Counted from the first letter of the stretch, positions 1 through 64,000 are shown. The stretch is DNA of 64,000 nucleotides from an uncultured Planctomycetaceae bacterium (GCA_963813715.1 CAWFAK010000007.1:352001-416000); one strand, 5' to 3'. Translations and numbers: made by a program. Notes: generated by a model not told the origin, from the letters alone.

Positions 1-209
1 TTTTGAGTGATTGGCTTCATGGCCACGGCAAGGCCGCGCTCTGCGAGGCAAAATTCTACGGACTGCACGACCGGAAGAATCCCGCAAATGCCGCGCTGAA
101 TGTGTATCGCGCCCCGGAATATCTCTGCGGCTCCTCTGCGACCGGCTACACGGACTACCCGACTCTTTCGCAAAGTGACCGGACTCAGGAGACGAGCAAC
201 GTCCAGTAA
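1..209 (+). CDS. 3' end of a hypothetical protein (runs off the window edge)
   Basis: Open frame from the window start to TAA at 207-209, followed by a hairpin; no recognisable motif. Confidence 0.45.
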   Translation, partial: LSDWLHGHGKAALCEAKFYGLHDRKNPANAALNVYRAPEYLCGSSATGYTDYPTLSQSDRTQETSNVQ

Positions 210-216
210 CGCGGTG

Positions 217-241
217 CGATGCCCTTTTTTTTGGGGCATCG
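217..241. terminator. Hairpin between convergent genes (possible terminator)
   Basis: cgatgccc-ttttttttg-gggcatcg, an 8-bp inverted repeat between the + partial gene and the end of the Tad operon. Confidence 0.5.
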
Positions 242-333
242 ACTCCTGTTTCGAAACGGTGCCAATTCGACTCCCGGACACATCAGCGTTCCGCGTCTCG
301 GGACAGAAGACTAAGCGAGCGGATTTGCGTGCA

Positions 334-1101
334 TCAACGCGCGTTGGCGGGTTGCTCGTAGTGGGCGAGAAAAGCGCGCGGCTGCGGCAGGTCGTTCCGA
401 ATCGCCAGCGCCTGCTTGAATTCCGCTTCGGCCTCGGCCTGGCGCTGGTGGGCTGCCAGGATTACGCCGACGTTCGAGTGGGCGGCTGCCGGACCTAGGA
501 CTTTGGCGAACGCTTCATAACTCTCTCGAAACCGTTCCTGTTCGCCGAGTGCCAGCCCCAAATTCACCCAGGCGCGTTCGTGCTCCGGCGATTGGGCGAT
601 CGCTTTGCGGAATTCTTCCTCGGCCTGGCGCCACTCGCGGCGGCGGTAATAGAAATAGCCGAAGTCGTTGCGCAAGTCGGCGTCATGCGGCGCGAGCTCC
701 AGCGCCTTGCGATACTCCGTGAGGGCCCGCGTGTCATTGCCCTGCTGGTCGTAAAGCACGGCCAAAAAGCGACTGACTTGCTGGTCTCTTGGGTTCAGCT
801 GACGCGCCCGCTCGTAAAGCAGGATCGCTTCCTGGGCGTCGCCGTGCGCTTGCAGCTCTTTGGCCGTCGCCAGACAAGCCTCGGCCGCCTGCTTCGGCGG
901 CAGTGTATCGGCTGGCGGCGACGCGGCGCCGGTCGGTTCGCTCGGCGCGGGATCGGCGAGACTCGCGGACGAGAGGACAGGCGCGGCGCATCCGCTCAAA
1001 CCGCCGAGAACAATCAAGCCGGCCACGCAGAGGGCAATCGAGCATGGCTTGCCCTTCACGTTCGCCTTGTTTCGTGCTGAACCAATCACGTCAGTGCTCA
1101 A
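334..1101 (-). CDS. tadD: TPR lipoprotein, TadD-like pilotin
   Basis: Lipobox LSGC, several TPR repeats (ALELAPHDADLRNDFGYFYY, AWVNLGLAL); last gene of the Tad operon. Confidence 0.7.
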   Translation of the reverse strand: MSTDVIGSARNKANVKGKPCSIALCVAGLIVLGGLSGCAAPVLSSASLADPAPSEPTGAASPPADTLPPKQAAEACLATAKELQAHGDAQEAILLYERARQLNPRDQQVSRFLAVLYDQQGNDTRALTEYRKALELAPHDADLRNDFGYFYYRRREWRQAEEEFRKAIAQSPEHERAWVNLGLALGEQERFRESYEAFAKVLGPAAAHSNVGVILAAHQRQAEAEAEFKQALAIRNDLPQPRAFLAHYEQPANAR

Positions 1102-1149
1102 GATGAATGCTCAATCTGAAGGCTCAATCTGACAGTTCAACCTAACAGC

Positions 1150-1773
1150 TCAATACATTCCCATTCCGCCGCCGCCTCCGCCGACGCCTCCGCCCACACC
1201 GCCACCGAAGGATGTTCCCGCGCCAAAGCCGGCGCTGCTTGCTCCGTAGCCACCGCCACCACCGGGTGCGAGGCCTGGCGAGGCGGGTGAGCGATTGCCC
1301 AGACGGACAGCCTCAGTGCCTTGAAGGCCCTCGGCTTCGGAGTATCCCAGAATGACGCGTCGTTCGGGGTCGGGCGCTCCCAGCGTCGCGAGATCGGCGA
1401 TCACCCGCTGCTTCCGCAGTTCGTCCAGTTTCGTATCAGTCGATTTTTCGACGATGACTGGAAATGGCACGCCGCCCAACTGCTGCGCGATCGCGTCGAC
1501 GTGCCGACGACCATCGGGGCCTAAGTGATCGCCTCCCTCGAACCATTCATATTGGTAGATCACGAACTTGTCTTGTTCGGCACGAAGCTTCTGCGCGGTC
1601 TGCCATTGGCAGGAATAAGTGCCCGGCGGCTGCGGAATGGCCCCTGGTGGGATGTCCGCGCAGCGATCCGTTGGGCAGACCCATCCGGTTTCGTGGCATC
1701 CGGCCGCCAGCACGATTGCGAGCAGGATCGTCAGCCAAGCGGATGACTGCATCGTTGAGTGAAGATTTCGCAT
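1150..1773 (-). CDS. Tad-associated hypothetical lipoprotein with Gly-rich tail
   Basis: ATG at 1773 after GGGGAG; lipobox LAAGC; C-terminal poly-Gly ending GMGMY; lies between the secretin and TadD. Confidence 0.7.
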   Translation of the reverse strand: MRNLHSTMQSSAWLTILLAIVLAAGCHETGWVCPTDRCADIPPGAIPQPPGTYSCQWQTAQKLRAEQDKFVIYQYEWFEGGDHLGPDGRRHVDAIAQQLGGVPFPVIVEKSTDTKLDELRKQRVIADLATLGAPDPERRVILGYSEAEGLQGTEAVRLGNRSPASPGLAPGGGGGYGASSAGFGAGTSFGGGVGGGVGGGGGGMGMY

Positions 1774-1781
1774 GGCTCCCC

Positions 1782-3987
1782 CTATTGTCCGTTCCATTGG
1801 GGCGCCGACATCGCCGGCGACGGGTTCGACTGGGGGGCCATCACGGGCTGCGGCAACTGGGTGCGACCGGTCGTGGAGATTTCGTCGGGAACGGGAACCG
1901 GCTCGATGCCCGGCACCGGACCGCAGGCGCCGCCCTGCGGACAACAGTTAAACGTCTGGCCGTGAGCGCCGATGATGAAAATGTCGTCGCAATGTTCGTA
2001 GCGTTTCTGCCGCGCACAATCGGTGCGAACCGAACTGCGGTAGTCGTAGCTGCGGCGGCTCTCCAACCGATTGAGCAGGTAGAACTCGACGTCTCCTGGC
2101 TCGAACACGTCGGCGCCTGGGAGCTGCGGCGTCGCGCAGGTTTGTAGCGGATGGACCAATTCGGGCGTAACGAGAATCACGATTTCTTGCTCGCCATGAG
2201 ACGATTGGTTCTCGCCCGCGAGCGGCCCCAGTAAGGGCAAGTCGCCGAAGAACGGCACTCGGGCCGTCGTGGCGCCGAGCGTGGTCTGTGTCAGCCCGGC
2301 GACGGCGAACGTCTGTCCGCCGCGTAGCTCGACCGTCGTCTGGAATGTGCGAGAGTTGAGACCAGGAACGCTGGTCCCGGCCGTGCCGGAGCCCGCGCCG
2401 ATGGTGGCGCCCAATCCCGGGTTGAGCGTGCTCACCGTCGCCCCGACCTGCAGCCGCACTCGGTCGCGGTCGGTAATGAACGGAATGAATTGCATCTGCA
2501 CGCCGAAGGGAATGAAGGCGACGCCTTGTGACGTCGCGCCGAAGGCGACGGCCGCTGCCGGCACCGGGAACTCGCCGCCCGCCTGGAATTGGGCCCGTTG
2601 ACCGTTGAGGGCCACAACATTCTGCTCGGCCAGCGACCGGGCGAGATTGAGATTTCGCAGAGCTTGGATGGCCAGCGTGACTTTGCCGTTGTCGATGATG
2701 GCGGGCAGGTTGCCGCCGATCAGCTGGGCCGTCGTGCCCATTCCGGTCACGGTTGTGGGGATCAGGCCGCCGGTCGTGTTGGAGAAGACTGCCGTCCCGG
2801 CGGCATTGAGGACGCTGAAATCGAGCCCGATGCTGCGAGCCGCCGTGCGGCTGACCTCGGCGACCGTCACGCGAAGCATCACTTGCTGCTCGCCGGGAAC
2901 GCGGAGCAGGTTGACGACGTTCCGGTTCACATCCCGCAGCAGAAAATTCTCGAGACCTTGCTCCGGCAAGTTTCCGTTCAAGTCCGGCACGGCCGTCACG
3001 TTAATGTTGCCGACGGGAATCTCCGCCGCACTGCGTTCCCGCTCTTGCGATCGCGATCCGCCGGGAGCGTTGGCGGAAACGACGCGGAGGATGTTGGCCG
3101 CATCGACAATATCTTTTGCCTCACCGCTGACGACCAGCTTGTCGCCCAAGAGCGCGAGGTGAACGACGCTGTTGGGGAAGGCCTTGTTGATCTCCTTTTC
3201 GAGCGCCTTGTAGACGCGCGTCCAAGCGCTCCTTTTGCTCCGGATCGGGAATGACGCGCACGAGATAGCTCAGCACCCGCGTCTGCCCCGTGGCGGCATC
3301 GTTGAACCACAGATTCAACACGCTGCTGCCGACCTGGTGGCCGGTGATCGAAAGCTCGGTGGGCGTGATGATCGTGTCGGACACGATCCTCGGATCGGCA
3401 ATCTGGGTGCGCAGCGGTGCTTGCTTGAGCACCAGCACGCGGGGCCGTCCGACGACGAGGTCCAGCGTGTTTTCCGGATCGATCGTCCCGGCCACGAACT
3501 CTTTGAATCGGTCAAGCGTCGCGGCCGAAGGACGCGGCGTCGCGCCCGAGGCTCCCAGCAAAGGAAGTCGCACTTGGCTCGGGTCAAAGGCGCCGGGCTG
3601 TGTGGCAGCCCCCTCCGCCGCACCCGGCATTGAGGGATTGGGGAGGACCGAACCGGGCTGAGTGATCGTTGGAGGAACGGACGGCGCCGGCTGATTCGCG
3701 TCGAGCTGGCTCACCGCGGCGAAAGGCGCGGATTGCGAGGGCGCCGGGGGGATCGGCTGCGGCTGAAAGGGGAGCGGAGAGGCCGCCGCGCCACGCGTTG
3801 AACCGGGGACAGCGGCAATTGTCGAGTTTGCCCCGCTCGAAGACCCCCAACCTTGCTGGCCGAGGGTCGTCGACGAGCCCGCGAACGCGCCCCAAACCCC
3901 GACAAGCGTTGCCCCGAGCAGCGCGTGACGCAATGCCCCGGAGGCACGATGCGGGAAATCAATTGTTCGTCGAAGTAGGTTTCGCAC
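1782..3987 (-). CDS. cpaC: Flp pilus secretin CpaC/RcpA (one frameshift near 3220)
   Basis: N-part has the T2SS-T3SS_pil_N-like segment (LDLVVGRPRVL...RTQIADP...ELSITGHQVGSSVLNLW); C-part has the secretin domain (QQVMLRVTVAEVSR, FQAGGEFPVP, VPFFGDLPLLG, EIVILVTPELV). GTG start at 3987 is inferred. Confidence 0.85.
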
Positions 3988-4187
3988 CGAGACGCCTGAC
4001 CAAATGGACTTGGGGAAGTCCCCCCGATTTGGCACTTGAGCCAAACTGTTGCTGCGTCGTGCGCCCGCGCCTGCGCGGGACCGCCCGGGTTGGTCAGACC
4101 GATGCAAGTAGACAAAGTATCGACCGGATAAGCGGGCGAACTTTTGCCGGTTTTGATGACATTTCCGATTGCGTCGTGGCGCCGACT

Positions 4188-4581
4188 CTAAGCCAGGAAG
4201 CGCACCGACTTCGGAAGTGGCCGACCCGTCGGACTTCGCGCGAAGCTGTGTCCCCGGGTCGAATTGTGGGCCGGGCGCGGCCATTTCCAGCACCGCGTGC
4301 GTGCCTCGCGGCGCGACAACTGCCCGCCAGGGTCGAACCCCTCGACGGACGGCAAGCACGCCGCCACTCTTGTCCAGCATGGCGAGATCGAGGGGAAACC
4401 GCAGGAAGCACGTATGGATCGAACCGCACGGAACGAGCAGCAGGCCACTTCCGACTTCGGGGGCCCGCCGGAACTGCCAGCCGACGAACCGCGACCAAAA
4501 GCGGTCGGCGATGTCGCAGTTTGCGACAACCACTCGACCCGTCGCGGCGTCGACGAGTTGCCACTCGCCTCGCGCGGTCAC
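4188..4581 (-). CDS. DUF192 family protein (end uncertain; reads in frame into the secretin)
   Basis: ADRFWSRFVG...GLLLVPCGSIHTCFLRFPLDLAMLD...AVLE motif typical of DUF192; nearest stop (TAG 4190-4188) is in another frame. Confidence 0.7.
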
Positions 4582-5492
4582 AGCGAGCGCCGTATGCTGA
4601 ACTGATCAGCCAGCCGGAAGAGGTCGTAGAACGCGGGCCCGAGCGTGAACAGGATGATCCCCGGCAAGAAGCAGATCACCAGTGGAAACAAGAGCTTCAC
4701 GGGCAAGGCCATCGAGAATTCCAGCGCTTTCTCCCGTCGGCGTTGCCGCAGGTCTTCGGCCTGGCTGCGCAGCACATCCGCGATGCCGGAGCCGATTTGC
4801 TCAGCTTGAACGAGAGCCGAGACCAAAATCGTGACGGAAGTCACATCGAGCCGCCTGGCGATGCGACGCAGGCATTCGACGCGAGGCCGACCGGCGAGCA
4901 CTTCGGCTTGGAACGTGCGGAATTCCTGCACGAGCGCGCGGTCGGGCGGGTTCGACCCGAGAATTCGATCGAGAGCCGCGTCAAATCCCAGCCCGGCCTC
5001 GGCCAGCGTCGCCAACAACTCGAGCGTGACTGGCAGGTCGCGTTCGACCTGGAGGACGCGAAGGCGGCGGACTCGGCGCACGAAGACCATCGGAATAAAC
5101 GCCACGAACAGCATCGCCAGATACGGGGCGATCAAGACGACGGGGTGCGCCAAGTTCTCGAATCCGCCCGGAATTTCTGCAATCGCCCGGTCGGCGGTCG
5201 CGAGCAATCCGCTTGCCCACGCGAAATATCCGAGCGTCCCACCAATCCCGAAGGCCACGAGGGTCGCAGCCACGAATCCGGCAACGGCGCCGGCGCGGCG
5301 GAAACCCGCGAATGCTAACCATTTCGTCAGAAATCCAGGGGTTGCCCGGACCGCAGCCATCGGTGGAGCGTCACCGGCATCGGACTGAAACAGGCGTCGC
5401 TGCACCTGCTGGCGCGCCGCAAAGTGTCGCACCAAGAGCGCAATCAGCACCAGCGCCACGAGCCAGGCCAGCGTTAATCCGTAAGTCAACAC
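4578..5492 (-). CDS. tadC: TadC / T2SS F-family membrane platform protein
   Basis: DLPVTLELLATLAEAGLGFDAAL, ALVQAEQIGSGIADVLRSQAEDLR, PVKLLFPLVICFLPG; start inferred at GTG 5492. Confidence 0.88.
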   Translation of the reverse strand: MLTYGLTLAWLVALVLIALLVRHFAARQQVQRRLFQSDAGDAPPMAAVRATPGFLTKWLAFAGFRRAGAVAGFVAATLVAFGIGGTLGYFAWASGLLATADRAIAEIPGGFENLAHPVVLIAPYLAMLFVAFIPMVFVRRVRRLRVLQVERDLPVTLELLATLAEAGLGFDAALDRILGSNPPDRALVQEFRTFQAEVLAGRPRVECLRRIARRLDVTSVTILVSALVQAEQIGSGIADVLRSQAEDLRQRRREKALEFSMALPVKLLFPLVICFLPGIILFTLGPAFYDLFRLADQFSIRRSL

Positions 5493-5518
5493 CGTGACAC
5501 TTCCATCGTGTTCGCGTG

Positions 5519-6385
5519 TTAGATCTTGCTGCGGGTGATCGAGGCGGACCAGGCGATGCCGACCGCCTGCAGCAACACCGCGGCGGCCACGCACCAACTG
5601 CCAACCTCGGTGGATAAGAAACCGATCATTCGGGGCGGGTCGTTGCTCCACATCAAGAGCGCGATGAAATAGGTGATGCCCATCACCGCGAAAATCGACA
5701 CCCGGGCCTGCGTGCTCATTGCCCGCATCCGGCGCGAGAGCTCGATGCGGTCGCGGATTGTGCGGCCAACCGTGGCCAGCGTCGGAGCCAGACTGCCGCC
5801 GACCTCCCAATGCACCGACAGTGCCGAGCAGAAGAGCAAAAACGTCTCGAGCGGCACGCGCTCGGTCAGGCTACGGAAAACGGTCTGCGGGTCGTCGCCG
5901 AAATGGATCCGCCCCGTGACTTCGTCGAGCTGCTCGCGGAGTGGCGGCCGGGACTCTTGCACCGCGCTCTCCAGCGCTTTCGTCAATCCGGCTCCGGCGC
6001 GGAGCGCCCCGACCATCAAGTCAATCGCGTCGGCCAGCTGCACTTCGATTTTTTGGACACGGCGTTCGGCCAGCATCGCTTCAATCTGCCATCCTAAGAG
6101 GCCGACGACGAGCCCGGCCGTCGCGCTATAAACAGGCCTGAGTCCGACCGCGAGCCAGAGCCCGCCGGCCACTCCCGCACCGATAAGCCAGGGGATTTCG
6201 TAGTAGCGGCGCGAGAACGGACGCGCCTGACGCAGCTCGATCGCCTCACCGTCGGCTTCGCTGGCCGCGGCAAATGCCTGGTCGAGACGCCGCCGGGAAA
6301 TGTTCTGCCGCCGGGCGTCAAGCCAGAGGTAAAAGATCGCCGCGGCAGCGGCGAGGAAGATGAGTGTCGAAAATGCCTCAGCCAT
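5519..6385 (-). CDS. tadB: TadB / T2SS F-family membrane platform protein
   Basis: QLADAIDLMVGALRAGAGL, EVGGSLAPTLATVGRTIRDR; ATG at 6385 overlaps the ATPase stop. Confidence 0.88.
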   Translation of the reverse strand: MAEAFSTLIFLAAAAAIFYLWLDARRQNISRRRLDQAFAAASEADGEAIELRQARPFSRRYYEIPWLIGAGVAGGLWLAVGLRPVYSATAGLVVGLLGWQIEAMLAERRVQKIEVQLADAIDLMVGALRAGAGLTKALESAVQESRPPLREQLDEVTGRIHFGDDPQTVFRSLTERVPLETFLLFCSALSVHWEVGGSLAPTLATVGRTIRDRIELSRRMRAMSTQARVSIFAVMGITYFIALLMWSNDPPRMIGFLSTEVGSWCVAAAVLLQAVGIAWSASITRSKI

Positions 6386-7832
6386 CGGTTCGCACGCGCG
6401 GCTTTTGAAAGATTTCCAGGGGAACGGGAATGTCGCGCTCGCGCAGGTCCTCCACAAAACGGGGCAGGATGCCGGTCGCCACAAATTCCCCCGCGACGCT
6501 CTTGCCGCGGCGGCCCCGCCGCTCGAAGCGGAAGACGTCTTGCATCTGAGGCGTGGGCCCCTCCATGCCGGTGATTTCCGCGATCGTTTCGACGCGACGG
6601 ACGCCGTCCTCATAGCGTCGCACGTGCACGACGAGATTGAGCGCCGAGACAACCTGCTCGCGAATGGCCCTCGAGGGAAGGTCGAGTCCCGCCATCGAGA
6701 CCATGGTTTCCAAGCGGGCAAGTGCGTCACGCGGACTGTTGGAGTGAATCGTCGTCAAGCTGCCGTCGTGGCCGGTGTTCATCGCCTGCAGCATGTCGAG
6801 GGCTTCACCGCCGCGGACTTCGCCGACGATGATGCGGTCAGGGCGCATACGCAGGGCGTTGATCACCAAGTCGCGAGCCGTGATGCGGCCCCGGCCTTCG
6901 ACATTCGGAGGCCGCGTCTCCATCCGGACGACGTGTTCCTGATCGAGCATCAACTCGGCCGCGTCCTCGATGGTGACCACGCGCTCGTTGTTGGGCACCG
7001 CTTCAGCGACCGCGCCGAGGAATGTCGATTTCCCGGCCCCGGTGCCGCCCGAGATCAACAGGTTCTTGCGGAGCCGCACGGCAAATTGCAAACACGTCAA
7101 CATGTCCGGAGAAAACATCCCAAGCTGCATCAGGTCGTCGCAACGAAGCCGGCGCCGACCGAAGCGGCGAATCGAAAGCGTCGGGCCGTCGAGTGTCACG
7201 GGCGGAAGCGTGGCGTTCACGCGGCTTCCGTCGGCCAATCGCGCGTCGACCATCGGCGACGTTTCATCGATCCGCCGCCCGACTCGGGCCGCGATTCGCT
7301 GGATGATCCGCACGAGGTGATCGGTATCCCGAAAGCGGACTGCCGTTTGCTCGAGCTTACCGAACCGCTCGATGTAAACCTGGTCGTAGCGGTTGACGAG
7401 AATGTCGGTCACCGCTGGATCGGCCATCAACGGCGCGAGCGGTCCGACCCCGAGCGTCTCCTCCAAGAGGTCGTCGGCGAGTCCGCGGCGCTCGGCCTCA
7501 TTCAGTGGGACGTCTTCGGTCGCCAGCACGCGTTCGACGAACGCTCGGACCTCGGTCTCCAGGTCGGCTTCGCTCGCCCCCAGCAAGCCGCGCTCGTTGA
7601 TCTCATCCAGTAGGCGCTGGTGCAGCTCACCCTTGACCGAGAGGTGCTCCGCATAACCGGACCGTAAGGGGGGCGGCTCGGCGCGGACCGGCTCTCGAGC
7701 CGCGGTGGTCCCGGGGCGCTCGACCTTGATCCGCGACTTGGGGACGATATGCGTCGCGCGTGTTAACACAAGCCGCGACCGCACGCGAGCCTCGGTCTCG
7801 GTCGGTGCTGTCGGCTCTTCGTCAGGCGTCAT
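6378..7832 (-). CDS. cpaF: Tad pilus assembly ATPase CpaF/TadA
   Basis: Walker [48 protein letters not shown]. Confidence 0.95.
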
Positions 7833-7844
7833 ACGGAATTCCCA

Positions 7845-9054
7845 TCACGCGTGCGGCTCGGACTCGGCCGTGTCGCCGCGCGCCGCTTTGCCGTTAAGTT
7901 CCGGCGAAGTGATCGAGAGCACCTCGTCGACAATTTCATTCAGCCGGGTGGCGCAGCGCGAGAGGGCCCATCCTCGTCCGACATACGGACGACCGAGGTT
8001 CGCGGCCGCGATTAGCCCGCGGCTATAGGGCACAACATGGTCGACGTCGCGACCGAGCCTGAGGGCGACGTCGCTGGGCTTCAGGCAGCCGCTGTGCCGC
8101 ACGTAGCGGTTGATGACGATGCGTTGTCGGTTTCGCGGGAAGCCGACGGCATCGAGCAGCGTCAGGAGTTTCGCAATTCCCAGGAGGGTCGGCACTACGT
8201 TCTCCAGCACAACGTAGGCCTGATCGCACGAATCGACGACGGCCATCGCCACGCCGTCAAACATCGGGAAGGTGTCGACAATCACGTAGTCGTAGGCTCG
8301 CCGCGACAGAGTCAGCACGCGCGAGATCAGATCGTCATCGACCTCGGCCGCGACCATAGCGTCCGGAGGAGCGGCCAAGAGATGCAGCCCCGACGAATGG
8401 GGCGTGGCGAGTTGACGAATGAGCATCTCGTCGAGCCGATCCCGCTCGCGGGCCGCGTCTGTCAGGGTGAGCGCCGGTTCCAGGTCCAGCAGCGCCGCGC
8501 ATACCCCCATCTGCAGCGACGTGTCCACTAACAGCACCCGCTCCGGATAGCGACGTGCCAGCCCGAGCGCAGTGTTAACCGCCAGCGTCGACTTGCCGAC
8601 GCCTCCTTTGTTACTGATAAAAGTCACGACCTTGCCCCAACGAGCGGGTCCGCTCGCCGCTTGGCGCCGGAAGCGCTCGATCAGCTGTCCCAGATCAACC
8701 GCGGAAATCGGACGGCGCAGAAAATCCCGAACGCCCAACCGCAGGGCTTCGATCAACAGGGCGCTTTCCGAGACGTCGTGTCCGAATAGTTCGGGGCGAA
8801 ACGCGGCCGCCGCGAGTGTCTCGGGCGAGACGGCGGCGATATCGGTCACGACGGCCTTCAGTCGCGACGAGATCCGAACCCATTTCAAGAATCGCCAGTT
8901 GCGGCCGCCGGCTCCGCGCGAGCTCGACGGCTTGCCGCGCGTCGGTCGCGCGGAGCAGCACCAGCCCCTCGGCCTGCGACCCCAGCGCCGCCTCGCACTC
9001 CGAGGTCACCTGGGGATCGGTGCCGACGATCAGAATTTGGAAAGGGCCGGGCAT
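7845..9054 (-). CDS. cpaE: CpaE/TadZ: receiver-like domain plus MinD/ParA-type ATPase (frameshift near 8870)
   Basis: N-terminal receiver-like segment (ORF 8695-9054) continues into KGGVGKSTLAVN, YDYVIVD (ORF 7845-8888). Confidence 0.88.
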
Positions 9055-9060
9055 TGGACT

Positions 9061-10610
9061 TTAGGGCTCGAAGTTCGGACCGAGATAGTGATTGGCGAGT
9101 GCTGGGGACAACAGGGACGCGGTCAGACCGACGTTTTCGTCGAAGAGTTGCTGAATGGTCGCCTGCCCAGCCAGTTGCAGCGCCTGTGGCAGAGCGGCGC
9201 ACGAGCGACGCGGAGGCATTCTCCGCGGCAATCCGATCGGCGGGCGCATTCTGGACGGTGTTCCACGGGGCAGTCAGTGACAACTGGCCCGTCGTGTAGG
9301 TCCACTGCACGAAGCCAAAGCCCACGATCGTCCGGGGCGTCGTCCCGATCGTGTCGTAAATCGGCACGTAAACATATAAGGTCGGCGCGACGCTCAGGGA
9401 CGAATCGCTGCCCGCTCCCGTATAAGTCTGGCCAACTGTCGTGAGCTGGCTGAAATTGGCGCCGACGATGCCTGCTTCCGTCGCGTTTGTGTTTGCGGTT
9501 CCGATGGGCGGCGCGAGGTTCGAGGTAATGACACCGGTAGCCGGGTTGACCGTTGCGGTATCGGTCCCGTTACTTGCGTTCGTCGCGTTGTTGAGACTGG
9601 CCCAATAGGTCGCCGTCAGCCCAAAGGGGGCGACGCCGCGAATCCCGTTCGTCGAATCCACGGCCCCGACCGACAACACGTGGCCAATTGTCGTCGTGGG
9701 CGTGCTCCCCGCCTGCGGTCGCAAGGGAATCGTACCGGCCGCGGCGATTGCCGTCGCGCGAACGGTAATACCCGACTCGACCGTCAAGCCACCGGTGCTC
9801 GACGAGCGGGCGAGCATTGAACCTCGGCCGAAGAGGAAGGTGATGGCCGGTCCGTTCGATGCCGTGCCGGTCGACGCCATGAAATCCTCGTTCGAACGCC
9901 TTAGTCGAGCGAGAAATCCTGTCTGAGTCGCGCGTACCGGTCACAGAACCCGGAGTAAAATCGCGGCGCGAGTAGTCGCTGCTTTCGTCGGCGGTCGCCG
10001 TCGGCGCATCGTAGGACGCATTCCAACCGTAGGCGCCGGACACCAGGTCCCCGTTGGGCGTGTTCGTCGTGTTGGGCTGCAGCGTCGGCTTGTAAACCGG
10101 CGGCCCCTCGGACGGCAGAGTGATCATGCCGGACAACTGATCGCCCATTGTGTTGGTGACCGAGGCGACGGGACCCGCCCCAAATTTCTGCAAGTCGCCG
10201 TTGGCCGGATTGAGATCGTCGTCGAAAGTGACGCGACACCAGGTTGCTCGCGGCGAAGCGTCGTGCGCCGTCGATCCAGGTCTGCCACGCGGGATTGGTT
10301 GGGTCGTACGGCGTGTTGGGTTGGGGGCCAACCTGATTGGTGAGAGCCTGCGGCAGGTTGGGGGGGGTGGTCCCATTCGGTCGCCAGGCTGCCGGCAGGT
10401 CGTCCCGGAAGCGCAGTCCATCGCGAGCGGCGCTATCTGCCGCGGTCTGCATTTGCATTTGAGTCAGCCGCGCCACGCCCATGTCGGCGACGAGCCCCGC
10501 GATGGCAAACGCCGCGAAGAGAAAGAACGCGAAAAAGACGAGCACGTTGCCGCGTCGTGCGCGGCAGTGCGGACGACCGTCGGTTTAAGTCGGTTGGGTG
10601 TGGTCGGCAT
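9061..10610 (-). CDS. TadG-like Tad-domain pseudopilin/adhesin (four frameshifts near 10560, 10235, 9935, 9200)
   Basis: RRGNVLVFFAFFLFAAFAIAGLVADMG...QMQTAADSAA Tad motif, then a Thr/Gly/Asn-rich extracellular part spread over ORFs 9570-10421, 8885-9880 and 9061-9249. Confidence 0.75.
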
Positions 10611-10618
10611 CGCTGAGA

Positions 10619-11638
10619 TCACTGGCCTTTGGCTCCCGTCAGGTTGTCCCAAAGGGACCCGCCCGATTTTCGTGCGCTCTTAGCGAACGGCTGCACGGGC
10701 CTCGCCGCGGTGTGGCGAGAATAGTCGGGGAGCACGACTGATTCGCGCTTGTCGCCCGAGATCGCATCGATTGTGGCGATGTTCGCCAGCGGGTTGGATT
10801 CGACAGTTGCGATGCCCGGATCACCGGGCTGACCCGACCGCACCACGCAACTGATCGCGACGTCGGTGCTCAGCGCCTCTTGAATCGGCGCCACTTCTGC
10901 CGGATCGACAGCGATGACGACTTCCTCGACCGGCACCTTCTTGACAAACGATCCCTGACTGAGCGTGCGGGAGGTAATCGACTTGTCATGCTGAGTGAAT
11001 TCAATCAGGACGGCATTCTTGGCGAGCACCCGCACACGGGCCAGTTTTTCCATCTGGGCGATTTGCGTCTGCTGCATCAAGCCCTTCGACAGATTCCCGC
11101 TGCCCCTGGGCGCTTCGACGGGGACTGTGGCAGTCAGGTCGATGCGGTCTTGCTGCTCGAGGCCGGCGATGCCCTGAATCTTCGTGCGCTCGAGTGTCAA
11201 TGAGACCTTTCCCGGAGGAATCGCTCCGGACATGCCCGCCCGCGTCCCCTTCGGGAAGAAATCGCGCTCCGTGAAGAGGTATCGCGGGCCCTTGTCGTGG
11301 TTCAGCACGCGGCCGATCACCTCGTTCGTACTGAGCATGGCTTCCTTGGGGATTTCGCCCTCCGGGACCGGGACGAAGGCCCATTTCCCGGTTCTGGGAT
11401 CGATCAGATGGTCGCGCGTGATCTTCGTGTAAGCAGGGATCTTGGTCCAGCTGGCCAGAACCGGCACGTGACCCGGAGGAAGCTGGTCGCGATGAGAAAA
11501 CCAGGCTACGGGATCGACCTTTCCAAACGCCCAGAGCGTGCCCACGGTCCCTGCGGCAGCTAGCGGGACGAACAAACAGATCAACACGACGACAATCCAG
11601 CGCGAGGAACGCTGCGCGCGGGAGCGGGCGTAGGGCAT
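10619..11638 (-). CDS. cpaB: CpaB/RcpC (SAF domain) pilus assembly protein
   Basis: N-terminal TM, SAF-like IPAYTKITRDHL, AIPPGKVSLTL, GIAGLEQQDRIDL, VRVLAKNAVL. Confidence 0.75.
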   Translation of the reverse strand: MPYARSRAQRSSRWIVVVLICLFVPLAAAGTVGTLWAFGKVDPVAWFSHRDQLPPGHVPVLASWTKIPAYTKITRDHLIDPRTGKWAFVPVPEGEIPKEAMLSTNEVIGRVLNHDKGPRYLFTERDFFPKGTRAGMSGAIPPGKVSLTLERTKIQGIAGLEQQDRIDLTATVPVEAPRGSGNLSKGLMQQTQIAQMEKLARVRVLAKNAVLIEFTQHDKSITSRTLSQGSFVKKVPVEEVVIAVDPAEVAPIQEALSTDVAISCVVRSGQPGDPGIATVESNPLANIATIDAISGDKRESVVLPDYSRHTAARPVQPFAKSARKSGGSLWDNLTGAKGQ

Positions 11639-11707
11639 GGTTCACCTCTTACGACGTGATCGAGCAAAAGTGGATTTGATCAAGATGGGAATTCATTGTT
11701 TGGCGCG

Positions 11708-12703
11708 TCAGGGACCAAAAACCTCGCGACGGATCACCGCCTGCGCGGACATGACGCGGCGAAAGGGCCGCACGGTTTGCAGGTAAAGCCCCATTTCGCC
11801 CATCCCGTAAGTGCCGCCGTACGGACCGGCGTAAGCGGCGCCCCCTTGGTTGTCGGGGGGCGGCGGATCGGGCGCGACGGGCGTGCCGCCTCCCGGAATC
11901 GCGTTCGTCGCCGTCACACCTGCGTCGTCGGCGAGCATGGGACTGCCGGCGGTCGGCTCCGCTTCGCCGTTGGCATCCAGCGCGGCCGGTTGATAGCCGG
12001 CCATCGTCGCAGCCTGAAACGGATAATTCAGCCGGACGGCAACCACCCCTCCGGGCATTCCGGACGGAGGCGTCGAGGCGACGCTGAAGGCTCCGTTGCC
12101 ATTGGAATCGGTGATCTCTTCCAAGACCGCGTGCCACTCGATCGTCTCCGGCCCCACGCCGGACGGGCTGACGACGAGCGGAACGGCCACCGTAAAGCCG
12201 CTGTAGCCGGGCTTGGGGGTTGTGGAAGTGCTCGTGATCAGGGCGCCGGGATAGCGCAAGAGCGGAACGCCGCCGACTGTGTCGGAAATCATCATCGGCA
12301 AGAGCGCCTGGTTCACCGACGGCAGCGTAATCCCTTGGGCGGCGAAGAAGTCGAAGATCGACTGGCCCGACTGCATGGCGCTGAGGTTGATCGCCAGATA
12401 ATTCGGATCGTAGACGCCGTCGATCACCTGCTGGTTGGCGAGTGCGTCGGCGAACGTGGCGGTCGAGGGCAACGGCACGCGGGACAATTCGCGGGCCGCC
12501 ACGTCGACCGCGGTTTGCAGCGTTTGCGTCCCGGTGAAGAGCCGACCGAATTCGACGATGGCCACGACAAGCAGGTAGATCACAAGGAAGATGAGCGCGA
12601 ACTCGAGCACAGCCTGGCCGCGGCGCCGAGTCGATTTCGCGTGTGCTTTGGCCACGCCGGTTTTTGGCAACCGGCGTGACGGCTCTTCACAACACCGACG
12701 CAT
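11708..12703 (-). CDS. TadE-like pseudopilin (alternative start GTG 12655)
   Basis: RRRGQAVLEFALIFLVIYLLVVAIVEFGR...AVDVAARE prepilin/TadE motif; long C-terminal domain. Confidence 0.85.
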   Translation of the reverse strand: MRRCCEEPSRRLPKTGVAKAHAKSTRRRGQAVLEFALIFLVIYLLVVAIVEFGRLFTGTQTLQTAVDVAARELSRVPLPSTATFADALANQQVIDGVYDPNYLAINLSAMQSGQSIFDFFAAQGITLPSVNQALLPMMISDTVGGVPLLRYPGALITSTSTTPKPGYSGFTVAVPLVVSPSGVGPETIEWHAVLEEITDSNGNGAFSVASTPPSGMPGGVVAVRLNYPFQAATMAGYQPAALDANGEAEPTAGSPMLADDAGVTATNAIPGGGTPVAPDPPPPDNQGGAAYAGPYGGTYGMGEMGLYLQTVRPFRRVMSAQAVIRREVFGP

Positions 12704-13115
12704 GATGCCAAAACTCCAAACGGACCAGGTAAGCCAAGAGACCGATTGCGATGGCGGGGACGTAGGCCAGATCGCGACGCCCGCGAATCACCGCGACGAG
12801 CGCCAGCACACCTCCCGATAGCGCGACCCAAAAGAGGGCCGACAAGAGCGCGAGCGGGCCGAGGGCCGCGCCCAGCGCGACAACAAGCTTGACGTCGCCG
12901 CCGCCGAAGCCGCCGAGAGCATAAAGCGGAAGCGTCAGCGCGAGGCCGAGCCCGGCTCCTAGCGCAAGTCCCGCCCACGTGACCTCCGTGAAGCCGGCCG
13001 CGATCGCCGCGACCGCGCAAACGACGAGCGCGGCCCCGATCCAGTCGGGCACCTCGCGCCGTCGCAGGTCGTAAACGGTGGCGACCAGGGTCAGTCCGAT
13101 CGCGATGAAAATCAT
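12687..13115 (-). CDS. cpaA: Prepilin peptidase CpaA/TadV (A24 family)
   Basis: YDLRRREVPDW and GGGDVKL aspartate motifs, LAYVPAIAIG. Confidence 0.9.
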   Translation of the reverse strand: MIFIAIGLTLVATVYDLRRREVPDWIGAALVVCAVAAIAAGFTEVTWAGLALGAGLGLALTLPLYALGGFGGGDVKLVVALGAALGPLALLSALFWVALSGGVLALVAVIRGRRDLAYVPAIAIGLLAYLVRLEFWHHASVL

Positions 13116-13154
13116 GGTGTTGCTTGGGTTGCAGATGCGGTCACGTCGCGGAGA

Positions 13155-13182
13155 CTCCCTGCGCCGACGGAGGCGCAGGGAG
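13155..13182 (-). terminator. Perfect 11-bp stem-loop after the pilin gene
   Basis: ctccctgcgcc-gacgga-ggcgcagggag, 27 nt past the flp stop; no U-tract, so a pause or stability hairpin is more likely than a strong terminator. Confidence 0.6.
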
Positions 13183-13209
13183 CCCGGTCAGGACGCGAAG
13201 GGGGTTACG

Positions 13210-13572
13210 TCATTGCGACTCGATAATCGTGCCACCGAGTCCGTTCGTCGCGTTGGGCGATTGCGCACCGTAGAGGTTGGTGCCGAGCCGATCCGTGCCG
13301 TCGTTGGCGAGGATCCCGACCGTGCTGACCTCGATCGCCTTGCCGGTCAGTCCGCCCGAAGTGTCGGTTTCAATCAAGTGGCCGCTGGTAATCGGGTTGT
13401 TGTCATCCTGATGAGCACCGGGCAGCAGGACGGCAGCCGCGTCCATCAGATCCGAGGTCTTGTGGCCGAGCAAGGAAATGCCAACCAGTGACACGATAGC
13501 GATGCCGGAGACGAGTAGGGCGTACTCAACGAGCCCCTGACCTTTGCGATCACGTGCGAGTCTGCGAAACAT
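13210..13572 (-). CDS. flp: Flp (type IVc) pilin with C-terminal extension, 120 aa
   Basis: RKG|QGLVEYALL prepilin cleavage site with the EY motif and hydrophobic helix; ATG at 13572 after GAAAGG. Confidence 0.88.
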   Translation of the reverse strand: MFRRLARDRKGQGLVEYALLVSGIAIVSLVGISLLGHKTSDLMDAAAVLLPGAHQDDNNPITSGHLIETDTSGGLTGKAIEVSTVGILANDGTDRLGTNLYGAQSPNATNGLGGTIIESQ

Positions 13573-13916
13573 GAGAGCACCTTTCGAGGGAAAAGGAACC
13601 AAGGATGCAGGAAGAAGAACTAGGACGCGGATATCGTTAAAACCGTCTCGCCTCCGCCGCGATTTCGGCGCGGGGCTGCGGTCTGACCAACCATTCGCCT
13701 CGCGCTAGGCGCACACGGAGACGAGAACGGCGTTGCAGCAATGGTCTCGGTACGCGGCCGTTGATGAGTCAGTCGACGCAGACCGAAGCGACGACTAGCT
13801 GCCGGAGGCGGGGAGTCCCCTGAATCTCCGGATCCCACTCAATTCGCGCAACAGCAATCGCAATTGATCTGCGCGAAGCAACGAACCTTCAGTGGGTGTG
13901 CCGCGACAAGAGAGCG

Positions 13917-14285
13917 TCAGGCGCAGGGAGGCGGACGCGGACCCGCAATGCCGAGGGCAAAGACTGCCACGATCGGCGGGAAGAAATGCGGCGGCGCGGG
14001 TACGACGGCTTGAGTCAGCTCGCTGCCGGCGATGGTCGCCGCAATCTGACCTTGCGCCTGGAACTGGCAAATCGGGCAAGTGTCGGCATCGTGGGCATAG
14101 TCGACAGCGTCCGCCCGAAGGGCAGTCGACGGATCACTGGCCGGCACTGCCTCAGAGGCGATGGCACGCACCGCATGCTCGTGCTCGCAGCCCAACAGCT
14201 CATGCAGGCCCGGCCCCAACAGCATCATCCCCGTGTAGAGGACGAGCATGCCGGCTACGAAAGCTCGTTTCGGGCGAACCAGCAT
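13917..14285 (-). CDS. DUF2946/CruR-like leader protein (candidate metal-sensing arrest peptide)
   Basis: Hydrophobic N-terminus, HELLGCEHEH, HDADTCPICQF (CxxC), C-terminal GPRPPPCA-stop. Confidence 0.75.
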   Translation of the reverse strand: MLVRPKRAFVAGMLVLYTGMMLLGPGLHELLGCEHEHAVRAIASEAVPASDPSTALRADAVDYAHDADTCPICQFQAQGQIAATIAGSELTQAVVPAPPHFFPPIVAVFALGIAGPRPPPCA

Positions 14286-14313
14286 CGGGCAGAATCCACC
14301 AAAAATGCCGCGG

Positions 14314-14348
14314 CGCAACTCAATCGCAAGCGCAACTAAGTTGCGATT
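14314..14348. promoter_or_regulatory. Fur-family-type operator: perfect 7-1-7 palindrome plus a degenerate tandem copy
   Basis: CGCAACT-A-AGTTGCG at 14331-14345; CGCAACT-C-AATCGCA at 14314-14328. Confidence 0.7.
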
Positions 14349-14374
14349 ATGGAAACACTCCTTTGCGTTGTCAA
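14346..14374 (-). promoter_or_regulatory. Sigma70 promoter for the leader and Tad operon
   Basis: Minus strand TTGACA (14374-14369), 17-nt spacer, CATAAT (14351-14346). Confidence 0.75.
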
Positions 14375-14571
14375 CGAGATTCGGGGACGGTCTCGATCAA
14401 TTTGTCGCAAGTTTTTCTGGAGCAATCTTGCGGCAAATTCATCGAAAGTGCCAAGGCGAGCGCCGTTTGCTAAACTGCATGGCGACCAACCATTCGAAGA
14501 CCTGCCTCCGCGAGCGATCACCGACCGTCCGCGGGTAGCCGGGCCTTCGCCGTTCGACAAAAAGCGGTCTC

Positions 14572-15015
14572 ATGACATCCACCAAAGCCAGTGGTGAGCG
14601 CGAGGCGCTGTGCGCTCGCATGCAGGAATTCGGTCTCCGCTGTACGGCCGCGCGGCTCGCGGTCCTGGGAGAATTGCAACGCTCGACGAGTCCGCAGAGC
14701 CACGCGGACATCGCCCGAGCGCTCGCCCCTTTGGAACTCGACCGCGCGACGGTTTATCGCAATTTGATGGAGCTGAGCGAATCCGGCCTCGTGTCGCGAC
14801 TCGACTTGGGCGACCACATCTGGCGATTTGAGCTGCGGAAAAACGGCCAGGGCGACCTGGCCGAACACGCCCATTTTCTCTGCACCGAGTGTGGTCAGGT
14901 CTCCTGCCTCGACGGCGTCGAAATTCGTGTCACTCCGACCCCGCGGCGCAAACGCTCGTCGCTCGGCAACGTCACCGAAATCCTGCTCAAGGGCCGGTGC
15001 GTGCGTTGCTCCTAA
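14572..15015 (+). CDS. Fur-family metalloregulator (possibly Zur-like)
   Basis: GLRCTAARLAVL, DRATVYRNL helix-turn-helix, HAHFLCTECG and GRCVRC Cys pairs. Confidence 0.92.
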   Translation: MTSTKASGEREALCARMQEFGLRCTAARLAVLGELQRSTSPQSHADIARALAPLELDRATVYRNLMELSESGLVSRLDLGDHIWRFELRKNGQGDLAEHAHFLCTECGQVSCLDGVEIRVTPTPRRKRSSLGNVTEILLKGRCVRCS

Positions 15016-15228
15016 GGAGCACGTCAGCAGTTGGTTGGCCAATGCTGCTCAGCGATCGCAGCCTTCGATGACGTTGGATTTTCCCGAATTGATCCGAATC
15101 TGAATCTCAATCCAGATTCGACCTTTGTCAGAATCCCTGCTCCGGGATCTCGGCGGCAGCCGAATCTGCCTCAGCCGCGAATCAAGCGACTCGAGCAGCC
15201 GAAAGTTTCCGATTGACGCCGGCCAAGA

Positions 15229-16593
15229 TTACCACCGGAGAATTACGTCCGTGGCGACTGTGAACAGGCTGTGCTTGTCCTCGAAAGGACGGGAGTCTGC
15301 GTTGTAGTCGTAACGCAATTCCGGCCGCACGACGATCCACTTCCAAGGCTTGAACGACAAGCCCGCGGTCAAGTCGGTGTAAAGGCCGGCGAAGCCGGTG
15401 CGTTGCCCCTGCTCGTCGTCAAAGAATTCCAGTCGCGTGGTGCCGCTCAGCCGCGGCGAGAACTCGTAGATCAAATAGTTCGGGAAGCCGATCCAAGTGG
15501 CCGTGCCAATGTTGGGAACGTCGGTCGTCAGGCCGAACAGGCTCTCGAAGTTGTACGTCAGCTTATTGCTGAATTTGTGCGTGTAGACCAGATCGAGCAC
15601 CTCGGGGTTGTCGTGATTGTAGGCTTGTAGGTAGCGACCCGAACCGAGAATCACGTTGAACAACACGCTGTCGTTTTGATCCTTTGAGGTCCATTTCACG
15701 CTGCCGATGAACGTCGGGGTGGCCGCTGGATCGATGAAGACGTCGCTGCCCGTCACGAGCCCGGCCTGCAGGGTCCAAGCGTCGGAGAGCTTGGTCGTCG
15801 TCAAAATGCCGGTGTGCGTAAACGGATCGTACAGGTCGGTGTAGGCGTGTGAGAACAGGGGCGTGTTGATCGTGTCGGTCGTCTCCACGCCATACTGCGA
15901 AAAGAAGTGCCCAATCTTCACATCCATGCCTTGGGCGATGCTGGGAAAATAGGCCTCCCCATAGAACTGGATCGGGTCGATTCCGTAGAGGTTCGGACCG
16001 CCGTGATCGTCAGTGAGCTGTCCGCTGAAGAGTCCTCGCGCCAGCGTGAACCGATAGTCTGATCCAGGCAGAATGGTGTCGGACCGGAAGCCAAAACTCG
16101 AGTCACTGCTGTTCGTATCAACGGGCTGATCGATGCGCAACCAGTTTTGATCGAGCAAGAAGTTGTTTGCCAGATAGTTGAAACCCAGAGGCAAATTGAT
16201 GCTGCGGTCCGTGCTGCCGGTAAAGGACATATCGGTCCAGCCGTAGATCTGGATCCGGTTGTCGGCGAGAAACGAGCCAAGCGAGGTTCCCCGGAGGGAG
16301 CGCATCAAGAGCCATTCGTCCGTGGCGGGTTCGGCAGGCGGAGCGGAGGTTGGTGCGTCGGGATTTGCAGGCGCTTGGGCCTGAAGTGACGCGACCGCCG
16401 ACTCCAGCGAAATCTGCGTTACCGGAAGCGCCGAATCGCTTTGATCCGATCCGCCGTCGCGATCCTCGGCCGGCAAGAGCCTGGGTCCGCAGGCCAGCCA
16501 GGCGCCGAGAAGAGCGCGCAGGATGAGACGGCGCACGGCCGGTCGATCATGACGGCTTTGAAACACAACGAAGATATCGGTTGCCCGCTGCAC
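15229..16593 (-). CDS. Outer-membrane beta-barrel porin (BBP2/DUF1597-like); start uncertain
   Basis: IQIYGW, KIGHFFSQYGVE, FSHAYT...PFTHTG, RLEFFDD, RPELRYD, C-terminal Trp. Confidence 0.85.
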   Translation of the reverse strand: MQRATDIFVVFQSRHDRPAVRRLILRALLGAWLACGPRLLPAEDRDGGSDQSDSALPVTQISLESAVASLQAQAPANPDAPTSAPPAEPATDEWLLMRSLRGTSLGSFLADNRIQIYGWTDMSFTGSTDRSINLPLGFNYLANNFLLDQNWLRIDQPVDTNSSDSSFGFRSDTILPGSDYRFTLARGLFSGQLTDDHGGPNLYGIDPIQFYGEAYFPSIAQGMDVKIGHFFSQYGVETTDTINTPLFSHAYTDLYDPFTHTGILTTTKLSDAWTLQAGLVTGSDVFIDPAATPTFIGSVKWTSKDQNDSVLFNVILGSGRYLQAYNHDNPEVLDLVYTHKFSNKLTYNFESLFGLTTDVPNIGTATWIGFPNYLIYEFSPRLSGTTRLEFFDDEQGQRTGFAGLYTDLTAGLSFKPWKWIVVRPELRYDYNADSRPFEDKHSLFTVATDVILRW

Positions 16594-16937
16594 GCCGCCC
16601 CACCATGCGGAGCAACGATTGACGGCTCTTGGCGAGCCTTTGACCGGTCCAACGGCCCTCGGGTCAGCGCAATCGTCATAACCGGAGCATCTTTAAAAGC
16701 CTTCGGACGTTCGTGAGAACGACCAGGGGCCGCAATCGCAGTCACTCGACAAGACTAGCTCCATTTGCAGTCGTCACGGACCCGCCCAAATGACGACTTT
16801 TCGACAATTGGCGGGTTTTCGGCAAACCCTCCTGGAACGTGCCCCCGGGGCCTTATTAGTCTGACCTTTATCGCCCGAAAGCGCCGCAACTTGCGGACGA
16901 TGCATTGAGCCCGGTTGTTGCGCGACAGGAGGCCCTT

Positions 16938-18401
16938 GTGGCTGGCCCGCCAATTACGCAATCAGTGACTTCCACTTCGGCAGCCGCGCCAGCGGGTGCA
17001 GCCCCGGCCCCGCCCGCCAAAACAGAGACGCCGCCGGGAGAAACCGCCGGAAAAAAGAACCCCAGGCGGTTTTGGTCCATCGTGCTGGTCTCCGTTCTGG
17101 GGGTCATCGCGATTGCGTTTCTCGCTCGATGGGCCATTGGTCGAGCGACCTCTTCGATCACGGACGACGCGTTCATTGAGGCGCATATCGTCAACGTCGC
17201 GCCGCAGTCGGTGTCCGGAGACCTCGTCCGTAACCTCGTCGAAGAAAATGACCGAGTCGAGCAGGGACAACTGCTTGCTGAGATCGATCCTGTCCCCTAT
17301 CGCGACCAGGTCGAGCTGGCGCGCAGCAAGCTGGACGGTGCAGAGGCGGAATTGCGGCGTCAGCAAGCCGCGCTCGACCGTCTCAAGCAGGAAGTCCCAA
17401 TTCAAATCGAGATTTCCCGGCGCTCGCACGCGGCGGCCCAAGCGGACCAGGCCCGAGCGAAGGAGGCTCTCAAGCTCACGATCGACAGCGTCGAGAAAGG
17501 CGTCGAGGAAGCCCAGGCCGGTCTGGCCGCGGCAAAGGCGGATCTGGTTTTGGCGGAGCAGGAGTACACAAGGTTCTCGACGCTGTACAAGCAGGACGCG
17601 GTGCCGTTGCGGCGCTCCCAAGAGGTGACGCGTTCGAAAGACGCTGCAGAAGCACAGCGCAACTTGGCGGCAGCGAAACTCGCCAAGGCGGAGGCCGAGC
17701 GGACACAAATCGAAGTCGCGAAACGCACCTTAGAGGCTGCTGAAAAAACAACTCTGAAGGCGGCAAGCGGAGTTGACCTCGCTGAGACCGGCAACGCTCA
17801 GATCCGAGAAATGGAACTTCTGACGGCTCTCAAGAAAGAGGACGTTAAAGAGGCACAGCGGGCGCTGATTTCCGCCGAGGACCAGCTCAAGTACACGCAA
17901 ATTCATGCTCCGTTTCCTGGCATCATCGTGAAGCTCTACCGTCACCTCGGTGATTTTGCATCGGCCGGCGTCCCGATTCTCAGCATGTACAACCCCGACC
18001 TCATGTATGTGACCGCGAACTTGGAAGAGACGCGGCTGCGCGGGGTGGCACCTGGAAATGCGGTTGAGCTCCAAATCGACGCCTTCGCCGAACCGTTCCG
18101 GGGCCGAGTCGTTTGGATCGACAAATCGACCGGAGCGGAGTTCTCGCTGATGCCGCGGAACGTCGTTTCGGGCGAGTTCACAAAAGTCGTGCAACGCGTG
18201 CCGGTGCGAATTCAGATCGAAAAGGACGATCGCTGGCCCAATCTGCAGGCGGGGCTTTCGGTCCGAGCGATCATCAGCCACGGGGCGGGCGACCCGGAAT
18301 GGGCGAAACGCGCCGCTGGTGAGATGTCGGACCTCGAAACTCGCTTCAACCGGAGTCAGAACGACCAGATCCCGGCTGCACCGTCTGGCGCGCAACGATG
18401 A
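16938..18401 (+). CDS. HlyD/EmrA-family membrane fusion protein
   Basis: GTG after AGGAGG; TDDAFIEAH, IHAPFPG, VTANLEET, GEFTKVVQRVPVRI. Confidence 0.92.
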   Translation: MAGPPITQSVTSTSAAAPAGAAPAPPAKTETPPGETAGKKNPRRFWSIVLVSVLGVIAIAFLARWAIGRATSSITDDAFIEAHIVNVAPQSVSGDLVRNLVEENDRVEQGQLLAEIDPVPYRDQVELARSKLDGAEAELRRQQAALDRLKQEVPIQIEISRRSHAAAQADQARAKEALKLTIDSVEKGVEEAQAGLAAAKADLVLAEQEYTRFSTLYKQDAVPLRRSQEVTRSKDAAEAQRNLAAAKLAKAEAERTQIEVAKRTLEAAEKTTLKAASGVDLAETGNAQIREMELLTALKKEDVKEAQRALISAEDQLKYTQIHAPFPGIIVKLYRHLGDFASAGVPILSMYNPDLMYVTANLEETRLRGVAPGNAVELQIDAFAEPFRGRVVWIDKSTGAEFSLMPRNVVSGEFTKVVQRVPVRIQIEKDDRWPNLQAGLSVRAIISHGAGDPEWAKRAAGEMSDLETRFNRSQNDQIPAAPSGAQR

Positions 18402-19988
18402 GTCAGGTCAAGACGATCACGTCGCAGTCCCCCGCAGTCGCACAATCCGAACCGACTCCCGCGGACAGAGCGGCTTGGCTCGCCGCTCTCGCGGTTGTCC
18501 CGATCCTGGCCACCGTTTACCAGACCCTGGTCCTCACGGACGTGACCTCCGACGTCATCCGCAAAGGCATCGAGGGTGACAAGTACGCCATGATTTGGAC
18601 AGACGTCTGCTGGGGAGTGGCAACTTTGTACGGGGTCTTCGCTGGTCTTTGGGCCATGCCCCGATTCGGCGCACGGATCATGCTGCAAATCGGATTGGTT
18701 TGGTTTGCAGTCGGCAACCTTCTCTGCGGAGCAGCGCTCGACGTCACGTCGCTATCGGTCGCGAAACTCGTCGAAGGCATTGGCAAGGGCCTGGTGATCA
18801 TCCTCTGTCGCGCAACACTCTATCGCCAGTTTGATCGCATGGTGATCGTGGCGATTGGCTTTTACGGAATCGTCGCCTATGCCACCCGGCCCACCACACC
18901 CCTCGTGACGGCGCTGATCAACGACGCGTTTTCCTGGCGCTGGATTTTTTGGGTCAACATCCCCTTCGCCCTCTTGGCGATCCCTCTGGTGCGACGGTTC
19001 ATTCGACCCGATCGTCCGCCGCGACCAATCCTACTGCACATCGACTGGATCGCTGTCACTTTGTTGACGGGCTGGGCTGTTAGTCTCGCATTCTGCTTCG
19101 GCTGGTACCGGAAATGGGGCGGGTGGTCGTCGAATGAATTCACGATTGTTGCCGTGCTTGACCTCGTGATACCGGCCATTCTGGCCGCTTGGGTCGCTGG
19201 CGGGATCAGTGCCGACGAGCACCTCCGCAGAATTGTCCGCGTTCGGGTTTACGTGTTAGCCATGTGCTGTCGCATGCTCCTGTTAGTACAGCTTTTGGCA
19301 GGCATGACCTTAATGGCGAGTTATCTCGTCGAGCTGCGCGACTATCCCCGTGTGGTCGCCGGGTGGATCCTCGCTTCGGCGACGATCATGATGGTAGTCT
19401 CGACTTTCTTGACGACCTATTTTCATCAACGGTCGCTCCGGCATTTTTGGCTCTTCGTGGGAATCGTCGGCTGCGCCGCGTGCTTGTGGTGGATGGCTTC
19501 GGTCGACAATTTCACGAGCAAGGAACGCATCGCCCTCATGATGGCCTGCTGGGGGCTGTTTTTGGGTCTGCTGCCGCCGAGCTTCCTTCAGGACGAAGTC
19601 GAGGCGCTGGATCGCCGCGATGCACTTTATGCCGGTGCGCTCGCGGTCGTCGCTTTGATCGTTCCAATCATCGTGATTCCGACGATGACGAGCACGATCG
19701 TCTCTGCATGGACCGATCGGGCGGCCGACGCGCAGCGGCTGAACCTGCACGAGAATAGCCCGGCAGTTCATGATTCCTCTGCACGGGTAGCCGACTACTA
19801 CCACCAACGGGGAGTCGAAGGCCCCGAACTCTCGCAGAGACACTTCCACGGTTTTGGGAGCATTCGTGAAGACGGAAGCCGTGGCCATGGGGATTCAGCG
19901 CGGCCTGCAGTTCCTGAGCCTCGTTGTCGGTGGGATTGGCTTGTGCGTAGGGGGCTTGCTGGTCTGGCCGCGTAAGAGTGCGGCTTAA
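18398..19988 (+). CDS. MFS transporter, DHA2/EmrB-like (frameshift near 19840)
   Basis: Many TM helices, WRWIFWVNIP; the last TM helix continues in another frame to TAA at 19986-19988. Confidence 0.85.
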
Positions 19989-20036
19989 AGCCGGGCGTCC
20001 GGCGGTGAGCTTGGGTGGATGAAAGGACGACTTCAA

Positions 20037-20552
20037 ATGCCCGACGTCGGCCATTTGTGGGCTGTCGGATTCGACGACGTCTCTGGTGCGGATCGAGTCT
20101 GCGGTCAGATCGTTAAGCTCGCCGAACGGCATTGCCTGGTCCTTACAGACTGGACCGTGGCGGTGCGGTACCGCGACGGATCGTTCACCGTCGGCGGTGA
20201 GCCACTGCTGCAACCCAGCTGGCATGGCCGCCTGGCCAACTTCTTCGCCAGCCTGGCATTGGGCGCGCCGCCACTGACAAGTGCGGCGGTCGGAGCTTTT
20301 ACGAGTGGCGCCCAGACGGATACTGGCATCAGCGACGACTTCGTCGGACAAGTCAAGGAGCTCATGAAGCCGGGGACTTCGGCTCTGTTCGTTGTCGACG
20401 CGGCAGCGGATTTGAACGCGATTCTCGAGGGAATTCGAGGTCTGGGCGGGACGGTGCTGAAGACCAACGTCGACTTGGACCGCGCTCGGCTGATTCAGGC
20501 GACACTTGCGGGCTCTTCCGGCCACCAGCAAAACGACTCAAAGCCCGGCTGA
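20037..20552 (+). CDS. DUF1269 family membrane protein
   Basis: GISDDFVGQVKELMKPGTSALFV, GGTVLKTNV. Confidence 0.8.
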   Translation: MPDVGHLWAVGFDDVSGADRVCGQIVKLAERHCLVLTDWTVAVRYRDGSFTVGGEPLLQPSWHGRLANFFASLALGAPPLTSAAVGAFTSGAQTDTGISDDFVGQVKELMKPGTSALFVVDAAADLNAILEGIRGLGGTVLKTNVDLDRARLIQATLAGSSGHQQNDSKPG

Positions 20553-20633
20553 GATGCCGCGAAGCGCCCGTCGAAACGGAAGCTGGGCCGACACAGTGCG
20601 CGATCGGATCGCGAAACCGGCTTCGCCGAAGGC

Positions 20634-22245
20634 CTAGCGACTGTTCCGTTCCGTGTTTTGCCCCATCACGTAGTCGAGTCGGGCTCGCGCCGTCAAATAC
20701 TCGTAGGTCGAGTTGAGATAATCTTGCTCGGCGCGCGTGAGAGCCGTCTCTGCGTCGGTTATCTCCGTGGGGGTTGCGTCACCCTGTGCGGCTCTTGCTT
20801 TGACCAGTCGATAGTTTTCCCGTGCTTGCGTGACGGCCGGCTTCGCAAGGTCGATGGCCCGGAACGAGGTGATCGACTGTTGGTAGGCTTCGACGGTTTG
20901 GAAACTGATCGTGTCGGCGATGGAATCGGCAAGCGCCATGGCGGCGCGCGTTTTGGAATCGGCGACCCGCAGCTCGCCCACGCGCCGACCTCCCTCGAAC
21001 AGGCCCCATTCCAATTTGATGAAGCCCAGGCCCAGGCCAACATTGGCTCGCGGTGTCGCCTGCTCGAAATTAATGTAATCCCCCTCGGCGAAAATCTTCG
21101 GCAGGAAGTCGGCCTTCGCGACGCGCGATCCCTCATGAGCCACTTGCACGCTGGTGCGCGCGACGTCCAGTTCCCGTCGTTGTGACGCGGCTGCCTGCAA
21201 GCACTCGCCAAGTGAGCTCGGTGGTGGCGGAATCTCGCCAACTTCCATGACCGCGGTCGGAGAGGTCACATTCACTCCCATCGCCAGGTTGAGCGCCGCA
21301 ACCGCGATGTCGACGGCGCCGTCGGTGCTTTCTAGTTGCCGCTGGCTTTGAGCCAACTGCACTTCTGCCCGCAGGACCTGTTCGCGCTCGATGACGCCCC
21401 CTTTTTCGAGCTTGCGCCACGCCGAGATCGTCGTCGGCTCGGCGGACGGCGTCTTGGGCGATTCGTCGCAGCGCCATCGTCTGCAAAACCTTGTAATAGG
21501 CGACGGTAACTTCATTGGCCACGGTCTGATAAGCGCGATCGGTCTGCAATCGCGCAATCTCGACGCCCAATTCGGCCTGGCAGTAGCGGCCCGAGCGGCG
21601 TCCGAAATCGCAAATCAACCACTGCATCCTGACTTCGGCCAGACCATAACCCGATGCCAAATCGAGCCCAATGGGCACGACGGCTCCGGGAGGCAAGAAG
21701 CTGAATGACTGCGACTGTCCGTTCACATCGAGATCGAAGCCACCTCCCGAGATCCCCCCGGAAAGCGTCGGGAGGTACGGAGCAAACGCAACATCCGCGT
21801 GGCCTTGGGCCTCATCGATGCTCTCGAGAAAGACTCGCAGCCGGGGTTGCATCCGGAAGGACGTCTCGATCGCCTCTGACAGACTCATTTTCCCGACTTG
21901 CCCCGGTTCTGTTGCAACTGAACCGGTCGCAGCAGGCATTGGAGGCAGAGCCGCAGAGCCATCGCGGGACGACGCGACCGGCGGCTCAGAACTTCCAGGC
22001 TGCGAGCTATCCGTGGCGGAGGCGGGAATAACGGTCTGCGACGCGCGTTCGGATACAGCCTCAGCCGGATGCGTGCCCTTGTTCGCGACCTCTGGATTGG
22101 ACGGCGTCGCGCGAGCAGAGTCGGCCGTACTGACCCCTGGCGAGCAGATTCGCTCAGCGAGGTGATCTTGCGGACGGCTCTCCGGAGAGGCGCAGCCGGC
22201 TGCGAAAACAGCGGCAAACGCGAATCGGATGAGCTTGGCCGACAT
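20634..22245 (-). CDS. TolC-family outer-membrane efflux lipoprotein (frameshift near 21415)
   Basis: Lipobox AAGC; OEP repeats (LSEAIETSF, VAYYKVL, AKADFLPKI, EITDAETALTRA) split over two frames. Confidence 0.88.
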
Positions 22246-22384
22246 CCGTCGTCACTCACGGGGCTCGCTGTCCCGCGAGTTGCCAACCGTGCCGTGAGCC
22301 CCCCCAGAACCGGTTGTATCGACTATATCGGATACGCGGGGGATGAACCTGAAGCGGAACCCAGGAGGTCACACAGCTTGGCGG

Positions 22385-22932
22385 GTCAATTCCCTAGGGA
22401 AACGAAGTGTCCCGACCCACCGCACCACCGGCCAGCCTTTTTCCACCTCCCGCCCCATCCTGCCCAGCATCCCTGCCATGGAGAGCACCGTATCCGGGCC
22501 AAAAACGCCGTGGTTTCTCCGTAAAACAAACTTGTCCCGTCCCGCAGTCCCGTCCCACTCTTCCCACCCACGCGCCAGGACCCGGGCGAGCCGATCCGCC
22601 GCGGCGGATCAGCTGTCGGGTGCTTCCGGTATGCTCCCGAGCGTTTTCCCGGGCGTTTCTCGGTGAAACAGCGTGTCCCGTCCCATCCCAATCAATCCCG
22701 TCCCGATTGCCGGGGCCTGATCGCCACTCAACGGATCGACACTGACCGGTGGGACTCTCGTCGATGGGTCCATCCCCCTTATATCAAATGTGAGAGACCC
22801 GTCCCGGCGGGACAACTTTAGGAGGACCCGGCGGGACAACTTGTCCCGGCGCACCGGGGATCTTTTTCTCCCTAGTCGAGTCGGGTGAGGGTGATCGTGT
22901 CCCACTCAACTTTGGACATTGGACTTTGGACT
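22385..22932. repeat. Non-coding GTCCC-rich repeat element
   Basis: Three related units TT(T/C)C..GAAAC/AAAAC..TGTCCCG(A/T)CCC at about 22390, 22514 and 22657; tandem CCCGGCGGGACAACTT (22803-22842); heptamers TTGGAC(A/T) at 22912-22932. Confidence 0.6.
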
Positions 22933-23204
22933 GTCTGTGCCCTCCGCGCGCACGAAACCGCTCGCGCCGAGATCCGCTCTCTCCATTCAGCCACAAAAAC
23001 GAGAGGCGTCCAAGATCAGTTTCCGCGGAATCCCGGGATCTGACGGCGCGGTTGACTCACAGGAACGCAAGCGGAGCGGGGATCCAGAAGAAGGGTCGAT
23101 CTTCGCTGTTCAGTGAAAAAGGAGTGAGTTTCTACGAAATGCCATCGGAGCAAACGCGACTCCCCGGTCCCCTAGCTAGGCGCAATAGTCGGGGGATGGC
23201 GCGT

Positions 23205-25628
23205 TCATTGGGGGCCGGATTTCGCCCCTTTTTCGAGCAGCATCTTCTCGAGTTGCACATTATGGTTCTGGCGAGCGATTTCGAGCGGCGTCCGTTTGGG
23301 ATTGCCCCCGGCCAAATTCACGTTCGCGCCGCGGTCGATCAGCAGCTTTGCCATACAGTCGCGTCCAAACCACGCGGCAAAGATGAGTGCTGTAGCGCCC
23401 TTGTCGAGGCTCGCGTCGTTGTCGTTGCGAATGTTGACATCGCAACCCGCATCAAGCAATTGTTTGACGATGTTTCGATAATCGCGTGCCGCCGCCACGT
23501 GCAAAGCAGGAAATCCATCGAAACTTTTTGAGTTTGCGAGCGTGCGATTCTGTTTCAGCAGGCGGGCAACTTCGACTTCGTCGCCAATTGCCGCCACGGT
23601 GAACATGTCGAGGCGTGCGCCGTGTTGCCGTAAGAAGTTGATTTCGTTGATGATTAACGCGTTGATCTCACTGACGTCCGCCGGATCGGACTTTGCAGCA
23701 TCGGCATCGGAAATCAATTCGAGGACGCGAGCCGCTTTTTGCAGAGCTGTCGCGCCGTTTTCGGAATAATTCGGATCAGCCCCCGCTCGGATGAGCGTGT
23801 TGAGTATCGGTACCTGCCAGCGTTCCGGCGAGCCGTGGTCCGGGTCGTATTGCGGTTCGGCAACTTTCAACAGGCAGCGGCACAACAACCGTGAGCGCAT
23901 GGCGCGATCTCCCGCCTGAAACTTGGGATGTTGCACGATCGCCGCGACATTGTCGCTCATGAAGGAAGACGCAGCGACGTCTAGGGGCGTGGGATCGGGC
24001 GGTGGACCATAGGTTTCCACATCCGATTTCCCAGTTGCAAAGACGTCGAGGCCCTTGTCGATCAGCAGTTGGATTGTGCCGGGCGTCCCGTACTCGGCTG
24101 CGTAATGCAATGCGGTCGGATTGTCGCAATGCGTTGGCCGAAGGAAGTCGTCGCTCCCCCCGTCTTGCTGGATATATCGCCGGTTCAGGTTCGCGCCGTG
24201 CGCGATGAGCAGCTGAACGACCTGTGGGTGCGCGACGGCATGCGCCATGACCGGATATCCACCGCCGCCAGCGAAATCGTCAACGTCGAAATGATATTGC
24301 TCGATTAACAAGCGGCAGATTTCGACACGGCCGACCGACGCGGCAAGCCTGAGCGGGTTTTTCCAATCGCCTCCGACCGCCGACCGCGGCGATTGATCCA
24401 TCAGCGTTTTGACCCGATTCACGTCATTTAAGTGGATTGCCGCGAACAGGTCGTAGTCCGCGCCGGCCTTGATGTACAGGTCCGCCAGTGCTCGGCATTC
24501 GCGTCGCCGTTCAGCAGAGCGGGCCTGCCCGCCATTCTTCGGGGTTGGCGAACAGCCCCCAGCCCGACGTTGTGTTGCCCGTCAGAGCCGCGCTCGAATG
24601 GTACGAATTGTGGACGCAGCTGTGTGCGGCATCATGCAGCATGGCTTGCAGGACGATGCGACCGCGCCTCCCGCGAATCAGCTCCGGTTTTTTCTCAAGA
24701 AGAAGCGCAACGATCTCCGGATCATGCGCGATCTGCAGCGGCGTCCACTGGTTGTTGTCGGCCGCATTGACGTCGGCGCCATGTTCCAAAAGCCATTTCG
24801 CGACGTCCTTGGCTCCTTCAAAGATCGCGGTGTTGAGCAGAGTTCCGTACTTGTCGTCGCGCTTTGAGACCCAGAACGGATCGGCTTTGAGGATGCGAAA
24901 CGCCTTAGCCGCGAAACCGCGGGACAAGTAATAATGCGGCGAACGCTGTCCCTTCTGAATTCGCACCTCGACGCTTTCGCTACGAATCGCGCCTGTCCAA
25001 TAGTCCGACTCCGATCGATTTGCTGCGGACTCCAATCGCGCAACGATCGAGAACCGATGACCGTTTGCCGGCTGCGGTACGTCAGTCCAGCCTTGCCAGC
25101 TTTCCTGGCAATCGTTCAGCAGGACGTCATAGTCCTGCGTCTGGTGCGGATAGATTTGAAGCGTCCCTGTCCACCACCATGGCTTCCTTCGGGTCTTTTT
25201 CGCCGCCTGCGGGTTTGAGTCGTTCAGCGGAGTTCTGCGAATGATGTACTTGTGACCGGAGTCCAAATCGGTCAGCTCAAAGGACAGTTGGCACCAGCCG
25301 CGCTTTGAGTCGGGGTCCCAGACTTTGATCGGCTGAAGGGTCAGGTTGGTCAGCGAGACGTAAAAGACCTCGTCGAAATTCAATGCATTGCGTTTTTCTT
25401 CGTCGTCGCCGATTTCGAGTTTGATCGCCAGCGGCTTGTCTGGCCGAATCGCTGGAGCTCGCGCGGCGCGGAGGCGCAAGGGTCCGGCGCCTTCGGGACC
25501 GGAGCAGGCGGAGACCGCTGCACAGCCGGCTGCGACGCGCGGCCTTGTGCGATCAGTCCATCACCGGGACGCGCCGCGATGAGCAACAGCACTAAGGCAG
25601 TCCGTGCGACTGGCACGAGGTGGCACAT
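23205..25628 (-). CDS. Secreted ankyrin-repeat protein (frameshifts near 25480 and 24515)
   Basis: Signal-like N-terminus MCHLVPVARTALVLLL; many ankyrin repeats (LLEHGADVN..TPL, PTALHYAAEYG, GFPALHVAA, TALIFAA); the frames join via ALADLYIKAGADYDLFAAI. Confidence 0.8.
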
Positions 25629-25851
25629 GCATCGCCCCTCAGTTGGCTCCCTGCGTGGCGAATACGAAGCAAGAAAGCAGCTTCTCACTGTCGCACAAAC
25701 CCCAATTCCCCGCAAACTCGGCTCTTCACCCTGCACGGCGGGGGATGAACTTGAAACGGAAACCAGGATGTGACTGACCTTAACGCGCGAACTCTTGAAG
25801 CCCGGTTCGGCGGGCAAGCTGGGACGTTGGCGAGTTGGACCAGATCGAGGA

Positions 25852-26292
25852 CTAACGTGCGAGCTCATGGAGTTCCGCGCGGCAGGCGGCGCTGAAGTCC
25901 AGCAGAGGATCGAAATGGTCGACCTCGAACGTGGCACGGATTTGATCCACCGACAAGTTCGGCTTGGAATACAAATCGACGAATCGATGGCAGCACTCTT
26001 CCGCAGCGGTCAGGACCGTTTGGGAGGAAAGAAGTCGGATGCAACTCAGTTTGGCATACATTTGCACAAACTTATCCGGTCGGTCCAAGGAATTGCTGAG
26101 GGCGTCGATGACAGAGTTCGACGCCTCCTTGATAAATTCCTCATACAGCAATTCACGTCGGCGCAGCTCCTCCACCGCGCGTTCGCGAATGAACTGGCTT
26201 CGCTGCGTCATCCACGTCGTGAACATCGAGCCAGAGGCTCCGGCGAGCGACCCAAGGAGGGCGGCCATGGCCGTGATTATCGAAGAGTCCAT
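25852..26292 (-). CDS. Hypothetical protein with N-terminal TM helix
   Basis: Clean 146-aa ORF with natural composition and an N-terminal hydrophobic helix. Confidence 0.7.
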   Translation of the reverse strand: MDSSIITAMAALLGSLAGASGSMFTTWMTQRSQFIRERAVEELRRRELLYEEFIKEASNSVIDALSNSLDRPDKFVQMYAKLSCIRLLSSQTVLTAAEECCHRFVDLYSKPNLSVDQIRATFEVDHFDPLLDFSAACRAELHELAR

Positions 26293-26431
26293 CGCACCGG
26301 CTTTTTTTCAGTTGCCTGTCGTCAAGATCCGCTGTCGATTACGCACGTGCCTTCAATCTTAGCGGCGATCCTAATCGGGGGCAGTGCCGCGTCGGAGCGG
26401 CACCCGCCACGCCTGGCACAGGCGGCCTGCA

Positions 26432-26499
26432 CGATCGTGCTGGTCTCGAAAACCAGTGTGCAAGCAAGTGCACCGTGGGTTCGAATCCCACCCTCTCCG
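26432..26499 (+). tRNA. 3' fragment of tRNA-Ser(CGA), att-like remnant
   Basis: Anticodon arm CTGGT-CTCGAAA-ACCAG, long variable arm, T-arm GTGGGTTCGAATCCCAC, acceptor strand CCTCTCCG; no matching 5' GGAGAGG upstream. Confidence 0.8.
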
Positions 26500-26540
26500 C
26501 TCACAATTGAACGCTTTTCTGATCTCATAACGGCGCCGCA

Positions 26541-26630
26541 ACCTGAGCCGAGAATCGCGTTCAACAGCACGCTGTCCTTCTGATCCTTGGAAGTACATGT
26601 CACGCTGCCGGTGAACGTCGGCGTGTCCGC
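26541..26630 (-). pseudogene. 90-bp relic of a porin paralogue
   Basis: Ungapped 76/90 identity (counted by hand) to 15637-15726; encodes TPTFTGSVTCTSKDQKDSVLLNAILGSG. Confidence 0.75.
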
Positions 26631-26647
26631 ATCAGTCGGCTCGATGC

Positions 26648-28271
26648 CTAAGGCTCGAGCGAAAAGTCGGCTGACGGAACGTGCCGCGGGTATTCCCAGC
26701 GGCCGACGTTGTCGCGGACCCATTCGTAGTAGAACCGGACGCCGCGGTCGGTGGGGCCGGTGCCGTGGCCGCCCATTTCGCCGTGCGGAGCCGTTCCGCT
26801 GTAGTTCGTGATCCCTTGCACGAACGCCGAGTCAAACAGGAAAGCCGCGTTAGGCGCGGCGAGATACTTGCGGCAATCAGCGTAGACCGCGTCGCGGCTC
26901 GACTGGTTGAAAATGCCGTCGTTCTGAAAATAGTCTTCGCGCGTCGGCTCGACGTTCACGACAAAGCCCTGCTTCGGAATCGGCATGCCCTTCCGGATGA
27001 TGCGGACGTCCATCGTCGGGTCGAACTCGCCGGTCCCGGATTTCCCATGTGTGCCGAGGCCCACGGGAATATGCGGTGCAATGGCCTTGAACCAACCGAT
27101 CATCATCGCCCGCTTCCGGGCGCCGTCCGGCTCGCGCAGCAGCAGCTTGTTGGCATTCACGGGATCGTTGAATTCGTCGAGCAGGTTGACGAAGACATTT
27201 CTTAGCCGTTTCTCGGTCACGAAGCGGGCGGTCTCCTCGATGGCGGTCCGCATGGCCGCGTCGTCGTAAAACTCCTGATCCTTGGGCGGCGTGAGCACGC
27301 CGATCATCACCACCATTCCCCGTTTGTCGGCCTCACGAATGAACGACTCGGCGCGGCGGGCGACCTCGGGCAGTAACGTGCCGTGCCGGGTAAAGCCGTT
27401 CAAGGCCGCGTCCTTGCTGGGGAAACCGACGTTGACTCCCTGGAGGTAGGCGCCGACGAAATTGATTCCGTGGGCGTTCATATTGTCGAAGTTGCGAATG
27501 TAGCGCTCGGTGACCGCGTCGCTAACAAACGCGTTCCCGCATCGGAGCCCCCAGAGGTCGACTTCGCGGCCTCCCAGGAATGGCCGCTCGCCCCGGATTT
27601 CAAAGGTCCTTGTCTCCCGCAGCAGTTCAGGCGGCTTCGGCGTCAACGAAGGCGCCGGTGCTTTGCAGATCGTCGAAATACGATTGACTGTCGGACTTCG
27701 TCCACAGGCCGATTCGCCCGTACCCGCGAATCGAATCGTCCTCAAGGTCGATGTTGATCCGGTCATCGAACGTGCTGTGAATCTTGCTCCCCTTCATCGT
27801 CAGGTGCAGCGTGTGCCAGTTCGAGTCGCCGGGAGCTTTGACGCTGGCGAGCTGCGAACGCTTGCCGTCGAGCACCTTGTAGACGCGGAAAGAATCCTCC
27901 AGCGGGTTGTACCTCGTCAGATAGTAACTCTTCGCATTCTTCACGCGCCAGATAATGCCACCACCCTGGTCGACGAATCCTTTGACAGCCTTCACCCGCA
28001 CGCTGACGTCGACGTCGGCATAGAGCACGTCGGTGCGAATGATCACGTTGAAGACGGCGTCTTCGTTCCGTGCCGTCTGCGCCAGCACGTGGTTCCCACC
28101 GTCGTCGATGACCGTCCAGGCGCCGATGGCCGAACGAAACCCCGACGGCGGATGACCGACGGCGTCCGATTGGAAATCCCATTGGCGACCCGCGGCTTCG
28201 TCTTGCCCCGACCCCGCGCCGGCAAAACCGATGAGAATCATCGCCGTCAAAATCGTGGTCAGGAGGCGCAT
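26648..28271 (-). CDS. Secreted DUF1080-like beta-sandwich domain plus glycoside-hydrolase-like TIM barrel (frameshift near 27650)
   Basis: Signal peptide MRLLTTIL; DQGGGIIWR, WHTL, GRIGLWTKSD..YFDDL; then FIREADKRGMVV..NVFVNLLDE in the next frame. Confidence 0.7.
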
Positions 28272-28411
28272 ACGTCTCTTTCTAGGGCTCTTTTTCAATA
28301 TCGAGCGGCAAAGCTCTGCCAGGGACGCGGTTCGAGTCGGATTTCGTCTGTGAATCCCCGCGTGAATCTCCAACCGGTGACGACCGAAATGAATCCGATC
28401 GAGCGGCGATT

Positions 28412-29231
28412 TCAGCTCGCTTGCCCGGACGGGATTCTGCGGCTTGATGGCCGCGACCAGGCGGGTCGCGGTCCAGGGGCCGATGCCGTACCAGAAGCGA
28501 ACACCCAGCGATCGGCGGTCGGTGATCGTCAGGCCGCTCGCTGCCAGCTCTTTGGCGTACGTGCGCGTGTAGCGGATGTCGGCGATTGCCAGCTTGCCCC
28601 CCAGCTTGAGCACGCGGGCGGCTTCGCGGAGCGCCTTCGCGCGTTCGCCCGCGCCGGACACGTTGTGAATCGCCAGCGAGCTGACCACGACGTCAAAAGA
28701 GCCGTCGTCGAAGGGCAACTGACGCATGTCGGCCGTGCGCAGCTCGATCCGGTCGGTCACGCCCTCGAGCTCCGCGTTGCGGCGGGTGACGGACTCGGCA
28801 TTGCCCGATTGATCCGTAGCGCTCCAGACGTCGACGCCGACAGCCCGGCCGCGTGGCAGTCGCTGGGCCGCCATCAATAGCACCGCACCGCGGCCGCACC
28901 CGATGTCGAGCAGCCGCTCGTCGCCCTCGAGCTCGAGACGATCGAGCAGCTCGGCCCAAACGGCGAACTTACCCACTCGAGTCGTGTAAACGAAAGATCC
29001 TGCGTTGAGCAGCAGCCAGAGGCCGCCGATGCCCATCGCCACAATCGGAACCCAATGCGGTGCCTCCCCGTCTCCCTCGCTGTGCGAGAGCCGCCATAGG
29101 CACAGCGCGAGCAGGCACACGCCGCCCAGAGCCATCAAGATCGGAGCGTACGGGGCATCGATGCCGTAGGCGCCGCGGCGCGGTGGATGGGGAGGAGTCG
29201 AGGACCGGGAGCCACCAGGCACGCTCATCAT
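28412..29231 (-). CDS. Class I SAM-dependent methyltransferase with N-terminal TM segments (end uncertain)
   Basis: YGIDAP, LLDIGCGRG, ADMRQLPFDDGSFDVVVSSLAIHN, RVLKLGG; the stop at 28414-28412 is out of frame. Confidence 0.85.
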
Positions 29232-29296
29232 TGAATCTCCCCTGAGAGCCTCCACCGGCGGCACCAGCTCGCCGCCGGTCGGATCGCTCGCGCCGT

Positions 29297-30735
29297 TCAG
29301 AACAGCTCGGTGATCGCTTCGCCGTCGTCGAGGAGTTGGAACGGTCGGTTTTGTCCGTCGACCGCCGTGAGCTCGTGGAGCCCCATCGCGCGATAGACGG
29401 TCTTCGCCACGTGCGCGGGGGTGACCGGCTTATCGGCCGGGTACTCGGCCAGGCGGTCGCTGGAACCGTAGGTCTGACCGCCGCGAATGCCGCCGCCGGC
29501 GAGCACGTCGGTCAGGCAGTGCGTCCAGTGGTCGCGACCGGCTCCGATGGTCGAATTGCTGCGGACGTCGCCGATCTTCGGCTTGCGTCCCATTTCGCTC
29601 GTGACCATCAACAGCGTCGAATCGAGCAGACCGCGGGCCGACAAGTCTTCGATCAACGCGGAAAAACAGCGATCGAATTCGGGGAGCAGGTTTTCCTTCA
29701 GGCAACGGAAATTGTTGCCGTGCGTATCCCAGCCGCCACCGCTGAGACATTTCTTCGAGACCAGTTCGTCCTCCTCCGACCAGAAGACGGTGATAAACGG
29801 CACTCCCACCTCGACGAGTCGGCGGGCCGCGAGCAGGCTCATCGCGTTGACGGTACGGCCATACCGACCGATCGTGGCCGCCGATTCGGACTCGATGTCG
29901 AAGGCCTTGAGCGTTTGCGACGACGTCAACAGCGTCAGCGCCCGGTCATTCTGCGTCGACCACGAATGGACCTTCGCGAAGGTGTCGAGATCGCGGCGGG
30001 CCGCATCGAGTCCCGCGAGCAGTTGCTCTCGTGAAAAAAGCCGGCGCGACGGCACGTCGCTCGACAGCGCCAGGTCGGGCGCCGGAAGTGCGTGGGGTGC
30101 TGGCGATCGCCGAGCACGTAGAGCGGATCGTATTGCACGCCCAGCTTGCCCGCGAATTGTCCGGGCCGCGTGTACGGAGCCTGGCTCGGTTTCCACGGGA
30201 GGGTGACGGCGTTGGGCATGCCACTTCGCGGCGGTTTTTTCGCCGCGACGACGCAGCCCATGTAGGGCCAGTCGTCCGCGAACGGCGTGCGATTGTTGCC
30301 GAGCGAGAGGAACGACGGGTCGGGGACGTGCCCTGTCAGATTGTGATAGTAGCCCGCGTGATGATCGTTGGTGTTGACGGTGCCGTCGATCGAGTTGACC
30401 AGCGCGAGGTGGTGCGCCTGCTTCGCCAAGAGCGGCAGGTGCTCGCACAACGTCACGCCGGGGGCCGAAGTCGCGATCGGCTGAAATTCCCCCCGGTACT
30501 CGAGCGGGGCCGCGGGCTTCATGTCCCAGGTATCAATGTGCGAGATGCCGCCGCAAAGAAAGAAGAGAATCGTCGAGCGGGCCGTTCCCCCCTCTTGGCG
30601 AGTTTGGGCAGCGGCGCTGGGGGCGGCCGACAACAGCCGCGATCCGCCGGCAATGCCCGCGAGTCCGGTTGCCGAGGCGACGAGAAATTGTCGTCGAGGC
30701 GTTTTCAGCGAGAGTTGATGCGGGTCCGACTTCAT
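29297..30735 (-). CDS. DUF1501 family protein with Tat-like signal (frameshift near 30080)
   Basis: PRRQFL, GGISHIDTWDMKP, GGWDTHGNNF, SEMGRKPKI, GRDHW, LAGGGIRGGQTYGSSD. Confidence 0.92.
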
Positions 30736-30831
30736 GCTCCGCGATTCTCCAACGGGCGAGCACACGCCCAGCGACCCAACGTCGCATCAACAAACGTTAA
30801 CGCATCGGACCACTGGCGACAAACAGACGCG
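30733..30831 (-). repeat. Duplicated 5' leader, copy 1
   Basis: Core GCGACCCAAnGTCGCATCAACAAACGTTAACGCATCGG shared with 32989-33087. Confidence 0.75.
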
Positions 30832-30861
30832 TGTCCTGCGCGACCGTGCGGAACTTCAGAG

Positions 30862-30957
30862 GATCCCTCGCTCACGCTTCGGGTTAGTGGAAGACACCTC
30901 GCTGACGCTTCGGATTGGGGAGCCATCTTTACTAACCCGAAGCGTCAGCGAGGGATC
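30862..30957. repeat. REP-like palindromes, family 2 (three copies)
   Basis: CCCTCGCTCACGCTTCGGGTTAGT, CCTCGCTGACGCTTCGGATT and inverted ACTAACCCGAAGCGTCAGCGAGGG. Confidence 0.8.
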
Positions 30958-30997
30958 TTCGCTTCGTTCGGCAGGGATCCTCGCTTCGTTCGTTGAC

Positions 30998-32947
30998 TCA
31001 TTTTCCCGACGACGCCCGCCTTTGTGCCAAGGTCTGTGCGAGCTCCTGCTGCACGCCCGCGTCATCCGGGGCGATTTTGCTCAGAGTTTCCAGCCGACGG
31101 ATCGCGTCGTCATAGCGACCCAGGCCGCGGAGCGCCTGCGCCGCCGCCAAATCGCAGGCATACAATCGCGGATCGAGTTCCAGTCCGTGCTCAGCGTACG
31201 CAAGCCCCTGGGCGAAGTCGCCCGTCTTCACGCACAAAGCAGCCAGCCTCAGATAGGCCATAGGATTGTCCGCGTCGAGTTGCTGCGCGCGTTCAAAATG
31301 ACGGCGGGCTTCGCGGTAGTCTCCGCGGTCACTCAGGATGCGGGCGATGCCGTTCTGCGCTTCGACCAGCTCGGGATCGAGAGCAGCGGCGATGCGGTAT
31401 TCCGCATACGCTTCTTCCTTTCGGCCCAGGACCTCATACGCGTAGGCCAGGTCGGTGTGCGCGGACGCGTCGGGTGCGCCAACGCGGATTGCCGCTTGCA
31501 ACTCGGTTACGGCCTCCCCGGGGGCGTTGTCATCCAAGAGCGCGGTTCCGAGGTAGACGCGGATCGCCCGAATTATCGGCCGTGCACGACTGCGCATGAC
31601 GCATGAGGGTCACACTATCGTGCCAGTAGCTCACCTGGGCGAAGGTTAAGCACGCGAGCAACCCGAGCCACGCGAGGCCGGCCAGCGGCAGCGCCCGCTG
31701 GAGAACGAATCCCGCCGGCGCAGCTCCGCCCCCAGCCAGACGACGGCCAGGCAGACTCCGATCAACGGAAAATACGTGTAACGATCGGCCATTTGCTGAC
31801 CCCCGATCTGCACCAGGCCGATCATCGGCACGAGCGTGCCCAGGTACCAAAACCATCCCACGAACAAGAATGGATAACGGCGGATGAAAGCCAGGGTCGC
31901 TGCCGTGACGGCCGTCAGGAACAAAACGGCGAGTGCCAGACTCGTCCAAGGGATGTCGAAACCCGGGTGGGGATAATAGACCGCAAGGTCAACGGGATAG
32001 GCCGCTTTCTCGAGATACGTCAAGTAAACGCAGACGGCGTTCTGGCAGCGCACCGAGAAGGGATAAGTCGCAATCGCGCCGCCCGTCGACTGAGCGAAGA
32101 ACGCGATCGACGAGAACGCCGCCGCAGCCGCGAGAAATGGGATCTTTTCGACCAGCCGCCTGAAAAACGTTGCGCGACTGAACCCCTGCGGTGGCGCTTC
32201 GCGTGGCGTTTCCTGGCTACCGCGGGACCTGCGTTTGCGGTCCGGCGCACGCGTCTTCGCCGTCGTGGGCTCGCCAGACTTTGGTCCTAACCGACGCAAC
32301 GGCCAGTAATCGAGCAGCAAGAAGACGAACGGCAGCGTCACCAACGTCGGCTTGGAGAGAAGGCTGCAGAGGAAGAGCAAGAGCGATCCCAAAAACCACC
32401 GCGCCATGCCGACCCGCGTGTACCGCACGTAGGTCCAAAGCGACAGGAGACCAAAGAAAATACTCAGGACGTCCTTGCGTTCGGCCACCCACGCCACCGA
32501 TTCCACATGCAGCGGGTGCAGCGCGAACAGCGCCGCAACAAAGGCGCTCCGCGCCGTGTATCCTGTAGCGCTCGCCAGGGCCAGGAACAGGATCAGCGCG
32601 TTGGCCGCATGGAGAACCACGTTGGTGGCGTGATAGCCGGCCGGACCGATGCCGAAGAGCGTGCTGTCGAGCATCAGCGACAGCCAGGTCAGCGGAATCC
32701 AGTTGCAGTCATGGACGCTCAGACTCCACCGCAATCCCGCGAGCGACAGACCCGCCTGAACCTGCGGGTTTTGTGAGGCATACGTCGGATCGTCAATGTT
32801 AATGAACGAGAAGCCCACAGCCTGCGAATAGACTGCGAGCGTGCCGACAACCAGGAGCACGCAAAACAAGATCCGCGCACGCCGATCCGCGGAAGGCGAA
32901 GCGGGTGAATGCGACACGGGTAAAGAAGACGCTGGTAAAGAAGACAC
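30998..32947 (-). CDS. TMTC-like membrane protein (GT-C fold) with C-terminal TPRs (frameshifts near 31690 and 31575)
   Basis: FINIDD, WIPLTWLS, LFALHPLHVESVAWVAERKDVL, LLSKP, MADRYTYFPLIG, then TPR repeats. Confidence 0.85.
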
Positions 32948-32988
32948 GGGGCCAGTTCCGCGGCGGCGAGAATGCTGGCGGCCGTTCT

Positions 32989-33087
32989 CATGCCTCGCGA
33001 TTCCCACGCAGACAAGCACGCGCCAGGCGACCCAAGGTCGCATCAACAAACGTTAACGCATCGGCCCACCGGCCACAAACAGATGCG
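32989..33087 (-). repeat. Duplicated 5' leader, copy 2
   Basis: Colinear with 30733-30831, including the ATG position. Confidence 0.75.
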
Positions 33088-33207
33088 AACTGACATCGCC
33101 TTCTCGCCGCGTTTCACTCGGTCCCAAACTGCGTTTTCGACCCGGAACCACCCGCCCGCGGAACCTTGTGCTCCGGCATCGTGTCCTCTCCTACCTCGGC
33201 CGGTATG

Positions 33208-33243
33208 CACGACTCAACCCGCCTTGCTGAGTCGTGGTAGAAT
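33208..33243 (+). promoter_or_regulatory. 9-11-9 inverted repeat overlapping an extended -10 element
   Basis: CACGACTCA-N11-TGAGTCGTG, then TG-G-TAGAAT, 25 nt before the ATG at 33268. Confidence 0.5.
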
Positions 33244-33267
33244 GGGCAGCAAGCGGAGGAGTGGTCC

Positions 33268-33678
33268 ATGCCCACATTAGACGAGGTGTACCGCAAATTC
33301 GGAAAAGTCTCGGAAGCCGCTCAACTACTTGAGACAGAGTTGGGCACAATGCTGCTCAGCGTTCAGGCCACGGAACATGATCTGTTTGCAAGCGACAAGG
33401 GGGAATTAGCGACTGAAATCCTCGAAAAGATCAACAAGAGCACATTTGGCGAGCTTATCAGGAAACTGGCCAAGGCTGCCCGTTTCTCGGGGGACTCGGA
33501 GTTGCTCTTGGCGAACGCCCTTGCTGAGCGAAATCGGCTCTTCCATTCCTTCTATCGGAAACACAACTTCAGACGGAACTCCGACGAGGGCCGTGCGAAG
33601 ATGCTCGAAGACCTGCAGGCGCAAGCACAAGGTAATTATCGCAGCCTATACGGCGGTCATGCGACTTTCGGGTATTGA
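33268..33678 (+). CDS. Hypothetical protein with HEPN-like RxxxxH motif (C-terminus probably frameshifted near 33620)
   Basis: GGAGGAG RBS; helical composition; AQLLE..., ERNRLFH; visibly more AT-rich than the flanks. Confidence 0.65.
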   Translation: MPTLDEVYRKFGKVSEAAQLLETELGTMLLSVQATEHDLFASDKGELATEILEKINKSTFGELIRKLAKAARFSGDSELLLANALAERNRLFHSFYRKHNFRRNSDEGRAKMLEDLQAQAQGNYRSLYGGHATFGY

Positions 33679-33858
33679 CCTAGATAACGCGAACGTGCCG
33701 ATGCCAACGACACACGTGAAGATTCAGAGGTGTGGGCCGCCGAGCGGCCCATCCAGCCGCAATTGTGGCGATGTTGAGGCCACTATGGCGCGACTCGGCA
33801 GCGTCGGCAAACTGGTTGCGGGAGCCCGAGAAGTGGAACAGAACAATGGGCGTGCTCT

Positions 33859-34512
33859 ATGGCCGACAAACACTATCCGCCAGGCTTCATGATTAGCAAA
33901 TTTCATTGTCCACACTGCCGAGTGTTCGCTGCGCAGGAATGGGGATACGGCGCACAGGCGCACGAACTCGACGAGTTTGGCGATCTCAATGGAGCACGGG
34001 CAGTCCCCAAGTTGAATGTCTCCACTTGCGCTCATTGCAATGATTTCTCGCTTTGGCGGGCGCAGAAGATGATTTATCCGAAGACAGGGTCCGCAGTCCT
34101 GCCGCACGACGATATGCCGCCTGATGTAAAAGCAGACTTTGATGAAGCGAGAGAGGTTGCGGCTATTTCGCCCCGGTCGGCCGGCGCACTGCTTCGATTA
34201 GCGATGGAACGGTTAACTGCGGGCCTTGTCGAGGGCAGCGGGAAAGACCTCAACGACAACATCCGAATCCTTGTTGAAAGAGGACTGTCGCCGCGAATTC
34301 AAAAGGGATGCGACATTGTGCGCCTCACCGGTAATAGTCTTGTCCATCCGGGGCAGATTGATCCTTCCGACACTCCTGAAATCGTCAACTCGTTGTTTGA
34401 ATTAGTCAACTTGGTCGTAGACTTCGAGACTTCCCAGCCGAAGAAAGTCGACCATATGTACGGCTCATTGCCACAACCCAAGCTGGACGCAATCGAAAAG
34501 CGGGACGGGTAA
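33859..34512 (+). CDS. DUF4145 (HEPN-like) protein with N-terminal Zn ribbon
   Basis: CPHC and CAHC; DFDEAR..SPRSAGALLRLAME, IVRLTGNSLVHPG. Confidence 0.85.
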   Translation: MADKHYPPGFMISKFHCPHCRVFAAQEWGYGAQAHELDEFGDLNGARAVPKLNVSTCAHCNDFSLWRAQKMIYPKTGSAVLPHDDMPPDVKADFDEAREVAAISPRSAGALLRLAMERLTAGLVEGSGKDLNDNIRILVERGLSPRIQKGCDIVRLTGNSLVHPGQIDPSDTPEIVNSLFELVNLVVDFETSQPKKVDHMYGSLPQPKLDAIEKRDG

Positions 34513-34614
34513 ACTGAGTGCTGCGAGACGGGGTAGATTCGCCTCGGAAACAGCACCGGGTGGGCCGGCGTTGACGAAGGGTAGGCCGGTAGCGTAGAGG
34601 CCGGGAGACAATCG

Positions 34615-34932
34615 ATGCAAACGCCCGAAACGCCGCCGGAGCTGATCGACAAACCGAAAAAGCGGCGGCGGAAGTGGGTCCGGTGGGTCGTCGTTCTGCT
34701 TGTGCTCTACCCGCTGTCGTACGGCCCGGTGACCGGATTCTTAGACCGGACAGATCCGTGGCCCACAATGGCCTACGACGCCTTCTATACGCCGCTCTGG
34801 TGGGTCTGCGAGCGAGTCCCGCTATGCGATCGCGCACTGGACTGGTATCTCAACATTTGTTGGCGGATTGGCTGGAAGGAGGATGCTCCGCTGAATTTTA
34901 GCGGTCAGCACTGGTCCGACCCGCGCCGGTAA
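34615..34932 (+). CDS. Small hypothetical membrane protein
   Basis: GGGAG RBS; KKRRRKW followed by a TM helix and LYPLSYGPV. Confidence 0.65.
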   Translation: MQTPETPPELIDKPKKRRRKWVRWVVVLLVLYPLSYGPVTGFLDRTDPWPTMAYDAFYTPLWWVCERVPLCDRALDWYLNICWRIGWKEDAPLNFSGQHWSDPRR

Positions 34933-34960
34933 GAATCCGACCGGAACCCCGCCGCCTCGC

Positions 34961-36722
34961 TTACAGCGTCGGACCGGTGTCGCCCGGCAACAGAATGCGG
35001 CGGACCATTTTGATGGGGATGCCGCCCTGGCGGACGAATTCGTTGTGGAAGGTTTCGAGCTTGTAGTTTGAGCCCTTCGCTTTGCGGTAGTCGTCGCGGA
35101 GCTTGTAGATCTGCAGCTTGCCGAGCGTGTAGTAGAGGTAGGTCGGGTTGTAGGCGCCGCGGCGGGCCTCCTCGAAGGCGTTGGCCGGCTCCTGGAAGCC
35201 CTCCTTCACGAAGACGTCGGTCCCCTGCTCCACCGTCATGCCCTGAGTGTGCAACTTGATGCCAACCACATAACGGCAGTCGCGTAACAGGGCCTCGGAG
35301 AGCTGGGCGAGCTGAATCTTCGGATCGCCGTCGCCGTAACCCTCTTCGAGCGCCATTTGCTCGCAGTAGTGGGCCCAGCCCTCGGCGTTGGTGCCGCAGA
35401 AGGTCAGCTTGCGCGTCTTGGTCGGGTACTCTTTGCTGTAGAGGAACTGGATGTAGTGGCCGGGGAACGCCTCGTGAATGGTGATGACCTGCATCACCGG
35501 GGCGTTGAACAGCCGCAGATGCTCCTCGATGTGATTGGGAGCCCAGTTCTTTTCGGGCGGCGTGACGTAGTAGAACGCTTCGGTGGCGCGGGTTTCGTAA
35601 GCGCCCGGCGTGTCCATCGAGGCGAAGCTGCCGCCGCGAGCGTACGGGGGCGTCTCCAGGATCGTGGGCCGCACTTCGGACGGGACGGTGACGATGTGCC
35701 GGTCGATCAGGAACTGCCGCGTCTTTTCGATCGTCCGCTCGGCCGAAGGGATCAGGTCGACCGCAGCCGGGTGGTCGTCGGAAATTGCCTTCATCACGTC
35801 CGCCGGCGTCTTGTGCGGGTCGATCTTGGCGGCGACGGCCGTGAACGCGTCGTGATCGCGGCGAAGATTCGCCTCGCCGATAGCCAGCACGCGATCGAGC
35901 GGGATGTCGACCATTTCGTCATAAAGCAACTTTTTGGAGAAGGCGTCGGCACCCAGCGCGTACTTCCCGTGTGACTGGGGCAGCAGGTCGTGCTTCATCC
36001 AGGCGACGGTCTCGGTGATCTCCTTCACCACCCGGTTGTTGGCGGCCTCGAATTCCGCGAAGAGCGCGGCGTCATTTCCGGCGGCATCGCGGGCCCAGTC
36101 GCGGACCGTCTTTTGAAAGAAGCCGATCGAGCCGGAGCCCATGCGGATCGCCAGGTCGGTGAACTCCTTGGGGGGATTGTCGACGTTCGCCCGCAGCGCC
36201 TCGAACGTTGCCGGAGCGGCCTTGAGCCGAGCGATCACCGAGTGCAACCGAGTCACGGGCGGAGCGAAGCTGCGCTTCATCAGGCCGTCGATCGATCCGG
36301 CAGGCCCGCGGATGTAGCTCATCGGGTTGTGCCGCCAGGTCTGCAGGGTCTCGAGGTTGAGCAGCTGGCCTTTGATCTGGCCGTCGAGGATCTCGGCATC
36401 GATCGACTCGTCCTCGGTGAGCGCTCCGGCACGAAGCTTGTCGAGCCGGGTCTGGAAGGTCTTGGCGGCTTCGATCCGTTTCGCGACGGCGGCGGCAGAG
36501 CCATCTTCCAGCCGGTCATCGTATTGATGGAACCCTTCGGCGGTGCCCATCGACGGCCGGGCCTCGAAGGCCGCATTGAAATAATCGTCGACGAAGACGG
36601 CAAAGGGCCGCGGAGCCTCCGCGCCCAGCGCCTTTGAACGGCACACCGGTCCGAGCGTCAGGACTGGGGTCAATCAGAACCACACCAAGCAGAACCGGCA
36701 GGAGACGGGACACGCGCGACAT
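34961..36722 (-). CDS. DUF885 family secreted protein (frameshift near 36668)
   Basis: IHEAFPGHYIQ, EGWAHYCE, YTLGKLQI; signal peptide MSRVSRLLPVLLGVVLI in the adjacent frame. Confidence 0.9.
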
Positions 36723-37008
36723 GGCAGGCTTCTCCAGGTTGTTCGTTCCGACCACCTTATCCCAGCGCGATTTGATTCGCCACTGCCGCCCTGGACTGCC
36801 GGGCATTGAAGACGGGCTGCCAGACGCCGAAACGCGGGCCCCGCCGCTCCCGTCGGACTACTTGCAGGAATCCGGATCCATCTTGGTCGAAGTCTCTCGA
36901 ATCGCCGGGCGCGACCCGTTACGATCCGGCGCCAACCAGTCGGTTTCTTCCATCAATGGAAACGCGATTTTAACCGGTTCGAGCTGCCCGTAGCCGCGGA
37001 GACTCGCA

Positions 37009-37176
37009 ATGTTGCGCTGGACTGTCGTGTTTCTGATCATCGCTTTGATCGCCGGCGTGTTGGGCTTTTACTCGCTCGAGGGCATGGCGATGTGGATCGC
37101 TAAGGTCCTCTTCCTCATCTTCGTGGTCTTGTTCATTGTCTCGCTGGTGATGGGGCGGCGCGGGCCGATGGCCTGA
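37009..37176 (+). CDS. DUF1328 small membrane protein, 55 aa (not in the ORF track)
   Basis: [20 protein letters not shown]...[18 protein letters not shown] after GGAG. Confidence 0.9.
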
Positions 37177-37252
37177 TTGTCTGCCGTGAGGTCGCCGCAG
37201 TCCGACTGCGTGAGAGGCGTGCCGGAAGTGCGCGCCCAGCCACGGAATCGCA

Positions 37253-39064
37253 ATGACTGAGTCCGATCGACTCTTGACGGTTCTGGCGGGCGTCCTGGTC
37301 CTGGGGGTGGGGGCTCAGTGGATTGCCTGGCGGATCCGGGCCCCGGCCATCTTGGCACTCCTGGGGGCAGGATTCTTGGCCGGCCCCGTGACTGGCTTAA
37401 TCGAGCCCGACGCATTATTCGGCCCGTTGCTGTTGCCGGTCGTCTCGTTGTCGGTGAGCTTGATCCTCTTCGAGGGGGGACTCAGTCTCGAATTTCGCGA
37501 GCTTCGCGAAGTCGGCCGACCGGTCGTCGGACTGCTGACCGTCGGCGCGGCCACCACCTGGCTCCTGACGACTATGTCGGCCCACTGGGTCCTGGGCCTG
37601 CCCCAATCTGCTGCGTTGCTCCTCGGCGCCATCCTGGTTGTGACCGGGCCCACGGTCATCGGGCCGCTGTTGCGTGACATCCGTCCGATCGGTCGCGTCA
37701 GCTCGATTGCGCGATGGGAAGGAATCGTGATCGATCCCATCGGCGCCTGTCTGGCCGTGCTTGTGTTTCAAGCCACAGAGACGGGCGACGGCGGCGGACT
37801 GCGTCACGCGTTCCTCGCCCTGGCGACCGGACTCGCCACGACCGGTTTGATCGGCACGGCGATCGGGATGGTGGCCGCCCTCATTCTGACGTTTGTGTTG
37901 CACCGCTTCTGGCTGCCGGATCATCTGCAAAACCCCGTGACGTTGATGCTGGCGATCGCCGCATTCACAGCCGCCGAAATTGTGCACCCTCAGGCCGGAC
38001 TGGTCGCGGCGACGGTGATGGGGATCGGCATGGCGAATCAGCGCCGGGTGGACATTCGTCGCATCGTCGAGTTCAAGGAAAGCCTGACGGTGCTGTTGGT
38101 CACCTGCCTGTTCATCGTGCTGGCCGCGCGGGTCTCCGCGAAATCTTTGACGGCCTTGGGTTGGCGGGGAGCGCTGTTCGTCGCCGTGCTGATCCTGGTC
38201 ATTCGCCCCTTGAGCGTGTGGCTGGCGACGATCGGCTCGACGTTGAAGTGGCGCGAAAAGATGTTCCTGTCGTGGTTTGCTCCGCGGGGAATCGTCGCGG
38301 CGTCGGTGGCCTCGGTGTTCGCCATCCAAATGGGCTCCTCCGGAGAAGCCCTCGCGTCGGCAACCCTGCTCGTCGTCTTCGCCACGGTTGCGATCTACGG
38401 CATGACGGCCGGCACGCTCGCGCGCCGCCTGGGCCTTGCTGTCGCCCGCCCCGAAGGATTGCTGATTGCCGGTGCCAACCCCGTGGCCCGCGCCGTCGCG
38501 GCCGCACTCGGCAGCGCCGGCTTTGCGACCACGCTCGTCGACTCGCGTTACGCCGGAATTCGCGAAGCGCATGCGGCCGGATTGACCGCAGTTTACGGCG
38601 ACATCCTCTCCGATCGCACGCTGGATCGCATCGATCTGAGCGGGCTCGGCCGCTTTCTCGCCTTGACGTCAAACGACGACGTCAACACCCTCGCCGCCAC
38701 GATCCTGCGCGACGTCTTTGGACGACAGCACGTCTACCAGCTCGCGCGTTCGCTGCGCCAGGAACCCATGAAGAACAGCGAAGTCCCGCATCTGGGCGGT
38801 CGCACTTTGTTTGGCGCCGAGTGTCTTTACGAGCGGCTGGACGAGGCCATTGACCGCGGCGCAGTCATCAAAGCGACGCCGTTGACGGCCGAATTCGGAC
38901 TGCAGGCGTTCCTCGACCATTATGGGCAGGACGCCGTACCGCTGTTCGTCGTCGACGGTCCGCGTCTCTTGGTCGTCACGCTCGACGCGCCGTGCCACGC
39001 CGTTGCGGGCCAGTCGGTGATCAGCCTGGTGTCGAGCCCGCGGCCTGCGACACCGGATGGCTGA
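37253..39064 (+). CDS. CPA1/NhaP-type cation:proton antiporter with C-terminal NAD-binding-like domain
   Basis: [32 protein letters not shown]. Confidence 0.9.
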
Positions 39065-39196
39065 CCCGATTCGGGGCCGCAATCTGCGATCGAACGGGGC
39101 TGCGGAACCGGACTGCGGCCTCCGCTTCCAGTCTCCAAAAGGCGGCGGCCATCCCGCCCGCGCCGGCGACTTTGCAAGAATTCCGGATCCTTGTAA

Positions 39197-41482
<2,286 letters not shown>

Positions 41483-41500
41483 TGACGAAGTCGAGCGACC

Positions 41501-41668
41501 CGGCGAGCCCCCAGCGTGAGCTGGGGGTGCTTTGATTCGTTTTCGCCCTTCTCTCCGACCCCTGTTCAAACTGAGAGACAAAGCACCATCGGGCTAACGC
41601 CCGACGCTCGCCGAGCTGTTTGCGCGCATAGCGACCGGCGAGCCCCCAGCGTAAGCTGGGGGGTGCTT
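41501..41668. repeat. REPIN cluster, family 1 (three REPs)
   Basis: CGGCGAG-stem-GTNA-stem-GTGCTT at 41501 and 41636; inverted copy at 41581-41613. Confidence 0.85.
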
Positions 41669-41732
41669 TAATTAGCCCGTAATTCGCGCGGAAAAGCGTG
41701 TCACTGATGGTCATTTGCGGGAGCTCGATCGC

Positions 41733-44700
41733 GTGAGAATTTTCCTCCCTCCGATTGTCGCGATCCTGGTCGTTGTCGGCGCGTGTGCATTATCCGCGGC
41801 GGCAGAGCCAGCGGCCAACGACCAAACGCCGGTGAACATGAGCTGGGGCGTGAAGGTCCCGATGCGCGACGGCGTGAAGCTCAACGCCACGGTCTACCAG
41901 CCGGACGCCAAAGACGCGCTGCCGGTGATCTTCACGATGACTCCCTACATCAGCGACACCTATCACGACCGCGCGATGTACTTCGCGCGGAATGGGTACG
42001 TCTTTGCTCTGGTCGACGTTCGTGGACGCGGCAATTCCGGCGGTGAATTCGAGCCGTTCGCCAATGACCCGCGCGACGGTCACGACGTCGTGGAATGGTT
42101 CGCCAGGCAACCGTGGTGCAACGGCAAGGTGGCGATGTGGGGCGGATCGTACGCCGGGTTCAACCAGTGGGCGACGCTCAAAGAGTTCCCGCCGCACCTG
42201 GCGACGATTGTCCCGGCCGCCGCGGCGCATCCCGGAGTCGATTTCCCCGCGCCGCACAATGTCTTTGTTTCCTACGACGTTCAATGGCTCACCTTCACCA
42301 GCGGCGCGACGCCGAACGTGAAGCTCTTCGGCGAGTCCGGCTTCTGGATCGACAAGTTTCGCGAGCGGTACCTGAATCACATCCCGTTCCACAGGCTGGA
42401 CACCCTGGTGGGCAATCCGTCGCCCCACTTTCAAAAATGGCTCGTTCACCGCACGCCGGACGAGTATCTCGACACGATGGCCCCGGACCGCGAGGCCTAC
42501 GCCCGAATTGGGATCCCAATCCTCACGATCACCGGCAATTACGATGACGACCAGGCCGGCGCGATGACGTTCTATCGGCGGCACATGCAATACGGCTCCG
42601 AGAAGGGCCGCGAGCGTCACTATCTGTTGATCGGGCCGTGGGACCACGCCGGCACGCGGACTCCGACCCAGGAGGTGGGCGGACTGAAGTTCGGTTCGGC
42701 CTGTCTCGTCGACCTCAACAAATTGCACCGCGAGTGGTACGACTGGACGATGAAAGGGGGCGCGAAGCCCAAGTTCCTCGAAAAACGCGTCACTTACTAC
42801 GTGCCGGGCGCGGAGGCGTGGAAATCTGCCGACAGCCTCGAAGCGATCCCGACGAAATCGGAGAGGTTTTTCCTCTCGAGCACGCACGGCTCGCCATCGG
42901 ACGCGTTCCACTCCGGCACGCTCACCCGCACGAAGCCCGGTCAATCGCCGCCGGCGAGCTACGTCTACGATCCGCTCGACGTTCGTCCGGCTGAGCTGGA
43001 GCGCGAGCCGATCAAGAATGAAGTGACGGATCAGCGCTTTGCGCTCAACCTCTTCGGCAGCGGCCTGGTTTTTCACAGCGATCCGTTCCCGGAATCCGTC
43101 GAAATCACCGGCTATTTGAAGCTCGTCGCCTGGATCGCGCTGGACGTGCCCGACACGGATTTCGCGGTCAAGGTCTACGAGATCAAGCCCGATGGAACCA
43201 GCATCGCGCTGGCGGACGATCTGAAACGAGCGCGTTACCGCAAGTCGTTGCGTCAGGAAAAGCTGGTCAAGCCCGGGGCGATCGAGCGCTACGTGTTCGA
43301 CTCGTTCAACTTCTTCTCTCGTCGCCTGGAGAAAGGGAGTCGCCTGCGGCTCGTCTTCTCCTCGCCGAACTCGATCTACCTCGAAAAGAACTACAACAGC
43401 GGCGGCGAAGTGGCTGCCGAGTCGCGCGCCGATGCGCGGACCGCCCACGTCGCGCTCTACCAGGACGCTGAGCACGCGAGCTACTTGGAAGTTCCCATCG
43501 TCCGCGCATCGCCCGGCAAACACTTCGATTCGTTGATTCGCGGAGGCACCGTGTACGACGGGTCGGGCGGCCCGCCGCGCCGAGCCGACGTGGGAATTAC
43601 CGGCGATCGCATCGCAGCCGTCGGAGACCTGGCCGGTGCGACCGCAAAAGACGTGGTGGACGCCAAGGGCCTCGCGGTGGCGCCGGGCTTCATCAACATG
43701 CTGAGCTGGTCCACCGATTCTCTGCTGGCGGACGGTCGGGGCCAGAGCGAAATCCGACAGGGCGTCACCACGCAGATCATGGGAGAGGGGAACTCGTGGG
43801 GCCCCGTCAATCCCGCCATCAAGAAGCGGATGCAGAATGAGCAATTCGACATCAAATACCCGATCGAGTGGACAACGCTGAGCGACTACCTCTATTTCCT
43901 CGAGCGCAAGGGGATTTCCCAGAACGTGGCCTCGTTCCTCGGTGCCACGACCGTGCGCGAATACGTGCTCGGGCTGGGGAACAAGAAGCCGACCCAAGAC
44001 GAGCTGGAACGCATGTGCGAGCTCGTCGATCGCGAGATGCGCGAGGGCGCGCTGGGCATCGCGTCGGCCCTCGAGTACGCGCCCGCCTACTACGCCGACA
44101 CCGACGAACTGATCGCCCTGTGCAAGGCAGCCGCCCGGCACAAGGGGAAGTACATCTCTCACATGCGCAGCGAAGGCGAGCGGCTGCTGGAGGGGATCGA
44201 CGAGGTGATCCGCATCAGCCGCGAGGCGCACATTCCCGCCGAAATCTACCACTTCAAGGCGGCCGGCAAGAACAATTGGAAGAAGATGGTTCCGGCGATC
44301 GCCCGCGTCGAGGCGGCTCGGCGTTCCGGATTGCCGATTACCGCGGATATGTACTGTTACACAGCCGGTGCCGCACCGCTGACAGCCTGCATTCCGCCGT
44401 GGGCGATGGAAGGCGGGGAGATCGCCATGCGGCGCCGGCTTGCCGACCCCGCCAGCCGCCAACGAATCATCCACGACATCAAGGACAAGACCGACTGGCC
44501 CAACTTCTACCACAACGCGGGCTCGCCCGAGAACGTCCTGCTCATCAGCTTTAAGCACAATGCGCTCAAGCCCCTGCAGGGTAAGAACCTCGCCCAGATC
44601 GCTCGCGAACAGGGCAAAGACCCCGTCGAGATGCTCGCTCGACCTGCTTTTGGAGGATCAATCGAGCATCGGCACGGCGTACTTCATCACGGCCGAGGAG

Positions 44701-45132
44701 AACATCCGCAAGCTGGTTCCGCTCCCCTGGATCAGCTTCGGCAGCGACGAGGCGTCGCAGTCGCCGGAGGGCGTCTTCCTCAAGTCGCTGCCGCACCCGC
44801 GGGCCTACGGCAACTTCGCCCGGTTACTCGGCAAATATGTCCGCGAAGAAAAACTGCTGACACTCGAAGCGGCGATCCGCAAGCTCAGCCTCCTGCCCGC
44901 GACAAATTTGGGGCTCGACCGTCGAGGCCTGTTGCAGGAAGGCTATTTCGCCGACGTCGTCGTCTTCGATCCCGCCACCATCGGCGACCGGGCCACCTAC
45001 GAGAAGCCCCATCAGTACGCCGTCGGCATGCGGCACGTCTTCGTCAACGGCGTCGGCGTGCTCAAGGACGGCGAGCACACCGGCGCGAAACCGGGCAAGG
45101 CGCTCTGGGGCCCCGGCAAGGTCGATCGCTGA
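41733..45132 (+). CDS. CocE/NonD hydrolase fused to an N-acyl-D-amino-acid deacylase-like amidohydrolase (frameshift near 44637)
   Basis: VPMRDGVKL, GGSYAG, GPWDH; then FDSLIRGGTVYDGSG, YISHMRSE, HPRAYGNF, ADVVVFDP. Confidence 0.88.
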
Positions 45133-45154
45133 GTCAGGTCGGTGATCGCGGCAA

Positions 45155-45961
45155 TCAGTTCGCGTCCGTGAAGTCGTCGACCTTCTTGGCGTCCTTCGGT
45201 GGCGAGAACGTAAACGCGTCTTTGCCGGCCGCCGCGTCGATCGTCCAGTTCTTGTAGATTTCGTTGGTGTTCAACTTGCCGCCGCCCGGAATCTCGGCAC
45301 TGCGCGTCATTCGCACAATAAACGGTTTCCCCTCGACCGCGACCCACATTTCCCAGTCGAACTGATCCTGGCTGAATTTCATGTGGTGAGCCGGCGTCCC
45401 GTCGACTTTTTCGACGCCGACATACGAGCACGAGTTGACGCCGTGCAGGAGGGATTCACCCGGGTCGGCGTTGAGCACATTGGGCAAGAGAATTCCGGGC
45501 GTGCGCGGGCCGAGTTTGATCAACGCCATGCCGAGGCTGCCCACGTCTTTCGGGGCGTCCTCTTGAACGTACTGCTGGATTTTCTTGCGATAGGTCGTCA
45601 GCTTTTTCCCGTCGCTGATGAATTCCAACCCTTCGTCGGGGTCGCTTTTCACACGCACTTTAATGTCGAGCCGGTTCGGCCGCTCGAAGTCAAACACCAT
45701 CGTCGCGTTGATCTCCAACTTTTGGCCGTTGCCCTCGATCTTGGCGTCGATCGTCCCGTCGGCATGAAAGGTTTTCGCACCCTTGTAAAGGTCGCCAGCC
45801 TTCTTGCAAATCTCGACGGCTTTCTTGTCGAGCTTGTCGTCTTTCTTCTTATCCTCGCCCCGCACCGGGCCGGCCCAGGCGGCACAAACCAGCGACAAAG
45901 ACACGGCCGGGATCAACTTCCACACGTTCGCACGGCTCAACAGGCTCAGACGGTGAGTCAT
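45155..45961 (-). CDS. DUF2092 / LolA-like secreted protein
   Basis: Signal peptide; FERPNRL, SDGKKLT, QFDWEMWV, FTFSPPKDAKKV. Confidence 0.8.
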   Translation of the reverse strand: MTHRLSLLSRANVWKLIPAVSLSLVCAAWAGPVRGEDKKKDDKLDKKAVEICKKAGDLYKGAKTFHADGTIDAKIEGNGQKLEINATMVFDFERPNRLDIKVRVKSDPDEGLEFISDGKKLTTYRKKIQQYVQEDAPKDVGSLGMALIKLGPRTPGILLPNVLNADPGESLLHGVNSCSYVGVEKVDGTPAHHMKFSQDQFDWEMWVAVEGKPFIVRMTRSAEIPGGGKLNTNEIYKNWTIDAAAGKDAFTFSPPKDAKKVDDFTDAN

Positions 45962-46131
45962 GGTTTCCCCCTTTTTGTGATAATTCAGTTCTCGCCGGGA
46001 TAATTCCCGCGTTGACCGTGACAAACGAATTTCGGCTGCCGCCGGATCTCGAAAATGCCCCCCCGTTAACGGTCATGATCCAGAAATTCGCCAGCCGTGC
46101 AAGATTCTTGGCAATTGCCCGCGAGAAAACC

Positions 46132-46298
46132 CGGCGAGCCCCCAGTGTCAGCTGGGGGGTGCTTCAATTCGTTTTCTTCCGCGTTTCCGACGGCGGTTCG
46201 ATTCAAAGGCGAAGCACCATCGGGCTGACGCCCGACGCTCGCCAGGCTGTTAGGCGCATGGCAACCGGCGAGTTGCCAGCGTAAGCTGGCGGGTGCTT
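46132..46298. repeat. REPIN cluster, family 1, upstream of RAYT
   Basis: REPs at 46132, 46212 (inverted) and 46266. Confidence 0.85.
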
Positions 46299-46351
46299 CG
46301 ATCTCTGGCGCGCGCTCTTCACTTATGCCTCCGCGACGAGGACTGCATCCC

Positions 46352-46888
46352 GTGGACCGCTGCTGGCTCCTCACTTGGACCACGTACGGCAACTGGTTGC
46401 CGGGCGACGAACGAGGCTTCGTCAGCGCAGTCCGCGATCAAACCGGCACACAAACCACGCACAACCGACCCCGCACGGAATACGACCGCGACCATCCCCA
46501 TCTGGAGCGCTACTCGAAGGCCGCTCAAAAGCTTGGATCGGTCAAACTCAATCGTGAGCAAGCCGCCGCAGTCTGCCGCCAGATTCAAACAACCGCCGAG
46601 CACCGTCACTGGAAGCTGTTTGCCGTAGCGGTCATGGCAAACCACGTGCACGTCGTTGTCGGCGTTCCAGGCGATCCGGATCCCAGCACGCTGCTTCGCG
46701 ACCTCAAGAGCTATGGTGCGCGAGAGCTCAACCGCATTTCGCCGGCGCACGATCGTCAACGTTGGTGGACGAAATCCGGCTCGACACGAATTTTGCCGGA
46801 CGCGACGGCAATCCTCGCGGCCATCCGTTACGTCGAGAACCAGGAATGGCCCCTGGCCCTCTGGATCGGCGGCGAACTCACAGCGTAA
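46352..46888 (+). mobile_element. REP-associated tyrosine transposase (RAYT, Y1 HUH family)
   Basis: LTWTTYGNWLPGD, VMANHVHVV (HUH), LKSY, WW, AIRYVENQ (catalytic Tyr); REPs on both sides. Confidence 0.88.
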
Positions 46889-46905
46889 CCTTGCGATCAA
46901 GCGCC

Positions 46906-47022
46906 CGGCGAGCCCCCAGCGTCAGCTGGGGGGTGCTTCAACTCGTTTTCCTCAGTATCTCCAACCGCATGTTCGCAAACCGAAAGATGAAGCACCATCG
47001 GGCTTACGCCCGACGCTCGCCG
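46906..47022. repeat. REPIN, family 1, downstream of RAYT
   Basis: REP at 46906 and inverted REP at 46990. Confidence 0.85.
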
Positions 47023-47169
47023 GGCGGATCAACTTCCACGATTGTTTCTGAGCCCGTAGAAACTTGGGGTCGGCGGGCGGGGTTCGGCGTGGTAGGGTCG
47101 AGAATATCGTTCTCAGGCGGAGCGCTCGGGGTGCGTCCGGATTCAGCGGCTGCGGAATCATGGCGTGCT

Positions 47170-47830
47170 GCGACTGGGAATGGGACGGGACGTGCGCCGG
47201 TGCGGAGGCGAGTCCAAGGTCCCGGGTCCAAAGTCCAAGGTCGGGATCGCCGGGAGAGTGGTCCGGTGCCAGGGTCCCGTCGGAACGAATGTCGGGACGA
47301 AGTGCCGAGCCGTAGTCTTTGGAGGGCAGCGGACTTACGGCGGACCAAAGATCCGGTCCGGACACTTTCTCTTGAAAGGGACCAAGGCGGGACGGGACTG
47401 GTCGGTGCCGGTCCCGCTACAATTTCAAACGGTCGGCAGGTTTGGTGGGCAGTGACTACGGCGGACGAAGTCCGTCCGGACACTGTCCAAGGGGCCCGGA
47501 GATGGGACCGGACTCGACATTGGGACGGGATCGACAAAGTGGGACGGGACTCGAACGGATTGTAGCACCAAGTCACCAAGGACACCAAGGAAATTTCCGA
47601 TCTGCGACTGCTGCTAAACTTGGTGTCTTGGTGACTTGGTGGTTAAGAACTCCGGCAGGACTCGGTCCCGGTCCTGGGTCCGGTCCCGTCTTAACAATCC
47701 GAATGAGTCCGGCCGTAGTCTTTGCCCGGCACTGACTTACGGCGGACCAATGTCCGGTCCGGACACTTTCAGTGGAAAGGGACCGCAGGCGGGACCGGAC
47801 TCGGACATTGGAACAGGATTGGGACCGACA
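47170..47830. repeat. Non-coding GGGAC-rich element with three direct repeats
   Basis: GAC(T)TACGGCGGAC..AA..TCC(G)GTCCGGACACT at about 47332, 47455 and 47734; a ~75-bp near-duplicate at 47309-47383 and 47712-47784; GTCCAA(A/G) heptamers at 47211-47242. Confidence 0.7.
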
Positions 47831-47949
47831 CGGCTCGGAACAAGAATCGATGGTTACCACCCAGACACCAAGAGCACCAAGGAAATCACCGGCCAGTGTG
47901 AGCCCAAGTTTCTCTTTTTTCTTGGTGTCCTTGGTGCCTTCGTGGTTAA
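47566..47949. repeat. Two CACCAAG/CTTGGTG long hairpin repeats
   Basis: Arms 47566-47589 / 47619-47641 and 47866-47881 / 47921-47936, each ending GTGGTTAA. Confidence 0.75.
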
Positions 47950-48054
47950 GTCATCCGACGGGACCGGGCTGACGCGTGTGTCGGCGGCTACTGAAAACTA
48001 CAATCTCAGCCGGATTGGCCGTCGCACAGGACGCAAAAAGTTCCGGAGATTGAG

Positions 48055-48948
48055 ATGAGCAACTTCGACCAGCAGATGCAGAAGATGAAGTCGCAGCCCG
48101 GGTTTGTGGCGGCCCTGGATCAGAGCGGGGGCAGCACGCCGCACGCGCTGGAGCTTTACGGCATCAAGAAGGGGAGCTGGTCCAACGACGAGGAGATGTA
48201 CGGGCTCGTGCATCAGATGCGGACGCGGCTCATCACCAGTCCCAGCTTCACCGGGGACCACATCCTGGCCGCCATCTTGTTCGAGAACACGATGGACCGG
48301 GACATCGAAGGCAAGCCGACGGCCGACTACCTGTGGGACGTGAAGCGGATCGTCCCGATTCTCAAGGTCGACAAGGGACTCGATCCGGAGAAGGACGGCG
48401 TGCAGTTGATGAAGGCCTTTCCGCAGCTGGGGGCCCTGCTCGACAAGGGGCGGTCGAAACGCATCTTCGGCACCAAGATGCGGTCGGTGATCAAGCAGGC
48501 GAATCCCGCCGGCGTGAAGAACATCGTCGCCCAGCAGTTCGAGTGGGCGGCCCAGATCATTGCCGCGGGGATGGTGCCGATCATCGAGCCCGAGGTCGAC
48601 ATTCATTGCCCGCAGAAGGCGCAGGCCGAAGAGCTGCTGAAGTCGGAGATCAAGGCGAAGCTCCGCGACTTGCCGGCCGCTCAGCGCGTGATGCTCAAGC
48701 TGACGCTGCCGACGCAGGCCGACCTTTATGCCGACTTCGTCAAGGATCCGAAGGTCGTCCGGGTGCTGGCTCTGTCGGGCGGTTACTCGCGGGACGAAGC
48801 CGACGTGCTCTTGCGGAAGAATCACGGCGTGGTGGCGAGCTTTTCCCGCGCCCTCGTCGAAGGCCTGACCGCACAGCAAACCGACGCCCAGTTCAACGCC
48901 GAACTCGGCTCGGCGATCAAGAGCATCTACGAAGCGTCGATCACCTGA
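48055..48948 (+). CDS. fda: Fructose-bisphosphate aldolase class I
   Basis: GFVAALDQSGGSTP, LKVDKGL, FGTKMRSVI, PIIEPEVDI, ALSGGYSR, ASFSRAL. Confidence 0.95.
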   Translation: MSNFDQQMQKMKSQPGFVAALDQSGGSTPHALELYGIKKGSWSNDEEMYGLVHQMRTRLITSPSFTGDHILAAILFENTMDRDIEGKPTADYLWDVKRIVPILKVDKGLDPEKDGVQLMKAFPQLGALLDKGRSKRIFGTKMRSVIKQANPAGVKNIVAQQFEWAAQIIAAGMVPIIEPEVDIHCPQKAQAEELLKSEIKAKLRDLPAAQRVMLKLTLPTQADLYADFVKDPKVVRVLALSGGYSRDEADVLLRKNHGVVASFSRALVEGLTAQQTDAQFNAELGSAIKSIYEASIT

Positions 48949-49006
48949 GGGACGCGCAGCGCGACGTCATCGTGTCCGCGACGACAGAGAGTTCGCTTTC
49001 GCGATC

Positions 49007-51403
49007 TCAATGCGGCTGCAGGATGCGGCGGACGGCCGAGCTGCCGCGGCGGTTGGCTTTGTGGCCTTCAGCCTCGGCGACGAGTTGATCGATCGCCTGA
49101 TCGAGCGTGTCGGGATCGAAGGCGCCTCGGAGGCGGATCGTTCCCTTGTGGTCGATCAGATAAATCGTGGGGTACGAGTCGACTCCCCACTGCTTGGTGA
49201 TGGGGCCCTTTTGTGAGCCGTCCGACCACGAGCGCCAGTTGACCTTCTTGGCTTTTTCGACGGCGTCGAGCCGTTCCGGCGCGTCGGTGTTGACGCCCAG
49301 CATCACGAACTTGTGCCCTTTGTATTTGCTCACGAGGATTCGCTCGTAGGGATACATCCGCACGCAATACGCCGACCAGTCGCCCCAGAAGGTGAGCAGC
49401 ACAACCTTGCCGCGCGATTCGCTGAGCTTGAACTCGTTGCCCGCGGCGTCCGGCCCTTCGATGTCGATGGCTTTCTTGCCGACGGCCAGGCGTTCCTTCG
49501 CGAACAACATCGGTTTGACCATGTCCGACAGCGGGTGGCCGTCGAGCTTGACGTCGGAGAATTCATCGGTGACGCGCTGCAAGAGCGCGACGATTTCCTT
49601 GTCCGTGGCCGGGCTGGCGGAGGCTTCGGGCTTTTCGTCGGCCTCGTGCTGGAGCGTTTTCGCCAGTGACAGGCAGGCGTAGGCTCGCGTTTCCTTTTGA
49701 GCCGTCTTCTGAATCACCGCTCGCAAGAAAGCCTTGGTGCCGGCTTGAGGCACCGCCGGCATCAAGAGGGCGACCTTGCCCAGCTCCGGGATCGTCGACG
49801 TGGTCCTGCAGCAGCATGTCGCTGGCCTGCTGCAGCACGCCGCCCGTCAGCTTCGGGTCGGCTCCGCGGAGGAGGTAGCAGGCCACGAAATACGATTGGA
49901 GTGCCGTCTTCGTTTTGCGATTCGCCTTACCCAGTGCGACGAACTTTCCCGCGTAGCGATTGGCCGGATTCTTTTTGAAAACGGCATCGATTTCCGAGCG
50001 GCTGAAGGCGCCGCCGCGGAGCTTATCGACCTCGGCCATGAAGTCCTCGGCCGCCCGCTGGTACTCCTCGTAGAGGGCGCCGACCTTCTCGTCGAGTTCG
50101 CTCGGCTCGTCGTCCGAATCCTTCTTCTGCACGGTGGACGACAGCGGTTTGGCGCTGGCGAACAGGTTCTCCCGCAATTCTCCCAGATGCTTCACGTGCA
50201 CGGCGAAGGCGAAGCGGGTTTGCGTCGAGACCCACGAATTGATTCCCACCACCTCGCCGCGGCGATTCATGAGCGGGCCGCCGCTGTTGCCGGGCGAGAT
50301 CACGGCATCGGTCTGCACCCACTGTTCGTCCTTGGAGGCTTTGCGCAGCGAGAGGAATTCGCGGGCGTCGCGGGGCAGTTCGGAGGTCTTGTGCAAGCCG
50401 TTGATGATGCCGCGCGTCGGCGTGAAGGTGAGGCCGCTCGGGTGTCCGATGGCGATCACTTCCTGGCCCAGTCGCAGCTCGTCGTCCACGGCCAGCTGCA
50501 GGGGCGTCAGATGCTTCGGCTTTTTGGCGAGCGCAAGGATAGCCAGGTCCGCCTGCGAACTGAGCTGCAGGCTGCCTTTCACTTCCGTGGTAAATCCGTC
50601 GCGAAACTGGACGACGGCCCGTGCGGCGTTGCGGACCACGTGGAAGCACGTGGCGATCGAGCCGTTCTCGTCGATGACGAAGCCCGTGCCCAGTCCTTTC
50701 GGCGTTCCCGAATGGTCGAGCACTGTGATCAACACCACGCCATCGCCGACCTTGGCGATCAACTCTTCCAGCGGCAGAGACTCGAGATCACCGGCGGCGG
50801 CCGGGCCGGTTTTCTTAATGGTTGTCTTCTTCGGGACACCCGGGCGGCTGGCGTCGCTGAGGAGAGAGGACGACGACGGCAGACTCGCGGCAACTGCATT
50901 GTTCTGATCGTTGCCATTTTCGTTTTGTCGAGGGGCGCCAGTCCGGCCATTGCCCCTTCGTCGCCGGGCAGCTTCGACGCCACCGCCGGGGGAATGCCGC
51001 CCGGGCCTGGGGTTCGGCTGGCGTCGTTCGGCGCGACGTTGGCGACCGTCGTGAACGGCGGTATCTCCGGATGCGTGTAGGGCTGAGCGGCCGGCTTGAG
51101 GAACAGGTTCCATCCCGCCAGGCACAGGATCAGGCTGCCCACCACGCTGCCTCCCGCAACGTAGGCCCAGTGCGGCCCCGACTTCTTCTTGGAGGTGGTG
51201 CGACTTGCGGTCGGTTTCCGCGAACCGCTTGCCGAGGCCGTGCGGACGACCGGCGGCCGCGAGGGTCGCCGTTCGACTTCGTCCTCATCCCGCGTGGCGC
51301 GGAAGCGACACTGGCATTCGCCGCAAACAACCGTGCGACCGGCATTCTTGTCGTCGACTTTGTGAACGGCGTCGCATTCCGGACAAGTCACTCGAAACGA
51401 CAT
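49007..51403 (-). CDS. Zn-ribbon / TM / trypsin-like protease / TlpA-like redoxin multidomain protein (frameshifts near 50915 and 49780)
   Basis: CPEC..CGEC; TM helix; triad TCFHVV, ADLAIL, PGNSGGPL; GKVVLLTFWGDWSAYC, PTIYLIDHKG. Confidence 0.8.
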
Positions 51404-51595
51404 CTCGCGTGCTCCGCTCGGCGTATGGGTTTGCAACCAGTCTGGCCTACACCGAGCGCAATTTCCAGATCTTGTTACCGGACGTAAATTATCCAGGGTG
51501 CGTTGGGAACGACTTTATGCACTCTAGCACCTGTGCGGGGTCGTGCCGGTCGCGGTCGGGCGGTCCGCCCGATTTCCTGGTCATTTTCCTGGTCA

Positions 51596-52093
51596 TTACT
51601 CCTTGGTCAGCCGCTGCTCCAGGAAGGTGCGCAACAAGCGAAGCGATTTGCGGAGCTCGATATTCACGGAAACGCCGTTCGCTTCTTCGGAGAATGCGGT
51701 CATCGTGATCTCGACCTGCGACCTGCCTCCCTCCAATGCGGTCACCTGGATGTGGTACGTGTAGTCCGTGAGGGTGCCCGCCGATCGGTCGACGAACGTG
51801 GCGCGGTAATCGCCGCGGCGGCTGGAGCGGCGGATCCGAAAAGTCTGCATGCCGTACTTGGTATCGAACTGCACGGTGACGACGTCGCCATGCGTCTTGA
51901 GGATTTTCGCCCCGGCGTTCTCTTGAATCGCGTCGACGTTCTGCTCGATCCAACGGCAGACGGCGGGATAGCTGTAATCGGCCTCGACCGTCAGCGCTTG
52001 GCGGCCGAAGCCGGCGCAGCAGGGCGCGGTGAGCGTGCCGCCGATCGCCAGAGCCAGCAAGATGGCGCAAATGTGTGGGAGGCTGGCGTGCAC
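51596..52093 (-). CDS. Hypothetical secreted protein
   Basis: Signal-like ICAILLALAIGG and a natural-composition mature part; start inferred. Confidence 0.6.
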   Translation of the reverse strand: MHASLPHICAILLALAIGGTLTAPCCAGFGRQALTVEADYSYPAVCRWIEQNVDAIQENAGAKILKTHGDVVTVQFDTKYGMQTFRIRRSSRRGDYRATFVDRSAGTLTDYTYHIQVTALEGGRSQVEITMTAFSEEANGVSVNIELRKSLRLLRTFLEQRLTKE

Positions 52094-52272
52094 TCGGGCG
52101 AAAAGCAAAGTCACACCCCGGTTGGCGTCCAAATCAGGCCCGCGCTGCTCGCTCTGTGTCCGCGCTCAGAGTACGCTGATCGTGTCGGCGAAGCAACGTT
52201 CTCGCACAAGCGACGGCACAAGACGACTCTGCCGCAGCGCCGCAAACAGACGGACTCAACGAGGTGAATTCC

Positions 52273-53595
52273 ATGTCAGAGCGACGTCCCACCGTTGTGA
52301 TCGTGGGTGGCGGCTTTGGTGGTCTGGCCGCGGCCAAAGCGCTGCGCCGTTCGCCCGTGAGGGTGATGCTGGTCGACCGCACCAATCACCATCTGTTTCA
52401 GCCCCTGCTTTATCAGGTCGCCACTTCGACCCTGTCGCCGGCACAGATTGGCTCTCCGCTCCGCTCGATCCTCGGGCGCTATAGCAACATCACCATCCTG
52501 ATGGGCGAAGTCACGGGCATCGACCTCGAACGACGGTGCGTGGTCGGCAACAACGCGGACCGGCAGCAGGTCCCCCTGCCCTTCGACTATCTGATCCTGG
52601 CGACCGGCGCGCGTCACAGCTACTTCGGTCACGATGAGTTTGCCCCGCACGCGCCCGGTTTGAAGAGCCTGGCCGACGCCGCTGCCATTCGCAACAAGAT
52701 CCTGGGCGCCTTCGAGCAGGCCGAAGCAGAGGACGATCCGAGCAAGCACCAGGACCTGTTGACGTTCGTGATCGTCGGCGGCGGCCCGACCGGCGTGGAA
52801 TTGGCCGGCGCGATCGCCGTGCTGGTGGGCAAGACGTTGCGGTCCGAGTTTCGGCGGATCAATCCGGCTTCCGCACGGATCCTGCTGATCGACCGGGGAC
52901 CTCGAGTGTTGGCATCGTTCTCCGAGAGCCTCTCGGCCGCCGCGAAGGCGCGATTGGAGCGGCTGGGGGTCGAAGTTCGCTTGGGAAGCAGCGTGGAACA
53001 TGTGGACGAAATGGGTGCCGTGGTGAACGGCGAGCGGATTACGACGAAGACGGTGATCTGGGCGGCCGGCGTGGCGGCGTCCCCCGCCGGCAAATGGCTG
53101 CAGGCACCGACGGACCACTCCGGTCGCGTTCGCGTGGCCAACGATCTCTCCGTCCCAGGGCAGCCGAACATTTTTGTGGTCGGCGATACGGCGTCGCTCG
53201 ACGAGGATGGGCACCCGCTGCCCGGCGTGGCCCAAGTGGCCATGCAGCAGGGTCGCTATGTGGCCAAGCTCATCCTTCGACGCCTCGCGGGGCAGCCCGC
53301 CCCGCCTCCCTTTCGCTATTTCGACAAAGGCAGTCTGGCCGTGGTCGGCAAAGGCTTTGCCGTGTTGCAGTCACGGAAGGTGCGGTTGTCCGGATTTGTC
53401 GCCTGGCTGGCTTGGGCAGCCGTGCACTTGGAATTCCTCGGACAATCCAACCTGCGCGTGAGCGTGTTTGTGCAGTGGGTTTGGACTTATCTGACCGGCA
53501 CCCGCGGCTCGCGGGTCATCATCGAGTCCTCCGCGCCGCCGACATGCCCTGTGCCGACGCCGGCGGAGGCCGCTTCGCCCAAGTCGGGTCCCTGA
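52273..53595 (+). CDS. ndh: Type II NADH dehydrogenase family flavoprotein
   Basis: VGGGFGGL, HLFQPLLYQVAT, VGGGPTGVELAG, WAAGV, VAQVAMQQG. Confidence 0.9.
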   Translation: MSERRPTVVIVGGGFGGLAAAKALRRSPVRVMLVDRTNHHLFQPLLYQVATSTLSPAQIGSPLRSILGRYSNITILMGEVTGIDLERRCVVGNNADRQQVPLPFDYLILATGARHSYFGHDEFAPHAPGLKSLADAAAIRNKILGAFEQAEAEDDPSKHQDLLTFVIVGGGPTGVELAGAIAVLVGKTLRSEFRRINPASARILLIDRGPRVLASFSESLSAAAKARLERLGVEVRLGSSVEHVDEMGAVVNGERITTKTVIWAAGVAASPAGKWLQAPTDHSGRVRVANDLSVPGQPNIFVVGDTASLDEDGHPLPGVAQVAMQQGRYVAKLILRRLAGQPAPPPFRYFDKGSLAVVGKGFAVLQSRKVRLSGFVAWLAWAAVHLEFLGQSNLRVSVFVQWVWTYLTGTRGSRVIIESSAPPTCPVPTPAEAASPKSGP

Positions 53596-53627
53596 CCCTC
53601 ACCAGCCGGGAGGTGTCAAACGAACAA

Positions 53628-53649
53628 GGGGGACCAACCCTGGTCCCCC
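53628..53649. terminator. Hairpin between convergent genes
   Basis: GGGGGACCA-ACCC-TGGTCCCCC. Confidence 0.5.
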
Positions 53650-53699
53650 CTGCTCGACTGAGTCTGATCGTTTGACGACGGACAATCAGGCTTTCTTCA

Positions 53700-54966
53700 C
53701 TACTTTGTCTTTCGCAATCGGAGCGGCCGGCTTCGCGTCGCGCTTGGTCGTATTCCCCTTGGTGCCGGCGCGGTTTTGACCTTATCGGTCGGAGCGATCG
53801 TGCGTTTGGTTTCAACCTTGGGCGACGACATCTTGGGCTGGCTGTCGGTCTTCGCCTTGGCGAGCTGGGTCGTCTGCGGCTTGAGCAAGGCAGACAGTTC
53901 CTTCTCGCGGCTGGCCTGCATGTCTGCGAGCTGCTTCTGCAGGTTCTGAATTTGAACGTCGTACTTTTTCGCGATGACCGTGGCCTTTTCGCGCTGTTCC
54001 TTCGTCATATTGATCTTGTCGTTTCCGACCGGAATTTTCGGGGCGACAACCGGTTGCTTCTGGACCGGCTTGGTCGACGTCGTTTTCACAGGGGCGGTGG
54101 CGACTGGCTTGGTCATCGTCGACTTGGTCTCGACCGCCTTGGTCGCCATCGGCTTGGCCGCGATCGACTTCGCCGCCGACGCCTGCATCTTGTTCGGAGT
54201 GGCCGTGAACCTGGTCGCCTGCTTGACGAACCCGACCGGCTTGGCGTTCGGCATCGATTTGCCGTTGGAAGCGACCTTGGTCACCGGCGCCGACTGAGGC
54301 TTGGTGACCGGCTTGGCCGCAGTCATGACCTTGCCGTTCGACTTAACAGTCGACTTGGGGGTGGACGGAGCGACCTTCGCGGTTACGACCGGCTTGACGG
54401 GCGTTTTCGGCGTGACAATCGGCTGCGGCTTGACTGGCTGCGACTTGACGACCGGGGCCGGCTTGGAGACGACGGGCTTTTTCTCCAGCGATTTGGCAAC
54501 GGGCATCGGTTTGACAACGGGAGCGGGTTTAACCACCGGCATCGGCTTGGCGATGGTCGCCGGTTTCGCGTTCACAATCGGAATGGTCTTCGGCGCGGGC
54601 TTGACGTTAACGACCGGCTTGCTGACCGGCATCGGTTTGGCGGCCGGCATCGGCTTCGCGACCGGAGCGGTTTTGACGGTTGCGGCGGGCGCCGGCTTCA
54701 CCATCGGCTTCACGTCGGTCTTCGGTTTGGAGGTCACTGGGGTGGTGGTGATCGTCTCTGGGTGGCATGGTTTTGGGAATCTGTCGGTCCTTGTCTTTTG
54801 ATGATTTTCCAGAGTCGATTGCCGGCTTTACGACAGTCACCGTCTTTTTCGTGTCTGTGGGCGGTTTCTTGGCGTTGGTGGTAGTGCCGTCACCCAGGCC
54901 TGGTGTTGCCGCCAGCAACGCCATGCCGGCAGCGACAGCCAGTGCCGGGATCCCTTGAAATTTCAT
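53700..54966 (-). CDS. Secreted Lys/Pro/Thr/Ala-rich low-complexity protein (frameshift near 54750)
   Basis: GGAAGG RBS; signal peptide MKFQGIPALAVAAGMALLAA; recurrent (A/V)KP(M/V/A) units; short coiled coil near the C-terminus. Confidence 0.75.
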
Positions 54967-55227
54967 GACCGACTGACCTTCCTACTTCGAAATGAGCGCG
55001 GCCGAACCCGAGCCGGGCAACATTCCCGGCGCACTCCGTTTCCCCTATAAAAAGTTCGCACCTCAAGCTTCAATTAGCATCGGCAAGACATCGCACTCTG
55101 TCCGCGAGAGAGCGCGTGCGGCGAAAACCTCCGAACATCCCGCGGGCTTTGCCCAGCGAGCATCATGCGCGACACCGAGCGCGACGAGCACGACCGCTGC
55201 GGCGAGCGCGGACAGCAAGGAGCCCTG

Positions 55228-55617
55228 ATGAGCACTCCCTCCCCTCCCAAGCCGCCCGCCGATCTGCGCGACTACCTCGCGGAGGAGCGCACGTTTCTGG
55301 CGTGGATTCGCACGGGGCTGACTTTGATGGGCTTTGGCTTCGTGGTCGCGCGGTTCGGCCTGTTCCTGGAGGTCATGCAGATCAACCGGGGCGTCACGGT
55401 CGTCCAATCGCACGGCTTCTCCCGCTGGGTGGGAACCGCGTTTGTCGCGGCCGGAGTCGCCACAAACCTGTTTTCCGTCCGGCGGCATTTTCGCATGGTC
55501 GGCGAGCTGAACCGCGGCCAACTGTCCGCCCGCCCCACCTCGACTCTGGCGATCGTTCTGGCCGTGTTCCTGGCGCTGGCCGGCGTGGCGATGGCACTGT
55601 ACGTCAGTCTGGCGTGA
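55228..55617 (+). CDS. DUF202/YidH family membrane protein
   Basis: DYLAEERTFLAWIRTGLTLMGFGF. Confidence 0.9.
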   Translation: MSTPSPPKPPADLRDYLAEERTFLAWIRTGLTLMGFGFVVARFGLFLEVMQINRGVTVVQSHGFSRWVGTAFVAAGVATNLFSVRRHFRMVGELNRGQLSARPTSTLAIVLAVFLALAGVAMALYVSLA

Positions 55618-55737
55618 CGAGGCTGCCGCCGACGAATGATCTCTGATACCCTCACGCCAAGGCCTCCACGAACGGCTTGGCTTCCAGCGGGCAGCGACAT
55701 AGGGAACAATCAACGCCACCAGTGAGGAGCCGACCTG

Positions 55738-56658
55738 ATGGAGACGCAGGAACGAGACCTCCGCAGCACGGGCATCGCACACACCTCGATTCACCGAGTC
55801 GAAGCAGACGGTGTGAACGTCTTCTATCGCGAAGCCGGCCCGCAAAATGCCCCGGTGCTGCTGCTGTTGCACGGCTTCCCCACGTCGTCGTTCCAATACC
55901 GCGAACTCATTCCGCGCTTGGCCGGCCCCTATCGGGTCATCGCGCCTGACCTGCCGGGCTTCGGCTTCACCGAAGTGCCCGAGTCGCGGCAGTATCGCTA
56001 CACGTTCGACGCGCTGGCCCAGACCATTCTCGCCTTCACCGACGCGCTCGACCTGCGGCACTACGGCCTCTATGTCTTCGACTACGGGGCACCGACCGGT
56101 TTTCGCCTGGCGATGGCGCGGCCCGCTTCGGTGACGGCCATCGTGTCGCAGAACGGCAACGCTTATGAGGAGGGCCTGGGCGATGCCTGGGCTCCCATTC
56201 GCCGGTACTGGAACGAACCGACGTCCGAGAATCGCGAACGGATCCGCAAGGCCCTGACCCCAGCCGGCATTCAACGCGAGTATTCGGTGGGCATTCCCGA
56301 TCCCGACCTCATCGCGCCGGAGGGCTACACGCTCGATGCCGCTCTGATCGGACGGCCCGGCAACGCCGACATTCAACTCGACTTGTTTCTGGACTACGCG
56401 AACAACGTGAAACTCTACCCGGCGTTCCAAAACTATTTTCGCGTGTCCCAGCCCCCACTCTTAGCAATCTGGGGACAGCGAGACCTGTATTTCGTTCCGG
56501 CCGGTGCGGAGGCGTTCAAACGCGACATTCCCAAAGCCCTTGTGCAGTTTTTGGACACCGGGCACTTCGCTCTGGAAACGCACGTCGAGGAGGTCGCCGT
56601 GGCGGTGCGGCGATTTTTGGCCCAGGCCCTGGCGGCAAGCATGCCCTGTTGTCACTAA
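55738..56658 (+). CDS. Alpha/beta fold hydrolase
   Basis: LLLHGFP, APDLPGFG, FDYGAP, TGHFALE. Confidence 0.92.
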   Translation: METQERDLRSTGIAHTSIHRVEADGVNVFYREAGPQNAPVLLLLHGFPTSSFQYRELIPRLAGPYRVIAPDLPGFGFTEVPESRQYRYTFDALAQTILAFTDALDLRHYGLYVFDYGAPTGFRLAMARPASVTAIVSQNGNAYEEGLGDAWAPIRRYWNEPTSENRERIRKALTPAGIQREYSVGIPDPDLIAPEGYTLDAALIGRPGNADIQLDLFLDYANNVKLYPAFQNYFRVSQPPLLAIWGQRDLYFVPAGAEAFKRDIPKALVQFLDTGHFALETHVEEVAVAVRRFLAQALAASMPCCH

Positions 56659-56735
56659 TAGGCCGCACGTGGACGCAGTCGGCAATCGCAGGTTTTTGAT
56701 CCCGCAATCGTCTATCACGCTGAAGGAAAGCACCG

Positions 56736-57906
56736 ATGAGTTCCGTTGATCGACGCCAGTCCCTGGGAGCGACTTTTGCCGCCTCGGCGGCCGGGCTGGT
56801 CGCGACATCGACTGCCACGGCCGGCGACACGAGCTTTTCCAACAACGTCCCCGACCCGCTCTTGTCGGGACACGAGCTGCCGACGTTCAAATTCGCCCTG
56901 GAAAAATCCGAGGGCAAAGTCATCGGCAACAGCTATCGGCAAGGAAGCCACGGTCGTGCAGTTGCCAATCTCGAAGGGCATTGCCGGCGTGTCGATGAAG
57001 CTCGAGCCGGGGGCCATGCGCGAGCTGCACTGGCATGCGACGGCCGCCGAATGGGCGTTCGTGCTCAGTGGTCGCGTGCGGACGACCGTGATCGAACCCG
57101 AAGGCTTCGCGGAAACGAACGACTTCGAGCCGGGCGACGTCTGGTACTTTCCCCGCGGCCACGGGCACATGCTGGAGTGCTTGGGCACCGAGCCGTGCCA
57201 TTTCATCCTGATCTTCGACAACGGCTATTTTTCGGAGTTCGGCACGTTCAGCATCAGCGATTGGGTGGGCCACACGCCCAAGCCGCTCTTGGCCAAGAAT
57301 TTTGGCCTCCCCGAAACGTCGTTCGACGGCTTTCCGAAGGAAGAAGTCTACTTCGCCCGCGGCGAGGTGCCCCCGGCGACTCCCCAGCCGCCGCTGCAGG
57401 GCTGGAAGCTGCCGCCGCTCACGCACAAGTATCAGCTCCTGTCGCAACCGCCGCACCGCGTCTTCAAAGGCGGACGCGAGTGGCGCGTCGACTCGTCGTC
57501 GTTTCCCATCTCGAAAACCGTCACCGGCGTGGTTCTGGAGCTGGAGCCGGGTGGTCTCCGCGAACTGCATTGGCATCCGACCGCGGACGAATGGGATTAC
57601 GTCATCGAGGGGAACCTGAGCATCACCCTGTTCGGCTCACACGGCCGATTCCGGACCGAAGTTTTGGAAAAGGGCGACGTCAGCTACATCCCGCAGGGGT
57701 ACGGGCATTCCCTCGAGAACGTGGGCAACAAGCCGTGCCGCGTGCTGATCGGGTTCAACACGGGCGTTTACGCCACGATCGATTTGTCGCAGTGGATCGC
57801 GGGCAATCCGCTCGACGTGCTGGCGACCAACTTCAGCAAGCCGGCCTCGCTCTTCGAGAAGTTTCCGCACAAGGACGTCTTTATCGCCGACAAGGACGGA
57901 CACTGA
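56736..57906 (+). CDS. Oxalate decarboxylase-family bicupin with Tat-like signal (frameshift near 56935)
   Basis: Two RELHWH..A.EW cupin motifs, GDVWYFPRGHGH, FSEFGTF lid; N-terminal DRRQSL. Confidence 0.88.
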
Positions 57907-57976
57907 GCCGGCAGGCACTCAGTTTGCTCCAATCGCGGGCGTCGAACGACGGGGGAATTGCAAGGAGGAGTCAGTC

Positions 57977-58951
57977 GTGTCCGAACAGATCCCATCGAGA
58001 ACGCTCGGGCGCACTGGGGTGAAAGTTTCGGCCCTCGGCCTGGGCGGCCATCACCTGGGCGACGTGGCAACGATCGACGACGCCGTCGAACTTGTGCACG
58101 AGGCGCTCGACGCCGGCATCACCTTCTTCGACAACTGCTGGGAGTATTACGACGGCCGCTCGGAAGACTGGCTGGGACGCGGCCTCAAGGGGCGACGCGA
58201 CCAGGCCTTCGTGATGACCAAGGTCTGCACGCACGGCCGCAGCGCCGCTTTGGCGATGACCATGCTCGAACAGTCGCTCCGCCGGCTGCAGACCGATCAT
58301 CTCGACCTCTGGCAAATCCATGACATGGCCTTCGACAACGACCCCGAGCTGGCCTACGCGCCCGGCGGCGTGATCGAGGCGCTCGACAAGGCCAAGCAGC
58401 AAGGCAAGACCCGCTTCGTCGGCTTCACCGGGCACAAGAACCCGGCCGTTCATCTCAAGATGCTCGAGCTGGGCTACGCGTTCGACACGGTGCAGATGCC
58501 GCTCAATGCCTTCGACGCCAATTTTCACAGCTTCGAGCAGCACGTACTGCCGGAAGTGAATCGGCGGGGAATGGGCGCGCTCGGCATGAAGAGCTTCGGC
58601 GGGACGGCCTGGTCGATCAAGCGCGGCGTGGTCAAACCGGAGGAATTGCTCCGCTACGCGATGAGCCTGCCGGTCACCGTCACCATCAGCGGCATGGACT
58701 CGCTGGCCGTGCTGCGGCAAAACCTGAAAGTGGCCCGCGGCTTCACGCCCCTGTCACCTCAGGAGATGCAGGCGCTTCGCGATCGGTGTGCGCCGTTTGC
58801 GGCGGACGGCCGCTTCGAGCCCTACAAGGTTTCGCTGATGTTCGACAATCCCGAGGCCCGCCAGGCGCACGGCTTCCCCCTCGACCCCAATAATAAAGAA
58901 GTCAAAGAGATGTTTCGCCTGGTCGCGGGAGGCACGCCTTCGCAGAAGTGA
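57977..58951 (+). CDS. Aldo/keto reductase (cytoplasmic)
   Basis: LGRTGVKVSALGLGG, FFDNCWEY, SLRRLQTDHLDLWQIH. Confidence 0.92.
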   Translation: MSEQIPSRTLGRTGVKVSALGLGGHHLGDVATIDDAVELVHEALDAGITFFDNCWEYYDGRSEDWLGRGLKGRRDQAFVMTKVCTHGRSAALAMTMLEQSLRRLQTDHLDLWQIHDMAFDNDPELAYAPGGVIEALDKAKQQGKTRFVGFTGHKNPAVHLKMLELGYAFDTVQMPLNAFDANFHSFEQHVLPEVNRRGMGALGMKSFGGTAWSIKRGVVKPEELLRYAMSLPVTVTISGMDSLAVLRQNLKVARGFTPLSPQEMQALRDRCAPFAADGRFEPYKVSLMFDNPEARQAHGFPLDPNNKEVKEMFRLVAGGTPSQK

Positions 58952-58965
58952 CACGGAAGGACCAA

Positions 58966-60045
58966 ATGGACCAGCCACAACAAGAGTCGCAGCGAGAATC
59001 GTCCGGGACGTGGGTCACCGATCGGCGAGAATTCCTGGCACACGCCGCGGCGGCTGCCGGGGGAACCGTGTTGGCAGGAGCCGCTGCATCTCGCTCGACG
59101 GCCGGGCCCAACGACGCCGTGCCGGATCGCATCCCGCAGCGCGCCTTCGGCAAATCGAGCGACAAAGTTTCGATCCTCGGCCTGGGCGGCTACACGCTCG
59201 GACAGGCGGCTTCCTACGACGTCGCTGAGCAAATCGTGCGCGAGGCGCTCGAGGCCGGCGTGACGTTCTTCGACAACGCCTGGGAGTATCACCAAGGCAA
59301 GAGCGAAGAATGGATGGGCAAGGCGCTCAAAGGTCGCCGCGACGGCGTCTTCTTGATGACCAAAGTCTGCACGCACGGTCGGGACAAGAAAACCGCCCTG
59401 CGGCAGCTCGACGATTCGCTGCGACGGCTGCAGACCGACCATCTCGATCTGTGGCAAGTGCACGAAGTCATTTACCACAACGACCCCGAAATGATTTACG
59501 CCCGCGACGGCGTGCTCGAGGCGCTGACCGAGGCCAAGCAGCAGGGCAAGACCCGCTACGTCGGCTTCACCGGCCACAAGGATCCGATCATCCATCTCGA
59601 CATGCTCGCGCGGGGTTACCCGTTCGACGCGGTGCAAATGCCCCTCAACTGCTTCGACGCCACGTTTCGCAGCTTCGAAAAGCACGTTCTGCCCGAGGTC
59701 AACCGCCGGGGAATGGCGGCGCTCGGCATGAAGAGCATGGGGGGCGGCGGCGAGCCGTTGCTGCAGGGAGCGGTGACGCCCGAAGAAGCGCTCCGCTATG
59801 CGCTGAGCCTGCCGGTCACCGTCACGATCAGCGGCATCGACGCGGTCTCGGTGCTGCGACAGAACGTCGCGATTGCCCGCGGCTTCACGCCGCTCCGCGA
59901 GCCCGAGCTGCAGGCGCTCCGCGATCGGTGTGCCGCGGTGGCCGCCGACGGGCACCTGGAACTCTACAAAACGACCCTGAAGTACGACGGGGACGTGGGC
60001 CGCGAACAGCACGGTTATCCCACGCCCAAAGAATTGCCTCTCTAG
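58966..60045 (+). CDS. Aldo/keto reductase with Tat signal
   Basis: TDRREFL Tat motif; FFDNAWEY, SLRRLQTDHLDLWQVH. Confidence 0.92.
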   Translation: MDQPQQESQRESSGTWVTDRREFLAHAAAAAGGTVLAGAAASRSTAGPNDAVPDRIPQRAFGKSSDKVSILGLGGYTLGQAASYDVAEQIVREALEAGVTFFDNAWEYHQGKSEEWMGKALKGRRDGVFLMTKVCTHGRDKKTALRQLDDSLRRLQTDHLDLWQVHEVIYHNDPEMIYARDGVLEALTEAKQQGKTRYVGFTGHKDPIIHLDMLARGYPFDAVQMPLNCFDATFRSFEKHVLPEVNRRGMAALGMKSMGGGGEPLLQGAVTPEEALRYALSLPVTVTISGIDAVSVLRQNVAIARGFTPLREPELQALRDRCAAVAADGHLELYKTTLKYDGDVGREQHGYPTPKELPL

Positions 60046-60115
60046 CTGTGCCGCGTCGTTTCAATATTTAAGAGAAGTATCCAGGGCCAAAACTCTTCAA
60101 TTGGGAGCCTCTGCC

Positions 60116-60559
60116 ATGAAACGCACCCTCTGGTCATTGATCCCGATTCTGATCCTGGCCGTCCTGAGTAGCGGCGACCGGACCACTCCGGCCGCGCAGA
60201 CTCCGCACGAGCACGGCGGCGCCTTTGCCAACTGCGCGAAGGCCTGCGCGGAGTGCATGAATTCGTGTGCCTCGTGTTATCACCACTGTGCGAGCCTGGT
60301 GACCGAAGGCCACAAAGACCACGCCAAGACGATGACATTGTGCAACGATTGCGCGGAGGTTTGCGCGACGGCCGCCAAACTCACGTCCCGGCACAGCCCG
60401 TTTGCCGGCGTCATTTGCGAAGCGTGCGCGAAGACCTGCGATGACTGCGCGGCCGCCTGCGGCGCCTTCCCCGACGACCAGCACATGGCCGCCTGCGCCA
60501 AAGCTTGCCGCGAATGCGCCGCGGCCTGCCGCGAGATGATTCATCACACCTCCGGCTGA
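60116..60559 (+). CDS. Four-helix-bundle copper storage protein (Csp/DUF326)
   Basis: 18 Cys in CxxxC/CxxC spacing; N-terminal signal-like segment. Confidence 0.9.
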   Translation: MKRTLWSLIPILILAVLSSGDRTTPAAQTPHEHGGAFANCAKACAECMNSCASCYHHCASLVTEGHKDHAKTMTLCNDCAEVCATAAKLTSRHSPFAGVICEACAKTCDDCAAACGAFPDDQHMAACAKACRECAAACREMIHHTSG

Positions 60560-60686
60560 CCCGACGCCCTTCGCTCGCAAGTTCCTTTCGTAGCCGACGT
60601 CAGATCGGCTGCTACACTGTCTGCGCCCGCTCGGGCGATCCAAAACGCTCTCGATCGCAGGCTCACTCCGCCAAAGGAAAAAACGC

Positions 60687-62411
60687 ATGTCCTATACCGT
60701 GGCCCAGCAGCTCGTCGACACGCTGATCAAGGCCGGCGTCCAGCGGATCTATGGCATCGTCGGAGACAGCCTCAACCCGGTGACGGACGCGCTCCGCCGC
60801 AGCAAGAAAATCCAGTGGGTGCACGTGCGACATGAAGAGACGGCGGCCTTCGCGGCCGGAGCCGAAGCCCAGCTCACCGGCCGACTGGCGGTTTGCGCGG
60901 GGAGCTGCGGCCCCGGCAACTTGCATCTCATCAACGGCCTGTTCGACGCCCACCGGAGCCTGGCCCCAGTGCTCGCGCTGGCCGCGCACATTCCCAGCTC
61001 GGAGGTCGGCACCGGCTACTTCCAGGAGACGCACCCGGACCAGCTGTTCCGCGAATGCAGCCACTATTGCGAACTCATCGCCAACCCCAAGCAAATGCCC
61101 CGCGTGCTGCAATCGGCCATGCAACATGCCGTGAGCAAACAGGGAGTGTCGCTGGTCGCGCTCTCGGGCGACGTGGCCGGAATGGAAGCCTCGTCCCACG
61201 TCGTGCCCGGCATCGCGACCGAAGAGCCCGTCATCCGGCCGGCCGACGGCGACCTGTCGCGTCTGGCCGACCTGCTTAATAAGGGCCGGGTGACCATCTT
61301 CTGCGGGGCCGGCTGCGCGGGCGCCCATGCCGAAGTCGTGGCCCTGGCGGAGAAACTCAAGGCACCGGTCGGCTACAGCTTCCGTGGCAAGGAATGGGTC
61401 GAGTACGACAATCCCTACGCCGTCGGCATGACCGGCCTTTTGGGCTGGGGCTCGGCCTACCAGGCGATGCACGGCTGCGAAGTCCTGCTGCTGTTGGGCA
61501 CGGACTTTCCCTACGAAGCGTTCATGCCCACCGCGCCGACCATCGTTCAGGTCGACATACGCCCCGAGCGGCTCGGCCGCCGCTCCAAGCTCGATCTGGG
61601 TCTCTGCGGCGACGTGGGCGATACGATCCGCGCCTTGCTGCCGCTGCTCAAGGGAAAGTCCGATCGCACGTTTCTCGACACGATGCTCGAACATCGCAAG
61701 ACGGCCGAGCACAAGCTCCGCGCCTACGTCGACCAGGTCAGCACCCGCCGGCCAATTCACCCCGAGTCCGTGGCCGCGACCGTGGACGAGTTCGCCGGCG
61801 AAGACGCCGTGTTCACCGTCGACACGGGGATGTGCGCCGTCTGGGGCGCCCGGTATCTGCACGCCGCCAAGGCCCGTCGTATTCTGGGTTCGTTCAATCA
61901 TGGCTCGATGGCGAATGCCCTGCCCCAGGCGATCGGCGCTCAAGCGGCGTTTCCCCAGCGGCCGGTGATCTCTTTTTCCGGCGACGGCGGACTGGCGATG
62001 ATGATGGGCGAACTGCTCACGGTCGCCCAATACAAGTTGCCAGTGAAGATCGTCGTCTTCAACAACGGCCGGCTGGGGATGGTGCAGCTCGAAATGGAGG
62101 CCGCGGGGCTGCCTCATTACGGCTGCGACTTGGTGAATCCGAACTTCGCGGCACTCGCTCAGGCGATCGGACTTACGGGGATTCGGGTCGAGGATCCGCA
62201 GGAGGTCCGCCCGGCCATCGAAAAAGCCATGGCGGCCAGCGGGCCGGTGGTCGTCGACGTGGTGACCGACCCGGACGTCCTCAGCATGCCCCCCAAGGCG
62301 ACGATCCAGCAGGCCGAGGGGTTCGCTTTGGCCATGACCCGCATGACCTTCGCGGGCGAAGCGAAAGATGTTCTCGAAACCGTCATGGCAAACTGGAAGG
62401 CGATCACTTGA
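60687..62411 (+). CDS. poxB: Pyruvate:quinone oxidoreductase (TPP-dependent)
   Basis: GIVGDSLN, VRHEETAAFAA, GSCGPGNLHL, HGSMANALPQAIG, SGDGG..NN. Confidence 0.9.
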   Translation: MSYTVAQQLVDTLIKAGVQRIYGIVGDSLNPVTDALRRSKKIQWVHVRHEETAAFAAGAEAQLTGRLAVCAGSCGPGNLHLINGLFDAHRSLAPVLALAAHIPSSEVGTGYFQETHPDQLFRECSHYCELIANPKQMPRVLQSAMQHAVSKQGVSLVALSGDVAGMEASSHVVPGIATEEPVIRPADGDLSRLADLLNKGRVTIFCGAGCAGAHAEVVALAEKLKAPVGYSFRGKEWVEYDNPYAVGMTGLLGWGSAYQAMHGCEVLLLLGTDFPYEAFMPTAPTIVQVDIRPERLGRRSKLDLGLCGDVGDTIRALLPLLKGKSDRTFLDTMLEHRKTAEHKLRAYVDQVSTRRPIHPESVAATVDEFAGEDAVFTVDTGMCAVWGARYLHAAKARRILGSFNHGSMANALPQAIGAQAAFPQRPVISFSGDGGLAMMMGELLTVAQYKLPVKIVVFNNGRLGMVQLEMEAAGLPHYGCDLVNPNFAALAQAIGLTGIRVEDPQEVRPAIEKAMAASGPVVVDVVTDPDVLSMPPKATIQQAEGFALAMTRMTFAGEAKDVLETVMANWKAIT

Positions 62412-62540
62412 GCAAACGTGACGACTTGGCAGTCGCACCCTCCCCAGAATTTGACTTTGGGCGAGCATGGCGCATGTTGCTGGAAGAAACTGCGCCAGCG
62501 ATCGCCGCGCGTCGGCGGCCCGTTGCTTGGGGGGAGTTCG

Positions 62541-63076
62541 ATGCCTGGAGTCGGCACGAAGGTCGGAAGCCAGACAGGCCGCAGAAGCCAAACAGCTGGA
62601 ACGGCGGGAATTATTTTGTTCTCCGTCGCGGTCGGTGTGATGGCTCTTTTCACATTGTTGTTGGCGGTTTCCGACGCCCGCTCGCGTGCCGAGCGACAGG
62701 CCGAGACGCAGACGGCAGCGAACGCAGCTGCGGCGGGCGCGGTGGCCGATCTCCCCAAAGGAACAGCCGCGGTGCTCCGCTCGGCGGGTCGAATCCTGGG
62801 ATCGCAAAAGGTCGAGGGCCTGCCGGGGCGATTCGGAGCCCAGGCCATCCAGGTCGGCCATTGGGATGCGGGCCGGCCAGTCGTTCGCGACCGGCGCGGG
62901 AGCGCCGAATGCCGTGCGAGTCACGGTCCGATTGAGCGACGAGCGGACTCTGTGCGCCCTGTTCCTGGGGAGCCGAACCGAATCGCCGATCGAAGCCAGC
63001 GCCCGTCGCCCTGCTGGATACCGCGGGTCATCCGGTCGTCGCCGCAGTCTCCGCGAAGACTACCGCCACTCGCTGA
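62541..63076 (+). CDS. Orphan TadG-like pseudopilin (frameshifts near 62873 and 63003)
   Basis: GGGGAG RBS; hydrophobic helix, QTAANAAAAGA, IQVGHWD, PNAVRVTV. Confidence 0.65.
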
Positions 63077-63282
63077 CCGCCCCTTTTGCCCAGCCCGCCG
63101 CAAATCTCGCCGGCGTCTTCACACTCGGACCTAAAACGAGTGGCAACCAACGCTTGGCAACTTCGTTTGCCCACGCGGCGAATCCGTTCACTCCCCCACT
63201 CAGTTGGCGCACTGCCGCGGCGCGGATCAAATAACTGCCGGAAGCCATTCTTGGGGGCCTTCAACAACAGGAGATTTCGACC

Positions 63283-63801
63283 ATGGTCAAGAACGCTGCA
63301 CCACCCGCCAAAATCGCCAAGGCCTTGGCAACGCCCACCGATCTGAGCCGTGACGGCGTCGAAGAGATCTGCGAGGAGTTGCGCAAGCTCCTGGCCGACG
63401 TGTTCGCCCTCTATCTGAAGACCAAGAATTTTCACTGGCATATGACGGGCCCGCATTTTCGCGATTATCACCTCCTGCTCGACGAGCATTCCGAGCAGAT
63501 CTTCGCCATGACCGACGACATCGCCGAACGGGCCCGCAAGATCGGCGGGACCACGCTGCATTCGATCGGCGAAATCGCCCGCGAACAGCGGATCGAGGAC
63601 AACAACAAAGACTTCGTCCCGCCGCTGGACATGCTGGCCGAGCTGTCGGACGACAATCAGCAACTGACCCGCGCGATGCGGGCCACCCACGAAGTCTGCG
63701 ACCGTCACAACGACATCGCCACAGCCAGCCTGCTGGAAAACTGGATCGACGAAACCGAACGACGGACTTGGTTCCTGTCCGAGACCGTGAACGCCCGCTA
63801 G
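63283..63801 (+). CDS. dps: DNA starvation/stationary-phase protection protein
   Basis: KTKNFHWHMTGPHFRDYHLLLDE, DDIAERAR, ETERRTWFL. Confidence 0.95.
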   Translation: MVKNAAPPAKIAKALATPTDLSRDGVEEICEELRKLLADVFALYLKTKNFHWHMTGPHFRDYHLLLDEHSEQIFAMTDDIAERARKIGGTTLHSIGEIAREQRIEDNNKDFVPPLDMLAELSDDNQQLTRAMRATHEVCDRHNDIATASLLENWIDETERRTWFLSETVNAR

Positions 63802-64000
63802 CCGGCTCGAAAACGGACATACGCTGCCGCCGGACGGTTGCCGTGCGCCCGCATCGGTCCCTCGCGACGTTCCACGATGACTGCGCGGTCACGCTGATCG
63901 AGCGGGTGGATCGCCACCGGCGTCCGGCCAGTGTTTGCGCCATCGCTTGGGCTGCTCACGTTCGCGGCGTGACGGATCGGGGTCAACCGGGACTCGAATG

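Follow-up and report, generated by a model that had tools for sequence, protein, structure and literature searches.

A metal-sensor-like cassette ahead of a planctomycete Tad/Flp pilus operon: candidate two-layer control by a Fur-family regulator and a divergent DUF2946-type leader peptide

In a soil planctomycete, a complete Tad/Flp pilus operon lies directly behind a small leader gene and a divergent gene for a Fur-family regulator, which raises the question of whether the pilus genes are controlled by metal supply or are simply neighbours of a metal-homeostasis unit. In the initial annotation of the 64,000-nucleotide stretch of DNA analysed here (the window), a pilus under two-layer control, induced by metal limitation and possibly serving metal scavenging or mineral contact, was proposed. 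This interpretation is partly supported by the present analysis. The anatomy, comprising the Tad set, leader, promoter, palindrome and divergent Fur gene, was confirmed as described, and we give roughly even odds (about 0.5) to the reading in which a cassette responding to metal in two layers heads the operon.

The operon consists of 14 genes at 334–13602 on the minus strand, assigned mainly by Pfam matches as follows.

13210–13569, minus strand: flp, long (119 aa) pilin of the Flp type (weak Pfam matches plus motif)
12687–13115, minus strand: A24 prepilin peptidase, cpaA (Pfam)
11708–12703, minus strand: TadE (Pfam)
10619–11638, minus strand: RcpC/CpaB (Pfam E = 4e-4, below the cut-off)
9901–10545, minus strand: Tad/TadG (Pfam)
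8885–9880, minus strand: orf331, an ORF with no assigned family
7845–8888, minus strand: CpaE, ParA-like (Pfam)
6378–7832, minus strand: CpaF, T2SSE (Pfam)
5519–6730 and 4578–5810, minus strand: two T2SSF genes, tadB and tadC (Pfam)
3121–4581, minus strand: fusion of DUF192 and pilus-N domains, DUF192-pilN (Pfam)
1782–3149, minus strand: secretin (Pfam)
1150–1944, minus strand: lipoprotein ORF with the lipobox LAAGC
334–1101, minus strand: TPR protein/TadD with the lipobox LSGC

The components of a type IVc pilus, namely Flp, the A24 peptidase, CpaF, two TadB/C proteins, CpaE, secretin and minor pilins, are present, the intergenic gaps are at most 94 nt, and congeners show an identical gene order for the machinery (334–13115, minus strand). 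The Pfam matches of Flp (Class_III signal, E = 0.0017; Flp_Fap, E = 0.0099) and of CpaB are weak, and these identities are backed by gene order and by the G/xxxxEY motif, which is visible in Flp as KG|QGLVEY. The full component set is common to this locus and to Caulobacter cpa and Aggregatibacter tad, from which the locus differs in its long Flp, the DUF192-pilN fusion and its regulation. In a literature search, control by metal sensing, Fur or DUF2946 was found for no Tad locus, and metal-gated production is not known to have been described for any pilus.

The features upstream of flp are as follows.

14572–15015, plus strand: Fur-family regulator of 147 aa (PF01475), divergent from the leader
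14484–14496, minus strand: first copy of the 13-mer CGAATGGTTGGTC, 76–88 nt ahead of the start codon of fur
14346–14374, minus strand: sigma70-type leader promoter, TTGACA-17-CATAAT (11/12 matches)
14331–14345, no strand assigned: perfect 7-1-7 palindrome CGCAACTTAGTTGCG (CGCAACT-T-AGTTGCG), abutting the −10 hexamer
14314–14328, no strand assigned: imperfect second repeat TGCGATTGAGTTGCG (minus-strand reading), adjoining the palindrome
13917–14285, minus strand: leader ORF of 122 aa, a DUF2946/CruR-like peptide 5' of the Tad operon
13859–13873, no strand assigned: weak operator-like sequence (…TTGCGATTGCTGTTGCGCG…) in the leader–flp spacer, with 3 mismatches to the palindrome
13642–13731, minus strand: conserved 33-bp composite hairpin, with a U-run at 13638–13641
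13685–13697, minus strand: second copy of the 13-mer, in the hairpin apex (CGAAUGGUUGGUC)

The leader is the first gene and is separated from flp by a spacer of 345 nt. Its protein reads ...LHELLGCEHEH...HDADTCPICQFQAQGQ...GPRPPPCA up to the stop, with CPIC at residues 70–73 and R117-P-P-P120 followed by C-A and the stop. In an alignment with 25 homologues, H28, C33, C70, C73, R117, P119 and P120 are invariant and the hydrophobic N-terminal stretch AFVAGMLVLYTGMMLLG is conserved; C70, P71 and C73 are found in 26/26 leader-family sequences, so that a CxxC is present throughout, which favours two-layer control. Residue 118 is P or G across the family, which gives R-[P/G]-P-P two residues before the stop, and a distant homologue (locus L066) has the literal RAPP. 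A C-terminal arrest motif is thus present in the leader, and arrest itself is predicted. The spacing from the CxxC to the arginine, counted by hand, is 43 aa in the leader and in a second, paralogous leader (G000:C9, a 135-aa ORF with CFAC...RGPPA and stop) and 42 in L066, which lies at the edge of the range of 45 ± 1–2 residues given for CruR in PMC9426467.

These features bear out the earlier description of the leader as DUF2946-like, but its match to PF11162 reaches 16.6 bits (E = 0.014) against a gathering cut-off of 23.7, which counts against two-layer control, and the leader of the congener likewise stays below the cut-off at 20.2 bits. The alignment is near full length (23–117 of 117), and PF11162 matches at E ≤ 0.1 were obtained for 21 of the 26 family members, the best at 8.7e-5, which counts in favour. 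Judged from its sequence, the leader is a divergent putative arrest peptide of the DUF2946/CruR-CutF type that bears the published hallmarks.

CruR (Bp2923) of Bordetella pertussis is a DUF2946 uORF controlling bfrG; as described in PMC9426467, it is encoded by a small gene at the head of its operon, carries an export signal, CxxC and a C-terminal R-x-P-P, and acts after transcription initiation. CruR and the present leader are alike in being small first genes with CxxC, R-x-P-P, comparable spacing (45 vs 43 aa) and a long spacer. They differ in their targets, which are a TonB-dependent transporter or copper proteins for CruR and a pilin with pilus machinery here, and in the motif (RAPP vs RPPP/RGPP); moreover, the present leader is below the Pfam cut-off, and its locus adds a putative Fur-family operator and a long spacer hairpin conserved in sequence. 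CutF, in the Rhodobacter capsulatus cutFOG operon, is a DUF2946-like exported sensor that has a Cys motif and stalls at a C-terminal PPP (PMC9973294; 10.1101/2025.02.05.636593). The Cys motif and the PPP are common to CutF and the present locus, and in both a stem-loop lies in the interval from sensor to target. However, the CutF stem-loop masks the ribosome-binding site of the next gene across a short spacer and the target is a copper enzyme, whereas the present hairpin leaves the flp site uncovered and the target is not such an enzyme.

Translational control of the CutF type, in which leader stalling would melt a stem-loop masking the flp ribosome-binding site, is highly improbable here. In its favour are the PPP of the leader, a stalling motif resembling that of CutF (10.1101/2025.02.05.636593), and a conserved stem of small size, CCUUUU/AAAGG, within which part of the Shine-Dalgarno region of flp falls. 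However, the geometry disfavours this control: the large hairpin starts about 185 nt downstream of the leader stop and stops about 70 nt short of the start codon of flp, and ribosomes stalled on the leader would be out of reach of both the hairpin and the small flp stem.

The leader promoter is the sole sigma70-like site found in 13000–15400 (shuffle mean 0.3); the same scan found no further promoter in the leader–flp interval, which weakly favours two-layer control. Its hexamers are kept in 14/17 related loci, and the spacer varies. The palindrome at 14331–14345 is presumed to be a Fur-family operator. The 7.49-Mb genome contains two exact copies of the 15-mer, together with two one-mismatch sites, and the reversed control gives 0. 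At ≤3 mismatches, the window holds 6 palindrome-like sites against a shuffle mean of 3.98, which is not above chance. The real support for the palindrome is its conservation: among homologous loci with at least 140 nt of upstream sequence, 13/17 retain it with ≤1 mismatch, while the promoter spacer diverges. In L064, where an IS200-like transposase replaces fur, the palindrome has 6 mismatches and the promoter is kept. Both observations favour two-layer control, as does a second box, TGCAACTGAGTTGCA, which is placed directly after ATAAT about 45 nt upstream of the paralogous leader at G000:C9 and is the only other promoter-placed box found in the genome.

The repeat TGCGATTGAGTTGCG resembles, by eye, TGCAATTGAnTTGCAAT motifs upstream of ZIP genes beside Fur orthologues in other genera, and TTGCGAT of the operator-like sequence in the spacer is partly conserved among relatives. 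At the genome's two ZIP zinc-transporter genes, no box was found, and the best matches, with 6 and 4 mismatches, are no better than background; this counts against two-layer control. As in 7-1-7 Fur/Zur operators that overlap promoters, the present locus has a perfect palindrome at −10/+1 and a divergent gene for a PF01475 protein. The box, CGCAACTnAGTTGCG, is GC-rich and unlike the classical Fur or Zur boxes.

The regulator matches PF01475 (FUR) with 51.7 bits against a cut-off of 23.1 and is the only above-cut-off match in the genome, which is 82.6% complete. Its C-terminal CxxC pairs, CTEC and CVRC, agree with the Fur family, and it is related to solved Fur and PerR structures (E = 1.6e-8). 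In the alignment, Leu occupies the position of the N-terminal regulatory His of PerR, and none of the NCBIfam equivalogs is matched, the Zur model reaching 17.5 bits against 167; both results count against two-layer control. By this comparison, the regulator does not qualify for the Zur subfamily at equivalog level. In the tree, it falls inside a family-wide Fur clade that includes ZIP-adjacent genes, and Fur orthologues adjoin ZIP transporters in 7 other genera, which counts in favour. Because this clade often adjoins ZIP zinc transporters, the regulator is probably Zur-like, the ZIP neighbours of its orthologues being the sole pointer to Zn.

Fur, the promoter-palindrome, the leader and the hairpin recur together in related MAGs and metagenome contigs. 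The synteny test suggested in the initial annotation was positive within the clade: fur is divergent in 5/7 genome loci and in 7/7 metagenome loci with enough upstream DNA, and flp/Tad lies downstream in 5/7 genome loci and in 6/8 metagenome loci with enough downstream DNA. G000, L060–L065 and 10/12 metagenome loci carry the hairpin; the remaining two contigs break off within the leader. Conservation extends to the cassette as one unit, and its placement before a pilin gene is invariable in every locus whose DNA extends far enough, which favours two-layer control. In the lineage of L061, L070 and L071, a DUF1559 plus N-methyl pilin-like gene stands behind the same hairpin, and in the distant L066 an N-methyl pilin comes next, followed by T2SSE/T2SSF.

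Outside the clade, the picture is different. Among 100 other family genomes, 12 have an flp homologue, and the leader is found in the congener alone, which counts against two-layer control; since the leader is absent from most flp-bearing family genomes, flp can run from its own promoter. Homologous Tad loci carry the leader among clade relatives but not in other genera of the family, where a different palindrome is found. In G005, G040 and G089, a second Fur paralogue occurs at the homologous Tad loci, and a Fur-A gene lies 2–10 kb from flp with no leader, which also counts against two-layer control. The adjacency of Fur and Tad could be inherited synteny.

It is possible, though rather unlikely, that Fur, promoter, leader and hairpin form a monocistronic metal-homeostasis unit, with the Tad operon transcribed from its own promoter. 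In that case, the hairpin would serve as intrinsic terminator of a leader that encodes a small Cys/His membrane protein, and the adjacency would be a legacy of an ancestral arrangement of Fur/ZIP next to Tad. This agrees with the Fur-A genes near flp in the three genomes, with the different palindrome in promoters of homologous flp genes in other genera, and with the retention of the cassette, hairpin included, where a DUF1559 gene replaces flp. However, chance adjacency does not predict that a pilin follows the cassette in all three arrangements including L066, and the DUF2946 genes known so far stand first in their operons and exert control in cis (PMC9426467; PMC9973294).

The hairpin with its U-run, which was absent from the initial annotation, is well supported as a structure. 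In the alignment, 99.5% of cells are paired, compared with 36–53% with the partners slid; three pairs change on both sides, and 0/500 shuffles reach the observed score. Its z value is −3.16, and no match was found in Rfam. The U-run is UUUU in 7/12 distinct sequences; the others have the weaker CUUC, AUUU or UUUC. The limits of a simple terminator scan, 20 pairs and loops of 3–8, explain why it missed the hairpin.

The hairpin could act as a terminator. Because of the U-run and the position about 185 nt after the leader stop, it may simply end a monocistronic leader; this terminator-like character agrees with the separate-unit alternative and counts against two-layer control, as do its unchanged position where a gene other than flp follows (L061 type) and the composition of the spacer, which is not notably C-rich (55 C vs 52 G in 178 nt). 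However, its sequence is conserved far beyond the needs of a terminator, at a mean column identity of 88% and with no variation in the apex. Two further weak points against separate transcription are that no promoter-like site was found from the hairpin to flp and that RNA contigs bridge the gap. Of these metatranscriptome contigs, X1 record 2 (13035–14522) spans leader and flp and X4 record 23 covers 13506–13778, both in favour of two-layer control; they are unstranded, have a depth of 2–6 with DNA carry-over uncontrolled, and do not prove a single transcript. X1 record 2 also extends 150 nt upstream of the predicted leader promoter, which counts against two-layer control.

The 13-mer CGAATGGTTGGTC occurs exactly twice in the 7.49-Mb genome, both times at this locus, and both copies are conserved in related loci. 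The fur transcript would carry its complement, and the apex CGAAUGGUUGGUC might pair with the fur 5' leader, providing feedback between the Fur-repressed transcript and fur; alternatively, both DNA copies might bind one protein. The action of RyhB on fur in E. coli follows a comparable logic. Such a regulatory hairpin, which would be compatible with two-layer control or with a separate unit, is unlikely. The 13-mer lies in helix 3, a weak helix containing two G-U pairs, and in L064, where fur is missing, the hairpin copy is altered from T to C with a pairing-compatible change in the partner. However, L064 is a single case, the 13-mer is partly paired inside the hairpin, and the fur 5' region folds non-significantly (z = −0.32).

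In two-layer control, a metal-loaded Fur-family repressor would occupy the palindrome overlapping the transcription start of the near-consensus promoter, so that leader transcription would start only under metal scarcity; for this layer, we infer both the repressor binding and the identity of the metal. In the second layer, by analogy with CruR and CutF, the leader would be an exported arrest peptide whose nascent chain senses metal through CPIC and the His/Cys motifs, and ribosome stalling at RPPP would decide read-through of the 345-nt spacer and hairpin into flp/Tad. The direction of the response, like arrest and read-through, would follow from that analogy. In the most coherent, CruR-like form, metal-free arrest would guard against premature termination, and metal would relieve the arrest, followed by termination. 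Induction by metal limitation and a role in scavenging or mineral contact, as first proposed, would be purely conjectural extensions. The position of the operon directly behind a metal-sensor cassette suggests that pilus production is gated by metal supply; the locus would then represent a known kind of metal-sensing uORF, here with a pilus as its target.

The analysis suggests that, in this region, a pilus operon lies behind a known type of metal-sensing peptide. A complete Tad/Flp locus was identified by Pfam at positions 334-13602 of the window on the minus strand, with intergenic spacing of at most 94 nt, and the initial annotation proved right in every part of the anatomy that it had described, namely the Tad set, the leader, the promoter with its palindrome and the divergent Fur gene. 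The features are as follows, from the regulator to the last gene of the operon.

14572-15015, divergent from the leader: gene of a Fur-family protein (51.7 bits)
14374-14346: sigma70-like promoter, TTGACA-17-CATAAT
14331-14345: perfect 7-1-7 palindrome CGCAACTTAGTTGCG, presumed Fur-family operator
13917-14285, minus strand: leader, an ORF of 122 aa
13642-13731: predicted composite hairpin of 33 bp
flp, minus strand, operon head: weak Flp/Class-III Pfam matches, with the G/xxxxEY motif present
A24 prepilin peptidase, minus strand, after flp (Pfam)
TadE, minus strand (Pfam)
RcpC/CpaB, minus strand (weak Pfam match)
Tad/TadG-like protein, minus strand (Pfam)
orf331, minus strand: ORF of 331 aa without Pfam identity, between the TadG-like protein and CpaE
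ParA-like CpaE, minus strand (Pfam)
CpaF ATPase, minus strand (Pfam)
Two T2SSF platform proteins, minus strand (Pfam)
DUF192 and pilus-N fusion, minus strand (Pfam)
Secretin, minus strand (Pfam)
ORF with a lipobox, minus strand
TPR protein with a lipobox, minus strand, last gene of the operon

A GC-rich stem-loop of 11 bp (13155-13182), which is kept in the congener, lies directly 3' of the flp stop; such stem-loops are frequent after pilin genes. The long Flp pilins of different genera have in common, as judged by eye, a PGAH(D/Q)DD motif (Flp residues ~50-57, at 13390-13420 in the window; also in the extracted loci L055 and L057) that might bind a metal or Ca.

The leader contains LHELLGCEHEH and HDADTCPICQFQAQGQ and has GPRPPPCA at its C-terminus. 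Among 5.8 billion proteins searched, 25 homologues were found, all about 120 aa long and all annotated as hypothetical, and the residues H28, C33, C70, P71, C73, Q74, F75, P116, R117, P119 and P120 are invariant in the alignment. The DUF2946 Pfam score is 16.6 bits for the leader and 20.2 bits for that of the congener, against a cut-off of 23.7 and with nearly the whole model aligned, and 21 of the 26 family members match DUF2946 at E ≤ 0.1. The leader resembles the CruR/CutF kind in its CxxC and its C-terminal R-P-P-P; its N-terminus is hydrophobic, and the spacer up to flp measures 345 nt. The distance from CPIC to R-P-P-P is 43 residues, and the motif ends 2 residues before the stop; in a distant homologue, from the genome locus L066, the motif is a literal RAPP and the spacing is 42. 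The leader is filed here as a real gene and a divergent relative of CruR/CutF below the Pfam membership threshold, which is presumed to work likewise. The sensing of extracytoplasmic metal by bacteria through DUF2946 arrest peptides was described only recently.

The promoter is the only sigma70-like one found in 13000-15400, and the palindrome follows it directly, with an imperfect repeat next to it. Upstream sequence was available for 17 loci; in 13 of these the palindrome differs by one mismatch at most, in 3 by two or three and in 1 by six, the last being the genome locus L064, where a gene for an IS200-like transposase (9134-9997) stands in the place of fur and the promoter hexamers are intact.

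The window's fur is the only PF01475 match above the cut-off in the genome, which is 82.6% complete; a second match scores 22.3 bits, below the cut-off. Fur homologues occur in 59 of the 100 other family genomes, where their neighbours vary, and a His-rich ZIP transporter adjoins the homologue in 7 genera. In a Fur tree of 41 rows, from which HSPs below 110 aa in length or with an E value above 1e-8 were dropped, the genes adjoining a leader group in a single clade (99/99), nested in a family-wide clade, Fur-A, which holds the ZIP-adjacent genes. From these ZIP neighbours, our best guess is that the regulator is Zur-like, but a comparison of the protein with NCBIfam returned no equivalog. TGCAAT repeats were seen by eye, without a statistical model, upstream of ZIP genes near Fur-A in other genera; as a common Fur-A motif they are only a lead. 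In the window, a gene for a BBP2/OmpL-like porin runs convergently to fur and is followed by a HlyD/CusB-like membrane-fusion gene (15229-18401); the porin gene also adjoins fur in the metagenome locus L069.

At the two ZIP genes of the window's own genome (G000), the best matches to the palindrome have 6 and 4 mismatches, which is no better than the background from 2000 random segments of 550 nt. One of these genes (C17:441500-446000, L085) is divergent from an ArsR-type regulator, next to which lies a CDF cation exporter, and this group, which lacks the palindrome, forms a zinc module of its own. The other exact and one-mismatch sites in the genome fall within ORFs or in unrelated positions. 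The other exact copy (C15:112700-112714, L002) is probably due to chance, though its host ORF is odd, with a Cys/Pro-rich, secreted-looking beginning (…CCGFYDCPRCCPPCGCCCTPPC…). A second promoter-placed box, TGCAACTGAGTTGCA, follows ATAAT about 45 nt upstream of a leader paralogue on contig C9 (C9:245222-245689, L081:2023-2489), which is Cys/His-rich, 135 aa long, has CFAC 43 residues before the R of a terminal RGPPA and has DUF58-type genes behind it. Since a box with promoter placement occurs only at the leader and at this paralogue, and the ZIP genes have none, the detectable regulon of the regulator would consist of arrest-peptide cassettes.

Of the 100 other family genomes, only the congener G062 yielded the leader, in the same layout of fur, leader, flp and Tad, and the leader protein was absent from the search results of the other 99. 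The wider synteny was therefore taken from alignment-based scans, which gave 7 loci in genome contigs and 12 in metagenome contigs. Several of these loci are redundant, L062 being that of G062 and L069 almost the same as the window. In the genome contigs, fur is divergent in 5 of 7 loci (L060-L063, L065), and flp and Tad lie downstream in 5 of 7 (L060, L062-L065). In the metagenome contigs, fur is present in all 7 loci with enough upstream DNA, the remaining 5 having less than 380 nt, and 6 of the 8 with sufficient downstream DNA have flp. In L061, L070 and L071, fur, promoter, palindrome, leader and hairpin are kept, and the next gene encodes a DUF1559 protein with an N-methyl motif (type IV pilin-like). 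In L066 (41% identity), an N-methyl pilin is next, followed by T2SSE/T2SSF.

A block of about 100 nt between the leader and flp, which was absent from the initial annotation, is more conserved than the coding sequences. It folds as the 33-bp composite hairpin with −52.1 kcal/mol (z = −3.16), and 2 of 200 shuffles fold equally stably. In 12 distinct sequences, 99.5% of the pair cells are standard pairs, compared to 36-53% with the partners slid; 3 pairs are altered on both sides (8 cells), with a covariation score reached by 0 of 500 shuffles. Given the low diversity of these related sequences, the predicted structure has moderate support. The U-run after the hairpin is UUUU in 7 of the 12 sequences. 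Rfam in permissive mode matched no family in 13000-15400, and the folded spacers after the L066 leader and the C9 paralogue contained nothing homologous. The hairpin apex carries a 13-mer, CGAATGGTTGGTC (13685-13697), which has only 2 copies in the 7.49-Mb genome. The other copy (14484-14496) precedes the fur start by 76-88 nt, at a place where its complement would be part of a fur transcript; the fold of the fur 5' region was not significant. Both copies are conserved in relatives, and the 13-mer in the L064 hairpin has one pairing-compatible change. The conserved hairpin, whose 13-mer is duplicated at fur, represents an undescribed RNA or DNA element.

Parts of the window are present in 4 metatranscriptome runs, X1, X2 and X4 among them, and the records in the cassette include the following.

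13035-14522, X1 record 2: cpaA, flp, hairpin, leader and 150 nt past the promoter
13506-13778, X4 record 23: flp start and hairpin
13849-14130, X2 record 10: leader 3' end and spacer

These contigs are unstranded, have a depth of 2-6 and come with no control for DNA carry-over or a silent stretch, and X1 record 2 overshoots the promoter. The contigs bridging the leader, hairpin and flp are compatible with read-through, which they allow, a single transcript not being demonstrated by them.

The best reading of this arrangement is two-layer control by a repressor and an arrest peptide. In the first layer, a metal-loaded Fur-family repressor on the palindrome would block the leader promoter. In the second layer, the metal state of the nascent leader would set ribosome arrest at RPPP, and the arrest would decide the passage of transcription through the spacer. 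With a CruR-like polarity, arrest without metal would prevent termination, and both layers would therefore be on under metal scarcity. A CutF-type melting of a stem masking the RBS is unlikely because about 185 nt separate the leader stop from the hairpin, and about 70 nt the hairpin from the start codon of flp; the CutF authors restrict this mode to short spacers (PMC9973294).

In the main rival to two-layer control, the cassette would be a monocistronic unit terminated by the hairpin, with Tad merely adjacent. This would agree with the occurrence of Fur-A near flp without a leader in the genomes G005, G040 and G089 and with the own promoters of flp in other genera, whereas a pilin is always the next gene after the cassette, and the sequence conservation of the hairpin is well above the needs of a terminator.

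The homologous Tad loci of G005, G040 and G089 (L054/L055, L056/L057, L058/L059) carry at their end, behind tadE-tadG-orf331, a second and strongly diverged Fur paralogue; the HSP filter removed that of G089 from the Fur tree. All exact TGCACANNNTGTGCA sites in the genomes of G005 (3/3), G040 (4/4) and G060 (4/4; contigs C24 and C35) lie inside Tad loci, in G005 and G040 upstream of flp, cpaB, tadE or the Fur paralogue; G089 has no exact site, and G000 has one, which is unrelated. These findings suggest that Tad has a dedicated Fur-family regulator, which would have an operator of its own. Fur-family control of Tad may thus be family-wide, via different paralogues and operators, which raises the prior for two-layer control. 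The G005 locus also contains, between the second flp and cpaA, a Cys/His-rich membrane ORF (L055:3768-4409) that by eye resembles MerC, and a His-rich ZIP transporter (L055:6110-7201) divergent from flp and convergent with Fur-A.

In the literature on DUF2946 and copper, Tad/Flp pili, Planctomycetes, and Fur and iron, no pilus locus under DUF2946 or Fur/Zur control was found; the CutF neighbour table (File S1), which lies outside this scope, may already list pilin neighbours. The CruR supplementary tables covered here (PMC9426467) contain "Planctomyc" 6 times and no pilus terms, and "PILIN" is one of the signal-peptide classes that the legend of Fig. 7B in the CutF paper gives for CutF-like and downstream proteins (PMC9973294).

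A more far-reaching proposal, which we regard as speculative and rather doubtful, is that in a clade of soil Planctomycetes a metal-sensing nascent peptide of the CruR/CutF type, which served metal transporters, has been put to use for surface filaments. A single portable cassette of Fur-type operator, arrest peptide and sequence-conserved hairpin would gate three pilin gene classes, pilus output would be a direct read-out of periplasmic metal, and the hairpin apex would pair with the fur 5' leader as an RNA feedback loop onto the repressor.

To our knowledge, the targets of DUF2946 arrest peptides characterised or catalogued in the literature covered are all metal-homeostasis genes, and we know of almost nothing on pilus regulation in Planctomycetes. 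If a pilus operon is indeed such a target, metal availability would be tied to adhesion or surface behaviour, and the arrest-peptide device would have a wider reach and offer a way into the question of how Planctomycetes regulate their pili.
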